The notes under the pieces are model-generated. The model worked only from the letters and a program-made list of their open reading frames with translations. It ran no database searches and was not told the DNA's origin. This document shows, in pieces, positions 1 to 39,520 of a stretch of 39,520 nt of DNA. The position numbers and the translations under genes were made by a program. The stretch comes from a virus. Within the stretch, counting starts at the first letter, position 1. Every line of letters begins with the position of its first letter. Location of the stretch: positions 1 to 39,520 of the IMG/VR virus record IMGVR_UViG_3300045988_112015; one strand, written 5' to 3'.

Positions 1-55
1 TCTGCGGTTGTATAAAGGGATGAGTTCCAACGCGTCCATGCACTCTATTTGCGCC
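1..55. repeat. 55-bp exact identity with 39466..39520 (end overlap of a circular contig)
   Basis: tctgcggttgtataaagggatgagttccaacgcgtccatgcactctatttgcgcc occurs at both window ends. It lies inside a gene that reads through the junction in frame. Confidence 0.9.
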
Positions 56-516
56 ATTTTCAGACGTTCCACCGTATTTAAAATTTTTCCCGGTAGCTCA
101 TTCCAGTATTTCGGCCTGAATACCGTGTTAGTTCTATCATGCGACCATGCCGACCTGTTACGGGTCTTTGCTCCTAAGCCTTGCCACGTTCTCACTAAAA
201 ACCTCCTTGCTTTATCCACAGAGTTATCCACAAAATTATCCCCACCGCATGATTCGTACTCTTCCCTGGCATACGGCGTCATTTCAACAGCCCTGCATAG
301 TGCTTCCACATCATCTCGTATGACGCGAAAGAGGTTTACGACATTTCCATCCATGTCGTTTATAGTTTCCGTACCGGATGGATGTTTTGTAAAAAATACC
401 GCGCCGCTGCCGAAAAACGGTTCGACGTATACATCGTGCCGCGGAAAAAAGTTGACTATCCAGTCCGCTATACGCCACTTTGCGCCCGGATAGCGCAGAA
501 CAGGTTTTATTATCAT
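1..516 (-). CDS. dam: DNA adenine methyltransferase, D12/Dam class, N-terminal part (continues at 39465..39184 across the circular junction)
   Basis: My minus-strand translation from the ATG at 516 gives MIIKPVLRYPGAKWRIADWIVNFFPRHDVYVEPFFGSGAVFFTKHPSGTETINDMDGNVVNLFR... It has no stop before position 1 and covers exactly 172 codons. It contains the FxGxG SAM-binding motif. It joins in frame to the DPPY-containing ORF at the other window end, for 265 aa combined. Confidence 0.9.
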   Translation of the reverse strand, partial: MIIKPVLRYPGAKWRIADWIVNFFPRHDVYVEPFFGSGAVFFTKHPSGTETINDMDGNVVNLFRVIRDDVEALCRAVEMTPYAREEYESCGGDNFVDNSVDKARRFLVRTWQGLGAKTRNRSAWSHDRTNTVFRPKYWNELPGKILNTVERLKMAQIECMDALELIPLYNRR

Positions 517-563
517 CGCACCCTCAATCCTTTTCGCACGCCGATATTTGCCAACTCCATTTT

Positions 564-869
564 TTACCCCCCCCATTCCTTTTTTGCTCCACTTTCCCCG
601 TATAATCCCCGCAAATAAAACACGCATATATCTTCCCCGACTTTCGGCGCGACGAAATGCCTGGCATGATGGCATTGGGGGCAGAGCAGTACGGCTTTTG
701 TCTCTTCATCGCTCTTGTATATGCCGCACGGTTCGTGATGATGCTTTACGCCGTACTCAACATGGGCCCCGCACCATATACACGTGCCATTATCTCTCTC
801 GTAAATTTTGTCATAAAACGCTTTCGCTGCTTTACCCTTTAGTCTTACTCTTTTTGTTTTCGGTATCAT
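564..869 (-). CDS. HNH endonuclease
   Basis: The 101-aa ORF has CIWCG...HHHEP...CPQCHHARH, a Cys-pair plus His-rich HNH/zinc-finger pattern. Confidence 0.7.
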   Translation of the reverse strand: MIPKTKRVRLKGKAAKAFYDKIYERDNGTCIWCGAHVEYGVKHHHEPCGIYKSDEETKAVLLCPQCHHARHFVAPKVGEDICVFYLRGLYGESGAKKEWGG

Positions 870-1092
870 GTCGCACCACCCTATATTTTATTAACCGTCC
901 CTCATAGACTCGTTCGATTCTCGCCCAGCACCCTTTATCTGTGCGTTTGCCGTTAACCATTTCCACAAAGTGGATCATTTCGTCCGGTTTAAAGCACCTT
1001 TTGTCATCGTGTACCCACAGGGTATTTTCTCTGCCGCTTTCGATGGCGGCAGAGGCTATAGGATTTTTTCGGATCAGATATTTCAGACTCAT
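832..1092 (-). CDS. Hypothetical protein (possibly a small ASCH/PUA-like beta-barrel; tentative)
   Basis: 86-aa ORF in the operon. Its start overlaps the Rep 3' end by 89 nt. No diagnostic motif was found. Confidence 0.4.
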   Translation of the reverse strand: MSLKYLIRKNPIASAAIESGRENTLWVHDDKRCFKPDEMIHFVEMVNGKRTDKGCWARIERVYEGRLIKYRVVRHDTENKKSKTKG

Positions 1093-1813
1093 TTCTATTG
1101 TCCTTTATCATGCGGTAAAACATGTACGGGAATCCCCACGCCGTAAATCCGTATTGTACCGGCTTTTCGATATACCATCCTGTCGGCGCTTTCGGTTCCC
1201 GCCATGTTTTACTTTTTATGATTTCTTTTTTTATTTCCGGCTTGCGCAGGTTTCGGCTTGCCCGGTATCTGGATTTCTGCACAGCGTCCGCCTTACAAAA
1301 TGTCTCCCTCGTTTCCTTTACAAAGTATTCCGCTACTCGCTTGGCATCCGCCGCTGCTCCGTCATAGTATTTAAATGCCTTGTACGGGATGTCAGACCAT
1401 TTCCATAACTTTTTGTAATCTTTTCGCTGCAGTCCGATATTGTTTATCAGCATATGATGATGTATCCGGTGCCCGTCGCATTCCGTTGTCGCGATCCATT
1501 TCAACTGTCGGCCCAGTTTGTGATACAAGCGCCGGAGATTTTTCAGGAAATTGTCCAGCCTCTTTTTTGCTTCCCACTCGTCCGGTTCCGGTTCCCGATA
1601 CGTCAGGTCGATACGGATATCTTCCTCTTTAAAATTTTCCAGTATCAGGTAATACAGATGGCGGATAGAATTTTTTTCATTCACACGCCATTGTTCTGCA
1701 GTTGTCTTTTTATTATTTTTTGATCGCGGCATTGTCGGCGTTTTGTATCGGGAAGTATGATATTTGCAAATTTCAATTACGTTTCCGGCTTTTACCGTTT
1801 TCTGCACATACAT
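1004..1813 (-). CDS. HUH-superfamily rolling-circle replication initiator (Rep)
   Basis: Motif 1-like IRIDLTY, HUH motif GHRIHHHMLIN, and motif 3-like RVAEYFVKETRE (Tyr/Lys) occur in the order seen in pC194-type Reps. I prefer the ATG at 1813 (MYVQKTV), which has AAGAGG 8 nt upstream, over the TTG at 1819. Confidence 0.6.
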   Translation of the reverse strand: MYVQKTVKAGNVIEICKYHTSRYKTPTMPRSKNNKKTTAEQWRVNEKNSIRHLYYLILENFKEEDIRIDLTYREPEPDEWEAKKRLDNFLKNLRRLYHKLGRQLKWIATTECDGHRIHHHMLINNIGLQRKDYKKLWKWSDIPYKAFKYYDGAAADAKRVAEYFVKETRETFCKADAVQKSRYRASRNLRKPEIKKEIIKSKTWREPKAPTGWYIEKPVQYGFTAWGFPYMFYRMIKDNRNESEISDPKKSYSLCRHRKRQRKYPVGTR

Positions 1814-1966
1814 TATCAACCTCTTTTTTAGACGTTGAATGGTCGTATATTTAATACCTTTAAGCTAGTGGAAAATAGGACCGAAGCCCTATTTCCAAAA
1901 GCTATATAATGTTATATACTATATATAGACCACTCACGGTGTTTATGGCACCACGGTCATTATTTG

Positions 1967-2185
1967 TCAGACGTCCTTTTGGGCGTCTCTTTTTTTATTT
2001 ACCGCCGCTATACGCTGCCGCATATCGGCAATTGTTTTTCGCGCTCTTGCATCCTGCACTTTCGGCACTCTCCTGTATGTACATGTCCATGTTTTCCGCC
2101 CCGAAAAGTATTTACATGTAAAACAGGTATGTTCCGGCACCGTTCCGCTCACAGGACAATATACGTGTGCTTTACTTTCCATCAT
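1967..2185 (-). CDS. Hypothetical Cys-rich small protein
   Basis: 72-aa ORF in the operon with CPVS...CFTC...C spacing. No further motif. Confidence 0.45.
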   Translation of the reverse strand: MMESKAHVYCPVSGTVPEHTCFTCKYFSGRKTWTCTYRRVPKVQDARARKTIADMRQRIAAVNKKRDAQKDV

Positions 2186-2448
2186 TGCATAATTAACTCC
2201 AGCAAACGGATGGACATAATCATGTCGATCAGGACCATCGCAATAATAAACAGTCCCACAAACGTTCCATATAGTTTTATTTCCTTTATTTGGGCGTTCA
2301 ATCTTTCGTTTTCTTCTTTCAGCACTGCATTTCCGGCAAGCGCTTCTTCTTTGTCAATCCGCTCTTCCACGAGCTCCCATTTCAGATCCTCTACCGTCTT
2401 TTCATTTCTTTTCTCTTGGTTTATCCACTCCGGCAAAGTTATTTTCAT
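2182..2448 (-). CDS. Hypothetical coiled-coil protein with C-terminal transmembrane segment
   Basis: 88-aa ORF. It has a charged heptad-like N-terminal half and the hydrophobic stretch FVGLFIIAMVLIDMIM. Both of its ends overlap the neighbouring genes by 4 nt. Confidence 0.5.
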   Translation of the reverse strand: MKITLPEWINQEKRNEKTVEDLKWELVEERIDKEEALAGNAVLKEENERLNAQIKEIKLYGTFVGLFIIAMVLIDMIMSIRLLELIMQ

Positions 2449-2882
2449 TTTTTCCGCTCCTTTTTATTCCACTTTCGCACCGCTTCCCTAGCGGCAGCGA
2501 TATGTGCATCAAATTCTTTGTAAAAGTTTTCTTTTCTCGTATCCGGTGCAAGCGGGATATCATCAAGTCTTTCTTTTAATTCCTCTATTGATTTAAATAC
2601 GGGTGTTCCTATCTTATACGCAAAAGCCAATTCTGTTTGACATCCAACGCTGCCGCCCCAGTTCCCCATCATCAACACCGCATCACACGCCCGCTCCAAC
2701 TCCAGGCAGAGCTTTAGGCCGTCTTTATATATCAGCGCATCATACGGACAACGTATGGCATGCAAAGCGGAAACAAACGTCACTTCTGGCAGCTGTCTTG
2801 CCAACATTTTTATAGCGGCGTCGCATAAGACCCGGTTCGTTCCTTTTCCACCGTACGGGTGGGATACATATACTACGTACAT
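2445..2882 (-). CDS. Nucleoside 2-deoxyribosyltransferase-like (DUF4406-like) protein
   Basis: MYVVYVSHPYGG...ACDAVLMMGNWGGSVGCQTELAFAYKIGTPVF matches the remembered pattern of that family (..cDav.ml.gW..S.G...E...A). The ATG at 2882 is preceded by GGAAGGAGA. Confidence 0.45.
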   Translation of the reverse strand: MYVVYVSHPYGGKGTNRVLCDAAIKMLARQLPEVTFVSALHAIRCPYDALIYKDGLKLCLELERACDAVLMMGNWGGSVGCQTELAFAYKIGTPVFKSIEELKERLDDIPLAPDTRKENFYKEFDAHIAAAREAVRKWNKKERKK

Positions 2883-2884
2883 GA

Positions 2885-3145
2885 TCAGTCTCCTTCCGGA
2901 AGAATATATTCGACTCCGGCATGACTCATCGGCCACGCCTCTTCTATAACGAGCCCCGCATCCCTGTTATTAATCAGGTTTTCATCAAACGCTTTTAAGA
3001 TGTATCGCCGTTTGCGCGTAAAGTTTTGGGCCGGAACGACGGTAATTTCCGGAGCCGCTCCACTCTTTCTAATCATGAGACATATATATGCCGTATTATT
3101 TTTTATTGCGTCTTCCCATACTTGCATTAATTCCAGTCTTGTCAT
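2885..3145 (-). CDS. Hypothetical protein
   Basis: 86-aa ORF, tightly packed in the operon. Confidence 0.5.
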   Translation of the reverse strand: MTRLELMQVWEDAIKNNTAYICLMIRKSGAAPEITVVPAQNFTRKRRYILKAFDENLINNRDAGLVIEEAWPMSHAGVEYILPEGD

Positions 3146-3558
3146 TTTCTCACCTCAAATGCCGTCACTTTGACAGCTACCTTATTTACGTTATTTTTTT
3201 CAAAAATTACGATAGCGGACGGGAACGGCGCGGAGTTTTTACTGTCATTAAATTTCAACCGCCCCTTTATTAGCCGTATTTCCGTTGCTTTCATTACCCA
3301 GTCATGCCACCACTTAGTGTCAGTACGTGCCGGTACCAAGCATACTATCGTTCCTCACGGCGGATTCATCCACGCAACGCCTTCCCACGGCCTCGTCAAT
3401 CCATCTTGCTGCGGAGAGAAAAATTCTTTGCATTTCGTATTTTCCGCTGTGGCGCATACATCCACGTCAAATTCAAACTCTTCATTCAATTGTTCAAAGA
3501 GTTCTTGCGGCGTTTCCCACTCTGCAGATGCGCTACTGTATAAACCTTTATTTATCAT
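3142..3558 (-). pseudogene. Phage 'DNA N-6-adenine-methyltransferase (Dam)' family gene interrupted by one in-frame TGA at the NPP[Y/F/W] motif
   Basis: ORFs 3355..3558 (...SAEWETPQELF...DGLTRPWEGVAWMNPP) and 3142..3339 (LVPARTDTKWWHDWV...IKGRLKF...APFPSAIVIF) are in the same frame. Only TGA (3355-3357) separates them, followed by GTIVC. Both halves carry the family's hallmark motifs. Confidence 0.75.
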
Positions 3559-3567
3559 GAGTCAGTC

Positions 3568-3762
3568 CTATTCGCCATCAATAACTACATGTGTCTCTGT
3601 GGCTAACAGTGTAATGCCTGCGCATGTGACTATTGCCGTAGTCATAGGCGTTTGACGTTTCCTGATATACTCAACTAACGGCCGTGCCGCTTCTGCCAAC
3701 TCATTCTGCATGATCCTTATTTTTTTCCTGTTCGTGCAAGGCTCTTTTTCTTTCTCTTCCAT
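3568..3762 (-). CDS. Hypothetical protein
   Basis: 64-aa ORF in the operon. Confidence 0.45.
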   Translation of the reverse strand: MEEKEKEPCTNRKKIRIMQNELAEAARPLVEYIRKRQTPMTTAIVTCAGITLLATETHVVIDGE

Positions 3763-3775
3763 TCTTTATTCCTCC

Positions 3776-4225
3776 TTATTTACCCGTACTTCCAAAGCCG
3801 CCGCCACCGCGGTCTGTGGTGGTCAATTCTTTTACTTCCTCAAACTCTACAGGGATGTTCTTTTCTATCAGGCCCTGCATAAAGCGGTCTCCCTTGTGAA
3901 TCATCCTGGTCATTTTTCGTCTGCCATGAGTTTTAAATATTCCCATCACTTCTCCGCGGTAATTACTGTCGATAATGCCAACACAATTTGCCAGGAAAAG
4001 CCTTGTCTTAGCTCCGTATGAACTTCTCATAAATAGTTTCATGTGATAACCTTCTGGAATTTCAAAGGAAAGCCCGGTTCTTACAAAAGTTGCTTTGGCG
4101 TATTGCGCAGACTTAACCACCGTGTCCTCTATGGCGTAGAAGTCAAAGCAGGCGTTTCCCTCTGTAATTAAAGGCATTTGCGCCTCGGGGTGAGTCTTTT
4201 TAATCTTGATTTTTAAAGGTTCCAT
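3776..4225 (-). CDS. dut: dUTP diphosphatase (trimeric dUTPase)
   Basis: Contains the dUTPase motifs GIIDSNYRGE and RGGGGFGSTG near the C-terminus. Length is 149 aa. Confidence 0.9.
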   Translation of the reverse strand: MEPLKIKIKKTHPEAQMPLITEGNACFDFYAIEDTVVKSAQYAKATFVRTGLSFEIPEGYHMKLFMRSSYGAKTRLFLANCVGIIDSNYRGEVMGIFKTHGRRKMTRMIHKGDRFMQGLIEKNIPVEFEEVKELTTTDRGGGGFGSTGK

Positions 4226-4237
4226 TTTTTCTCCTTT

Positions 4238-4477
4238 TTATTTAAAAATCTGCTTTAATATGTCGTACATCATTGCTGTAGAATTATCCGCTGCAACGTT
4301 TGCTATTTTTACTACTCCGGTCGAAAATGTCACCCCCACGCATTCCGATTCGGGAATATATGTCAACCGACACTTCTGCCCCGCCGCGTTCAACGCAGCT
4401 TCCAATAACACGAGTACTCTTTCCTTTTCTTTTCGTTCCCGCTCAATTACATAATCTCTCTGTTCTTCGTTCATCAT
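4238..4477 (-). CDS. Hypothetical protein
   Basis: 79-aa ORF with GGAAGGA upstream of its ATG. Confidence 0.5.
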   Translation of the reverse strand: MMNEEQRDYVIERERKEKERVLVLLEAALNAAGQKCRLTYIPESECVGVTFSTGVVKIANVAADNSTAMMYDILKQIFK

Positions 4478-4661
4478 TTTTCTTCATCCTTCCCGTATCT
4501 CGATCCAAATCCATGCCAGCAGCACAATCGTTACGGCCGCACTCGTTCCTGCCGTTATCAATTCCAGCTTTTTCACCCCCTGTTATAAATATTCCTATGT
4601 TTATCGGCATCCGATTTTCCGGACGCCGTTTCCGCTCGGTGTCTTTTTTTATTCCGAACAT
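4443..4661 (-). CDS. Hypothetical protein (weak call)
   Basis: 72-aa ORF with GAGGG 9 nt upstream of the ATG. The sequence is compositionally odd and overlaps the next gene by 35 nt. Confidence 0.3.
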   Translation of the reverse strand: MFGIKKDTERKRRPENRMPINIGIFITGGEKAGIDNGRNECGRNDCAAGMDLDRDTGRMKKNDERRTERLCN

Positions 4662-4717
4662 TTGTTTTCCCTCTTATCCATATTTACCTGGCTCCGCACG
4701 CCTTTATTATTATTTGC

Positions 4718-4729
4718 ACGGTTTTCCGT
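4718..4729. promoter_or_regulatory. Operator-like site ACGGTTTTCCGT (copy 1 of 4)
   Basis: The same 12-mer recurs in the divergent switch region. This copy lies just downstream of the cro-like stop. Confidence 0.45.
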
Positions 4730-4731
4730 AT

Positions 4732-4956
4732 TTAATGTGTAAAAAAAAGATCCGTTACTTCTTCGGCCGATAGTTTTCTGTCTATTGCCTCATTGGCAAC
4801 TTTATCGATCTCTCTCTGTGTAAAACAAACCTTATTGCCCATTCGTCGCACTAATGCGGTTGTGCCAATCCCAAGAAATTTGGCAAAAGCCCCCTGCGTG
4901 CCAAAATGTTCAACAATAAACCCCCTTAACTTTGAATAATTAAATTTTTCATTCAT
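4732..4956 (-). CDS. Cro-like / XRE-type HTH early regulator
   Basis: 74 aa with GAFAKFLGIGTTALVRRMGNK, an HTH-like segment. It is the first gene of the leftward operon and is divergent from the repressor gene. Confidence 0.6.
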   Translation of the reverse strand: MNEKFNYSKLRGFIVEHFGTQGAFAKFLGIGTTALVRRMGNKVCFTQREIDKVANEAIDRKLSAEEVTDLFFTH

Positions 4957-4976
4957 ATTTTATCATCCTTTCTTGC

Positions 4977-5088
4977 TCGGTTTTCCGTGCTCGCTGTAAT
5001 CATATCATAGTTTCATTTTTCTGTAAACGGTTTTCCGTTTTTTTTTATGCTTATCCCGTTGTTTTATTACGCTTTTCCGTATATAATA
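4977..5088. promoter_or_regulatory. Divergent genetic-switch region: leftward and rightward promoters with three operator copies
   Basis: Operator copies are TCGGTTTTCCGT (4977-4988), ACGGTTTTCCGT (5027-5038) and ACGCTTTTCCGT (5069-5080). The leftward promoter has -35 TTTACA (5027-5022), a 17-nt spacer and -10 TATGAT (5004-4999). The rightward promoter has -35 TTGTTT (5059-5064) and -10 TATAAT (5082-5087), with an operator in the spacer. Confidence 0.6.
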
Positions 5089-5126
5089 TTTTTATACAGT
5101 GTTTAATCAAGAAAGGAGCGCGATAC

Positions 5127-5492
5127 ATGGATAAAACCTTTATTTACAGACTAAAAGAATCTATGTCCAAAAGAAACTTATCGCAAGCTGATTTATCTAA
5201 ATTAACGGGGATAAGAACGTCATCAATTTCCGATTATTTATCTGGAAAGTATTCTCCCAAACAAGATAAAATCGCGATTATTGCTAAAGCTTTGTCAGTC
5301 AATCCCGGATGGTTAATGGGATATGATTTGAAAGAAAAAACACGCAATGTAAACACTTCTTTTTCTACCGACATTAAATACTTGCTGCAAAATACGTCTT
5401 ACTGCACTTATGGCGGCAAAAAAATAGAAAAAAATCTTCTCATGAAATTAATTCAAGCCGCCGTAGAAGCAAAAGAAGGTGATGATGATTGA
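5127..5492 (+). CDS. XRE-family HTH repressor (CI/ImmR-like)
   Basis: LSQADLSKLTGIRTSSISDYLSGKYSPKQDKIAIIAKALSVNPGWLMG is a classic XRE HTH. GAAAGGAG RBS is present. It is followed by an ImmA-type protease gene. Confidence 0.85.
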   Translation: MDKTFIYRLKESMSKRNLSQADLSKLTGIRTSSISDYLSGKYSPKQDKIAIIAKALSVNPGWLMGYDLKEKTRNVNTSFSTDIKYLLQNTSYCTYGGKKIEKNLLMKLIQAAVEAKEGDDD

Positions 5493-5956
5493 AGCGAATA
5501 CTCCCGATTGTTTTAAATTTAGTCCAGCAATATGGGACTAACGATCCCAAGGAATTATGTCAATGCATAGGGATTGATGTTATTCACATCAATATTCCTA
5601 TGGGGCCGCGAGGTGTATCACTTAAGATATTGGACGCGAGATATGTTTATCTGGATAACTGCTTGAGCAAAGACGAGAAAAACGTTACATTGGCTCACGA
5701 ATTAGGGCATGCCGTACTCAAACATTCGCAGCATCGAATTATAGATGTTGATATTGTATCCAAAAAAGATAACCCCGAACATGTTGCCAAAGAAGAATTA
5801 GAAGCCAATAAATTCGCCTTTCTTCTTATATCTCATACGTGTTTGCGTAATGATTATGATATGATCGATGGGATACGCAATGAAAAGCTCTTAACCATTG
5901 ATCGCGTACTAGAATTACTTGATGTATTTTCTAACACTGCATGCTATATTAATTAA
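5489..5956 (+). CDS. ImmA/IrrE-family zinc metallopeptidase (anti-repressor protease)
   Basis: Contains the HExxH motif in LAHELGHAVLKH. The TTG start overlaps the repressor stop, with AAGGTGA upstream. The pairing with an XRE repressor resembles ImmR/ImmA. Confidence 0.8.
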   Translation: MKRILPIVLNLVQQYGTNDPKELCQCIGIDVIHINIPMGPRGVSLKILDARYVYLDNCLSKDEKNVTLAHELGHAVLKHSQHRIIDVDIVSKKDNPEHVAKEELEANKFAFLLISHTCLRNDYDMIDGIRNEKLLTIDRVLELLDVFSNTACYIN

Positions 5957-5970
5957 TAAGGAGTGTTTCT

Positions 5971-6690
5971 ATGCAATTTAAAACCTTCTCCCTTAAATTT
6001 CCGATTGGAAAATTTTTATTTGTTTTTTTTATTCTTGTTGTTATATTTTTTTCATCATTATGTGGTTTATATATTTATTATCAAAACATTTCTCTTTCTG
6101 ATAAAATTGCCGGCACATATCTTTCCGACGTAACATCCATTGATTATCAAGATAATGATGCAATAATTGATAAATATGGAAAACAAGCCCATTTTATTTT
6201 TAGCCAAAGACCTCATTATTGCGAAAGGTTAATCTCTATAGAAAGAAAGGATAAGTCGACAGTATCCATTCATGCAACATTAACAACAGAAAAGAAAAAG
6301 GAACTAGACATCAATTACGATTCAGCACATATTAAAGCTCCGATTTCTACTGTGTTAAAACAGGAGTTTTTCAATGAATCTGCTTCTTTATATCTTTATG
6401 ATGATAACAACGAGGAAATCGGGTATATACGTCTACCTTCGCATGTGCAATCTAATTATACTATCGTATTAAATAAACTGACCTTATTTAATTCGGAATA
6501 TGGTTTTTCTGTCAAAGAACCTTATTCATCTCACGAATATAAACTTCAAAACAATCAAAAAAGCTTTGATTACTGGCAATATATCATAACTCAAAACCTT
6601 GACAAAAAAGCACGCGAATCAAAAGATCGTTTAGAGAACATTATTAAGGAAATAAAAAACAGACATGAATATTATCAATCTCTTCATTAA
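5971..6690 (+). CDS. AT-rich membrane-anchored hypothetical protein (lysogeny-module moron)
   Basis: 239 aa with an N-terminal hydrophobic segment FLFVFFILVVIFFSSLCGLYIYY. It is visibly more AT-rich than its neighbours and has a GGAG RBS. Confidence 0.7.
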   Translation: MQFKTFSLKFPIGKFLFVFFILVVIFFSSLCGLYIYYQNISLSDKIAGTYLSDVTSIDYQDNDAIIDKYGKQAHFIFSQRPHYCERLISIERKDKSTVSIHATLTTEKKKELDINYDSAHIKAPISTVLKQEFFNESASLYLYDDNNEEIGYIRLPSHVQSNYTIVLNKLTLFNSEYGFSVKEPYSSHEYKLQNNQKSFDYWQYIITQNLDKKARESKDRLENIIKEIKNRHEYYQSLH

Positions 6691-6846
6691 TTCTAATAAC
6701 TAAAAATCCCGTCAGTACCGCTAATACTAACGGGAATGCAAGACATTTACTCACCCCGCATGGATTTGTAAGTGACCTGCAAGGTCATTATACCAAAATC
6801 CATATACATTTGTATACCCGGCCCCGCACGCCAGGAAGGATATATA

Positions 6847-8439
6847 ATGACACCAAAAAAGGCGGCAATTTACTGTCGCGTTTCCACTACCTATCAGGTA
6901 GACAAAGATTCCCTGCCCGTCCAGGAAGAAAGTCTGATTGCCTATACCAAACAAGTTCTCGGTATAGACGAATACGAATTATTCACGGACGCCGGCTATT
7001 CCGGTAAGAATACGGAGCGTCCCGCTTATCAGGATATGATGAGCCGCTGCCGGAATCACGAGTTTACGCATATACTTGTTTATAAGATCGACCGCATCAG
7101 CCGCAATCTGTTGGACTTTGCGACAATGTACGACGAATTGAAGAAACTCCATATTGTTTTTGTGAGCCGCAACGAACAGTTTGACACTTCTTCCGCCATC
7201 GGCGAGGCAATGCTCAAAATCATACTGATCTTTGCCGAGCTGGAACGGAAGATGACCAGTGAGCGCGTAAAAGGTGTTATGACCGCTCGTGCAAGAAAAG
7301 GATTATGGAACGGGGCCCGTATGCCGTTCGGGTACGATTGGGACAAGGAAAAAGAAATCCCCGCAATCAATCCCACAGAGGCCGCCGTTGTACGCAAGAT
7401 GTTCGACATGCTACTTGCCGGTGACGGTGTTTTTCGTGTATCCGTCTACCTTAACGAGAATAAAATACCGACTAAGCGCGGCGGCAGGTGGACACCCACT
7501 ACTGTCCGGCACATTGCCACTAATCCCATGTTTGCCGGTACACTGCGATATAATTATCGTTCCGCCGGCCGCGGAGAAATTAAACCGGAATCCGAATGGA
7601 TTATTCTTGAAGAGGCCCTGCCGGCTATTATATCCAAAGAGGAATTTAATCAAGTGCAGACACGTTTTAAAAAGCCGGGGCCACATGAACACCGGCGGAA
7701 GAATTATCACCCTTTTTCCACCTTATTGTATTGCAGTTGCGGACAGCACTTTATCTCCCGCAAAGACAGAGTTAGGAAGCGCACAGGTCTTTGTCCCAGC
7801 GTCTATACTTGTGCCGGCGTCCGCCATCATTGGGGATGTCACGAGCTGCAACCTAGTGATGTAACTTTGCTGCCGTTTGTCATCACGTATATACAGAATA
7901 TGATGCGCGTACAGATTGCTTCCCCTGCGTCCGCATCCACCATGAAAGAAATACTTCTTCACAACTTATCCGGAGTATCCGATATTAAGGACATTAAAGC
8001 TATATATCGCGCATACACTCGTTCCCATCCTGCCGCTTATGAGATGCCTAATTCTTCACCTACTATCGATCTTGCGGCCGCTGAACGTCATAAAATCGAA
8101 AGAGCGCTGGCGCGTTTGAAAGATCTTTATTTGTACGGTGACGGCACATTAAGCCCATCAGATTATGCGGACGAAAAGAAAAAGTTAGAAAACAAGCTTC
8201 GTTCTGCCCCCGCCCCCGTAAGTTCTACGGAAGATGTTGTAACGGACGCTATCAGTCATGCTTCATTACAAGCGTTACTTTCTGCCGACTCTATGAGTTA
8301 TCCGGAAATCATGAGTTATGTGGACGACAAAACAATTCATAATTTCCTGCTCCGCATCATTAACCGCATTACTGTTGCCGGCAGACGGGTACAATCCATT
8401 ACGTTTTCCAACGGCGTCACTCATACATTTATATATTAA
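6847..8439 (+). CDS. int: Large serine recombinase (integrase)
   Basis: AAIYCRVSTTYQ is the catalytic-Ser resolvase motif. It is followed by a recombinase domain and a Cys-rich zinc-ribbon region (CSCGQHF...C..YTC) and a coiled-coil tail. The ATG at 6847 has AGGAAGGA upstream. Confidence 0.95.
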   Translation: MTPKKAAIYCRVSTTYQVDKDSLPVQEESLIAYTKQVLGIDEYELFTDAGYSGKNTERPAYQDMMSRCRNHEFTHILVYKIDRISRNLLDFATMYDELKKLHIVFVSRNEQFDTSSAIGEAMLKIILIFAELERKMTSERVKGVMTARARKGLWNGARMPFGYDWDKEKEIPAINPTEAAVVRKMFDMLLAGDGVFRVSVYLNENKIPTKRGGRWTPTTVRHIATNPMFAGTLRYNYRSAGRGEIKPESEWIILEEALPAIISKEEFNQVQTRFKKPGPHEHRRKNYHPFSTLLYCSCGQHFISRKDRVRKRTGLCPSVYTCAGVRHHWGCHELQPSDVTLLPFVITYIQNMMRVQIASPASASTMKEILLHNLSGVSDIKDIKAIYRAYTRSHPAAYEMPNSSPTIDLAAAERHKIERALARLKDLYLYGDGTLSPSDYADEKKKLENKLRSAPAPVSSTEDVVTDAISHASLQALLSADSMSYPEIMSYVDDKTIHNFLLRIINRITVAGRRVQSITFSNGVTHTFIY

Positions 8440-8441
8440 TT

Positions 8442-8474
8442 ACATCCCGTCGTAAAAGGCGGGATGTTTTTTTG
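8442..8474 (+). terminator. Rho-independent terminator after int
   Basis: ACATCCCG-loop-CGGGATGT stem followed by T7. Confidence 0.8.
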
Positions 8475-8484
8475 TAAAAAAATA

Positions 8485-8504
8485 AACGGCGCAATGGCGC
8501 CGTT
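8485..8504. terminator. Bidirectional hairpin terminator
   Basis: AACGGCGC-AATG-GCGCCGTT stem. It is followed by CTTTTC on the plus strand and a T run on the minus strand. Confidence 0.6.
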
Positions 8505-8779
8505 CTTTTCATCTGATTTAATTGTTCATTTGACATCCGTATGTAACTATAAATGCGAACTTCTGTTTATACATAAATATCCCCTCATTAGCATTGTATG
8601 TTATATAATATCATATCAACCACGTAGAGAACAGGCTGGATAATCAATATCTTTTTATCCAGCCCGTCCTTTTTTAATAAGTTGTTTAATAAAACGCCTA
8701 CCCAATAAACAACTTACCGTTGTTGTTTATTGGAATCGGCTTTGCTTAACTTCGTTTTTTCTTCCGCTCTCCAGGGCAT

Positions 8780-9274
8780 TTATATCCCCCTCATAATTGC
8801 GGCTCCTGTTACTATACCGGCGACCACTGCCCACATATTCCTCTGCCGTTTAACGACTCTCATCTTGTGTTCCATTGATTTGATTTGCTTCGTCAATGTC
8901 TCTAAGGATTCGGCTTGCCTCTTCAAGGTTTCGTCTGCCTTCTCCAACGAGATTTCGGCAATCATCAATTTTTCGTGCGTTTTCTGCAGTTGATTCTTGG
9001 AGTCGCTCAATTGATTGTAAAGAGTCGTCAATTCTTGCGATTGTCCCGTCGATGTCTTCTGTAGATTCTCTAATTTTATCTCCAGCAGATTTAATGTCAT
9101 CTCTTGCTGACTGATTATCGTCTTTAATCTGTTGTATTGTGACAACTGCATTACCACTGTTTCCTGCTGTGTGATCGTAGTGTCGGCAAAGCAGATACCC
9201 GACGGCAGCAACAATAACAATAAGCACGCAAGCAATATAAAGCGGACGTTTTTTATATTCTTTAACTTTTTCAT
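8780..9274 (-). CDS. Signal-peptide / coiled-coil / C-terminal TM protein, frame B (+1) of the overlapping pair
   Basis: The ATG at 9274 is 4 nt after the frame-A ATG and shares its RBS. It begins MKKLKNIKNVRFILLACLLLLLLPSGICFA|DTT, continues with heptad-like LQKTHEKLMIAEISLEKADETLKRQAESLETL, and ends with the C-terminal MWAVVAGIVTGAAIM. Confidence 0.45.
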   Translation of the reverse strand: MKKLKNIKNVRFILLACLLLLLLPSGICFADTTITQQETVVMQLSQYNRLKTIISQQEMTLNLLEIKLENLQKTSTGQSQELTTLYNQLSDSKNQLQKTHEKLMIAEISLEKADETLKRQAESLETLTKQIKSMEHKMRVVKRQRNMWAVVAGIVTGAAIMRGI

Positions 9275-9278
9275 ACAT
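8850..9278 (-). CDS. N-terminally membrane-anchored coiled-coil protein (i-spanin-like topology), frame A of an overlapping pair
   Basis: The ATG at 9278 lies 6 nt after GAGAGGAGA and 16 nt after the endolysin stop. It has a transmembrane segment LYIACVLIVIVAAVGYLLC followed by a charged helical region. Confidence 0.6.
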   Translation of the reverse strand: MYEKVKEYKKRPLYIACVLIVIVAAVGYLLCRHYDHTAGNSGNAVVTIQQIKDDNQSARDDIKSAGDKIRESTEDIDGTIARIDDSLQSIERLQESTAENARKIDDCRNLVGEGRRNLEEASRILRDIDEANQINGTQDESR

Positions 9279-9293
9279 GCGGATCTCCTCTCT

Positions 9294-9914
9294 TTAATAC
9301 ATAACATTGCAATCCACTTCCACCCCGGCAACAATCCCTCTATCTGTATATTGCCAGATCTTTACATTCGGGTAATCACAATTGCGGTCGTATTGTGCGC
9401 ACCATACCGGCACGGATGGGCACTGGCTATACATGTAGGTTTCATCCCACAGCAGGCTGTACCCACTGTACACTCCGACAAAGTCATATCCAGCCCGCCA
9501 CAATTGATTCACAAACACGCTGATGCAGTTTGTCATGGTTTGCGGCGTTACCACTCCATAATTAATGTTATTACGCAATTGCCGATGTTCTTCATAGTCG
9601 TACCATATCCCGGCTTTTACATGCCAATTCGTATACCCATGTTCAACTAACGTATTAATTACAAATGCCGCCTCTTTTTCTGCGGTTTGAGTATCATATG
9701 CACGTGAAAAGTAATATACGCCCACTTCCAATCCGGCATTTAGGGCCGCTGTCATATGCTGCGTAAAAAACTCATCTTCCTGGAAGCCCTCGCCAAGCTT
9801 TATAATCACAAAGCTGTTTCCCTCTTCCTTCGCCCGGCTCATGCGTGATACATCAAAGAGCGGCATACCGTTTATGTCGGCTTGCCAAGCCGATATGTCA
9901 AATCCGTTCGTCAT
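9294..9914 (-). CDS. Endolysin, glycoside hydrolase family 25 muramidase (single domain)
   Basis: N-terminal FDISAWQADI plus an (alpha/beta) pattern typical of GH25. No obvious cell-wall-binding repeat. It follows the holin gene. Confidence 0.85.
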   Translation of the reverse strand: MTNGFDISAWQADINGMPLFDVSRMSRAKEEGNSFVIIKLGEGFQEDEFFTQHMTAALNAGLEVGVYYFSRAYDTQTAEKEAAFVINTLVEHGYTNWHVKAGIWYDYEEHRQLRNNINYGVVTPQTMTNCISVFVNQLWRAGYDFVGVYSGYSLLWDETYMYSQCPSVPVWCAQYDRNCDYPNVKIWQYTDRGIVAGVEVDCNVMY

Positions 9915-10284
9915 AATTTTTCCTGGTCTCCCTTCTTGTTGATAGCGTTGTTATCGGTGTGTTTTGTGCATTTTCCAGCTTGTCAGGTATCCCGTCTCCG
10001 TTTCTATCGATCCACAGTGCCAAGAAACCCACCAGCGCCGTCAGTACCGTCGGTATAAAGATGTGATCAATTATCTTGATGCCCACATCAATGAGTTTTC
10101 CTGTATCATCGTCCAGATACCCACGAACGCACGTCATTGCATATTGGCTTATCACCAATAGAATAGGCACCAGTAATATGATTACCAGTGCCCTTGTTGC
10201 CAGTACCCCTGTCGGTTTTACGTTGGCTATCCGTATGTTTTCGTATACGGATTTTATTTTGTTGATGATTTTTGTTTTGTCCAT
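9898..10284 (-). CDS. Holin (two transmembrane segments)
   Basis: 128 aa with two hydrophobic helices (ALVIILLVPILLVISQYAM and IFIPTVLTALVGFLALWI) and a charged C-terminal tail. It lies immediately upstream of the endolysin. Confidence 0.6.
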   Translation of the reverse strand: MDKTKIINKIKSVYENIRIANVKPTGVLATRALVIILLVPILLVISQYAMTCVRGYLDDDTGKLIDVGIKIIDHIFIPTVLTALVGFLALWIDRNGDGIPDKLENAQNTPITTLSTRRETRKNYDERI

Positions 10285-10532
10285 TATTGCCCCTTAAAGT
10301 AATTGATAACAAATGATACAGCGGCGGCAATACTGCCCGCAATGATATAAATATAGTCAATGCGATGATGGGCCGACTTGGCGCTTTGCCGTGCAATTAC
10401 TGCAGTCTCTTTCATGTCGGTTATTTCCGCATCATGCCCGTTTACGACTACGCTTATTTGGCGTACCTGTTCTTCAATCCTGGCCAGACGATCAATAACC
10501 TCGCTTTGGAAATCATGTTCTCCCATACGCAT
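10284..10532 (-). CDS. XhlA-like (haemolysin XhlA family) lysis-associated membrane protein
   Basis: Coiled-coil N-terminal part (VIDRLARIEEQVRQI...) with a C-terminal TM segment IYIIAGSIAAAVSFVINYF. The preferred start, ATG at 10532, overlaps the upstream stop as TAATG. Confidence 0.5.
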   Translation of the reverse strand: MRMGEHDFQSEVIDRLARIEEQVRQISVVVNGHDAEITDMKETAVIARQSAKSAHHRIDYIYIIAGSIAAAVSFVINYFKGQ

Positions 10533-10663
10533 TATCCTTTCTTTTCGATGCATTTATTTTCTGTATCTTGCATTATTTTGGCACGTGTGTATTCCGGGCA
10601 TTTCTTATTCGTGCATTGTCCTTTCTTGTCCAATTTTCTCGCGCATACCTTGCATCTTTTCAT
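10532..10663 (-). CDS. Small zinc-ribbon-like protein (43 aa; below the ORF-track cutoff)
   Basis: My translation is MKRCKVCARKLDKKGQCTNKKCPEYTRAKIMQDTENKCIEKKG. It has CxxC...CxxxxC spacing. Its ATG directly follows the upstream TAA, and its stop overlaps the next ATG. Confidence 0.5.
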   Translation of the reverse strand: MKRCKVCARKLDKKGQCTNKKCPEYTRAKIMQDTENKCIEKKG

Positions 10664-11110
10664 TTATAACGCCCCCAATTCTTGGTTATAGTCCGTCATC
10701 GTTTGCGTATACTCTTCTTTGATTTCTGTCTGTAGCTCCTTGTCATCAAGTAGCACCGCCGTAATCATATTGTTCTTCAACTCGGTAAACCGTGGCTCGT
10801 ATTTAGCTGCTATTTTGACAGCTTCCGCGACCTTTTTCTCTTCTGCAGTCGGCTCCGGAGCGATATATTCAATCGGCTTCCCATTTGCACCTCGGATGTA
10901 ATTTCCGGTTACGTACTTATTAAAATCTTCTGCGGAAATAATCTCAATGACAGTCGCATCGGAAAACAGTTCTTTAGCTTCTTCTCTTAATATGTCAATC
11001 TTACCCTCATTTTTATCTTTTGTCGGATTAAACTCGCATATAAGCGATCCTACACGCTTTCCATCTGCAGCAAAACCAGCAATATAATATTCGACATTTG
11101 TATTATTCAT
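10664..11110 (-). CDS. Hypothetical protein (between fibre and lysis genes)
   Basis: 148-aa ORF with GGAGGA upstream. Confidence 0.6.
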   Translation of the reverse strand: MNNTNVEYYIAGFAADGKRVGSLICEFNPTKDKNEGKIDILREEAKELFSDATVIEIISAEDFNKYVTGNYIRGANGKPIEYIAPEPTAEEKKVAEAVKIAAKYEPRFTELKNNMITAVLLDDKELQTEIKEEYTQTMTDYNQELGAL

Positions 11111-11129
11111 TTCATCCTCCTGTTAAAAT

Positions 11130-11148
11130 AGCCTCCATAAAGGAGGCT
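11130..11148. terminator. Bidirectional hairpin AGCCTCC-ATAAA-GGAGGCT
   Basis: 7-bp perfect stem, T-rich on both sides. It sits between the fibre-cassette region and the next minus-strand gene. Its 3' arm also supplies a GGAGG RBS for the plus-strand small ORF. Confidence 0.5.
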
Positions 11149-11153
11149 TTATT

Positions 11154-11297
11154 ATGCGTAAACCTAACGGATACGGCTGTATTAAGAAACTAACTGGAAA
11201 TCGGAGGCGGCCTTTTGTTTTTGTAGTATCCGAGAATGGCAAGCAAAAGGCAGTCGATTACTTCTGTACACAAATCGAAATTGTAATTGGCAAATAA
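11154..11297 (+). pseudogene. 47-aa remnant resembling the N-terminal AP2-like DNA-binding domain of phage tyrosine integrases
   Basis: My translation is MRKPNGYGCIKKLTGNRRRPFVFVVSENGKQKAVDYFCTQIEIVIGK*. The NGYG.I.KL.G.RRRPF...ENGKQK...YF pattern is typical of that domain. No catalytic domain follows. Confidence 0.5.
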
Positions 11298-11307
11298 AGA
11301 GTGATAT

Positions 11308-11529
11308 CTAACTCTTGCCGACGGCAATCCATCGATAAGTTACACTTGTTGCACTTGCATTGTAAATCGTTGCCGTGGTATTGGTGCCGGAAGCTCCTAA
11401 CGGATGTGCACCGGACCCAACATCACCGGCTAAAATTTGAAAGCACTTACCAAAGCCAATAGGGAATTGGATAGTTGCAGATGTTCCGCTAACATCCCCA
11501 TTTCCCCACTGTTTAAATTTTTCCGATTG
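11308..11529 (-). other. Tail-fibre tip cassette 3 (start-less, stop-free 73 codons)
   Basis: QSEKFKQWGNGDVSGTSATIQFPIGFGKCFQILAGDVGSGAHPLGASGTNTTATIYNASATSVTYRWIAVGKS*. It is a paralogue of the fibre C-terminus (QWG ... WIAxGK). Confidence 0.7.
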
Positions 11530-11734
11530 CTACATACTGTGTAGATTGTGTCCATGTTGGCTGACTTGAATAAATTGCTATTGATCTCGTTGTTTTAAAT
11601 TGGGCACCATAACATATTGTTGCTTCTCCGGTATCGCCAGCTAAAACCAGTATCCCTTCACTTACCGCAACGGGGAGCGTAGCAACTATATGGGGACCGG
11701 TATAATCTGCAACTAATCCCCACTGTCTAAATTG
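11513..11734 (-). other. Tail-fibre tip cassette 2 (start-less, stop-free 73 codons)
   Basis: QFRQWGLVADYTGPHIVATLPVAVSEGILVLAGDTGEATICYGAQFKTTRSIAIYSSQPTWTQSTQYVAIGKI*. It is in the +1 frame relative to the fibre gene and overlaps its stop codon. Confidence 0.7.
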
Positions 11735-12890
11735 CTATTAGAAGCCAACAGAATACCGTCTGTCCATTGCCACCATATCCTTGACCTATTTCATAGTCAG
11801 TCGTGATATTAATAGTTGTTTTTGTGCATTCAGACCAATACGGGCATACAACAAAACCATTGAAATCCAGAGATCTTACAGTAACTTGAGCCGCAATAGC
11901 ATAATTTATGGGGATGGGAAGCTGAATGGAATGCTTGTTTCCATCTACCGTTAACACGGTACTTCCCCACTGTATAATTAGTCCACCAAAAAATGAGCCG
12001 AGGCATATATACCCGTTTCCCGCTAAGTTATATCTTACACCGGATGCCGTAAGCACCCATTTCAATAGCTGTCCGAACCAACTATTTTCTTGTAACGATG
12101 ATATAACGGTTATCATTTTCGTCAGTGCAAGTTGTTGGATAATGTGTACTGATCCCAGACTTAATTCGGGAATAACTCCCCATTCCCCCGATCCTTTTAA
12201 ATATTTATCTTGCTCGCCTTTTAGCGGTTTTGGCACTTTTCCGCCGGTGCCGTCTTTTGTAGCCGTCGCCCCTGTGAAATCTTCAAAAGTTCCCGCCAGG
12301 GCCGCCGCTTTATCTGCCGATGCTTTTGCGTCTTTTTTATATTGTTCCGCCGCGTTTTTTATTATCTCGGTATCTTTTTTCAAGCTTTCTACATTCTCTT
12401 TTAATCCAACCGTTTCATTTTTCGTTTCTTCCGTCTTTTCTTTTAGTTTTTCTACAGCGTTTTTAATTTCGTTGGTTTTGGCCAGTATTTCTATTTGCGC
12501 CTCTTTTCCCGCTTCTACCGCGTTTGCCGTTTCTTTTGCGATTTCTACATCGTATCCCATTTCCTGAAGAATCATAATCATCCAGTCGAGTTCTTTTTCA
12601 ATGGATATATACGGCATTTTGTTTGGTAAATCGACGTTCTGCTGCATTGGCGTACTGCGTATCAGTTTTATTTTGTTTGGTTTTTTTATCGGTTCACCCG
12701 CCACAGGATAGATATATTTATTTTCTTCTTTGTTGTACGTATAATTTGTTTCAATTTTTTTTTCACTTTCAAATTCATCCACAAGGTATCCGATAATATC
12801 CCCCGCGTCCCGGTACGGGTAAGGGAACGGGAACGACGTTGTTACGCCGTCCCCTTCATAGGTTATGCTTATTTTCGTTTCGTTTATCAT
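11727..12890 (-). CDS. Tail fibre / receptor-binding protein
   Basis: The N-terminus ISITYEGDGVTTSFPFPYPY is typical of podovirus fibre adaptor domains. A coiled-coil middle follows. The C-terminal GGLIIQWG...CWLLIAI tip domain is related to the two downstream cassettes. Confidence 0.8.
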   Translation of the reverse strand: MINETKISITYEGDGVTTSFPFPYPYRDAGDIIGYLVDEFESEKKIETNYTYNKEENKYIYPVAGEPIKKPNKIKLIRSTPMQQNVDLPNKMPYISIEKELDWMIMILQEMGYDVEIAKETANAVEAGKEAQIEILAKTNEIKNAVEKLKEKTEETKNETVGLKENVESLKKDTEIIKNAAEQYKKDAKASADKAAALAGTFEDFTGATATKDGTGGKVPKPLKGEQDKYLKGSGEWGVIPELSLGSVHIIQQLALTKMITVISSLQENSWFGQLLKWVLTASGVRYNLAGNGYICLGSFFGGLIIQWGSTVLTVDGNKHSIQLPIPINYAIAAQVTVRSLDFNGFVVCPYWSECTKTTINITTDYEIGQGYGGNGQTVFCWLLIAI

Positions 12891-15800
12891 TTGTTATCCC
12901 CCTTTTTATTTTTTCGTTTTTCCATATTTTTCCGTTCCTCTACCGTTTTATACCTCTTATCAAAAATGATTGAGGTCATCAGGTCCATAAGATTGCGGTC
13001 CGTATCAACTAACGAAAAGCGAACCAGTGTCCAGAATCCGTCCGTCAGTGTGTCGGAGAACCCGACATATCGATTACTTACGCGGCTTACGGCACGCCCG
13101 ATATCTGTCCAGTCTTTTCGGTCACTTGTAGCAGCTTCTACCGCATTAATCATTTCTTCAAATCCGGAGACGGCCAGCGGCGTAATGCCGTTTCCTTTGT
13201 ATCCTTCCAGCATGACGCTTACGGCTCCCTCTATGGCGTCGCGGGCAACCGGTATTCCCTGATCTGCGTTACGTATGGCCGTTAGGCCGAGTCGGCGCAG
13301 CATTTTATCCGGATCGTCCACTTCTCCCGCCACGGCGCTTCGGTACAGTGATTCAAATATCGTCGGCAATACGATCCAATACAGCGCGGCATTATATACG
13401 GCCATGCGGTTGCCGTTATCTTTCCAATTGTACCCGGCGGCAATAAGGGCGTTTAGCTGTGTATTACAATATGAGTAAAACGGGGTAAGTTGTCCGATAA
13501 GAGAGTTTTTACGCTGCACTTCTGCCTGGTCTTTGACCATTCCCGATCCATATACGGCCCGTACATTCGCATCCGCCGCGCTTACTGCGTTGCGCTCCAG
13601 TACATCTCTATTCAGTTCGCCCGCTTCCACCTGTTTTTGCATGGATTCATCATATGAGTGCTTCCATAGCGCCATTGACATCATAAGATCCGTTTCCGTG
13701 ATAAACCAGTACCCATACCGATTAACTGCATCTTTAACGCTTCTCGCCTTTTCTTTTGCTAGCCCCGTATTGGCTTGTACACTGATTTTCATATCTTGCT
13801 GGATGTCACGGTCCATGGTATTCATACGGGACCGCATCATGGGCGAATGTTCCATGACAAAGGCCCTGTTTGCGTTGTACGTATCGGTTCCTTTATAAAA
13901 GCCAAGCCCGAAATTAACCAGCGCTTTCACGGCTTGCGGCGCTCCTATTTTCCACATCATCGGGAAGATATTTAACGCATTTAGGGCCGCTGTTGTCGTA
14001 CGGAACATCATAACAGCGCCCGATGTATTCCGGCGCATCTGTTCCAGCATTTTACTTACGGTATCTTGTTTCTGTACATCCGTTTTCCAGCAGTCTTTCG
14101 CCCATTGTTTTATTTTTGCAAAGGTTTCTTTCCCGTATCTTTCTTCTACGGCCCGCTGTACTTCCGGATGATTGATCAGTTTATATACATCCGTTACCGC
14201 TTCACGCATGGCTATATGATGGATGGCTTCATTTACCGCCGCCGGCCATACGTCCAAGCGTAAATTCAGCTGCTGATTTTTTACTTCGGATACCCGTGAC
14301 TTGGTACTGCCCATGCCGATCGCCATAGTGGCATTACCGGACAACTGCTGCCTGATGATATCGTCGGCCTCAATGTCACTGCTACGGCTGCTTAATCTGC
14401 TGTCGTACTTAATAGGGTAGTATCCGCCCGTCAGTTTTCGGCCGTTAATCGTAAAAGACAATGCCCGGACTTTTCCCAGTCCTACCCCGTACAGATTTTC
14501 CTGCACTTTATTTCGTTCCGGCCAATACTGCCCGATCTGTTCCCAGATTTTCTCTATAAAATCCCAGTCTTTTTGTGTGAGCGCGCTCTCAAATATTTGC
14601 TGCACGTCGTATTCTTTTACAAGGTGGTAGTCGTGTTTTACGTCTTTATTGATGGTGGACAGTACACGCCGGCGCCCTTCCAGATTCCCCCAGTTTAGGG
14701 CCATACACATAACCTGTTCCCGTGTAAACCGTTCGGTAACGCCGACGGTATAGGCTTTTACGCTTCGCATGGTCTGCCATTCTTCCAAGCTGTACATGTT
14801 GTGTATCGCCGCAAACTCTTTGCAGGCTTTTTCTTTAAGGATGAGTTCTTTGTTTGATGCCTGGTTTATCGGCTCATACACCAATTGCATCCAGTCTTTC
14901 CCGAAGCGATTAAATATAGTTTCCAGTTTTGTCAATGATAATAGCGCATCGGACGCCCACTCTTTCGCCCTGCCGGTACTTGTCTTGTCGTTCTGCGCTT
15001 GCATCGCATTAAAGTCTTCAACCGGTTCAACGGTGTCAATTAAGCGCCTTGCCGCTTCTTCCATTCCTACCGACATGCCGTTGCTATCTGTCAATGTCGT
15101 TGCTTCGTATTCTCTGCGGGATACTTTATATATGACGTTCATGGCGGTTATCATGTCTTTAAACTGCGTCATCGGCATATTTTTGTAATCCTGTTTTTCG
15201 CTACTCATGACAAGCGCCCGGAGCCACGGGGCGACGATATCATCCGGTTTTGGTCCCGTACTTTCGTCCATTGCATAATCCGGTGACAGATCCCTGTAGA
15301 TGGATTCCCAGTTTATATCACCAGGCATTCCATCTTCTCCCAACGGTTTTATGCCGTCCTGGCTTCGTAGCCCGGTAACATACGCCAAATGCTGGATAAA
15401 GTAGCGGCTGTTGGCATTTAATTGCACGGGATCTTTGCGGCGACTAATGCGTTTTATCATTCCCAGCACGCCGTCCATCGGTTCATGCTGATCGTCCATA
15501 CGTCCGTTTTCGCCTTCCAGTTTTTTACGTACGTATTCCTGATTATCCTTGGCCGCCCGTGCCATGCAGTAGTATTTCAGGCTGTTGTTCTTAGCCAATA
15601 CAGCGTCTTTAAAGTTTCCCGACGCCATGAGTGCATCAGCCCGATGGCTTTCCGACTTTCCCTTTATTTCCCAGTGCCGCCACGTGGTAGCGTCGGCTAC
15701 CGTATACTGTTCCAGTTCTTCCTGTGCCGCTCTCAATGTCCGCATGTAATTCCCGTTCGTTGCGTCCCGCGCCGCATTTAACCCTTGCATAACTTCTTTC

Positions 15801-18800
15801 AGGGCCGCCTTTATGCTGTTAAGCTCCGCTTTTACATTCTGCTTCTGCAGCATTTTTGCTACAGATTGTCCTTTCTTCACATCTTCTTCCGATGCGACGT
15901 TTAATATCTGCTGCAGCCCTTTTGTCACTTCTTCTTCCGATTTTCCTTCCAGTTTATCCGTTTCCCGCATCGCCCGTACAGCTTCTGCGATATACCCGTT
16001 TATTTTCTTTCTCATGGCATACGCTTCCAGCTGTGCCAATCGCGCCTGTCCGCTCGTTGTGGCCAGTTCCGCATCAGCCGCCATACGTATATCTTCCGCC
16101 GTCGGCATCATATCTTCGTAAGCCTCACGCCGTTCTTCCATATACCGGTTTACCCGTTCTTCCAACGTTCCACCGGCTTTTTGCAATGCTTTTTCAAATT
16201 CCGCCGCATTTTCATACCCGTATGCTTTGAGGATATTTAACTTCTTATCATCTTGCGCGGAACGATATATAAGTTCCTGTTTATATATTTCGTTTTCTTC
16301 GGTCAGTTGTTTTTCATAATCAATACGTTCGGTTGCAAGACCACTTTCTTTTTGTGATTCCCACATGTCCTGCTGCGTCTGCATGATACCCGCCAACAGT
16401 TTTTCTTTTGCCCAGGCTTTTATTTTATCGTTCCATTCTTTTATCATCTCCCCTTCGCTGCCCGTGAGGTCCCCCGCAAATCCTTTACGGTCCCATGCGC
16501 TAAGTTCTCTTATTTTGGCCCAGTTTTCAATTTCATCGTCTGTAGCCAACATTCGGTCCATAACTCTTTTTACGTCTTCCGGCGGTTCTTTACCGAGGTT
16601 TTTTAAATCGCGATAAATCGATACAAGCCATGCTTTAAATTTCCTGAACGGGCTCTTAAGGGCTTCTGCCGGTGCCTTTCCTTCGGCTATATACCGCTCA
16701 AACCCTCTTGCAAAGCGTTCCTGTATCCATCGTTCTTCTGCTGCTTTAATAGCTACAACATCCCCCGATTTCCTTGCCGCTTCAATCTCTTGGATATATG
16801 CGCGGAATTCTTTTTCCCGTGCCGTTCCCACATAATCCGCCATATCTTCCGGCTTGTACGCCGCCCATTCCTGGATGGTGTTCCAGTCTTTCAGCAGCCG
16901 GTACGGTACGTTCTCATCCTGTACCATACGGCCCATTTCCGACAAATACATATGGGCCGCTTCATGGATAAATGAGGACTGATCCGCCGCATCAAATAAC
17001 CGGATAGCCCCCGTTGCCGATTCGTACGACGCTTTTATATCCTGATCGTATTTATTACGTATTTCAATCGCTTTGTCATCAAAGACCACATAACAGCGCC
17101 CTTCTTGCGTACCTTCATACGTAATTCCCTTAATTCCAAATTCATTTAACTTTAACGAGGCTTCCTTATCTCCGCCATATAAATCATACAGCGTTCCGTA
17201 TATACTTTGGCCGGTACTGTTTTTAAACATTCTTTTGGCGGTTTTTCGGGCCCCTTGTATGCCGACGGTTCCCACATCATCAATATCCCACAGTTGATCT
17301 TCGTCCATATTATCAATGAGCTTGTTTAATGCGTTTTTTACTTTTTTCGGCTGTTCGTCAAATGACTTCTGCTCATCCAGCAGCACATCCTCATCCGGGA
17401 TTTCCACTTCCAACAATCTTCCGCCTTTATGCCCTGTTCCTTCTCCCTGCTGTAAGATATCCACAGCTTTTTGTGCTTCGGCTATATATGCACCGCGGAA
17501 TTTTCCCTCTTTTAACTCTTTCTGCAAGGCACTAATCGCGGCGTCTTTTGTGCCGTGTGCTTCCAAGGCATCCAGGGCATACCCTACCGCTTCCCCATAT
17601 TTTGCGGTCTTTCCGTCTGTTTCCCAGTCTCCCGATTCACTAACGGTCCATATATCACCATTTAATTCAACAGCGCTTCCCTTACTGCCGAATGTGTCTT
17701 TATATGCTTCCGACACCTCTCTGTTTTGGGCAAAATACAATCCCCATCCATGCACTTGATTTCCTTCACCACTGCCTATGCCCGATAAATCAAACGCATT
17801 AAAATCATAAGGCGTCCCGTGCCATGCGCGTTGATAGTATCCCGGATATTGTTCTTTTAATTTGACAAGATTTTCTTCATTTGGTATATTAGATTCAAAA
17901 ATAAGACCAGCGATGGATTCATCGGGCATGGCGGAATATACCGTCTCCGATTTTAACCATTGTCTGGTCTTATTTTTGTTTACATACTCTAATTTTCCCT
18001 CTTTTATTTTATCGAAAAAATACTTATATCTCGGCTTTTTTTGTTCCCCCTTTTTCTTGGGTTCATACGTCGGCTCATACGCGGATATCATTAAATTGGC
18101 AATTTCACCAGTTTGACGAATTTTAGTATCCAGTTCCAACGGCACTATTACATTAGATCCTGTTTTCCCTGTAAGGTCCACAACTATAATTTTTCGTTTT
18201 TGTCCGCCTTTTCCGTTATATGTATCCAGTATCATCAGCGGATCTGCCAGCGCTCTCGGCAGCCGTTTTAAAAGTTCCGGGGATATTTCATCACTGTGCC
18301 TGTTTTTTAAAATTTTACCGAGTTCAAACAAGGATATTTTTATCGGCAGGACTTCTCCACCTACTAATTTCATAACCAACGGAGTTGTCATGACATCGAC
18401 GACTTTTTCTTTTAATTCATTGCTCATGAATTTGTCGATTGTCTTCATAAATGCTTGTTCGTCTCTTGTAAGCTTTTCTTCCGGCGTGATTGTTTGGAAA
18501 AAATTTCCGGTCCCTTGCCCCATGACAACCGGATGTGCCGTCATGAAGTCTTTCGCCGTATACAATGTATCGCCATATTCCTGTCGTATCTTCGCCCACG
18601 TTTCCGCCAGCCGGGCGTATATATAGGCGTTTTCTTTTGCGGCGGACTGCACGGCTTTCGGCCCCTGTTCCAACGTTTGTGCTACTTTTCGGTATACTTC
18701 CGCACCTTCTTTAGACAGCGATTTGCGCAGGGCATAATCGCTGTTATTCAATTCCGCAATTTTGTCTTTCAGTCCTTCTACCGCTTCATATTTTTCTTTC

Positions 18801-21163
18801 GCCGCCTGCACCGCTTCATTCCACTCTTCCAATCTTTCCGGAGTGGTTGCGGCCAGCTCTTTATATTCGTTTTTATACGCTACGTCCAGCATTTCCGCTT
18901 TTGTCGCTTTGCGGCCCAGTTCTTTATACATATCACTGTACCACGGTTCATTTTCCGACACACGGATTCCCCTGCCGCTTCCCGTATTGTTGTGTCCGTC
19001 TATATCCGCCGTGATAATGCTTACGCCTTCGGGCTGATAATTCCAGTAGTAATTAAAGTTTATCGCGTCTTCATAATTCTTCCGGGCTTCTTTTACGGAT
19101 TCTTTATATCCTTCTTCCAGATCATACGGATTGCGGCTGATGATATCCGCTGCCGCTTCTTGTACCTGCGGATCGGCATCGGCAAAATGATCTTTTAATA
19201 TTTCGCCTGTAAGGGCGTCTTTTTTATTGGCTGCCAACTCGGCTATTTCTTTTCTCATGTTTTCCAGCCGCGCGGCCCGATCTTCCAGTGCTGCCCGATG
19301 GATACCTTTTTGTGTCATTGTTGTGGCCCGCATCAAGGTATCCGTATCCATGCTTTCATCCGCAAGCTGCGTAAACACGCCTGTCGGGATAACGATATCC
19401 GTTCCTTTTTCAATCGCCGTGTCCACCTGTTCCGCCGTTACCATACCTTTATTTACAATGTCGGTCAGGACGGCTACGCCTTTATCCGTTCTTGCCAGTT
19501 CCTGGGCATCCACGTACAATTCTTCCATGCCTGATTTTTCCGCCTGGGCCTGGATGACATTACGATATACTTCCGGATTGGTTTGCGCCAATTTGTTTGT
19601 TTTTTTATCTTCTATCAGCCTTGTAATGGCATCCTGTTCCACCTGGCGCTGGTATAATTGTCGCCAGTTTTCCACTCTCGCACCGGCAACGGCTTTGGTG
19701 GTGTGATATTCTCCTATCATGCGCGGGCCCACTCCAACCGCACCCATACCGATAACAGCCGGGACGGCCTGTACCATGGCGTCTATCGCATTTTTAAGTA
19801 CTTCGTCCGGGCTGTGTATTTCACTTTCGCTTCGGTTAATATACGCTTCCGCATTATCGGCCAGATCGTTTACAATCTGCTGTGACCCTTCTTCCGCAAG
19901 TTCCGCCGCACTGCCTCTTGCCCACTGTTTACCGCCCGATACCAATGCCATCCGCATCAATGCGGACTCTCCCGCATCCACAATGGAGCGCTGTGCCGCC
20001 GCGCTATTTAATATGGCTTTAGCCGTATTCTTCCCCCATGCGGCGGTAATAGGCTTTGTCGCTACATGCAGCAATCCTACTTCAATCGCTGCATTTAACG
20101 CGCCTGTAGCTGTACTGTCTATCAGTGCATTCTTTCTTGTGTAAGTTTTGTTTCCTGCGGCGTCTTTACGATTCATGAGTTCCCAATACCGGGACGCCGC
20201 ACTTTGTTTCCATACTTCTTCGCCGTATCCGACTCTAAATCCCAAAGACGCACCTTGGGCCGCTCCTGCTAAAATGGTTCCTATCGCAACAGGCGTGCCA
20301 GCTCCTAATGTAGCCCCTTCAATTCCCGCCGCCAGTGCCACGGACGCCGTTGCCCCGACAACCGCCCCTTGGGCCGCTCTTTTTGATGCCCGTAATGCTT
20401 GATTGCCCATTACCGTTAATTGCCGGATTGTATCATAGACAATTTTTCCCATTTGCGTATCCGGCCGGTCCTGTTCCTGATATTCCTGCAATCTTCTGCT
20501 TATGGTATCGATTTCCGGACGCACGGATTCCATATCTTCCCCGTTATATACTCTCATTTGCGCGTCGTACAGTTTTACCATATCCGATCCGGAATTAAAC
20601 GCATTTACGGCTGTTTGCCAATCCGCTACGGCTTTATTTTTGCTTTCCTTTAAATTATCAAAGATGACCTGCGTTGCCGTCATATCCGCATAATTTTTGA
20701 GGGCAATTGAGGCCCCCACGGGATCCCTTTGCCGCATTTCCACCAGTTCCGGATACAAGCTGTCAAGGTTCGCCGCACTAAATCTTTGCCCGCGCATGTA
20801 CGCCCAATTGATAGACTCTTTATTTATTTCCCGTACCCGTTCCAGTGATTCCGGATTGTCCAGTAAAAACTGCGGAGATATCCCCACTCGTTCGCCAAGT
20901 CGTTTGGCTTCCGACATGGTTCCTTCGTCGCCGCTTATCATATTGCGATAAATTTCTCCCGCGCTGTCTACAGCACGTTCAATCAACGTGCCGCCGTAAT
21001 CATTTTCGGCACGCCATTTTTTACCTTCATCGTCGGTATGTTCAAGTTCCAGACTCCATCGTTGTTCCGGTTCACCAGTTGCCTGACGATCCGTTACAAT
21101 ATACCCTTTTGCGGTTTGTTCCGCCAAGGCTTTTAATTCTTTTTCTCTTTCTTCTGATAGCAT
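12887..21163 (-). CDS. Giant (2758 aa) internal virion / ejection protein of the 'polyvalent protein' type
   Basis: Occupies the gp16-like position after the gp14- and gp15-like genes. Features:
- Gly/Ala-rich hydrophobic segments at aa ~262-310 and 465-480.
- ...NRHSDEISPELLKRLPRALADPLMIL module at aa ~925-1035.
- WHGTPYDFNAFD...GWGLYFA at aa 1114-1144.
- HEAAH at aa 1400-1404. Confidence 0.75.
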   Translation of the reverse strand: MLSEEREKELKALAEQTAKGYIVTDRQATGEPEQRWSLELEHTDDEGKKWRAENDYGGTLIERAVDSAGEIYRNMISGDEGTMSEAKRLGERVGISPQFLLDNPESLERVREINKESINWAYMRGQRFSAANLDSLYPELVEMRQRDPVGASIALKNYADMTATQVIFDNLKESKNKAVADWQTAVNAFNSGSDMVKLYDAQMRVYNGEDMESVRPEIDTISRRLQEYQEQDRPDTQMGKIVYDTIRQLTVMGNQALRASKRAAQGAVVGATASVALAAGIEGATLGAGTPVAIGTILAGAAQGASLGFRVGYGEEVWKQSAASRYWELMNRKDAAGNKTYTRKNALIDSTATGALNAAIEVGLLHVATKPITAAWGKNTAKAILNSAAAQRSIVDAGESALMRMALVSGGKQWARGSAAELAEEGSQQIVNDLADNAEAYINRSESEIHSPDEVLKNAIDAMVQAVPAVIGMGAVGVGPRMIGEYHTTKAVAGARVENWRQLYQRQVEQDAITRLIEDKKTNKLAQTNPEVYRNVIQAQAEKSGMEELYVDAQELARTDKGVAVLTDIVNKGMVTAEQVDTAIEKGTDIVIPTGVFTQLADESMDTDTLMRATTMTQKGIHRAALEDRAARLENMRKEIAELAANKKDALTGEILKDHFADADPQVQEAAADIISRNPYDLEEGYKESVKEARKNYEDAINFNYYWNYQPEGVSIITADIDGHNNTGSGRGIRVSENEPWYSDMYKELGRKATKAEMLDVAYKNEYKELAATTPERLEEWNEAVQAAKEKYEAVEGLKDKIAELNNSDYALRKSLSKEGAEVYRKVAQTLEQGPKAVQSAAKENAYIYARLAETWAKIRQEYGDTLYTAKDFMTAHPVVMGQGTGNFFQTITPEEKLTRDEQAFMKTIDKFMSNELKEKVVDVMTTPLVMKLVGGEVLPIKISLFELGKILKNRHSDEISPELLKRLPRALADPLMILDTYNGKGGQKRKIIVVDLTGKTGSNVIVPLELDTKIRQTGEIANLMISAYEPTYEPKKKGEQKKPRYKYFFDKIKEGKLEYVNKNKTRQWLKSETVYSAMPDESIAGLIFESNIPNEENLVKLKEQYPGYYQRAWHGTPYDFNAFDLSGIGSGEGNQVHGWGLYFAQNREVSEAYKDTFGSKGSAVELNGDIWTVSESGDWETDGKTAKYGEAVGYALDALEAHGTKDAAISALQKELKEGKFRGAYIAEAQKAVDILQQGEGTGHKGGRLLEVEIPDEDVLLDEQKSFDEQPKKVKNALNKLIDNMDEDQLWDIDDVGTVGIQGARKTAKRMFKNSTGQSIYGTLYDLYGGDKEASLKLNEFGIKGITYEGTQEGRCYVVFDDKAIEIRNKYDQDIKASYESATGAIRLFDAADQSSFIHEAAHMYLSEMGRMVQDENVPYRLLKDWNTIQEWAAYKPEDMADYVGTAREKEFRAYIQEIEAARKSGDVVAIKAAEERWIQERFARGFERYIAEGKAPAEALKSPFRKFKAWLVSIYRDLKNLGKEPPEDVKRVMDRMLATDDEIENWAKIRELSAWDRKGFAGDLTGSEGEMIKEWNDKIKAWAKEKLLAGIMQTQQDMWESQKESGLATERIDYEKQLTEENEIYKQELIYRSAQDDKKLNILKAYGYENAAEFEKALQKAGGTLEERVNRYMEERREAYEDMMPTAEDIRMAADAELATTSGQARLAQLEAYAMRKKINGYIAEAVRAMRETDKLEGKSEEEVTKGLQQILNVASEEDVKKGQSVAKMLQKQNVKAELNSIKAALKEVMQGLNAARDATNGNYMRTLRAAQEELEQYTVADATTWRHWEIKGKSESHRADALMASGNFKDAVLAKNNSLKYYCMARAAKDNQEYVRKKLEGENGRMDDQHEPMDGVLGMIKRISRRKDPVQLNANSRYFIQHLAYVTGLRSQDGIKPLGEDGMPGDINWESIYRDLSPDYAMDESTGPKPDDIVAPWLRALVMSSEKQDYKNMPMTQFKDMITAMNVIYKVSRREYEATTLTDSNGMSVGMEEAARRLIDTVEPVEDFNAMQAQNDKTSTGRAKEWASDALLSLTKLETIFNRFGKDWMQLVYEPINQASNKELILKEKACKEFAAIHNMYSLEEWQTMRSVKAYTVGVTERFTREQVMCMALNWGNLEGRRRVLSTINKDVKHDYHLVKEYDVQQIFESALTQKDWDFIEKIWEQIGQYWPERNKVQENLYGVGLGKVRALSFTINGRKLTGGYYPIKYDSRLSSRSSDIEADDIIRQQLSGNATMAIGMGSTKSRVSEVKNQQLNLRLDVWPAAVNEAIHHIAMREAVTDVYKLINHPEVQRAVEERYGKETFAKIKQWAKDCWKTDVQKQDTVSKMLEQMRRNTSGAVMMFRTTTAALNALNIFPMMWKIGAPQAVKALVNFGLGFYKGTDTYNANRAFVMEHSPMMRSRMNTMDRDIQQDMKISVQANTGLAKEKARSVKDAVNRYGYWFITETDLMMSMALWKHSYDESMQKQVEAGELNRDVLERNAVSAADANVRAVYGSGMVKDQAEVQRKNSLIGQLTPFYSYCNTQLNALIAAGYNWKDNGNRMAVYNAALYWIVLPTIFESLYRSAVAGEVDDPDKMLRRLGLTAIRNADQGIPVARDAIEGAVSVMLEGYKGNGITPLAVSGFEEMINAVEAATSDRKDWTDIGRAVSRVSNRYVGFSDTLTDGFWTLVRFSLVDTDRNLMDLMTSIIFDKRYKTVEERKNMEKRKNKKGDNK

Positions 21164-21167
21164 CTTA

Positions 21168-23780
21168 TCACCTCAATCCGGCACGTCTTAACATGTCCGG
21201 TACTTCCGTTGCATATACATCTTTAAAATCTCCGTATGGCGTATAGAAACGTATATATACGCCTTCCGGTGTTTTTATGCGCTCCCATCCTGCATATCCC
21301 ATGCGCTGCACGTCCGTATCAGAAAATTGTAATGGCGTATCCTCAAACATCCCGTATTTAGCCGTTGCGCCGGTGTCAAATTGATACATAGCCGAAATAG
21401 TCCATTGCCGAATTGTCTCCAGGTCCGGCTCTTCTCCGCCGTGTTCCGCTTTATATTGTGCGAATTTTTCTCCGACGATAACATCTAACGCGCCTTTTTG
21501 TTCCGCAAATACATGGTTCATAACGCCGACCATATCCGCATTGACATAGTTTGATATGTTAAAACTCTTCCCGTTTTTAAAATCAGATAAATACGTATAC
21601 AATTTATTCATTTGTTCCGGCGTAAATTTTAATTGTGTATATTCAATAGCCTTTGTCAGTTCTTCCTCATCTTTAATTTTCCCTGTGCTGATATTTTTCA
21701 TGAGATCGTTTATGTGAAATGTGTTGGCGCGGTAATTTGCGGCATTTTCCTGTTCCACTTTAGCCTTAATACTTCTGTCCAAACTAATCAACTGCCCACC
21801 CAATGCGCTATGCCTTAAATCCTCATCATCCCCGATAATGCTACTTAACATAGCCCTTGATTCGGTATCCGTTGCGTCCGGATTGTTGATTTTCCAATCC
21901 GTAAACGTGTTTTTCGCCGCGGTTATTTTTGCATTTATTTTTTCCTGTTTCACGCGCTCGTCCTGTTCCCACATGCGGCGCAATTCCTGTTTTTGCACTG
22001 CCAATTCATCCAAAGAGTATTTACGTCTCTTTACCTGTATATAATGGCCTTTCCCGTTGTCCCCCGTTTGAATGATTTCCTGCGGCGTCATACCGGGTAT
22101 ATTGTAATCGCTTCCGTGCACGGTAAGCCCGTTTACGCCCGATTCGCTGCTGTTGCCATAAAATCCGCCATTGCCGTCGTATATGACAATGTGACCTTCG
22201 TCGCCTTCGCCGGTATGATATACGATACAATCCCCTTTATGCAGGTTTTGTGCATCAAATGGAATAACTGCGATCCCCGCATCTTTTGCGTCCTGCACCA
22301 TAGACGGCACGTACACGACTCCTTTATTGGCTTCATCTGCCAGGAATTGGCTGTAACTTGCCCCGAATTTACCGACAAATTCCGCGCATCCGTTACGGCC
22401 GTTCGCCATTTCAATCCCGACCAAGCCGTTATCCACCGAGTATTTAAAGCCGGCGTCCACTAATCCGTCCGTGCCGCCGCTTTGTCCTTTCAGTGCCCTG
22501 AATTTTGCCACTCGTTCCGTTACGGCCATATTGCCGAGATAGGGCTGATTAAATGCAAATTCCTGTCCGTCGTAAATGCCAGTAGTGTATCCTTGCGCCC
22601 ACCTCTTCCCGTTATCTATCCCCCAGTTCCATGCAACGCAAGCCGCTTCTTCGTCGCCGCCTACTGCATCAAGTATTTGTTTCCAGTAGTATTGCGCATT
22701 TTTATCTTGAGCTTCTTTTGAATGGTCGTTTACATCCACCCCCGTTGCGGCACATACTTCCGCCCATGTGCTTGGCAGGAATTGATATTTGCCGAACGCA
22801 CCTGATCCTTCATTGTATGCCTCGTAATCGCCGCTGCCGCCGCTTTCGATGGTTGCATTCGCTTCAAAGGCACCCGTACCGCCTGCCGAGCCGCTGACGT
22901 ATTTATATTCCACCACTTCGTTATGCGACATGATGTATTCTTGCTGTTTTTCCAGATCGCCGGGGAATAATTTTCTTGCCGTTTCCAAGCTCTTTGTGAT
23001 TTCTCCGGCTTTTCTTTTGTTAGCTACGGTGCTTGTCATTTGCGATAATTCGCTGTCGTTTACATACGGGGATGCTTCCGACAGCAGTCGTCCCGCTAAA
23101 TCAAATCCGTCCGGGCTGCCGTCTGCGATGATGCTTGGGATATATGCTTTTAACAAATTGGTATTGGCGTCTTTGATTTTCTGCTTTAAATTTTCTTCGC
23201 CTATCTGATTGCCGTACAACGTTCGTATGACCGCTTCATTTTTGTTGTATGCGTCGAAAATATTGGCATTAATGCCGTTTTCCACCACGTTATCTGTATT
23301 TTGTGCTATACGTGTGTTAAATACGTTATCCCTGTATTCTTCCTGCCGCTCATACTGATATTTCATTGCCACTCCCAATTTGGCCAAGTTCGTATCATCG
23401 GCCATACTGGTAAATGCGAGATGGGCCTTTTTGTAGTCCGGCAGTGTTGCCATAACTTCCTGTCGGATCTTTGCTTCGCCCTCTTCATACTGCCGCATCA
23501 CGTCCAACGCATTTACATCTTTTTTTGTCAACAGTCCTTTTTCCGGATTATTCAGCAAGTCATTTATTTTCTGTTGATATTGATTGGATGCGTCTACCAC
23601 CTTCAAATTGATTAAATCATCCATGTACGCCTGCAGTTGTGCCCTGGCGTCATTTAATCCTTTTTCCAGTATTTGGCTACCGCCTGTATTTGCTCCGTAT
23701 GCTTCCGCGTTAGCAGGGGCCTGTATTTGTCCTTGTACGGTATTACCATCAACCGCTCTGTTATACGGTTTTATATCCAT
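21168..23780 (-). CDS. Internal virion protein with two peptidoglycan-hydrolase domains (lysozyme/transglycosylase-like plus CHAP/NlpC-P60-like)
   Basis: TIESGGSGDYEAYNEGSGAFGKYQFLPSTW at aa ~310-340 is transglycosylase-like. NGCAEFV...GHIVIYDGNGGFYGN at aa ~460-545 is a Cys/His papain-like amidase pattern. The gene occupies the gp15-like position. Confidence 0.7.
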   Translation of the reverse strand: MDIKPYNRAVDGNTVQGQIQAPANAEAYGANTGGSQILEKGLNDARAQLQAYMDDLINLKVVDASNQYQQKINDLLNNPEKGLLTKKDVNALDVMRQYEEGEAKIRQEVMATLPDYKKAHLAFTSMADDTNLAKLGVAMKYQYERQEEYRDNVFNTRIAQNTDNVVENGINANIFDAYNKNEAVIRTLYGNQIGEENLKQKIKDANTNLLKAYIPSIIADGSPDGFDLAGRLLSEASPYVNDSELSQMTSTVANKRKAGEITKSLETARKLFPGDLEKQQEYIMSHNEVVEYKYVSGSAGGTGAFEANATIESGGSGDYEAYNEGSGAFGKYQFLPSTWAEVCAATGVDVNDHSKEAQDKNAQYYWKQILDAVGGDEEAACVAWNWGIDNGKRWAQGYTTGIYDGQEFAFNQPYLGNMAVTERVAKFRALKGQSGGTDGLVDAGFKYSVDNGLVGIEMANGRNGCAEFVGKFGASYSQFLADEANKGVVYVPSMVQDAKDAGIAVIPFDAQNLHKGDCIVYHTGEGDEGHIVIYDGNGGFYGNSSESGVNGLTVHGSDYNIPGMTPQEIIQTGDNGKGHYIQVKRRKYSLDELAVQKQELRRMWEQDERVKQEKINAKITAAKNTFTDWKINNPDATDTESRAMLSSIIGDDEDLRHSALGGQLISLDRSIKAKVEQENAANYRANTFHINDLMKNISTGKIKDEEELTKAIEYTQLKFTPEQMNKLYTYLSDFKNGKSFNISNYVNADMVGVMNHVFAEQKGALDVIVGEKFAQYKAEHGGEEPDLETIRQWTISAMYQFDTGATAKYGMFEDTPLQFSDTDVQRMGYAGWERIKTPEGVYIRFYTPYGDFKDVYATEVPDMLRRAGLR

Positions 23781-23783
23781 CGT

Positions 23784-24452
23784 TTATGTACCCCACTTTA
23801 TATTCTTCGTGCCGAATATATTGCCATTGTATTTAAATGTGTTGCCAAATATTCCCAGTTGCCGCGCTTTTCCCGCATTTAATAAGTCCGTCGGGTAGGT
23901 AAAGGTACCGCCTGCCACCTGCGCCGGTGTATCTGCCCCTTTGTAGCTGTTATGGATTCCCCATAATGACGATGCCGTACTCAAGATCGTTCCCAAGGCC
24001 GCCGCCTTCCCCTGTGCCCTGGCATTTGCCGCCGCCGCATTGTACGTGGATGCCTGGTTGCGATAATTCACTTCGTTAATGTATTCGCTTCGCACGTCAT
24101 TTCGTTGGTTCTGCAGTAGTTGCGTACTGTCATCCTGATAGGCCCCGTATCCCGACATCAGTACATCCAAGGGGCTTCCGGATAATGTCAGTCCGCTGCC
24201 GCCCGCCTGCGCCGCCGCCTGTCCTGCCATAAGCCTCATTCTGTCATCCAGTTTTCTCTGATCGTTTGCGTATTTCTCCGCAATTTGCGATTGCCTTGCT
24301 TCACTTATCTTTGCATTTTGTCGCGCCAATTCCGCCTGCTGGTTATTTACGGCCACCTGCGCCGCCGTCTGTTGTTTTACCTGGTTATATTGCTGTATCC
24401 CCTGCAGCGCCGTCAGTGCCATCATCCACTGTACTCCGCACATGTTTCTCAC
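23784..24452 (-). CDS. Internal virion protein (T7 gp14-like)
   Basis: 222 aa, Q/A-rich, with GGSGLTLSGSPLDVL. Size and position match gp14-like ejectosome components. Confidence 0.55.
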   Translation of the reverse strand: MRNMCGVQWMMALTALQGIQQYNQVKQQTAAQVAVNNQQAELARQNAKISEARQSQIAEKYANDQRKLDDRMRLMAGQAAAQAGGSGLTLSGSPLDVLMSGYGAYQDDSTQLLQNQRNDVRSEYINEVNYRNQASTYNAAAANARAQGKAAALGTILSTASSLWGIHNSYKGADTPAQVAGGTFTYPTDLLNAGKARQLGIFGNTFKYNGNIFGTKNIKWGT

Positions 24453-24924
24453 TTCCTTTTATCGTAAATGCCTGCCATCTCTCATTATTTGCCGTAAACG
24501 GTTCATAAAACACCGCTCCCGCCGCGGCAATCCAACGACGGGATTGGTTGTTTTGGATTGATATAACGTTGTATACCTGCCCATATATAGCGGCATAGTG
24601 TTGTAATACGTTCGTTCCTATCCTGATGATTTCTTTTTTATATCGGTTTACATCCACGGCCGCCAGCATCCATACAGCATGTCCCATATCGCCATGCCGT
24701 ACCCGCGATACGCCAAAGACGCATAAGGGTGTGCCGTCACGCGCTATTACCAACCAGTTATCGCAATCGGGATGATACGCGCATTTTTGCACGGTCATCC
24801 CGACGCCTTCCACTTCCAACCGATCAATAGGACGCAACCTCTCTTCAATGGTTTGTATCGCTTCCCTGTGCTTTACACTTTTTTTATCAAAGGGTTCCAT
24901 TATAACTCTTGACGAGACCGCCAT
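24385..24924 (-). CDS. Internal virion protein A-like (GNAT-like fold family; tentative)
   Basis: 179 aa with FGVSRV..GDMGHAVWML...NNQSRRWIAAAG, a pattern remembered from gp13-position proteins. GAGAGGTGA RBS is present. Confidence 0.45.
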   Translation of the reverse strand: MAVSSRVIMEPFDKKSVKHREAIQTIEERLRPIDRLEVEGVGMTVQKCAYHPDCDNWLVIARDGTPLCVFGVSRVRHGDMGHAVWMLAAVDVNRYKKEIIRIGTNVLQHYAAIYGQVYNVISIQNNQSRRWIAAAGAVFYEPFTANNERWQAFTIKGSEKHVRSTVDDGTDGAAGDTAI

Positions 24925-27703
24925 CGATACTCACCTCTCTGATAATCGCATTCAACGCAAACGGGAACGGTTCTTCGTGCTTGATGTGTATATGGTTTCT
25001 TGTATTGCTGCCGATATCGGCGTTCGGCATGCTCTGCACAATATCTCCCGTTTGCAAGACGCACCATTCGTCATATTGTATTTCATCCATCGCCGTCTGT
25101 GTATAGCCTATATATCCGCCGTATGAGTTTTCCACCCGAAGGCACACAGTGTTTATGCGGCTGATGCGCGCCTGCATAGTGCCTTCCCTAAGCGGCACGT
25201 CCGGCACCGGCTGTTCGATTTGTGTGGTATAGGGAAGCCCCGCAGTGATTTTGTCGTACGTGTCGTCCAGTTCCACGATGCCGCTTTCCGGGACGGTTTT
25301 ATCTTCACTACGTTTCCCGTCTACGACAATCTGGACGGTTTTCCCGATAAGGTGCGGCACGGATATCATATTCCCACTACCGACGGTAAAGCAATCGGCA
25401 TAGGTATCCGTATCGTCTTGTATAGGATTAAACACTTCCAGGTATTTTTTTGTTGTCCCGTTTACGGTGCGCTCCACAATGGCACATAATTTGTCATTGT
25501 TTCCCGACGAGATGGATACGATATGCTTATACTTCCCATCCGTTGTCATATGCGACCACGCATAGACATTCTGCTCTTTAATAAGTGTCAGCGCCAATAA
25601 CACGCCGTCATTTCTTGTAAAATACATGATGCTATCCGGTTCCTGCACATATGCCGATGATAGCAGTTTGTGATTTTTGGTTAAATGCGTTGCCAGGAGC
25701 GTCAGATCGTCTCCATTATAGTTATCCGTATCGTACTGATACCCAAGTTCCCGTACGGTCGCACCGCTTCGCTGTACGTGGATAATGCGATTGCCGATAT
25801 GCTGCGGCAAGCATTGCGAGGATCCTCTCATGGTCTGCGGCCGGGGATTGGCTTTTGTCGGCGTGATGACACTGTCGCCCGGAATAATCCATTCATTGCC
25901 GGTCGTCAGTATAACCAAATCCGTAGACGGTATCAGGTGCAGGATTTCAAAGCCGCTCCGCGCGATTAAATCCAGTTTTACGGCGCTGTCGTCCGTGACG
26001 TTTCCGTCCGCCTTTTCTACCGAAAAGTTCCCATAATCCCCCGTGCGGCTCATCCATACGGAATATGGTTCCCGCTGCGTGGCGGCTACCACCAATCTGT
26101 CCTGGAAAAAGCATGCCAGCCGCGGATATCCCGATATTTCATTCCAGCTGCTAAACGCGTATTCTTCCGTTTTATCCGTCGTGCCGAAATCTTTTATAAC
26201 GGATACTTTGGCTTGTGTCGGGCTGTCCACTGCCGTTATTCTCCCCACACCTTCGTGCGTATACGGCAGGCGCGTTAAATCCACCGTTATTTTACTTTTA
26301 TCTGTATCGTCGTTATTATCCATGTAAACGATGGGCCGGATCCATGTCGGTTCCGTCACGGTCCCCGACTCAGTATAATTCTGATCGTCATTTGCCGTGT
26401 ATTTTCGGTATTCCCGCCACTGCACGCCATCAATGGATTGCTGCAGTGTGACTTCTCCTTTCCATGTGCCGTGCGTGATGAGCTTCCACGTTCCGCCGAC
26501 GCGGATAGCTCCGCCTTCCACCGTCCTCGTTTCTTCCCGCAAGGATACGGATACGGTCTGGCTCGGTACACGCTGTGTCAGTCTGATTTGGCTGCCGATA
26601 AGTTTTGTGCTAAATGTGTCTTTAAGTGTTGTCAACGTGACATTTTCACCGGACGTCGCCGACGGCGCGATCGTGTTATTGTCATCATACGATATGGACA
26701 CCCATCCGTCCCGCCCCCGTTCGCCGTTTATGGCGACTTTATTTTCAATTACGCCACCATTCCCGCCGAGTCCGCCGCCCGAATATCCCTGTCCACCCGG
26801 ACCGGAATTTATAGTCTTTAATTTATTATTATCTATCGTGTATGTGCATTTTCCGCCGCCGCCACCGCCTGATGCCGTATTACCGTCAAACGAGGACCCG
26901 GCCCCCGCCGTGCCGTCTGTTATATTTACGCTTGGGAAGTTGTTGTCATTTTGCCATATAGATTTACCGCCATTGCCGCCGCTTCCCACCGTGACACTAT
27001 ACTGATGTCCCGCGTTTAATTTAACCGATATGGTTTTCAATTCTCCCATTCCACCCCGGCCACCACTTGCCGTCGTAAGGGTATATTTGTAAGCCTTTCT
27101 TCTTTTTATCATTGTTCCCAAGCCACCGCCGCCACCGCCGCCACCGCCGGCGATATGTACGGTATGCCATCCGGTTACTTTTGCCGTGTAGGTGTAACTG
27201 CCCGGAGTAGAAAAGGTATTCGCTAATGTTTGTGATGTTGTCGTCGGATCGAAATATGGATCCGTAATTTCATAGTCTGCAAAGCTCCATCCCGACACGG
27301 TACGGGACAGCCGCTTTATCGGATAGTCACCGCTACAGATAAACATCGTATCTGCCGACTGGGTAAAGTTTAATTTGGATACATCCGTAAACGGCGTTTG
27401 CAGTTCCACGCCCGTATATGCATCATCTTTCCATATCCGTATATATTGATACCCCACTTCCAACAGATAGGCGTCGTCTATACCGGCCGCAAACGCTACC
27501 AGCATGGCATCTTTATCGTCATACTTAAGTTGCCCGATATATTGACTGCCCTGTCGTCTGTAGCATCCACCGTACGGCCTGATAACGGTATTTTCCGCGT
27601 TAAGCAGGGCGGATTTGTATTTATCCAGATCCACCCTGTTTGCTACATACGGTGATATTTCACCGCCTGCAAAGGACGGCTGTATGAGATAAATGCTGCT
27701 CAT
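24887..27703 (-). CDS. Tail tubular protein B / nozzle (gp12-like) carrying an inserted glycine-rich domain
   Basis: The N-terminus SFAGGEISPYVANRVDLDKYKSALLNAENTVIRPYGGCYRRQG matches the gp12/BPP-1-type nozzle N-terminal pattern. It is 938 aa and follows the gp11-like gene. The Gly-rich block spans aa ~160-340. Confidence 0.65.
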   Translation of the reverse strand: MSSIYLIQPSFAGGEISPYVANRVDLDKYKSALLNAENTVIRPYGGCYRRQGSQYIGQLKYDDKDAMLVAFAAGIDDAYLLEVGYQYIRIWKDDAYTGVELQTPFTDVSKLNFTQSADTMFICSGDYPIKRLSRTVSGWSFADYEITDPYFDPTTTSQTLANTFSTPGSYTYTAKVTGWHTVHIAGGGGGGGGGLGTMIKRRKAYKYTLTTASGGRGGMGELKTISVKLNAGHQYSVTVGSGGNGGKSIWQNDNNFPSVNITDGTAGAGSSFDGNTASGGGGGGKCTYTIDNNKLKTINSGPGGQGYSGGGLGGNGGVIENKVAINGERGRDGWVSISYDDNNTIAPSATSGENVTLTTLKDTFSTKLIGSQIRLTQRVPSQTVSVSLREETRTVEGGAIRVGGTWKLITHGTWKGEVTLQQSIDGVQWREYRKYTANDDQNYTESGTVTEPTWIRPIVYMDNNDDTDKSKITVDLTRLPYTHEGVGRITAVDSPTQAKVSVIKDFGTTDKTEEYAFSSWNEISGYPRLACFFQDRLVVAATQREPYSVWMSRTGDYGNFSVEKADGNVTDDSAVKLDLIARSGFEILHLIPSTDLVILTTGNEWIIPGDSVITPTKANPRPQTMRGSSQCLPQHIGNRIIHVQRSGATVRELGYQYDTDNYNGDDLTLLATHLTKNHKLLSSAYVQEPDSIMYFTRNDGVLLALTLIKEQNVYAWSHMTTDGKYKHIVSISSGNNDKLCAIVERTVNGTTKKYLEVFNPIQDDTDTYADCFTVGSGNMISVPHLIGKTVQIVVDGKRSEDKTVPESGIVELDDTYDKITAGLPYTTQIEQPVPDVPLREGTMQARISRINTVCLRVENSYGGYIGYTQTAMDEIQYDEWCVLQTGDIVQSMPNADIGSNTRNHIHIKHEEPFPFALNAIIREVSIDGGLVKSYNGTL

Positions 27704-28290
27704 CGTACTCTCCTTTTCGTTGCGTAATTACTGTGATACACGGCGTCCCTTTGTCCTTCCCGCGCATCCATCAGCCGGGCTTCCCGTACCGCCTGTTGAT
27801 AAAGCTGGTACTGTAGTTGATAGCTTTGTGGATTTCCCAGTAACCGCATACATATGTTAGCCGCCAACAACCGACTAAAGGCTTCAATAAACAAGCTGTC
27901 CATGACAAGCGGATCGGTGATATTTAATGTGTAGTCGGCATATGCTGCCGACACTTCGCAACAGATTGCTTTTGTCGCAACATCTATATTAATAACCGTA
28001 TACGGCTCATGTTGCTGCTCGTTCGGTTCTTGTGTTCGTATTTTATTTATTTTCAAGCATTTATGCGGATACGCATACGTAAAGGTATATCCCGGCGTCT
28101 TTATATCCAAGAGCGCCAATTTTTCTATGCGATGCGCAAATCCCCACGGGTACGCTCTTAATACGGTTTCCCGCGTCGGATGATAGTATAGTTTACATGC
28201 CCTTGCATTTTCCATTGGATCTTCGATGTTTACAATCGTACCCTTGCCAATGTTACTAAGGGCTATATTGCAGATATCCGTATCTGTCAT
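27700..28290 (-). CDS. Tail tubular protein A / adaptor (gp11-like)
   Basis: 196 aa from the ATG at 28290, with AAAGGA upstream. The N-terminus is MTDTDICNIALSNIGKG...AYPWGFA. Size and position match gp11. Confidence 0.6.
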   Translation of the reverse strand: MTDTDICNIALSNIGKGTIVNIEDPMENARACKLYYHPTRETVLRAYPWGFAHRIEKLALLDIKTPGYTFTYAYPHKCLKINKIRTQEPNEQQHEPYTVINIDVATKAICCEVSAAYADYTLNITDPLVMDSLFIEAFSRLLAANICMRLLGNPQSYQLQYQLYQQAVREARLMDAREGQRDAVYHSNYATKRRVR

Positions 28291-28315
28291 GATTAGTTCC
28301 TTTCTATGATAAACA

Positions 28316-28338
28316 GGAGACGCCAAAATGACGTCTCC
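28316..28338 (-). terminator. Hairpin (GGAGACG/CGTCTCC) after the capsid block; possible attenuator
   Basis: 7-bp stem followed on the minus strand by UGUUUAUCAU. It lies between the small HeH-like gene and the adaptor gene. Confidence 0.35.
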
Positions 28339-28346
28339 CCCTTTAT

Positions 28347-28505
28347 CTATAATTTATGCTTCTTTACGAGTTCTATTAACTCTTGTTTACTTGCCGTATC
28401 ACTATACTTGATACCGGCATTTTCCAGCTTGATACGCAATTCGTTTGCGTGCAGCTGGTCAAGTTTTCTTCCCGTCCGGATAGACGGGAACGGGATCCCG
28501 TCCAT
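28347..28505 (-). CDS. Small SAP/HeH-like protein
   Basis: 52 aa from the ATG at 28505 (TAATG overlap). LHANELRIKLENAGIKYSDTASKQELIELV is a helix-extension-helix-like motif. Confidence 0.5.
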   Translation of the reverse strand: MDGIPFPSIRTGRKLDQLHANELRIKLENAGIKYSDTASKQELIELVKKHKL

Positions 28506-28855
28506 TATGCGATATCCGCGTCCAGAACAAGGGCTGCCGTAATGGCACCTGCCGACTGGGCGGCGGCGGCCGACCATTTGAGACGTAAGTATCCCAAATC
28601 CCCATACGGCACTTTTACGGCAAGGGTTTTCCCTTTTACCGCCGTATATGTACCGAGTGTTTTAGCACCTGTCATTTTCTCATTATCCGCCGTTTCCAGC
28701 GTGACAGTAAGATCTGCCGTAACGCCCGGCGTTTTGACTACGAGGGTGAGCGGATTTCCCGCATCACCCTTCCCTGTTTTAATTATTTCGCTTGTGCCGT
28801 TCTGGCCGGTTACTTTTTCCTTCCAAAAGAAGGTATTTTCCGCATCATATACCAT
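28505..28855 (-). CDS. Putative capsid decoration/cement protein
   Basis: 116 aa, beta-rich and T/V/A/G-rich. It lies directly downstream of the major capsid gene, as in BPP-1-like phages. Confidence 0.5.
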   Translation of the reverse strand: MVYDAENTFFWKEKVTGQNGTSEIIKTGKGDAGNPLTLVVKTPGVTADLTVTLETADNEKMTGAKTLGTYTAVKGKTLAVKVPYGDLGYLRLKWSAAAAQSAGAITAALVLDADIA

Positions 28856-28869
28856 GGTATTCTCCTTTC

Positions 28870-29868
28870 TTACGCAATAATTTCTTCGGTTTCCGTCAAT
28901 GCATCGTTTTTGCTGACCCGCAAGCCGGAGATATAGAGTTCCGGCATTTTTTCCATCAGGTCCCTACGCGTGACGTAGACATTGTTTTTATCCGACAGGT
29001 GCAGTTCAATCATCGTGTACACGGACGGGGATACATAGAGTACCGGATTTTTGAGATTTACAATCCGGTTTTTTGCTACAATAATTTTTTCAACGAGAGC
29101 CTTGCGCGCTTCTGACGTGGTATCTTCTGCCGCCGCCTTGCAATCGATGTTGCGAATTGCCGCTACTTTGCGGAGATTCTTCACAGCAAGACCTGCGTCC
29201 CACATAAATAGCGTGGATACTACGCGATACTTGCCGCCGTCTTTGTCCGTTGCATCGGATTCGCCAAGGTCCTGCGTTTCAAGTCCTGCTTGGGATCCCC
29301 TGGGATAAATACCCATGACCGCATCATCGCCCCATTCCACGATATACGCGGATGTCTGTTTCTTTGCGGTTTTGCCGCCGGCATTAATAACCTGGTACCC
29401 TGTTTCCCCGCGATCGCCCGCAAAGGTGTTATACCGGACACCAAGGCCGTTAAACTGATCGGGATTTGCGTCCGTATCCCCATAAAAGAGATATTTCGCG
29501 ATATCTTCCCCGAATCCTTCGATAAATGCCCTATCTTCCGACGCGCGGAACGCCATTTTATCCGGTGCCAGTTTCAGGAGTCTTACGTCAATTTCGCTAC
29601 GCATTTCCATGATGCAGCAGGTATCCACTACTTGTCTTGTCGTTGATTTCTGCGGCTGTACCCCGCGATTAACCCTGCGTAATTCCGGATGCGGGTACGA
29701 CGTGCGGAGCGTCGTCTGATTACCTGTCGGCAAGTTCCCTTCACTCCACTTTACGTCCTGCATGATAGGATTGGACTGCGCCAATACTTCCATCACAAAG
29801 TCAATCTGTCCTTGCGGATTCAACCGTTTCCGCAAGTCTTCAAATGTTACTGCCGTGGTTCCGTACAT
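28870..29868 (-). CDS. Major capsid protein (HK97-fold type)
   Basis: 332 aa, positioned between the scaffold and decoration genes, with a strong RBS. Assigned by position, size and composition. Confidence 0.75.
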   Translation of the reverse strand: MYGTTAVTFEDLRKRLNPQGQIDFVMEVLAQSNPIMQDVKWSEGNLPTGNQTTLRTSYPHPELRRVNRGVQPQKSTTRQVVDTCCIMEMRSEIDVRLLKLAPDKMAFRASEDRAFIEGFGEDIAKYLFYGDTDANPDQFNGLGVRYNTFAGDRGETGYQVINAGGKTAKKQTSAYIVEWGDDAVMGIYPRGSQAGLETQDLGESDATDKDGGKYRVVSTLFMWDAGLAVKNLRKVAAIRNIDCKAAAEDTTSEARKALVEKIIVAKNRIVNLKNPVLYVSPSVYTMIELHLSDKNNVYVTRRDLMEKMPELYISGLRVSKNDALTETEEIIA

Positions 29869-29885
29869 ATTCGTGTCTCCTTTTC

Positions 29886-30554
29886 TTAATACTTGCTAAA
29901 GTCCGTATTGGGGTATAAGTCTTGGCTTCCGGCGGATCCCCCTGCACCGCCCATCTTGCCGGGATCTTCTCCGACAAGTTCAGACAAAAGCGCCATGGCT
30001 TTTACCATGGTAACATGGTTACCAACGCCGGAAATATTTAGCATTTCTTTAAATCCCGGCACTTTCTGCTCGATGTAGTCACGGGTAATGGCAGCTTTAC
30101 CGAGCGTTGCGTCATATTGCCCGCCGAGCTCCTGTTTCATCGTTTCGCCCCATCCCTTAACCTCATCGATATATCGCTGCTGCATCCCCTGTGCGACGGC
30201 GTCGGCCACGGACTGTGCATAACCCAGCCCGTACTTTGCCATCGCGGCGGCTTGGTCTTGGCTTGCTCCCATTCCTTTCAGGATCTCCGTAAATTCCCCG
30301 ATACTGGTATCGTCCGCTTCTATGCCCGCTTCTTTTAATACGTCCGTAAAGTCGTACGATTCCGGTATGTTAGAATTTTGCGGAGACGGATCGCCGCCCA
30401 GGGCGGTTTGCTGTGCCGGCATGGCCTGTGCCTGCTGCGTACCGGTAGGATCTCCCCCTGTGTTCGGTTCTGTTGCCTGCTGTGTACCGGCAGGATCTCC
30501 GTCCGCAAAGCGTTGTAAATCAAAAATCAGGTCTTTCACAATCAATGCTTCCAT
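29886..30554 (-). CDS. Scaffolding protein
   Basis: 222 aa with an N-terminal DLQRFA motif and a Q/A/G-rich region carrying a GDP(A/T)GTQQA tandem repeat. It lies between the portal and capsid genes. Confidence 0.6.
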   Translation of the reverse strand: MEALIVKDLIFDLQRFADGDPAGTQQATEPNTGGDPTGTQQAQAMPAQQTALGGDPSPQNSNIPESYDFTDVLKEAGIEADDTSIGEFTEILKGMGASQDQAAAMAKYGLGYAQSVADAVAQGMQQRYIDEVKGWGETMKQELGGQYDATLGKAAITRDYIEQKVPGFKEMLNISGVGNHVTMVKAMALLSELVGEDPGKMGGAGGSAGSQDLYPNTDFSKY

Positions 30555-30862
30555 GATTCTTTCATCCTTTCCAATTCAATCTTGTAGTTAGCGTACTCTT
30601 TTTCCATGGTATGGAGCGCATCCATCCCTTCCAGTCCCAGCGACCGGATATACCGGAGATACTCCAGTCCGACGCGGCGACGGCCTTCGTCCAATTTCAT
30701 ACGGTCATTCCCAAGCGGGCTGTAAATCAATGTCGCGTCAAAGAGCCGCGCAATAAAAAATCGTCCCAGCGGATCTTGCAGTACGTACCGCAAGGCGGCT
30801 TTGTCTTTTTCCGATATAGCATCTTTCAGCAGCTGTGCCGCTTTTTTTTCTTTTTCATGCAT
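30542..30862 (-). CDS. Bbp19-like small protein
   Basis: The DPLGRFFIARLFD...EGRRRVGLEYLRYI pattern matches what I remember of the Bbp19 family, found next to the portal in BPP-1-like phages. Confidence 0.5.
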   Translation of the reverse strand: MHEKEKKAAQLLKDAISEKDKAALRYVLQDPLGRFFIARLFDATLIYSPLGNDRMKLDEGRRRVGLEYLRYIRSLGLEGMDALHTMEKEYANYKIELERMKESWKH

Positions 30863-30865
30863 ACA

Positions 30866-32605
30866 TTACCCCATTCCCAGCACTTCCCGCATGGCAGGAT
30901 TGCCGTCGTTTGCCGCCTGTGTCGCATTCTTAGCCGCCGCCGCCAAATCCGGTGCCTGCGCGATTGCCTGTGCCTGTGCCGCTTGTTCCTGCGCCGCTTC
31001 CATGGCTTCCTGTCGCTGCTTCTGGATTTCCGCCACTTCTTCATCGCTGCGGATCATCGCCGCCGGTACCCCTACTTGCGTCAAGTAGTGGGCCGCCGCT
31101 TCCTGCATATTGACTTTATCCAGGACGGTTTGATCAAATTGCGCCGCCTGTCCGATAAATGCAACGCCCTGCTCGATGGCGGTTAGGCCGCTCATTTTTT
31201 GTGCCTGCGCCAGCGGTGATATATATTCAATTTTCAGTTTTTCTTTCGTTGCGACGTCCGCCAGTTCCGGCGGCATATCCGGAAAGACCCCGCCCCGTTT
31301 CAAGATGTTATACACCCGCATCAGGATGAGATTTAAAAACTCACTTTGCAGCCGTTCTACCACCGGCCCTAATTGCTGTAATTTTTCCTGATTGCGCGTA
31401 ATGACTTCCTGTGCCGTCATTTGTCCGCGGTTTAACTGGTCAAGCATTAAAAAGAGATCGGATGAGTACGCCCGCTTGATACGATCTTCCACGCGCACGA
31501 TTTTACTTTCCAGTTCTCCAATTGCCAGCTGTCCCTGAATGATGGGACGGATCATCTCGTTTGGACCCTCGACGGCTGTCGTACCGCCCGGGAACAGTTC
31601 TATATTGCTCACCAGTCCTGGCGGTACCTGCAGCGGCGGTTTTACTCCCATTTCTATCGCCGTTACACTGTCAAGCTCCATGGCTTGTACCATTTTTGCG
31701 TCCGGCAGGGCTTTCCACCCGGGGCCCGTCGCATAGGCCGCCATGCCTTTTACCGTATACCTGGCTACCGGCACCGGCCACTCTTCAAAGCCCGTGACGG
31801 CAAGGCATGTGTCGCTGCCGTCACCTTCTACCCAGTAGACGGACCGGTACGGCATTGTCTTGTTTCCGATTTTTGTCGGATTTTCCGCGTCATTTGGCTC
31901 GACTATCCAGCATACGGTATGCCAGTCCTGATACCCGCCTGCTGTCTCATATGACCGCACGATGTTTTTCGGGCAGTTTTCCGCTCCGAATTGACCCACA
32001 ATCTGTGCCGCAGTCATCTTGACTTTACGCGCAAATGTCGTTACTTTACCGGCCGCATCACACGCCAGCGCATACGTGCCGATCGTATACGGCACAAAGG
32101 TAATTGTCCCCTGCGACGAGAAAATCCCAAGCGGAGCCTGTCCAAACGGCAGTTCCGCATAGCACTGATGGATTGCGTTATAGAAGTTCGAGCCGGCCAG
32201 CACGGACTCCATGATATCGCATCTTGTATCAAGGAACCGCTTTATGCCCGTATCGTCCGCCAGTTCGGGATTACTTACGCCCAACCGAAACCATCTGCGA
32301 GATGGCGGCGTCAGTCCGGACTGCACTCCTGCCGAGAAAATTTCCCGCGCTTCTTGCGCAATGCTTGTAAAGATTTCTTCGTCGTGGATGATCGGCCGTC
32401 CCGGCGTGTCGTCATCAAATATGCCGTCATACGGAAGCTGATAGTCTCTTATGAGCTTCCATATCTGTTCCCATTGCCGGCGGCTCTGGATGAGCGATTC
32501 AAAGCGCTGTACAAGCCGGCGTTTATCCGCAAAGATTGTCTGCTTATTCTTTGCCGCTGCCGCCGTGGGACTTCTAGCCAACGCCGTATCTATTGCTGTT
32601 CTCAT
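30866..32605 (-). CDS. Portal (head-to-tail connector, T7 gp8-like)
   Basis: 579 aa, immediately downstream of TerL. Acidic/Q-rich C-terminus. Confidence 0.8.
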   Translation of the reverse strand: MRTAIDTALARSPTAAAAKNKQTIFADKRRLVQRFESLIQSRRQWEQIWKLIRDYQLPYDGIFDDDTPGRPIIHDEEIFTSIAQEAREIFSAGVQSGLTPPSRRWFRLGVSNPELADDTGIKRFLDTRCDIMESVLAGSNFYNAIHQCYAELPFGQAPLGIFSSQGTITFVPYTIGTYALACDAAGKVTTFARKVKMTAAQIVGQFGAENCPKNIVRSYETAGGYQDWHTVCWIVEPNDAENPTKIGNKTMPYRSVYWVEGDGSDTCLAVTGFEEWPVPVARYTVKGMAAYATGPGWKALPDAKMVQAMELDSVTAIEMGVKPPLQVPPGLVSNIELFPGGTTAVEGPNEMIRPIIQGQLAIGELESKIVRVEDRIKRAYSSDLFLMLDQLNRGQMTAQEVITRNQEKLQQLGPVVERLQSEFLNLILMRVYNILKRGGVFPDMPPELADVATKEKLKIEYISPLAQAQKMSGLTAIEQGVAFIGQAAQFDQTVLDKVNMQEAAAHYLTQVGVPAAMIRSDEEVAEIQKQRQEAMEAAQEQAAQAQAIAQAPDLAAAAKNATQAANDGNPAMREVLGMG

Positions 32606-32614
32606 TATTTCCCC

Positions 32615-32824
32615 CTATCCTAACGTCTTTTTGCTGTCCGATGCGCCCAATGCCGTATCGACAGCCGTGCGCGTACTTGCAAATCCGCGTTTACGTTTGT
32701 TTTTTGTTACGGCATCCACCGTTCCGGTATCCCCGGTATCTACTGCCGTTGCCGCTGGTGCAGTTGTTTCTATTGTCGGTGTCTGTACTTTCTGTCGTCC
32801 GAATAATCCGTTTAATCCGCACAT
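32615..32824 (-). CDS. Small hypothetical protein between TerL and portal
   Basis: 69 aa from the ATG at 32824, with AAGGAG upstream. The sequence runs MCGLNGLFGRQKV...KRKRGFASTRTAVDTALGAS... Confidence 0.5.
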   Translation of the reverse strand: MCGLNGLFGRQKVQTPTIETTAPAATAVDTGDTGTVDAVTKNKRKRGFASTRTAVDTALGASDSKKTLG

Positions 32825-32828
32825 AGTA

Positions 32829-34280
32829 TCATCTCCTTTTCTGATATGGGTTGTATTTCGTCTGTGCTTTTTGCCGTTGCGTCTGTCCTCGTATGACCGG
32901 CAGCGCAAAGGTAAGTGCCAGCGCGTCCGCTTCATTCGGTGACGGCAGGCCGCGCATTTTCATGTGGTCTTTGCTTTCCAACATAATTTCCCCTTTGTCG
33001 TTTACCGACGCTTCCGGGCCGATCAGGTCGTCATAGATAGTTTCTCCGTCCGGCAGCACACCGCCGTCCTGTAACCACGCTTTTACTTTGCCCCACATTT
33101 CGGCCCTCTTATTTGCAAATCCTTTGGTTCCGGATTTTCCTGCAAACGACACCAGTTTCCAGCGGCGGCCCATGGTCTGCCCAAAGGAATATATGCCGGT
33201 TCCGTAGCCCTGGTCGATAAATACCGCATCAGCGTGGTACTCATCTTCAAACCCCGCGATTATCGCCGCCATATGTCCGTCGTTGTCGTTTTTTGCATAC
33301 GTCCCCAGCCTCTTGCTGTATAGCCCTTGTCGCAAGTAAATAACAAAGTCATCGTCTCCTGTCCATGCCGGATCCACGCCGATGATAACCGGTGCAAAGT
33401 TGTATTGCGCCGGCCGAAGTGTACGCCTTTGCGCCTCTTCTACTATATCCGTGCCGATGTACTGGCTGTCCGATGCTGACGGAAAGTCCCCGCGTACGCG
33501 CACTTTGAAAAAGTCGCTGTCCTCGCCGTACTGTGCCTGCCATTCCTGTATCTGTCCTTTGTTTGCGATAGATACGCTACGGCTATCAATTTTTACAGTA
33601 TCCCAGTATTTACGATACTTTGTAAAACATGCATGGAATCTCCCGATATTACGCGTCGGATTGCCGTAGCAGCACCATATGATCTCCGTGTTTTTATCTG
33701 TCAAGGCCCCTTCCGTGACGTCCCATATGCGGTCGTCTACAGCCGACGCCTCGTCAAATACGATTAAAATCCTTTTCCCTTGATTGTGCAGGCCCGCGAA
33801 GGCTTCCGTGTTGGTGACGGACCATGGTATAGCGTCTATGCGCCACGTGCGTTCATGCTCCGCCTCGATTGAGAAAATCGCTGTCGCTGTATACGCAAAG
33901 AGTTCTTTCCCTATAAATTTACGGTGCCATTTTGCCAGCTCCGCCCATGTCTTGGTGCGTAGCTGCGCTTCCGTGTTGGCCGTGACGACGCCGCGCGTAT
34001 CCGGATGCGTTGAGATAGCCCACAAGATAATCCATGCCACCAAACTACTCTTTCCAATTCCATGTCCCGACGCAACTGCCTGGCGGATGACGGTATTCGG
34101 TGTTTCAAGCCCCTTTGCGATTTTTTCAAGCTGGGCTATCTGCCACGGCTGCGGTGCTTGTCCTTTTAATTCCGTATCGTTATCCCAATCAAACGCAAAG
34201 TATACCCACGCCACAGGATCGTGTGTAAGTTGTCCCAAGCAATCCATCAGCTCATACGCTTCGTCATGCGTCATTGGCAT
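32829..34280 (-). CDS. terL: Terminase large subunit
   Basis: Walker A VASGHGIGKS and Walker B ILIVFDEAS are followed by a C-terminal nuclease-like region. Length is 483 aa. Confidence 0.9.
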   Translation of the reverse strand: MPMTHDEAYELMDCLGQLTHDPVAWVYFAFDWDNDTELKGQAPQPWQIAQLEKIAKGLETPNTVIRQAVASGHGIGKSSLVAWIILWAISTHPDTRGVVTANTEAQLRTKTWAELAKWHRKFIGKELFAYTATAIFSIEAEHERTWRIDAIPWSVTNTEAFAGLHNQGKRILIVFDEASAVDDRIWDVTEGALTDKNTEIIWCCYGNPTRNIGRFHACFTKYRKYWDTVKIDSRSVSIANKGQIQEWQAQYGEDSDFFKVRVRGDFPSASDSQYIGTDIVEEAQRRTLRPAQYNFAPVIIGVDPAWTGDDDFVIYLRQGLYSKRLGTYAKNDNDGHMAAIIAGFEDEYHADAVFIDQGYGTGIYSFGQTMGRRWKLVSFAGKSGTKGFANKRAEMWGKVKAWLQDGGVLPDGETIYDDLIGPEASVNDKGEIMLESKDHMKMRGLPSPNEADALALTFALPVIRGQTQRQKAQTKYNPYQKRR

Positions 34281-34890
34281 TTCCTTCTTTCCTCTTTAAA
34301 GCATCCTGAAGCCTATCCGACAGTTTCAGTGTCGCATCCACTGTCACGCTACCCGTGAGTTCCGTCTGCTGCTTCTGTTTCCAGTCGTCCGGCGCAAGGT
34401 TTGTCAGGATAAAGGTCGCCGCTTTCGTGTCCGGCGGGATGATAATGCATTCCGTCTCCACTTTTTTCGTCACCTTTTTTCCTGTGACCCTGCCGTCTTT
34501 TACGATATCCATCGTCGTCGTCTCTTCTTTTTTCGGGATTACTTTTTCAATCCCAACGGCGCGGTGAAACAGCGCATCTTCCACTTCCGTTACGCAATAA
34601 TCTTTGCCGATGGAAAGGGCCTCCGAAAACTCCGGATGTTTTTTAATCCATTCATAAAACGTTGACTCTGATATGCCGATGTATGCGGCAATGGCTTCAT
34701 TATGCCATCCTTTACGACATAAGCCTGCAATGATTTTCAGGTTTTGATCCGTCTTAAATTTTTTCCATGTTGTTGCACGCCGCCTTATATTAATGTTCTT
34801 TTTGCGCGGGCTATTTGCGCGTGTATCTGTTTTTTTTAAAAAAATCTTCTCACGCTTAATCGGTTCGCCCCACACCTTGTTTTTACTCAT
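34264..34890 (-). CDS. terS: Terminase small subunit
   Basis: HTH-like NEAIAAYIGISESTFYEWIKKHPEFSEAL...ALFHRAVG. It overlaps the TerL start. The ATG at 34890 has AGGAGC upstream. Confidence 0.7.
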   Translation of the reverse strand: MSKNKVWGEPIKREKIFLKKTDTRANSPRKKNINIRRRATTWKKFKTDQNLKIIAGLCRKGWHNEAIAAYIGISESTFYEWIKKHPEFSEALSIGKDYCVTEVEDALFHRAVGIEKVIPKKEETTTMDIVKDGRVTGKKVTKKVETECIIIPPDTKAATFILTNLAPDDWKQKQQTELTGSVTVDATLKLSDRLQDALKRKEGNANDA

Positions 34891-34900
34891 TTTTTTGCTC

Positions 34901-35083
34901 CTATTTAAATACCCGTCTGCGGCTGGTATGCCGGACGGGCTCATGATTTAAGTCTGATTGATATGTTTTTCGCCACTTTCGTACAAAGCTTTTGCACTTT
35001 TCATGCGATATGATAAGAGGTTCTTTTGTGCAAACCTCTGCATGGTTGTATTCGCAGCGGCGATTATCGCAGTATATCATCTC
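34901..35083 (-). CDS. Small Cys-rich protein, first gene of the late operon
   Basis: MIYCDNRRCEYNHAEVCTKEPLIISHEKCKSF... read from the ATG at 35083, with GAGG upstream. Confidence 0.45.
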   Translation of the reverse strand, partial: EMIYCDNRRCEYNHAEVCTKEPLIISHEKCKSFVRKWRKTYQSDLNHEPVRHTSRRRVFK

Positions 35084-35302
35084 TACCTCTTTTACGGCAT
35101 AAAAAAAGACGTCCGCATCACGCAAGGCGCCTTTTTGTTTTATTTCACGCTATCATTTTATCACGTATCAAAGTATCATTTAGTATCCTCTTTTATTTTT
35201 TAGCAGGAAATTTTTATTTATTTTTTCTATAACCCCATAATTCCGCATGGTTAAGCCATTTGCAAATATTAAAAATATTTTAAAAAACTTTTTATTTTTC
35301 TC

Positions 35303-35331
35303 TTGACTTGTCACGCATTGCGTGATATACT
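35303..35331 (+). promoter_or_regulatory. Near-consensus promoter with a 7-1-7 palindromic operator filling the spacer
   Basis: TTGACT (35303-35308), a 17-nt spacer, then TATACT (35326-35331) with TG at the extended -10 position. The spacer contains TCACGCA-T-TGCGTGA (35311-35325). Confidence 0.75.
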
Positions 35332-35372
35332 TTACTCGACAATAAGGGCAACGGCCCAAAAGGAGGAAAAAA

Positions 35373-35630
35373 ATGAAAAAGAAAAAAATAAACATCCGTG
35401 TATTAAACGCAGTAAAAAATTTCTCTGACCCGTGGCATCGGGTCAAGGCCTACAACCCCGTAGGCCGGTACTTCGAGCGGGTCACCACAAACGGTTGCCC
35501 CGAAGAAGTACAAAACGGGGGTGTCTATGGCCTCGGCGCGCCGAAGAACGCCGAGGTGCTGGCGTGGTTCCGGTCTTACGGAACCGCAAGGCGGCGCCAG
35601 CTGCTCCGGGCTATGCACATAAGTGCATAG
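35373..35630 (+). CDS. 85-aa ORF with a strong RBS, spanning a GC-rich hairpin-dense segment (coding status uncertain)
   Basis: AAGGAGG lies 7 nt upstream of the ATG. The N-terminus (MKKKKINIRVLNAVKNF) is AT-rich and the rest is GC-rich. By hand count over codons 35427-35627, GC is 44/67 at position 1, 34/67 at position 2 and 50/67 at position 3. That is a coding-like pattern. Confidence 0.4.
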   Translation: MKKKKINIRVLNAVKNFSDPWHRVKAYNPVGRYFERVTTNGCPEEVQNGGVYGLGAPKNAEVLAWFRSYGTARRRQLLRAMHISA

Positions 35631-35646
35631 CTCTAAAAAAAAGTTG

Positions 35647-35673
35647 AATTGCCGCAAAAGCGGCGAAAGGAGA
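35647..35673 (+). repeat. 27-nt hairpin-plus-SD junction element, copy 1
   Basis: AATTGCCGCAAAAGCGGCGAAAGGAGA, located 10 nt upstream of the ATG at 35683. Confidence 0.7.
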
Positions 35674-35682
35674 TAGTTAAAA

Positions 35683-36366
35683 ATGGAATTGAAAAAATAC
35701 AACGCTGGTAATAAAATTACCAGCTCAACCGAATACCTGTTTAGCCGCGGATGGAGTATCTGCGACGACGGCTTTATCTATATTACTGATTTAAGAGACC
35801 AGTACGGCTGGTCTTTCAAAATTAAATACAGCGGCCAGTTAAAAGCCGCGTTTTTAAACGCGCACGGAACGCAAGCCGAACTTGACGTCCTGGATGACAC
35901 CATAGGCAATCCTGCGACATACGGATTGTCCGGAGAAGATGTCATCGCTTCTCCGTCTGCGCGGTTTAACCCGTGCGACTTTGAAGAACTTGAGGTCGGC
36001 GACCTCAAGGCCATCCGCATCGACGGCGTTGAGAACTGGATCCGTGTCAAAGAAATACCGAGTCGGGTTTTCTTTGACACGGAAACATGCGACTACGTCG
36101 ATAGCCACTTTGACTATATCGACGTGTACGACGTAGTCGAATTTAATGACTACGATATTGACGGCGAGGAATATAAACTCGCCATCGCCTCTGACGCACA
36201 ATTCGAGGGGCCGCGCGGAGAGGAAAAAATCGCCGCCCAAGTTGTCGACAAGGACGGCACTGAGTACTTATTGTACTGGGACGTCGCCGACGACTGGAAA
36301 GATGACGACGGGGACATGTCCCACGCCGCCGACTGGGACAACCCAGTTGATATCACGAAAGCGTGA
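35683..36366 (+). CDS. Acidic hypothetical protein (227 aa)
   Basis: D/E-rich, for example DVADDWKDDDGDMSHAADWDNPVD at the C-terminus. Good RBS. Confidence 0.7.
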   Translation: MELKKYNAGNKITSSTEYLFSRGWSICDDGFIYITDLRDQYGWSFKIKYSGQLKAAFLNAHGTQAELDVLDDTIGNPATYGLSGEDVIASPSARFNPCDFEELEVGDLKAIRIDGVENWIRVKEIPSRVFFDTETCDYVDSHFDYIDVYDVVEFNDYDIDGEEYKLAIASDAQFEGPRGEEKIAAQVVDKDGTEYLLYWDVADDWKDDDGDMSHAADWDNPVDITKA

Positions 36367-36370
36367 TATC

Positions 36371-36565
36371 ATGTCTGAAAAAATTAAAGAAGCCCGCGTT
36401 GCTGCGGGTCTCACACAAAAAGAAGTGTGCGAACTTCTCGGTATCCCACCGCGCACACTGCAAGATTGGGAAGCCGGGCGGAGAAATCCGCCGGCTTGGG
36501 CGGAATCCCTTATTTTAGAAAAAATTAATTGCCGCGGAAGCGGCGAAAGGAGAAAAGAAAAATGA
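36371..36565 (+). CDS. Small HTH (XRE-like) DNA-binding protein, Aca-like candidate autoregulator
   Basis: MSEKIKEARVAAGLTQKEVCELLGIPPRTLQDWEAGRRNPPAWAESLILEKI... Length is 64 aa. Confidence 0.75.
   Translation: MSEKIKEARVAAGLTQKEVCELLGIPPRTLQDWEAGRRNPPAWAESLILEKINCRGSGERRKEK
36527..36553 (+). repeat. 27-nt hairpin-plus-SD junction element, copy 2
   Basis: AATTGCCGCGGAAGCGGCGAAAGGAGA, 25/27 identical to copy 1. It lies 9 nt upstream of the ATG at 36562. Confidence 0.7.
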
Positions 36566-36568
36566 CTT

Positions 36569-36868
36569 TTGAAGAATTCAAACAGACAAAACAGTACACG
36601 ACTATTCAAGAAACAGTTTCAACTTAATCGCTACGGGGAAGGCAACTACACTGTGCAAGTCGGATTTGATGATCGCGGATGGGCAGATATGTATAAAGGA
36701 AATCTGTACGGTGCAATACTTGAGTTCGACGCACAGCTAGAAAGCAACTGCGATGATGACGATCTCGCTATGTGTATCGATTTAACCGTCGATACAAAAA
36801 CCGGGCAGCACTCGCTGCTCCGCGTTGACGAGAACTGCAGTATCGTATTCGACGATACAAACAGCTAA
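36569..36868 (+). CDS. Acidic hypothetical ORF with unresolved start (99 codons open, no convincing initiation site)
   Basis: The well-placed ATG at 36562 (ATGA overlap, SD present) opens a different frame that stops after 21 codons. The long frame is the same frame as the upstream HTH gene. Confidence 0.4.
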   Translation: MKNSNRQNSTRLFKKQFQLNRYGEGNYTVQVGFDDRGWADMYKGNLYGAILEFDAQLESNCDDDDLAMCIDLTVDTKTGQHSLLRVDENCSIVFDDTNS

Positions 36869-36871
36869 CAC

Positions 36872-36901
36872 ATAAGCCCTCATTACGAGGGCTTATTTTT
36901 A
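36872..36901 (+). terminator. Rho-independent terminator closing the plus-strand island
   Basis: ATAAGCCCTC-ATTAC-GAGGGCTTAT stem followed by TTTTT. Confidence 0.8.
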
Positions 36902-36948
36902 TGCTAAAAGGCGGCCATAATGACCGCCTCGTCCTACGAATATTTTTT

Positions 36949-37404
36949 TCATGCATCTAGTTTTATTTTTTGTTCCTTTGCGATTTCATTTAATTTTCTC
37001 ACAGCAATTCGTCTTATTCTTAACACGTGTCCTCTCGACATGTGTGTATGTTTTGCGACCTGCTCCCAACTCATAAAATCTAAATAGTAATATCTCAACA
37101 CCGCTTCCTGCATATCATCGCAAAGCAAGCTTATAAATGCCTTTCCCGCTTCTCTTTGCTCGTACAGGATTTTCATTTCCTTGTTTATTTTTTCCGCATA
37201 TCTCTCTACTGCTATAGCAATATCCGCCAGATCTTTTTTTTTACCGCCTTTTGTTATTGGCTTATTGTAGTTTACGCCACTTAATAACAGCCCGTTTTCT
37301 TCCAAGTATTTTGCGTATTTCAATTCTTCAATTTTCCAATATTGTTTTCTGATTCTCGCTAAGTATCTTTGGGCAAACTCATCTCTCTGCATATCAGTCC
37401 TCAT
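36949..37404 (-). CDS. Sigma-70 region-4-like transcriptional regulator (ArpU/RinA/DUF1492-type late activator candidate)
   Basis: The C-terminus LRYYYLDFMSWEQVAKHTHMSRGHVLRIRRIAVRKL is a region-4 HTH pattern. It is the last gene before the late operon. Confidence 0.55.
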   Translation of the reverse strand: MRTDMQRDEFAQRYLARIRKQYWKIEELKYAKYLEENGLLLSGVNYNKPITKGGKKKDLADIAIAVERYAEKINKEMKILYEQREAGKAFISLLCDDMQEAVLRYYYLDFMSWEQVAKHTHMSRGHVLRIRRIAVRKLNEIAKEQKIKLDA

Positions 37405-37923
37405 TTATCGTTTTTCCTGACTCCATCTTAGCTTAATATTTTCTTTTTCAGCCCGTAGCTTCAAGATATCCATATATCCTCTCATGGCCTTTAATTGCTC
37501 ACGTAGGATATTTATTGGGCCTGTAAGTTCAAAATCCAGCATTCCACAATCATATCGCGCAATCGTTGTTTCCAGCTTTTCATATCTTATTTTCAATTGC
37601 CAATATTCAGCCTTAAAGCGTTTTTTGTAATTCTTGCTTTTCATAAGTTTTGCCGTGTCTTTTAATCTTATTTCTTTAATCTCGCATTGTTTCTTCATTT
37701 TAATCATCCTTTCAGTTGTAACCAAAGGCATCCTTTTCAGTGTTTCGATTTCTTCTGATAGCCGCTTTTTTTCCTGCAACGGTTTACACAACTGACGCAT
37801 CCGCTCTATAAACATTCTGCGCGCGTTTGATTCGGCTTTTACCGCTTCATATGCCCCGTATATCAAAACAACCGTTAATACGCCGCTTCCAAACAGCAAT
37901 ATTCCTACAAACATTCCAGGCAT
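37405..37923 (-). CDS. Membrane-anchored coiled-coil hypothetical protein
   Basis: N-terminal TM segment FVGILLFGSGVLTVVLIYGAY. The C-terminal AEYWQLKIRYEKLETTI...LREQLKAMRGYMDILKLR motif is common in small phage proteins. Confidence 0.55.
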   Translation of the reverse strand: MPGMFVGILLFGSGVLTVVLIYGAYEAVKAESNARRMFIERMRQLCKPLQEKKRLSEEIETLKRMPLVTTERMIKMKKQCEIKEIRLKDTAKLMKSKNYKKRFKAEYWQLKIRYEKLETTIARYDCGMLDFELTGPINILREQLKAMRGYMDILKLRAEKENIKLRWSQEKR

Positions 37924-37955
37924 TATTCTTCACACTCCCGTTATTCTCTGTTTGT

Positions 37956-38351
37956 TCAGCTTTCCTCTTCCATCAGCTCCTCAATGCTATACCGCTTCGG
38001 ATTCGTCATAAAAAACTTCGTATTACGATACTCCGGATGTGAGCTTTCCCAATTCTCATACGCTTCTGTCAGAACTTTTTCCAGTTCGTCCATATGCTCT
38101 CCTTTTATATTATTGAGATAATCATCATCCTCGAAACCCTCGTTATATGCATCGTCCGCAATATCTTCCAAGACTCTTCCCGTATTTACTTGGGGTTCAA
38201 ATCTGCGTACCTTCCCTACAAAAATAAATTCATATTCGTTCTCATGCTCCCAAAGTTCATAAGCTTCCAAAGCTTCGTTGATAGCTTCTTTTTCCGTATC
38301 AAATATCCCGTAGCACGTTTCATTATCAAAACTATATGCGTATTCTGCCAT
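37956..38351 (-). CDS. Highly acidic hypothetical protein (131 aa)
   Basis: Very D/E-rich, for example DIADDAYNEGFEDDDY and EELMEEES. Confidence 0.6.
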   Translation of the reverse strand: MAEYAYSFDNETCYGIFDTEKEAINEALEAYELWEHENEYEFIFVGKVRRFEPQVNTGRVLEDIADDAYNEGFEDDDYLNNIKGEHMDELEKVLTEAYENWESSHPEYRNTKFFMTNPKRYSIEELMEEES

Positions 38352-38369
38352 TCTTTTTTACTCCTTTTT

Positions 38370-39173
38370 TTACGTAATACTTTCATCATCCAGCACGCCG
38401 AAGATATTAATAGGCTCTATGTCTTCGTGCGGAATTCCCTTTCCATTTATCCAAAACGCCATTTGGTCATCAACGGTTTTAAATAGCACTTTTTTTCCTT
38501 CGCGCTTCCGTTTTTTCATCGCCAGCTCTGCGCCGCCCCGCCATTGATACTTGTAAATATGCGGCCATCTCGCAATATCCTTGAGCTTTTTTTCTCGGCT
38601 AATAAATGGGCAGCATACACATCCAATGCGAGTAAATCCCTCATCATACAGCCAACAATAGGGTACTCTGTATGTTTTGATGTACTCCCAAACCTCTTGA
38701 GTGCTCCACTCAATAATCGGATGTATAAACCTCTTGCCGTTGGGTTGCCTGCACGGCTCAATTAATTTGCGAGTTGCGCGTCTTGCGCTTTCTGCATGCC
38801 TGATCCCTGTAACAACATATCTTCCGGCGCCTCCGCGCTCTTTATATTCTGCGCAGCAATATCTTACTATCCGCGTCGGCAGTATCCCCTTTTTTTCAAT
38901 CAGTTTTCTCATGCTTATTCGCGGTTTTTCTATTGTGACTTCCGGATGATTTTGTTTAACAAATCTCACAACTTCCGGCGGATCTACCGTCGTCAGATTA
39001 AAATGCGCGTCAAATTTTACGCCGGACTTTTTTACGAGATCCAAGACGACACAACTGTCTTTTCCACCTGAAAAGGCCACATAATAACCTTCCACCGGTT
39101 CATGCAGTTTTAGTCGTCTGATTGCCAAATCAACTTTATCGATTGTTCCCCAAAGCGTCTGTTCTTTTAACAT
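38370..39173 (-). CDS. PAPS-reductase-family ATP pyrophosphatase-like protein with Fe-S-type cysteines
   Basis: Contains the PP-loop AFSGGKDS, a Cys pair RYCCAEY and a later cluster GCVCCP, i.e. the CC...CxxC arrangement seen in APS reductase and DndC-type proteins. Confidence 0.8.
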   Translation of the reverse strand: MLKEQTLWGTIDKVDLAIRRLKLHEPVEGYYVAFSGGKDSCVVLDLVKKSGVKFDAHFNLTTVDPPEVVRFVKQNHPEVTIEKPRISMRKLIEKKGILPTRIVRYCCAEYKERGGAGRYVVTGIRHAESARRATRKLIEPCRQPNGKRFIHPIIEWSTQEVWEYIKTYRVPYCWLYDEGFTRIGCVCCPFISREKKLKDIARWPHIYKYQWRGGAELAMKKRKREGKKVLFKTVDDQMAFWINGKGIPHEDIEPINIFGVLDDESIT

Positions 39174-39183
39174 TTCTCATACC

Positions 39184-39520
39184 TCAAAATAGCGACATTT
39201 CCTGCGTGGCGACTGGATTTATATAAACGCATTCCGTCGCCGTCTTTGCGAAATTTGTTTGCGTTTTTATGAGCTTCTTTTCCCATCCTATGAGCAACTT
39301 GTTATACATCTCATTCTCATATGCACTGATGATGCACGGCCCTACATGTTGTTTGCATATATTCAGCAATTTTTCATGCTCTGCAGATGTGGCAAATTCA
39401 TGCGCATAGTGTAAGTTAGTCCGCACGCTCCTCAAGTACGGTGGATCCGCATACAACAGCGTGCCTCTGCGGTTGTATAAAGGGATGAGTTCCAACGCGT
39501 CCATGCACTCTATTTGCGCC
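39184..39520 (-). CDS. dam: DNA adenine methyltransferase, D12/Dam class, C-terminal part (continuation of 516..1)
   Basis: ...LLYADPPYLRSVRTNLHYAHEF... carries the DPPY catalytic motif. The frame is open to the window end and continuous with 1..516 through the overlap. Confidence 0.9.
   Translation of the reverse strand, partial: AQIECMDALELIPLYNRRGTLLYADPPYLRSVRTNLHYAHEFATSAEHEKLLNICKQHVGPCIISAYENEMYNKLLIGWEKKLIKTQTNFAKTATECVYINPVATQEMSLF
39466..39520. repeat. Second copy of the 55-bp terminal overlap
   Basis: Identical to 1..55 by direct comparison. Confidence 0.9.

What the first reader, a model, noticed from the sequence alone, without database searches (positions are those of the whole stretch)
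11308..11978. Two start-less, stop-free alternative tail-fibre tip cassettes stacked behind the fibre gene, phased +1/+1 and joined by a conserved ACAGTGGGGA core
**What the sequence shows**
- Directly after the fibre stop (TAG, 11729-11727, minus strand) lie two more open frames of exactly 73 codons each: 11734->11513 and 11529->11308. Neither has its own start codon or RBS.
- Both are paralogues of the fibre's own last ~80 aa:
  - tip1 ...LIIQWGSTVLTVDGNKHSIQLPIPI...FCWLLIAI*
  - tip2 FRQWGLVADYTGPHIVATLPVAV...VLAGDTG...QYVAIGKI*
  - tip3 FKQWGNGDVSGTSATIQFPIGF...ILAGDVG...YRWIAVGKS*
- The QWG of all three is encoded by the same 10-nt core. On the plus strand it is TCCCCACTGT at 11964-11973, 11717-11726 and 11503-11512.
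- The stop of each unit abuts the core of the next (ATT TAG ACAGTGGGGA and ATT TAA ACAGTGGGGA).
- Each successive unit is in the +1 frame of the previous one.

**Why it looks maintained.** Under a uniform-codon null, one 73-codon frame stays stop-free about 3% of the time (my arithmetic, (61/64)^73). Two in a row therefore argue that the cassettes are maintained or recent rather than decaying.

**Possible mechanisms**
- (a) Deletion between the direct cores would fuse the shaft in frame to tip 2 or tip 3. This would be a one-way host-range ratchet.
- (b) A +1 frameshift at AUU-UAR, formally like the prfB CUU-UGA site, would append the tips in tandem.
- (c) The cassettes are leftovers from successive tip replacements at a recombination hot spot.

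I do not know of a described system with this direct-repeat, frame-staggered layout.
Basis: partly seen in the sequence, partly recalled or inferred. Interest (0 to 1): 0.8.

Follow-up and report, generated by a model that had tools for sequence, protein, structure and literature searches.

The report
Invertase-less relic of a tail-fibre shufflon
The two silent fibre-tip cassettes are what remains of a DNA-inversion switch (a shufflon) that swaps phage receptor-binding tips. This copy has lost its recombinase, yet close wild relatives have still changed tip by a precise deletion between the repeated cores.

Summary
Three direct copies of ACAGTGGGGA (11964, 11717, 11503) head the expressed tip T1 and two start-less open cassettes, T2 and T3.

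The layout is not a new kind of system. In Acidaminococcus/Megasphaera-type prophages the same constant fibre end is followed by 2-9 such cassettes on both strands and a 341-aa tyrosine recombinase. Near-identical loci differ by perfect core-to-core inversions. This is a shufflon of the published Rin type.

In the window the recombinase gene is reduced to 42 codons, fused to the last codons of an inverted fourth cassette (47-aa ORF, 11154..11297). No inverted core is left, so inversion is impossible.

The "+1/+1 phasing" is generic. The site is TANACAGTGGGGA and its TAN serves as the preceding cassette's stop (32 of 39 junctions).

T2 and T3 are real tips. T2 is 100% identical in DNA to a cassette that is expressed in L021, and T3 is expressed in L008.

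Contigs L085 and L086 are 99.9% identical to the window but lack exactly 461 nt between cores s0 and s2, giving shaft-T3 and keeping the same recombinase remnant.

Frameshifting is unsupported.

The parts
12162..12890 (-). Fibre gene, lineage-specific N-terminal part (aa 1-243): a T7-type fibre N-terminus followed by a coiled-coil shaft.
   Evidence: - PHROG 1640 tail protein, E 4e-12. Pfam Phage_T7_tail is sub-threshold.
- 91% identical to P0002 of a sister phage that has a different distal half.
11977..12143 (-). Constant region of the shufflon (aa ~250-305, ...SSLQENSWFGQLLKWVLTASGVRYNLAGNGYICLGSFFGGLII). It is shared with fibres of myovirus-like prophages.
   Evidence: - 82-84% nt identity to L001/L020.
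- The same segment ends >100 homologous fibres that carry 33 different tip clusters.
11964..11976 (-). Recombination site s0 (TATACAGTGGGGA), inside the gene. It encodes I-Q-W-G.
   Evidence: It is the left end point of the 461-nt deletion seen in L085/L086.
11727..11972 (-). T1, the expressed tip (81 aa plus TAG).
   Evidence: -.
- The model has the gp53/R-pyocin foot fold.
- About 64% aa identity to the T1-type tips of P0003/P0004.
11717..11729 (-). Site s1 (TAGACAGTGGGGA). Its TAG is the fibre stop codon.
11513..11725 (-). T2, a silent cassette (70 aa plus TAA) with no start codon.
   Evidence: - 100% nt identity to T2 of L012/L013/L021.
- The same cassette is the expressed tip in L021.
- 87% aa identity to the C-terminus of P0088.
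11503..11515 (-). Site s2 (TAAACAGTGGGGA). Its TAA is the T2 stop.
   Evidence: It is the right end point of the deletion seen in L085/L086.
11308..11511 (-). T3, a silent cassette (67 aa plus TAG) with no start codon.
   Evidence: - Pfam Gp53-like_C, 32.2 bits.
- 95% aa identity to the expressed C-termini of P0090, P0046 and P0064-66.
- It is the expressed tip of P0124 in L085/L086.
11280..11297 (+). The last 5 codons plus stop (IVIGK*) of a fourth cassette, T4, in inverted orientation.
   Evidence: Identical to the end of T4 in L012, with a 34-nt identical run. T4-type tips end ...SFIVIGK.
11154..11279 (+). The first 42 codons of the shufflon tyrosine recombinase gene. The remaining ~300 codons are deleted.
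   Evidence: - tblastn of the 341-aa L012 recombinase: 71% identity over aa 1-45, E 7e-17. It is the only hit in the window below E 1.
- Sequence comparison.
10664..11110 (-). Conserved 148-aa gene that lies just beyond the recombinase in every related locus. It marks the right border of the transferred module. Function unknown.
   Evidence: PHROG 32639, E 9e-7.

Best explanation
The locus is a tail-fibre shufflon that has lost its invertase.

**The intact system (seen in relatives)**
- It occurs in prophages of Acidaminococcus/Megasphaera-type hosts.
- A constant fibre body ends in ...GGLIIQWG.
- The codons for I-Q-W-G form a 13-nt asymmetric site, TANACAGTGGGGA.
- Downstream lie 2-9 start-less tip cassettes, each headed by the same site, on both strands.
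- A 341-aa tyrosine recombinase is encoded next to them.
- It is inferred to exchange DNA between inverted sites, which puts a different tip in frame behind the body.
- Because the TAN of each site serves as the stop codon of the cassette before it, same-strand cassettes are always stacked stop-to-core and offset by +1.

**What happened in the window**
- A podovirus-like temperate phage acquired the distal fibre module.
- It sat in the configuration body-T1-T2-T3 followed by an inverted T4.
- A ~1.4-kb deletion then removed most of T4, the last (inverted) site and codons 43-341 of the recombinase.
- What remains is three direct sites and two silent but intact cassettes.
- Inversion is no longer possible.

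**Residual switching**
- The only remaining route is loss of the DNA between two direct sites.
- That has happened in nature: sister genomes carry body-T3 after a precise 461-nt site-to-site deletion.

**Shown versus inferred**
- Shown: the anatomy, the inversions in relatives, the recombinase deletion and the deletion variant.
- Inferred: that the recombinase catalyses the inversions, that the tips determine host range, and how the 461-nt deletion arose.
- For the deletion, slippage at the 11-nt identical stretch is the likeliest cause. A recombinase supplied by a co-resident prophage is the alternative.
For: **Relatives have cassettes plus a recombinase**
- L007, L008, L009, L012 and L013 have the fibre gene, then 700-900 nt holding cassettes on both strands, each starting at CAGTGGGG.
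- Next comes a 341-aa Phage_integrase protein (PF00589, E 4e-18), then a homologue of the window's 148-aa gene.

**Inversions at the cores**
- L012 and L013 encode the identical fibre and differ by one SNP in 4.9 kb.
- In addition, a 442-nt segment bounded by inverted cores is a perfect reverse complement, with 0 mismatches.
- L021 holds the same four cassettes in a third order.

**Survey of 53 IMG/VR loci**
- 11 have a full-length recombinase and 9 have only an N-terminal remnant.
- 17 contigs end 1-234 nt after the constant region, as expected if assemblies break at a variable junction.

**Window against the L012 shufflon**
- Window 11735->11280 matches the inverted L012 block at 95%.
- T2 is identical in DNA. 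T3 differs at 20 nt, 15 of them at third codon positions.

**Recombinase remnant**
- The 47-aa ORF 11154..11297 is recombinase codons 1-42 plus the last T4 codons.
- There is no other tyrosine recombinase in the window and no inverted core.

**Site geometry**
- In 32 of 39 same-strand successions the stop codon ends exactly 1 nt before CAG.

**Deletion variant**
- P0124 is the window-lineage body plus T3.
- L085 and L086 match the window up to 11963 and resume at the s2 core. They carry an identical 47-aa remnant ORF.
- L086 differs from the full-stack contig L088 by 1 nt in 4918 upstream and 0 in 1317 downstream.
- The full stack is present and intact in 10 contigs of 3 haplotypes.

**Independent parallels**
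- L080 has three direct cassettes, then recombinase codons 1-8 fused to the end of an inverted cassette.
- L022 has a 16-codon remnant.

**Published precedent**
- The Rin shufflon (PMC6109161).
Against: - No inversion, and no recombinase activity, has been observed directly. All evidence is comparative, from assemblies.
- The direction of the 461-nt difference (deletion rather than insertion of T1-T2) rests on parsimony. The full stack is found in three haplotypes, and the short form is nested in one of them.
- T2 is 100% identical to a myophage cassette while its neighbours are only 68% (T1) and 90% (T3) identical. This hints at recent cassette traffic. If that traffic happened after the invertase was lost, the locus would not be entirely inert.
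- No body-T2 variant was found.
- Diversity within the lineage is too low (7 SNPs or fewer per 2.2 kb) to test selection on the silent cassettes.
Confidence: 0.88

Rival explanations
1. The array is still serviced in trans. A shufflon recombinase from a co-resident myovirus-like prophage acts on the three direct sites. It excises T1-T2 (or T1 alone) as a circle and may insert cassettes. On this reading the 461-nt deletion, and the arrival of T2, are site-specific events rather than accidents.
For: - The deletion end points lie exactly in the sites.
- The 100%-identical T2 block is bounded by sites s1 and s2, between 68% and 90% flanks.
- Prophages with cognate sites and recombinases are common in the same host group.
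- The recombinase ends at residue 341, 13 residues after its catalytic-domain match (179-328), so it has no long C-terminal extension. In Rci, an extra C-terminal domain is thought to restrict the enzyme to inversion (bioRxiv 10.1101/2024.10.25.620183).
Against: - Intact shufflons keep up to three or more cassettes flanked by direct sites (L021, L023). This argues that the enzyme rarely recombines direct sites.
- Replication slippage would put the deletion end points in the same 11 identical nucleotides.
- No co-resident recombinase was shown in the samples that hold the lineage.
- No excised circle has been seen.
Confidence: 0.25
2. One reading: the cassettes are scars of successive tip replacements by homologous or illegitimate recombination at a hot spot. 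Each new tip was inserted in front of the previous one. No inversion system was involved.
For: - The QWG boundary is a sharp mosaic junction across >100 fibres.
- Cassettes have different identities to their relatives.
Against: - The same T2-stop-core-T3 junction exists, base for base, inside intact shufflons (L007, L012).
- The window block is collinear with an inverted L012 block, including the tail of T4.
- A recombinase remnant sits exactly where the recombinase gene lies in relatives.
- The window order is reachable from L012 by one inversion between s1 and s3 (an inference from the map).
Confidence: 0.06
3. One reading: programmed +1 frameshifting at AUU-UAR appends T2 (and T3) to the fibre, giving tandem tips.
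For: Each stop is followed by an open +1 frame.
Against: - The +1 offset is generic to the recombination site: 32 of 39 junctions, with TAA, TAG and TGA all used.
- None of the 120 homologous fibres has two QWG tips in one chain.
- By eye, no Shine-Dalgarno-like stimulator precedes either stop.
- The tip is a terminal knob in the solved relatives.
Confidence: 0.02

Closest known systems
Rin shufflon of Bifidobacterium prophages (Mavrich et al. 2018, PMC6109161), also reported in Eggerthella lenta prophages (PMC8778435)
   Same: - A constant receptor-binding-protein gene is followed by small start-less variable C-terminal cassettes.
- A short asymmetric repeat (11 bp there, 13 nt here) precedes each cassette.
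- Two direct sites are present, one inside the gene and one immediately after its stop.
- A flanking tyrosine recombinase lacks an arm-binding domain.
- Inversions are seen between near-identical genomes.
- The E. lenta cassettes carry H-type lectin domains. The tips modelled here also give weak matches to H-type lectins.
   Different: - The site sequence differs (TTCCCTAACCC there, TANACAGTGGGGA here).
- Host phylum and phage types differ: myovirus-like prophages, and here a podovirus-like phage.
- The tips are of the gp53/R-pyocin foot type.
- Homology of the recombinase to Rin was not tested.
- The window copy has no recombinase and no inverted site, so it cannot invert. The only switching seen in this lineage is by deletion.
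R64 (IncI1) shufflon: Rci recombinase with sfx sites acting on pilV
   Same: - A multiple-inversion system driven by a tyrosine recombinase.
- Asymmetric sites: one arm conserved, the other variable.
- It selects among alternative C-terminal segments.
- Direct sites coexist without being deleted.
   Different: - The target is a pilus adhesin on a plasmid.
- tblastn of the recombinase against 72,556 plasmids returned only 56 records, and no IncI1-type Rci appeared among the 12 records listed.
- The recombinase here has no long C-terminal extension.
Serine-invertase tail-fibre switches: Gin (Mu), Cin (P1), Min (p15B), and the Gin-driven fibre shufflon of the Enterobacter phage FR-phi (PMC13418256)
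   Same: - Alternative tail-fibre C-termini are selected by site-specific inversion.
- Min and FR-phi have several cassettes.
   Different: - They use a serine invertase, with different sites.
- The only serine recombinase in the window (6772..8439, 555 aa) is of the large integrase type and lies 3 kb away.
Tail-fibre shufflon of BV01-like Phocaeicola vulgatus phages (preprint, PMC13596623)
   Same: A recombinase-flanked multi-cassette inversion region overlaps the distal end of a tail-fibre gene, with directional 10-bp motifs.
   Different: - Different motif (TGGGAGAACT), host and fibre.
- It is active, with all configurations seen in reads.

Membership tests
Tyrosine-recombinase fibre/RBP shufflon (Rin type) | A constant 5' gene body followed by several start-less variable 3' cassettes. 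| tested here: met
   - Window: body plus T1, T2 and T3.
- Relatives: 2-9 cassettes.
Tyrosine-recombinase fibre/RBP shufflon (Rin type) | A short asymmetric repeat heads every cassette, with one copy inside the gene and one right after its stop. | tested here: met
   Consensus TANACAGTGGGGA from 104 cassettes. The stop-to-core offset is 1 nt in 32 of 39 junctions.
Tyrosine-recombinase fibre/RBP shufflon (Rin type) | Sites present in inverted orientation, so that inversion can occur. | tested here: not met
   - Window: all three sites are direct and there is no inverted copy, even allowing 1 mismatch.
- Met in relatives L007-L013, L016-L024 and others.
Tyrosine-recombinase fibre/RBP shufflon (Rin type) | An adjacent tyrosine recombinase gene. 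| tested here: not met
   - Window: only codons 1-42 remain, and there is no other PF00589 protein.
- Met in relatives: 341 aa, PF00589, E 4e-18.
Tyrosine-recombinase fibre/RBP shufflon (Rin type) | Rearrangements at the sites between otherwise identical genomes. | tested here: met
   - Relatives: L012 and L013 differ by a perfect 442-nt inversion, and L021 shows a third order.
- Window lineage: no inversion, only a 461-nt site-to-site deletion.
Tyrosine-recombinase fibre/RBP shufflon (Rin type) | Recombinase homologous to Rin. | not testable with these tools
   - No Rin sequence was on hand.
- No Bifidobacterium appears among the organisms named in the tblastn search of the phage collection.
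R64-type shufflon (Rci/sfx) | Recombinase of the Rci family. | tested here: inconclusive
   - tblastn against PLSDB at E <= 1e-3 returned only 56 records.
- The 12 records listed include three Escherichia coli entries of 4.8-4.9 Mb (chromosome-sized) and no IncI1 plasmid.
- 44 further records, including one more Escherichia, were not inspected.
Serine-invertase fibre switches (Gin/Cin/Min/Pin) | A small serine invertase next to the invertible segment. | tested here: not met
   The recombinase is of tyrosine type in relatives. The window's only serine recombinase is a 555-aa Resolvase+Recombinase protein at 6772..8439.
Gp53-like_C / R-pyocin fibre foot (receptor-binding knob) | Pfam PF21882 match above the gathering score. 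| tested here: inconclusive
   T3: 32.2 bits (passes 24.9). T1: 22.8 bits (below). T2: no hit. T2 is linked to T3 by hhalign, P = 2e-5.
Gp53-like_C / R-pyocin fibre foot (receptor-binding knob) | The same fold as solved members. | tested here: met
   - The constant+T1 model has pLDDT 77.5. The P0090 (T3) model has block-mean pLDDT 68-85 over its last 80 residues.
- Both match 6ct8, 6cl6, 6cxb, 6cl5 and 4mtm at E 5e-7 to 5e-5.
- T2 was not modelled.
Programmed +1 frameshift site (prfB-like) | A shift site with an in-frame stop, an upstream stimulator, and a fused product. | tested here: not met
   - A stop followed by an open +1 frame is present.
- The same geometry is generic to the recombination site.
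- No tandem-tip proteins occur among 120 homologues.
- No stimulator was seen by eye. Translation itself is not testable here.
Integron | An IntI-type integrase, an attI site, and cassettes ending in folded attC sites. | tested here: not met
   - The recombinase scores far below the integron-integrase cut-off (28.9 bits against 265).
- The sites are 13-nt linear repeats, and cassettes are gene fragments fused in frame to a body.

The most novel reading that the evidence does not exclude
Tip cassettes circulate between unrelated phages of one host as units bounded by the 13-nt sites, somewhat as integron cassettes do. Arrays that have lost their own invertase are still serviced in trans by recombinases of co-resident prophages. 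The prophages of a strain would then share a communal pool of receptor-binding tips, and the window's stack would be a live client of that pool rather than a fossil.

The hints are:
- the 100%-identical T2 block, bounded by sites and lying between 68% and 90% flanks;
- the site-to-site deletion variant;
- the presence of the same module in myovirus-like and podovirus-like phages.
Probability: 0.15. Interest if true: 0.7.

Novelty: new member of a known kind. Interest (0 to 1): 0.42.

Why it matters
**It resolves the puzzle.** An apparently unprecedented "frame-staggered cassette stack" is explained by a known principle.

**It documents a large shufflon family for which I found no published description.**
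- It occurs in gut and oral Negativicutes phages.
- The sample holds 170 distinct cassette sequences in 82 clusters, with up to 9 cassettes per locus.
- The recombination site doubles as the Q-W-G codons and as the stop codon.

**For annotation**
- Start-less open frames behind a fibre gene, together with a truncated integrase-like ORF, should be read as shufflon parts.
- Contig breaks right after a fibre's constant region are a signature of such loci (17 of 53 here).

**For phage biology**
- The invertase is lost repeatedly, in at least six different truncations.
- A locked array can still change receptor-binding tip by a one-way deletion. This is relevant to predicting host range from sequence.

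Tried and rejected
- **blastn of the fibre region against GenBank phages:** no match. tblastn of constant+T1: no match. No deposited phage carries this fibre family.
- **Exact-pattern scans** of metagenome and IMG/VR contigs with the window's s0 context (GGTGGACTAATTATACAGTGGGGA): 12 loci, none of the window lineage. They served only as extra examples.
- **Exact look-up of the predicted body-T2 and body-T3 proteins:** neither exact sequence is in the collection. The body-T3 variant was found only because the cluster listing showed a 373-aa member that differs by two shaft substitutions.
- **Selection on the silent cassettes within the lineage:** no power, with 7 SNPs or fewer per 2.2 kb.
- **Promoter and terminator scan of 10900-12100:** nothing above the shuffled expectation.
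- **Rci relationship:** no IncI1-type hit among the listed plasmid records.
- **Integron and frameshift readings:** rejected for the reasons given in the membership table.
- **Two adjacent "387-aa genes" in L089:** a coincidence. The first is the C-terminal fragment of the giant upstream protein.
- **Host of the window phage:** not determined. The genome scan only names hosts of the intact shufflons (Acidaminococcus, Megasphaera).
Full report
**1.

The fibre gene is 11727..12890 on the minus strand (387 aa). Its stop, TAG (11729-11727), is followed by two open frames of 73 codons, 11734->11513 and 11529->11308. Neither has a usable start codon. The 10-mer ACAGTGGGGA (fibre sense) occurs exactly three times in the 39.5-kb window, always on the fibre strand. 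In each case it encodes the Q-W-G at the head of a tip. Allowing one mismatch adds only two unrelated hits and no inverted copy. With the window's composition, a 73-codon frame stays open about 1% of the time.

I name the tips as follows:

| Tip | Coordinates | Length | State |
|---|---|---|---|
| T1 | 11972->11727 | 81 aa | expressed |
| T2 | 11725->11513 | 70 aa | silent |
| T3 | 11511->11308 | 67 aa | silent |

**2. The cassettes are real tips**

- T3 passes the Pfam Gp53-like_C threshold. T1 is just under it. T2 has no direct hit.
- Among the 120 best homologues of the fibre, T2 is 87% identical to the true C-terminus of P0088.
- T3 is 95% identical to the true C-termini of P0090, P0046 and P0064-66.
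- In both cases the alignment starts exactly at QWG and runs to the last residue.
- T2 and T3 are homologous over their full length (hhalign P = 2e-5). T1 resembles them in sequence only at the start.
- AlphaFold models of constant+T1 and of the T3-bearing P0090 share the same six-strand topology and the same five best PDB matches. These are the R1/R2 pyocin fibre feet and AP22 gp53, E 5e-7 to 5e-5.
- More than 100 of the 120 fibres share the segment ...SWFGQLLKMVLTASGV.YN...GY.C.GSFFGGLIIQWG. After it they diverge into 33 tip clusters.

**3. What the layout is**

I looked up where the fibres that express T2-like, T3-like and T1-like tips are encoded. They lie in myovirus-like prophages. The fibre gene is followed by 700-900 nt with no called gene, then a 341-aa Phage_integrase-family protein on the opposite strand. 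After that comes a homologue of the window's 148-aa gene. The "empty" stretch holds further tip cassettes on both strands, each beginning at CAGTGGGG.

L012 and L013 encode the identical fibre and differ by one SNP in 4.9 kb. In addition, the 442 nt between an inverted pair of cores is a perfect reverse complement. L021 carries the same four cassettes (99% identity) in a third order: body-T2-T1-T4, then inverted T3. This is a multiple-inversion system, that is, a shufflon.

Genome hits name Acidaminococcus intestini, other Acidaminococcus species, and Megasphaera as hosts. Arrays hold 2 to 9 cassettes (L023 has nine, L019 eight). From the loci and proteins fetched I counted 170 distinct cassette sequences in 82 clusters at 50% identity.

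The 53 IMG/VR loci with the constant region fall into these classes:

| Class | Loci |
|---|---|
| Full-length recombinase | 11 |
| N-terminal recombinase remnant only | 9 |
| No recombinase within 2.5 kb or more | 8 |
| Too short to tell | 8 |
| Contig ends 1-234 nt after the constant region | 17 |

The last class is what an assembler does at a junction that varies within the population.

**4. Why the stops abut the cores and the frames step by +1**

Aligning 104 distinct cassettes gives the site T(97%) A(85%) N A(93%) CAGTGGGG A(96%). In the expressed gene the left part reads ATT-ATA-CAG (I-I-Q). Behind a cassette it reads TAA-A-CAG, TAG-A-CAG or TGA-A-CAG. In 32 of 39 cases where one cassette follows another on the same strand, the stop ends exactly 1 nt before CAG.

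The phasing is therefore a consequence of the site carrying the stop codon. It is not a frameshift signal. None of the 120 homologous fibres has two tips in tandem.

**5. What happened in the window**

The window has no tyrosine recombinase. The only tblastn hit of the L012 enzyme below E 1 covers residues 1-45 at 11154..11288 (71% identity, E 7e-17). The window's one recombinase is a 555-aa large serine recombinase at 6772..8439.

The 47-aa ORF 11154..11297 (+) reads MRKPNGYGCIKKLTGNRRRPFVFVVSENGKQKAVDYFCTQIE-IVIGK*. The first 42 codons are the recombinase N-terminus. The last five codons, the stop and the following bases are identical to the end of cassette T4 of L012.

Window 11735->11280 is collinear with the inverted L012 block 4142->3687 at 95% identity. 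Window 11236->10600 matches the start of the recombinase gene plus the 145-aa gene of L012 at 75%.

- Starting from the L012 map, one inversion between s1 and the last site gives body-T1-T2-T3, then inverted T4, the last site and the recombinase.
- A deletion of about 1.4 kb from near the end of T4 to recombinase codon 42 then gives the window. This is an inference.

The phage itself is podovirus-like, with a T7-type portal, a GP7 capsid protein and a T7-type fibre N-terminus. Its sister P0002 is 91% identical over the first 243 residues but has a different distal half and no stack. The distal fibre module therefore came from the myovirus-like group.

Loss of the invertase is recurrent. Remnants of 124, 79, 70, 50 and 37 residues occur in other loci. 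L080 independently shows the window's layout: three direct cassettes, then recombinase codons 1-8 fused to the last 16 codons of an inverted cassette. L022 has a 16-codon remnant.

**6. Are the silent cassettes decaying?**

- T2 is identical in DNA to T2 of L012, L013 and L021.
- T3 differs from theirs at 20 positions, 15 of them third codon positions (14 synonymous against 3 non-synonymous codons). Its divergence therefore accumulated under purifying selection.
- The full stack with the same remnant is present, with both frames open, in 10 contigs that form three haplotypes. Two of these contigs (L002, L003) are identical to the window.
- Diversity is too low for a selection test. The three SNPs in T1 are all non-synonymous. 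T2 has one non-synonymous SNP in one contig. T3 has none.

**7. A natural deletion variant**

The 90% cluster of the fibre contains P0124 (373 aa). It is the lineage's body, with two shaft substitutions, joined at QWG to a T3 identical to the window's. Its contigs are L085 (38.8 kb) and L086 (seen in two samples).

- Both match the window at 99.9% up to 11963 and resume at the s2 core. They lack exactly 461 nt (247 + 214).
- Ten nucleotides after the new stop they carry the identical 47-aa remnant ORF.
- L086 differs from the full-stack contig L088 by 1 nt in 4918 upstream and 0 in 1317 downstream. It shares that haplotype's shaft markers.
- The recombinase-T4 junction is shared, so the short form arose after the invertase was lost. 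Because the full stack occurs in three haplotypes and the short form is nested in one, deletion is the parsimonious direction.
- The end points lie in the 11 nt shared by s0 and s2 (ACAGTGGGGAA). Slippage, or a recombinase supplied in trans, would give the same product. I cannot tell them apart.
- A 15-nt overlap is too short for a false join if, as I understand (not checked here), these assemblers use k-mers of about 31. The contigs run through the junction in independent samples.

No body-T2 form was found. A more distant member of the lineage (L087, 94% identity) carries a fifth tip, followed directly by the 148-aa gene with no remnant.

**8. Comparison with known systems**

The Rin shufflon of Bifidobacterium prophages has the same architecture. 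It has a constant RBP gene, tandem small variable cassettes and an 11-bp asymmetric repeat before each. Two direct sites lie one inside the gene and one immediately after its 3' end. It has an arm-less tyrosine recombinase, and inversions are seen between genomes (PMC6109161). It was later reported in Eggerthella lenta prophages, with H-type lectin cassettes (PMC8778435).

Other fibre shufflons use serine invertases (Min, and Gin in FR-phi; PMC13418256). Another flanking recombinase is reported in BV01-like phages (PMC13596623). In the R64 shufflon, site asymmetry is thought to restrict Rci to inversion (bioRxiv 10.1101/2024.10.25.620183). The recombinase here gave no IncI1-type hit among the 12 plasmid records listed. 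Its relation to Rin could not be tested.

I found no paper on this system in Negativicutes phages. No deposited phage carries this fibre.

**9. Verdict**

- The finding is real and its anatomy was read accurately, but it is not a new kind of system.
- It is an invertase-less relic of a Rin-type tail-fibre shufflon from a family for which I found no published description.
The frameshift idea is not supported.
- One point is unexplained. T2 is 100% identical to a myophage cassette, and the identical block is bounded by the sites, while its neighbours are 68% and 90% identical. This leaves open that cassettes still move between phages at these sites.

Noticed in passing
window 11513-11716 compared with L012/L013/L021: T2 is 100% identical (204/204 nt) to the T2 of a myovirus-like shufflon. 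The adjacent T1 is 68% identical, T3 ~90%, and the constant region 75-82%. The identical block is bounded by the recombination sites, which suggests recent cassette-level transfer between unrelated phages.
   Followed up: partly
L020-L072 (IMG/VR loci): 17 of 53 viral contigs carrying the constant region end 1-234 nt after it. This looks like a signature of assembly breaking at a population-variable junction.
   Followed up: partly
L017, L020/L001, L040/47/49/50/52/54, L065, L068, L079, L022, L080: The invertase gene is repeatedly truncated to an N-terminal stub of differing length (8 to 124 codons), usually with loss of all silent cassettes. The stub is probably retained because its start lies ~45 nt from the divergent 145/148-aa gene.
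   Followed up: partly
L019 (Megasphaera hexanoica chromosome), L062, L023: Arrays of 8-9 cassettes. L019 and L062 hold the same cassettes in different orientations. In L062 the frame behind the body stops after 14 codons.
   Followed up: no
window 12887-21163 (-): A 2758-aa protein lies directly upstream of the fibre, overlapping it at ATGA. Logan/ENA annotation marks a MuF_C domain. The 2794-aa homologue in the sister phage has ADP-ribosyltransferase-type hits (ART-PolyVal, faint; AcrIF11_ADP_ribosyl). It is probably a giant ejected virion protein.
   Followed up: no
window 6772-8439 (+); L088 8316-9164, L004 6716-7284: A large serine recombinase (Resolvase + Recombinase domains) is probably the integrase. 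In long contigs the prophage end with the lysis genes abuts a MiaB-like radical-SAM gene.
   Followed up: no
window 11860, 11926, 11960 (T1): All three SNPs that distinguish the lineage's haplotypes inside the expressed tip are non-synonymous (N>S, I>T, T>A). The numbers are too small for a test.
   Followed up: partly
window 10664-11110 (-) and homologues in L001, L007, L008, L012: A 145-148-aa protein of unknown function (PHROG 32639) always lies just beyond the invertase and travels with the distal fibre module. It could be a fibre-assembly factor.
   Followed up: no
L087 4001-5472: A 94%-identical relative of the window phage carries a fifth tip (QWGSNAHGWVTF..., 66 aa), followed directly by the 148-aa gene, with no cassettes and no invertase stub. 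Its identity to the window breaks exactly at the core.
   Followed up: partly
GenBank phages: Butyrivibrio phages Arawn/Idris/Closwp03, Ruminococcus gnavus phages: The closest recombinase homologues in deposited phages (26-32% identity) sit mid-genome. In the Butyrivibrio phages they are annotated as hypothetical. I did not check whether they flank fibre cassettes.
   Followed up: no
window 11130-11148: A 7-bp hairpin (AGCCTCC/GGAGGCT) overlaps the ribosome-binding site of the invertase stub and lies just upstream of the 148-aa gene. The terminator-like count in the region did not exceed the shuffled expectation.
   Followed up: no

Follow-up and report, generated by a model that had tools for sequence, protein, structure and literature searches.

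The segment from about 35246 to 36933 of the window (the whole 39,520-nt stretch of phage DNA analyzed here) is probably a self-contained, horizontally exchanged accessory operon, or moron, that works like an anti-CRISPR/Aca (acr-aca) locus. It has its own promoter, a putative operator within that promoter, a gene for a small XRE-family HTH protein, exchangeable cargo genes and a terminator. The phage is a temperate gut or mouth phage, with a serine recombinase and a repressor that carries an M78 peptidase, and its predicted hosts are Lachnospiraceae, which are abundant bacteria of the human gut and mouth. The features of the island are listed below; SD stands for Shine-Dalgarno sequence.

35246-35258, no strand: quasi-palindrome ATGGTTAAGCCAT, left boundary of the mobile cassette
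35264-35302, plus strand: AT-rich, UP-element-like tract AAAAATATTTTAAAAAACTTTTTATTTTTCTC, upstream of the -35 element
35303-35331, plus strand: promoter of the sigma-70/SigA type, TTGACT-17 nt-TGnTATACT, from a consensus scan
35311-35325, no strand: predicted operator, the perfect 7-1-7 palindrome TCACGCATTGCGTGA
35346-35366, plus strand: 5'UTR hairpin GGGC-AACG-GCCC, directly against the first gene's SD (GGAGG)
35373-35630, plus strand: orf85, a basic cargo protein of 85 aa (pI 10.6), family unassigned
35649-35672, plus strand: intercistronic hairpin-plus-SD module, UUGCCGC-AAAA-GCGGCGA and then AAGGAG
35683-36366, plus strand: orf227, acidic, with three modules (N, 1-70; middle, 75-150; C, 152-227)
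36349-36370, plus strand: junction hairpin GAUAUCACG-AAAG-CGUGAUAUC (z -4.0)
36371-36565, plus strand: XRE-family HTH of 64 aa (Pfam HTH_3), predicted autorepressor
36529-36552, plus strand: second intercistronic hairpin-plus-SD module, UUGCCGC-GGAA-GCGGCGA and then AAGGAG
36562-36868, plus strand: frameshifted remnant of a 103-aa acidic gene, from comparison with L005 and L002
36872-36901, plus strand: intrinsic terminator of the island (10-bp stem with 5 GC pairs, then a T-run)
36909-36933, minus strand: second hairpin, AGGCGG...CCGCCT, likely the early-arm terminator; right cassette boundary

Promoter, operator and cassette boundaries

The promoter scores 10/12 in the consensus scan, joint best among the nine promoter-like sites between 34000 and 38500. 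Its -35 element (TTGACT, 35303-35308) and -10 element (TATACT, 35326-35331) are 17 nt apart, as an earlier sequence-only reading had described, and a TG is also present at 35323-35324. The -10 is a perfect TATAAT in L017, L018, L020 and L022. L002, L003 and L005 have a poor -10 (TAAGTC) and a palindrome that has grown to 18-1-18, so promoter strength is not uniform among the loci. The AT-rich tract at 35264-35302 is nearly invariant in all loci with cargo of types A and B (listed below), type C has a related AAAAATATTTTAAAAAA tract, and the tract may act as an UP element.

The same reading took the spacer to be entirely palindromic. The palindrome is indeed a perfect 7-1-7 repeat, but it fills 15 of the 17 spacer bases rather than all of them. 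Relatives have it extended to ATCACGC-AWT-GCGTGAT, with half-site centers about 10 bp apart and variation confined to the central base (A or T). Palindromes with 7-bp arms alone are not rare, there being 30 in the window and 12.9 in shuffled sequence. What goes beyond chance is conservation rather than the palindrome as such: in about 20 independent loci that differ in cargo, the promoter/operator as a whole has hardly changed. The HTH protein is the putative ligand of the operator at 35311-35325. TCACGC half-sites, which had been noted toward the late operon, were rejected as additional operators: with about 10 occurrences expected per strand, the word was counted nine times on one and eight times on the other. 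The part of that claim that stands concerns a single copy, ATCACGCAAGGCG at 35117-35129, which matches the operator at 12 of 13 positions and is kept in every relative with the window backbone.

Comparison of the window-type backbone with a P22-portal-type backbone gives sharp cassette boundaries on both sides. Similarity between the two begins at the quasi-palindrome at 35246-35258, the center of which is flipped in L001 (ATGGCTTAACCAT), and stops just past the hairpin at 36909-36933, the likely terminator of the minus-strand early arm as judged from its sequence. The strong terminator that had been proposed to close the island was recovered at 36872-36896 as a 10-bp stem with a T-run, and it is conserved in relatives with its loop inverted. 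The island sits exactly between the gene for the late activator (DUF1492) and terS. The adjacent early-arm genes encode a Sequestin-domain protein (PF21825), a PAPS reductase and a D12 methyltransferase; Sequestin proteins form a family of anti-Thoeris sponges, as shown experimentally (bioRxiv 10.1101/2025.07.12.664507). A tRNA/tmRNA search found none, and an Rfam scan of 34900-37000 gave just two sub-threshold chance matches.

Genes and RNA hairpins of the island

The XRE-type HTH of 64 aa that had been read from the sequence is confirmed by its match to Pfam HTH_3 (PF01381; residues 5 to 41, 45.1 bits against a cut-off of 23, E = 1e-11). Its orthologs are 57 to 66 aa long and 43 to 77% identical, have P26-R28-T29...W33-E34 as an invariant stretch located in the latter half of the HTH_3 match, and follow the operator in every fetched locus that reaches far enough downstream. 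Co-conservation of the operator with the invariant HTH stretch (residues 26 to 41) lends indirect support to binding of the one by the other. Proteins of this size consist of the DNA-binding domain only and have no toxin-neutralizing extension. When Aca proteins with PDB entries were compared, Aca10 (7XI5) was matched at the generic XRE level (E = 0.0029), a score surpassed by several unrelated XRE proteins, and neither Aca1 nor Aca2 was matched at E ≤ 1; by this comparison the HTH appears not to be a member of a named Aca family. The HTH homologs L006 to L013 (40-61% identity) were dropped as a test of protein-operator covariation, because the operator is absent there.

The HTH gene has no SD. 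Upstream of it stands the 9-bp junction hairpin, inside which orf227 terminates (stop codon at 36364-36366); the AUG of the HTH starts one base past its end, and the core of the hairpin stem, AUCACG/CGUGAU, is the operator half-site. Its conservation (95% of cells paired, two pairs changed on both sides) gives a score that was reached by 9 of 500 shuffles. From the missing SD, the stop codon in the hairpin, the AUG one base on and the hairpin covariation, we infer that the HTH is translationally coupled to orf227. Its own stop codon overlaps the next ATG as ATGA (36562-36565).

Hairpin-plus-SD modules number three in the island and one in the remaining window, both strands included. The 5'UTR position is occupied in relatives by GCCGC-NNAA-GCGGC. 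The module at 35649-35672 is a direct repeat, D1, with a copy at 36519-36583, and the module at 36529-36552 doubles as code for the C-terminal tail of the HTH; stem variants in relatives preserve the pairing. A highly structured mRNA as a property of all cassette types was rejected, since a mean z of about -2.9 holds for type A only (the window and L026); it is -1.2 in type B and near the level of the flanks in types C to E.

orf85 is represented by only seven protein clusters among 5.8 billion and occupies the first or the last position of the island in relatives. Its coding region is packed with conserved hairpins (RNAalifold, 51 pairs, 10 compensatory), the last of which contains the stop codon. 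A purely non-coding structured RNA was ruled out, since the frame is kept in nine sequences and third positions vary most (34, 27 and 55 variable sites by codon position). The hairpins are conserved all the same. The fourth gene, which had been taken for a further acidic ORF, is instead a disrupted 103-aa gene. Compared with the intact 103-aa homolog in L005 it has a 5-nt deletion near 36620, which leaves a 21-aa ORF (36562-36627) followed by an out-of-frame remainder. L001 and L002 have larger, independent deletions, and deletions have struck the gene independently in three lineages.

The product of orf227 is as acidic as the sequence-only reading had supposed, with 50 D+E and 20 K+R among 227 residues, a pI of 4.12 and a net charge of about -30. 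Six close homologs were found. The modules are split apart in L005, and in L032 and L036 the protein is cut to 39 aa with the HTH junction retained. More than 150 proteins make up the family of the C domain, for which there is neither a Pfam model nor a solved structure. The net charge is below -5 in 79 of 80 members (median, -13.5), many of them carry a fused RHH or HTH domain, and the genes sit in accessory regions past lysis cassettes or beside NAMPT/PRPP-synthetase-like (Pribosyltran_N) genes. In an AlphaFold model built from 80 sequences (an earlier run with seven close homologs gave a pLDDT of 48.7 and was unusable), the C domain has a pLDDT of 86 to 96 and the N and middle parts are of low confidence, so that fold comparison is informative for the C domain alone. 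Foldseek found no PDB fold match to the model at E ≤ 1e-3, and no likeness to Ocr or ArdA was found by Pfam or by Foldseek against the PDB at that threshold, the C domain being the part that can be judged. orf227 does have the strong acidity that is characteristic of these DNA-mimic anti-restriction proteins. The acidic proteins could be DNA mimics, and the C domain of orf227 is the best candidate inhibitor among the cargo. The giant repeat proteins P0007, P0011 and P0017, which came up in the exhaustive search through repeat- and composition-driven matches (Ig-like and other repeats), were set aside, and a 28-residue match of the C-domain profile to CV39L lectin was taken as spurious.

Distribution of the cassette and exchange of its cargo

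A scan of public collections with the 25-nt promoter/operator pattern retrieved 10 further loci, and protein look-ups added more. The AT tract, promoter, palindrome and orthologous HTH of 57 to 66 aa are present together in about 20 metagenomic loci. The phage backbones that carry them fall into at least two unrelated types, with a P22-type portal in one and a T7-type (Head-tail_con) portal in the other, and several genome positions are used, among them sites next to lysis genes or an integrase. Behind the same operator and orthologous HTH stand no fewer than five cargo sets that are unrelated to one another.

Set A: orf85 with or without orf75, then orf227
Set B: acidic orf67/75, then orf227
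Set C: orf98-orf97-orf196
Set D: orf170 and a NUMOD3-like protein
Set E: two tiny membrane peptides beside the integrase (L020)

The cargo of L020 looks more like that of a generic moron. Neither blastn with the island nor tblastn with orf227 found anything among GenBank phages, and an IMG/VR search with orf227 gave no relatives; the cassette is known from metagenomes and MAGs only. The same operator and HTH with unrelated cargo across backbones constitute the guilt-by-association signature of Aca-regulated loci.

Relation to known systems and possible functions

The island shares four features with acr-aca operons: a strong promoter whose -35/-10 region overlaps an inverted repeat; small cargo genes without a known family and, after them in the operon, a small HTH; one regulator-operator pair that travels between mobile elements with changing cargo; and an RNA hairpin in the 5'UTR. 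Aca1 and Aca2 bind 5'UTR RNA hairpins (PMC13551039, PMC9410906, PMC6765145). The island differs from these operons in that its HTH appears to lie outside the named Aca families, no known Acr is among its cargo, the HTH has no SD and is predicted to be strictly coupled through a stop-codon hairpin, and hairpin-SD modules also precede internal cistrons rather than being limited to the 5'UTR. To our knowledge no Aca family has been described for the Lachnospiraceae, and a literature search found none.

The architecture put forward in the sequence-only reading (strong promoter, operator in the spacer, small HTH and cargo of no known family) has therefore held, and that the island works like an acr-aca operon is well supported. 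The link to a known anti-defense family has not: profile searches and PDB fold comparison of the products matched none. The cargo proteins have no match in Pfam, PHROG, NCBIfam, PADLOC or PDB sequences, and no validated Acr or Acr homolog is among them as judged from PDB chains (by sequence and fold), Pfam, PHROG and NCBIfam. With no such match, and with an HTH apparently outside the named Aca families, an anti-defense function is one that we infer only, and the island may be an Acr/Aca operon proper. The cassette is a good candidate source of new anti-defense genes.

Three other kinds of genetic unit resemble the island. Self-regulating Acrs (AcrIIA1 and AcrIIA13 to AcrIIA15) also link an acidic inhibitor-like domain to a DNA-binding autorepressor domain; the link would be translational coupling in the window and is gene fusion to RHH or HTH domains in the C-domain relatives (for the AcrIIA parallel, PMC10901769, PMC7104187). 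AcrIIA15 joins a DNA-mimicking C-terminal domain to an HTH autorepressor (PMC10901769). The island proteins differ from these Acrs in having no sequence or fold similarity to them and in placing the two functions on separate polypeptides. Phage morons in the Hendrix/Juhala sense are independent promoter-gene-terminator units between core phage genes. The island is likewise autonomous, having its own promoter and terminator and lying between the early-arm terminator and the late operon, and phages that are otherwise collinear differ in whether they have it and in what it contains; it differs in having its own repressor, a conserved operator, several genes and cassette-like internal junctions. 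C-protein restriction-modification operons and XRE-antitoxin operons are autoregulated by the small XRE HTH that they encode, which acts at a promoter palindrome, as is predicted here, and searches gave weak matches to such systems; but the island has no restriction enzyme, methyltransferase or toxin and its cargo is variable.

The regulatory cassette could be as described and still carry a lysogenic-conversion or superinfection-exclusion moron, expressed from the prophage to the benefit of the lysogen by blocking other phages or altering the envelope. An independent promoter-terminator unit opposed to the flanking operons, placement in relatives after lysis genes or beside the integrase (classic moron sites), the two tiny hydrophobic peptides of set E, the temperate nature of the phage (serine recombinase, M78-peptidase repressor) and negative autoregulation, which would give the steady low expression suited to a prophage-expressed gene, all fit this explanation. 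Against it, signal peptides, membrane segments and surface features are missing from orf227 and orf85, the cargo resembles known inhibitors in being cytoplasmic, acidic and small, the C-domain fusions to DNA-binding domains parallel self-regulating Acrs (PMC10901769) and the neighboring genes are anti-defense genes. We consider it possible but rather unlikely.

A toxin-antitoxin or abortive-infection pair of HigBA-like order, with orf227 as effector, the HTH as XRE antitoxin and the palindrome as antitoxin operator, is very unlikely. An effector-first gene order, tight coupling of translation and an autoregulatory palindrome all follow type II toxin-antitoxin logic, and the HTH weakly matches MqsA-, HipB- and HigA-type antitoxin models; however, the strongly acidic orf227 has no match among toxin or defense families, an HTH of 57 to 66 aa is a DNA-binding domain alone with no neutralizing extension, and the HTH-operator pair is found with unrelated cargo or, in L020, with almost none, and persists where orf227 is reduced to 39 aa. 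The HTH might instead regulate phage development, as a Cro-like protein or by modulating late genes, with the late operon as its true target through 35117-35129 and the island as core circuitry. A hairpin heading the late operon holds the operator-like copy (12/13), which is kept in all window-type backbones, and the island is placed exactly between late activator and terS. That site is only three-quarters of a palindrome, though, its hairpin is not exceptional (z -0.44), and neither the P22-portal-type backbone nor cassette types C to E have it, despite the same HTH and operator elsewhere in the genome. A developmental role is very unlikely.

The exchangeable accessory operon with acr-aca-like control is the reading that we prefer. 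In it, the strong housekeeping-sigma promoter and its AT-rich upstream tract would fire once the DNA becomes available and yield a short polycistronic mRNA, each cistron of which opens with a small GC hairpin set against a Shine-Dalgarno sequence. The penultimate gene, that of the HTH, has no ribosome-binding site of its own, and its AUG lies one base past the 9-bp stop-codon hairpin, so that under this proposal HTH is made solely by ribosomes terminating on orf227. Accumulating HTH would bind as a dimer to the 15- to 17-bp palindrome between -35 and -10 and turn the promoter off, and the convergent terminators would shield the cassette from the flanking early and late phage operons. The interchangeable cargo (orf85, orf227 and the decaying 103-aa gene) would most likely counter host defenses. 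Hints of this are the acidic C-domain family, its RHH/HTH fusions, its placement in accessory regions and the adjacent Sequestin-domain gene; the membrane peptides of set E and the post-lysis positions fit lysogenic-conversion morons equally well.

A more elaborate version joins three propositions: that the HTH is a dual DNA/RNA regulator like Aca1 and Aca2, which also binds the junction hairpin at its own start codon, an internal junction and not a 5'UTR; that the hairpin-SD modules and compensated coding hairpins are plug-in insulators of translation and stability, permitting any cargo; and that the acidic "ACDWDNP" domain is a new widespread anti-defense (nucleic-acid-mimic) family of more than 150 members. 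That all three hold together is doubtful. Dual control and expression of such a kind may be undescribed so far, and the RNA features may explain how cargo is exchanged without retuning of expression.

If the HTH of the accessory operon is an Aca-type repressor, the 25-nt promoter/operator becomes a probe for uncharacterized accessory genes in phages of the Lachnospiraceae; it has already retrieved about ten cargo families without annotation. Discovery based on regulatory sequences has worked for archaeal viruses (PMC11065993) and for Aca1 to Aca12 (PMC13551039). The acidic C domain of orf227 is a worthwhile target, given the size of its family and its frequent fusion to DNA-binding domains, and the hairpin-SD modules, the stop-codon hairpin and the compensatory coding changes add testable elements to the known make-up of such operons. 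Should the cargo prove not to be anti-defense, the locus would still be a clean example of a portable, self-limiting expression cassette.

Phage context and anatomy of the island

The window is a temperate phage, with a serine recombinase, an HTH repressor and a dUTPase among its lysogeny and early genes. The end part of its minus-strand early arm encodes a D12 methyltransferase, a PAPS reductase, an acidic 131-aa protein, a PF21825-domain protein and a DUF1492 regulator, and its late operon begins with a small Cys-rich ORF followed by terS (34264-34944). The island is bounded by the early-arm terminator hairpin (~36909-36929) and the late-operon leader.

Features of the island and its surroundings
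5127-5956: HTH repressor with M78 peptidase, lysogeny/early genes
6772-8439: serine recombinase, lysogeny/early genes
35303-35331, plus: promoter-like site TTGACT-17 nt-TATACT, with TG just upstream of the -10
35311-35325: perfect palindrome TCACGCATTGCGTGA inside the promoter spacer (operator)
35373-35630, plus: orf85, basic, pI 10.6
35683-36366, plus: orf227, pI 4.12, net charge -30
36371-36565, plus: 64-aa protein with a clear Pfam HTH_3 match (E 1e-11)
36872-36896: terminator with a 10-bp stem, closing the island
36949-37404, minus: DUF1492 late regulator, last early-arm gene
37405-37923, minus: 172-aa PF21825 protein
37956-38351, minus: 131-aa acidic protein
38370-39173, minus: PAPS-reductase-domain protein, adjoining the methyltransferase
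39184-39504, minus: D12 N6-adenine methyltransferase

The sequence-only reading of the island as an Acr/Aca-like operon named a promoter, a terminator and four ORFs. The promoter is present and scores joint best among nine sites in 34000-38500; the terminator and the first three products, including the very acidic 227-aa protein and the small HTH, were likewise recovered. The palindrome is perfect, but it covers 15 of the 17 spacer bases rather than the entire spacer. The fourth ORF exists as a reading frame, but only as the remnant of a 103-aa gene (orf103): 5 nt are missing near 36620 relative to the intact homologue in L005, a metagenomic relative, leaving a 21-aa ORF and an out-of-frame remainder. 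The same gene has suffered larger, independent deletions in L001 and L002.

PF21825, which occupies the C-terminal part of the 172-aa protein (E 2.6e-16) behind a hydrophobic/coiled N-terminal part, is the Sequestin family, whose sponging of 3'cADPR, the Thoeris signal, has been demonstrated by experiment (bioRxiv 10.1101/2025.07.12.664507). This puts a family of known anti-defence function at a distance of two genes from the island. The 131-aa protein, between this gene and the PAPS reductase, belongs to PHROG 1672, where no function is assigned, and is by position a further anti-defence candidate. The PAPS reductase is swapped for a C5 DNA methylase in three relatives (L005, L014, L032), and the site looks like a variable DNA-modification (anti-restriction) slot.

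The stretch that separates the island from the late operon has five spaced TATCA/TATCC repeats (35143-35195), which are retained in L005, L026 and L034 and to which the DUF1492 late activator may bind. At the late-operon head (35105-35135), the left part of the operator recurs with 12 of 13 positions matching, as ATCACGCAAGGCG (35117-35129); this copy occupies the loop of a hairpin that resembles a terminator and has a minus-strand T-run. It is kept in all window-type backbones and missing from the other backbone; either co-regulation or past recombination could account for it. The structural region contains a single 2758-aa ORF (12887-21163, minus), and the phage has a T7-type Head-tail_con portal.

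Conservation of the operator and HTH, and exchange of cargo

We regard the comparison of sequences among loci as the decisive evidence. Close homologues of orf227 number only six among 5.8 billion protein clusters. Their contigs show this island in backbones of two unrelated kinds: L001 and L002 have a P22-type portal together with a Terminase_2 small subunit, and L005 has the T7-type portal of the window. The 60 nt upstream (AT-rich tract, -35, palindrome, -10) are near-identical in these loci despite differing first genes. Similarity between backbones starts at ATGGTTAAGCCAT (~35246) and stops just past the second terminator hairpin (~36933), so the mobile unit brings its own promoter, repressor and bidirectional terminators.

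Scanning with the 25-nt promoter/operator as a pattern returned three loci from IMG/VR, one from GTDB genomes (a Lachnospiraceae MAG) and six from JGI metagenomes; a protein look-up traced one relative to a human oral metagenome. An orthologous HTH of 57-66 aa (43-77% identity) lies downstream of the operator in every locus whose fetched sequence reaches far enough. Its invariant residues (P26, R28, T29, W33, E34, R38, P41) fall in the second half of the HTH_3 match. The cargo differs among loci.

Cargo types
Type A (window, L005, L026): orf85, with or without orf75, orf227, orf103
Type B (L001-4, L015/16, L025, L034/35): acidic 66-75-aa gene and orf227, with various extra genes
Type C (L017/18/21/22): orf98, orf97 or orf73, orf196; adjoining methylase and lysis genes
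Type D (L019/23/24): orf170 and a NUMOD3-like protein
Type E (L020): two tiny hydrophobic peptides, then integrase

The gene orf85 is either first or last, orf227 is split in L005, and in L032 and L036 orf227 has shrunk to an in-frame 39-aa stub with the HTH junction intact.

In L002, L003 and L005 the promoter palindrome is lengthened to CTCTTGACTTATCACGCA-T-TGCGTGATAAGTCAAGAG (18-1-18; L002 5669-5705, for example) and a second, inverted TTGACT takes the place of a good -10 (TAAGTC); such promoters may not share the same strength or direction. Three palindromes have inverted centres between lineages (window versus L001/L005), a pattern that points to DNA-level mutation by template switching or by way of hairpins.

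Inverted palindrome centres
35246-35258: left boundary, TTAAG/CTTAA
35318: operator centre, T/A
36880-36886: terminator loop, CATTACG/CGTAATG

RNA structure

A short GC hairpin stands ahead of each cistron, directly against its SD, a feature the sequence-only reading did not mention; the HTH gene lacks an SD and has a hairpin at its junction with orf227.

Hairpins ahead of cistrons
35346: hairpin-SD module GGGC-AACG-GCCC
35649 and 36529: hairpin-SD module UUGCCGC-NNAA-GCGGCGA
36349-36370: junction hairpin GAUAUCACG-AAAG-CGUGAUAUC, 9 bp, HTH AUG one base downstream

The 1.6-kb island holds three hairpin-SD modules, against one in the remaining window on both strands. In relatives the stem sequence varies (GCCGG/CCGGC, GCCGU/ACGGC, GGCCG/CGGCC) but the hairpin is retained. 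The module at 36529 doubles as coding sequence for the C-terminal tail of the HTH, whose stop overlaps the next AUG (AUGA).

The right arm of the junction hairpin contains the orf227 stop codon, and its fold has z = -4.0. Across seven sequences 95% of cells are paired, two pairs are changed on both sides (AU/GC/CG) and one has become G-U; 9 of 500 shuffles reached this score. The pairing and two-sided changes support an RNA hairpin that would enforce termination-reinitiation coupling. Its invariant stem core, AUCACG/CGUGAU, equals the operator half-site ATCACG (chance about 4e-3, a rough post-hoc estimate). Aca1 and Aca2 are known to recognise RNA hairpins much as they do DNA (PMC13551039), so binding of the HTH to the junction hairpin is a testable possibility.

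The island as a whole is structured: it contains 13 of the window's 30 perfect 7-bp-arm palindromes, and its mean folding z is -2.97 versus -0.51 in the flanks. The value is similar in L026 (-2.9), weaker in type B (-1.2), and the effect is absent in types C-E. Perfect hairpins (z down to -7.4) are dense in coding sequence at 35400-35630 (orf85) and 36000-36120 (inside orf227). RNAalifold gave 51 pairs for orf85, 10 with compensatory changes. Several of its hairpins are kept by changes that alter amino acids, one stem through a Ser TCT-to-AGC switch plus R-to-Y and G-to-K replacements; the last, CUAUGCAC-AUAA-GUGCAUAG, contains the orf85 stop codon, a parallel to the orf227 stop in the junction hairpin. 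Judged by its alignment, orf85 is still coding (frame intact in 9 of 9 sequences; 34, 27 and 55 variable sites by codon position). Possible explanations of the structure are mRNA stabilisation and DNA-level quasi-palindrome correction; the centres of three palindromes, flipped between lineages, speak for the latter.

Cargo proteins and the function of the cassette

Cargo proteins of the window and its relatives have no match in Pfam, NCBIfam or PADLOC; in PHROGs, a few from relatives fall in families of unknown function or have weak homing-endonuclease-type matches. Exhaustive HMMER searching shows orf227 to be modular: residues 4-153 are matched by a 161-aa protein, and residues 152-227 alone by many small proteins. 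The profile of this C-terminal domain (signature LTQDAY...AVD.DGNEY.V.WD...DW...ACDWDNP) collects at least 153 proteins; every one is hypothetical, and Pfam has no model for them. They are uniformly acidic (median net charge -13.5 over ~75 residues; 79 of 80 members below -5), and many have an N-terminal ribbon-helix-helix-like or HTH segment fused on. Their genes lie in accessory regions, some on the opposite strand after lysis cassettes and one in an early small-gene cluster adjoining NAMPT and PRPP-synthetase-like (Pribosyltran_N) genes. AlphaFold, with an 80-sequence alignment, predicts a small beta-rich fold for the C domain (pLDDT 86-96), the N and middle parts being uncertain. Foldseek with this model found no PDB match at E <= 1e-3, and only uncharacterised phage proteins in BFVD.

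The 64-aa HTH has generic XRE proteins as its top PDB matches, Aca10 (7XI5; PMC9410881) reaching only E 0.0029. An HTH homologue (61% identity) in L007 is fused to a very acidic C-terminal region in one 239-aa ORF (4001-4720), located between lysis genes and integrase and without the TCACGC operator; the two parts are separate ORFs in L006. These loci are a further link between an HTH and acidic cargo.

The reading with the best support makes the island a portable accessory operon under negative autoregulation, operating in the manner of an acr-aca locus. The analysis establishes its anatomy, the conservation of that anatomy, the exchange of cargo and the RNA hairpins; binding, repression, coupling and timing are inferred. 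In the proposed mechanism, the strong promoter would give a burst of cargo, the HTH would be made in fixed proportion via translational coupling, and its binding to the palindrome would then occlude the promoter. The centres of the palindrome half-sites are ~10 bp apart, a spacing that suits an XRE-repressor dimer on one helix face. A toxin-antitoxin pair, or an HTH acting as a developmental regulator, fits poorly, because unrelated cargo elsewhere in genomes is served by this HTH and operator, which also persist without orf227.

For the cargo, an anti-defence role is the most likely function, though unproven. It is favoured because the cassette behaves in an Aca-like way, because the C domain is acidic and fused to DNA-binding domains, in parallel to AcrIIA15 (PMC10901769), because members of its family lie in accessory regions, and because Sequestin, PAPS-reductase and methyltransferase genes are neighbours. 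A moron function expressed from the prophage is a serious rival.

The Acr/Aca-like assignment holds for operon layout, promoter inverted repeat and variable cargo, but not for cargo homology to known Acr proteins: the PDB sequences, among them many Acr, Aca, Ocr and ArdA entries, were all searched with profiles, and nothing relevant was returned. A more novel reading, in which control would act on both DNA and RNA, the hairpin-SD modules would be insulator-like and the acidic proteins would form a new inhibitor family, seems unlikely. As a cassette working like an acr-aca locus, the island is placed among autorepressed anti-defence or moron cassettes; what is new in it is the HTH lineage, the cargo families and some unusual RNA features.
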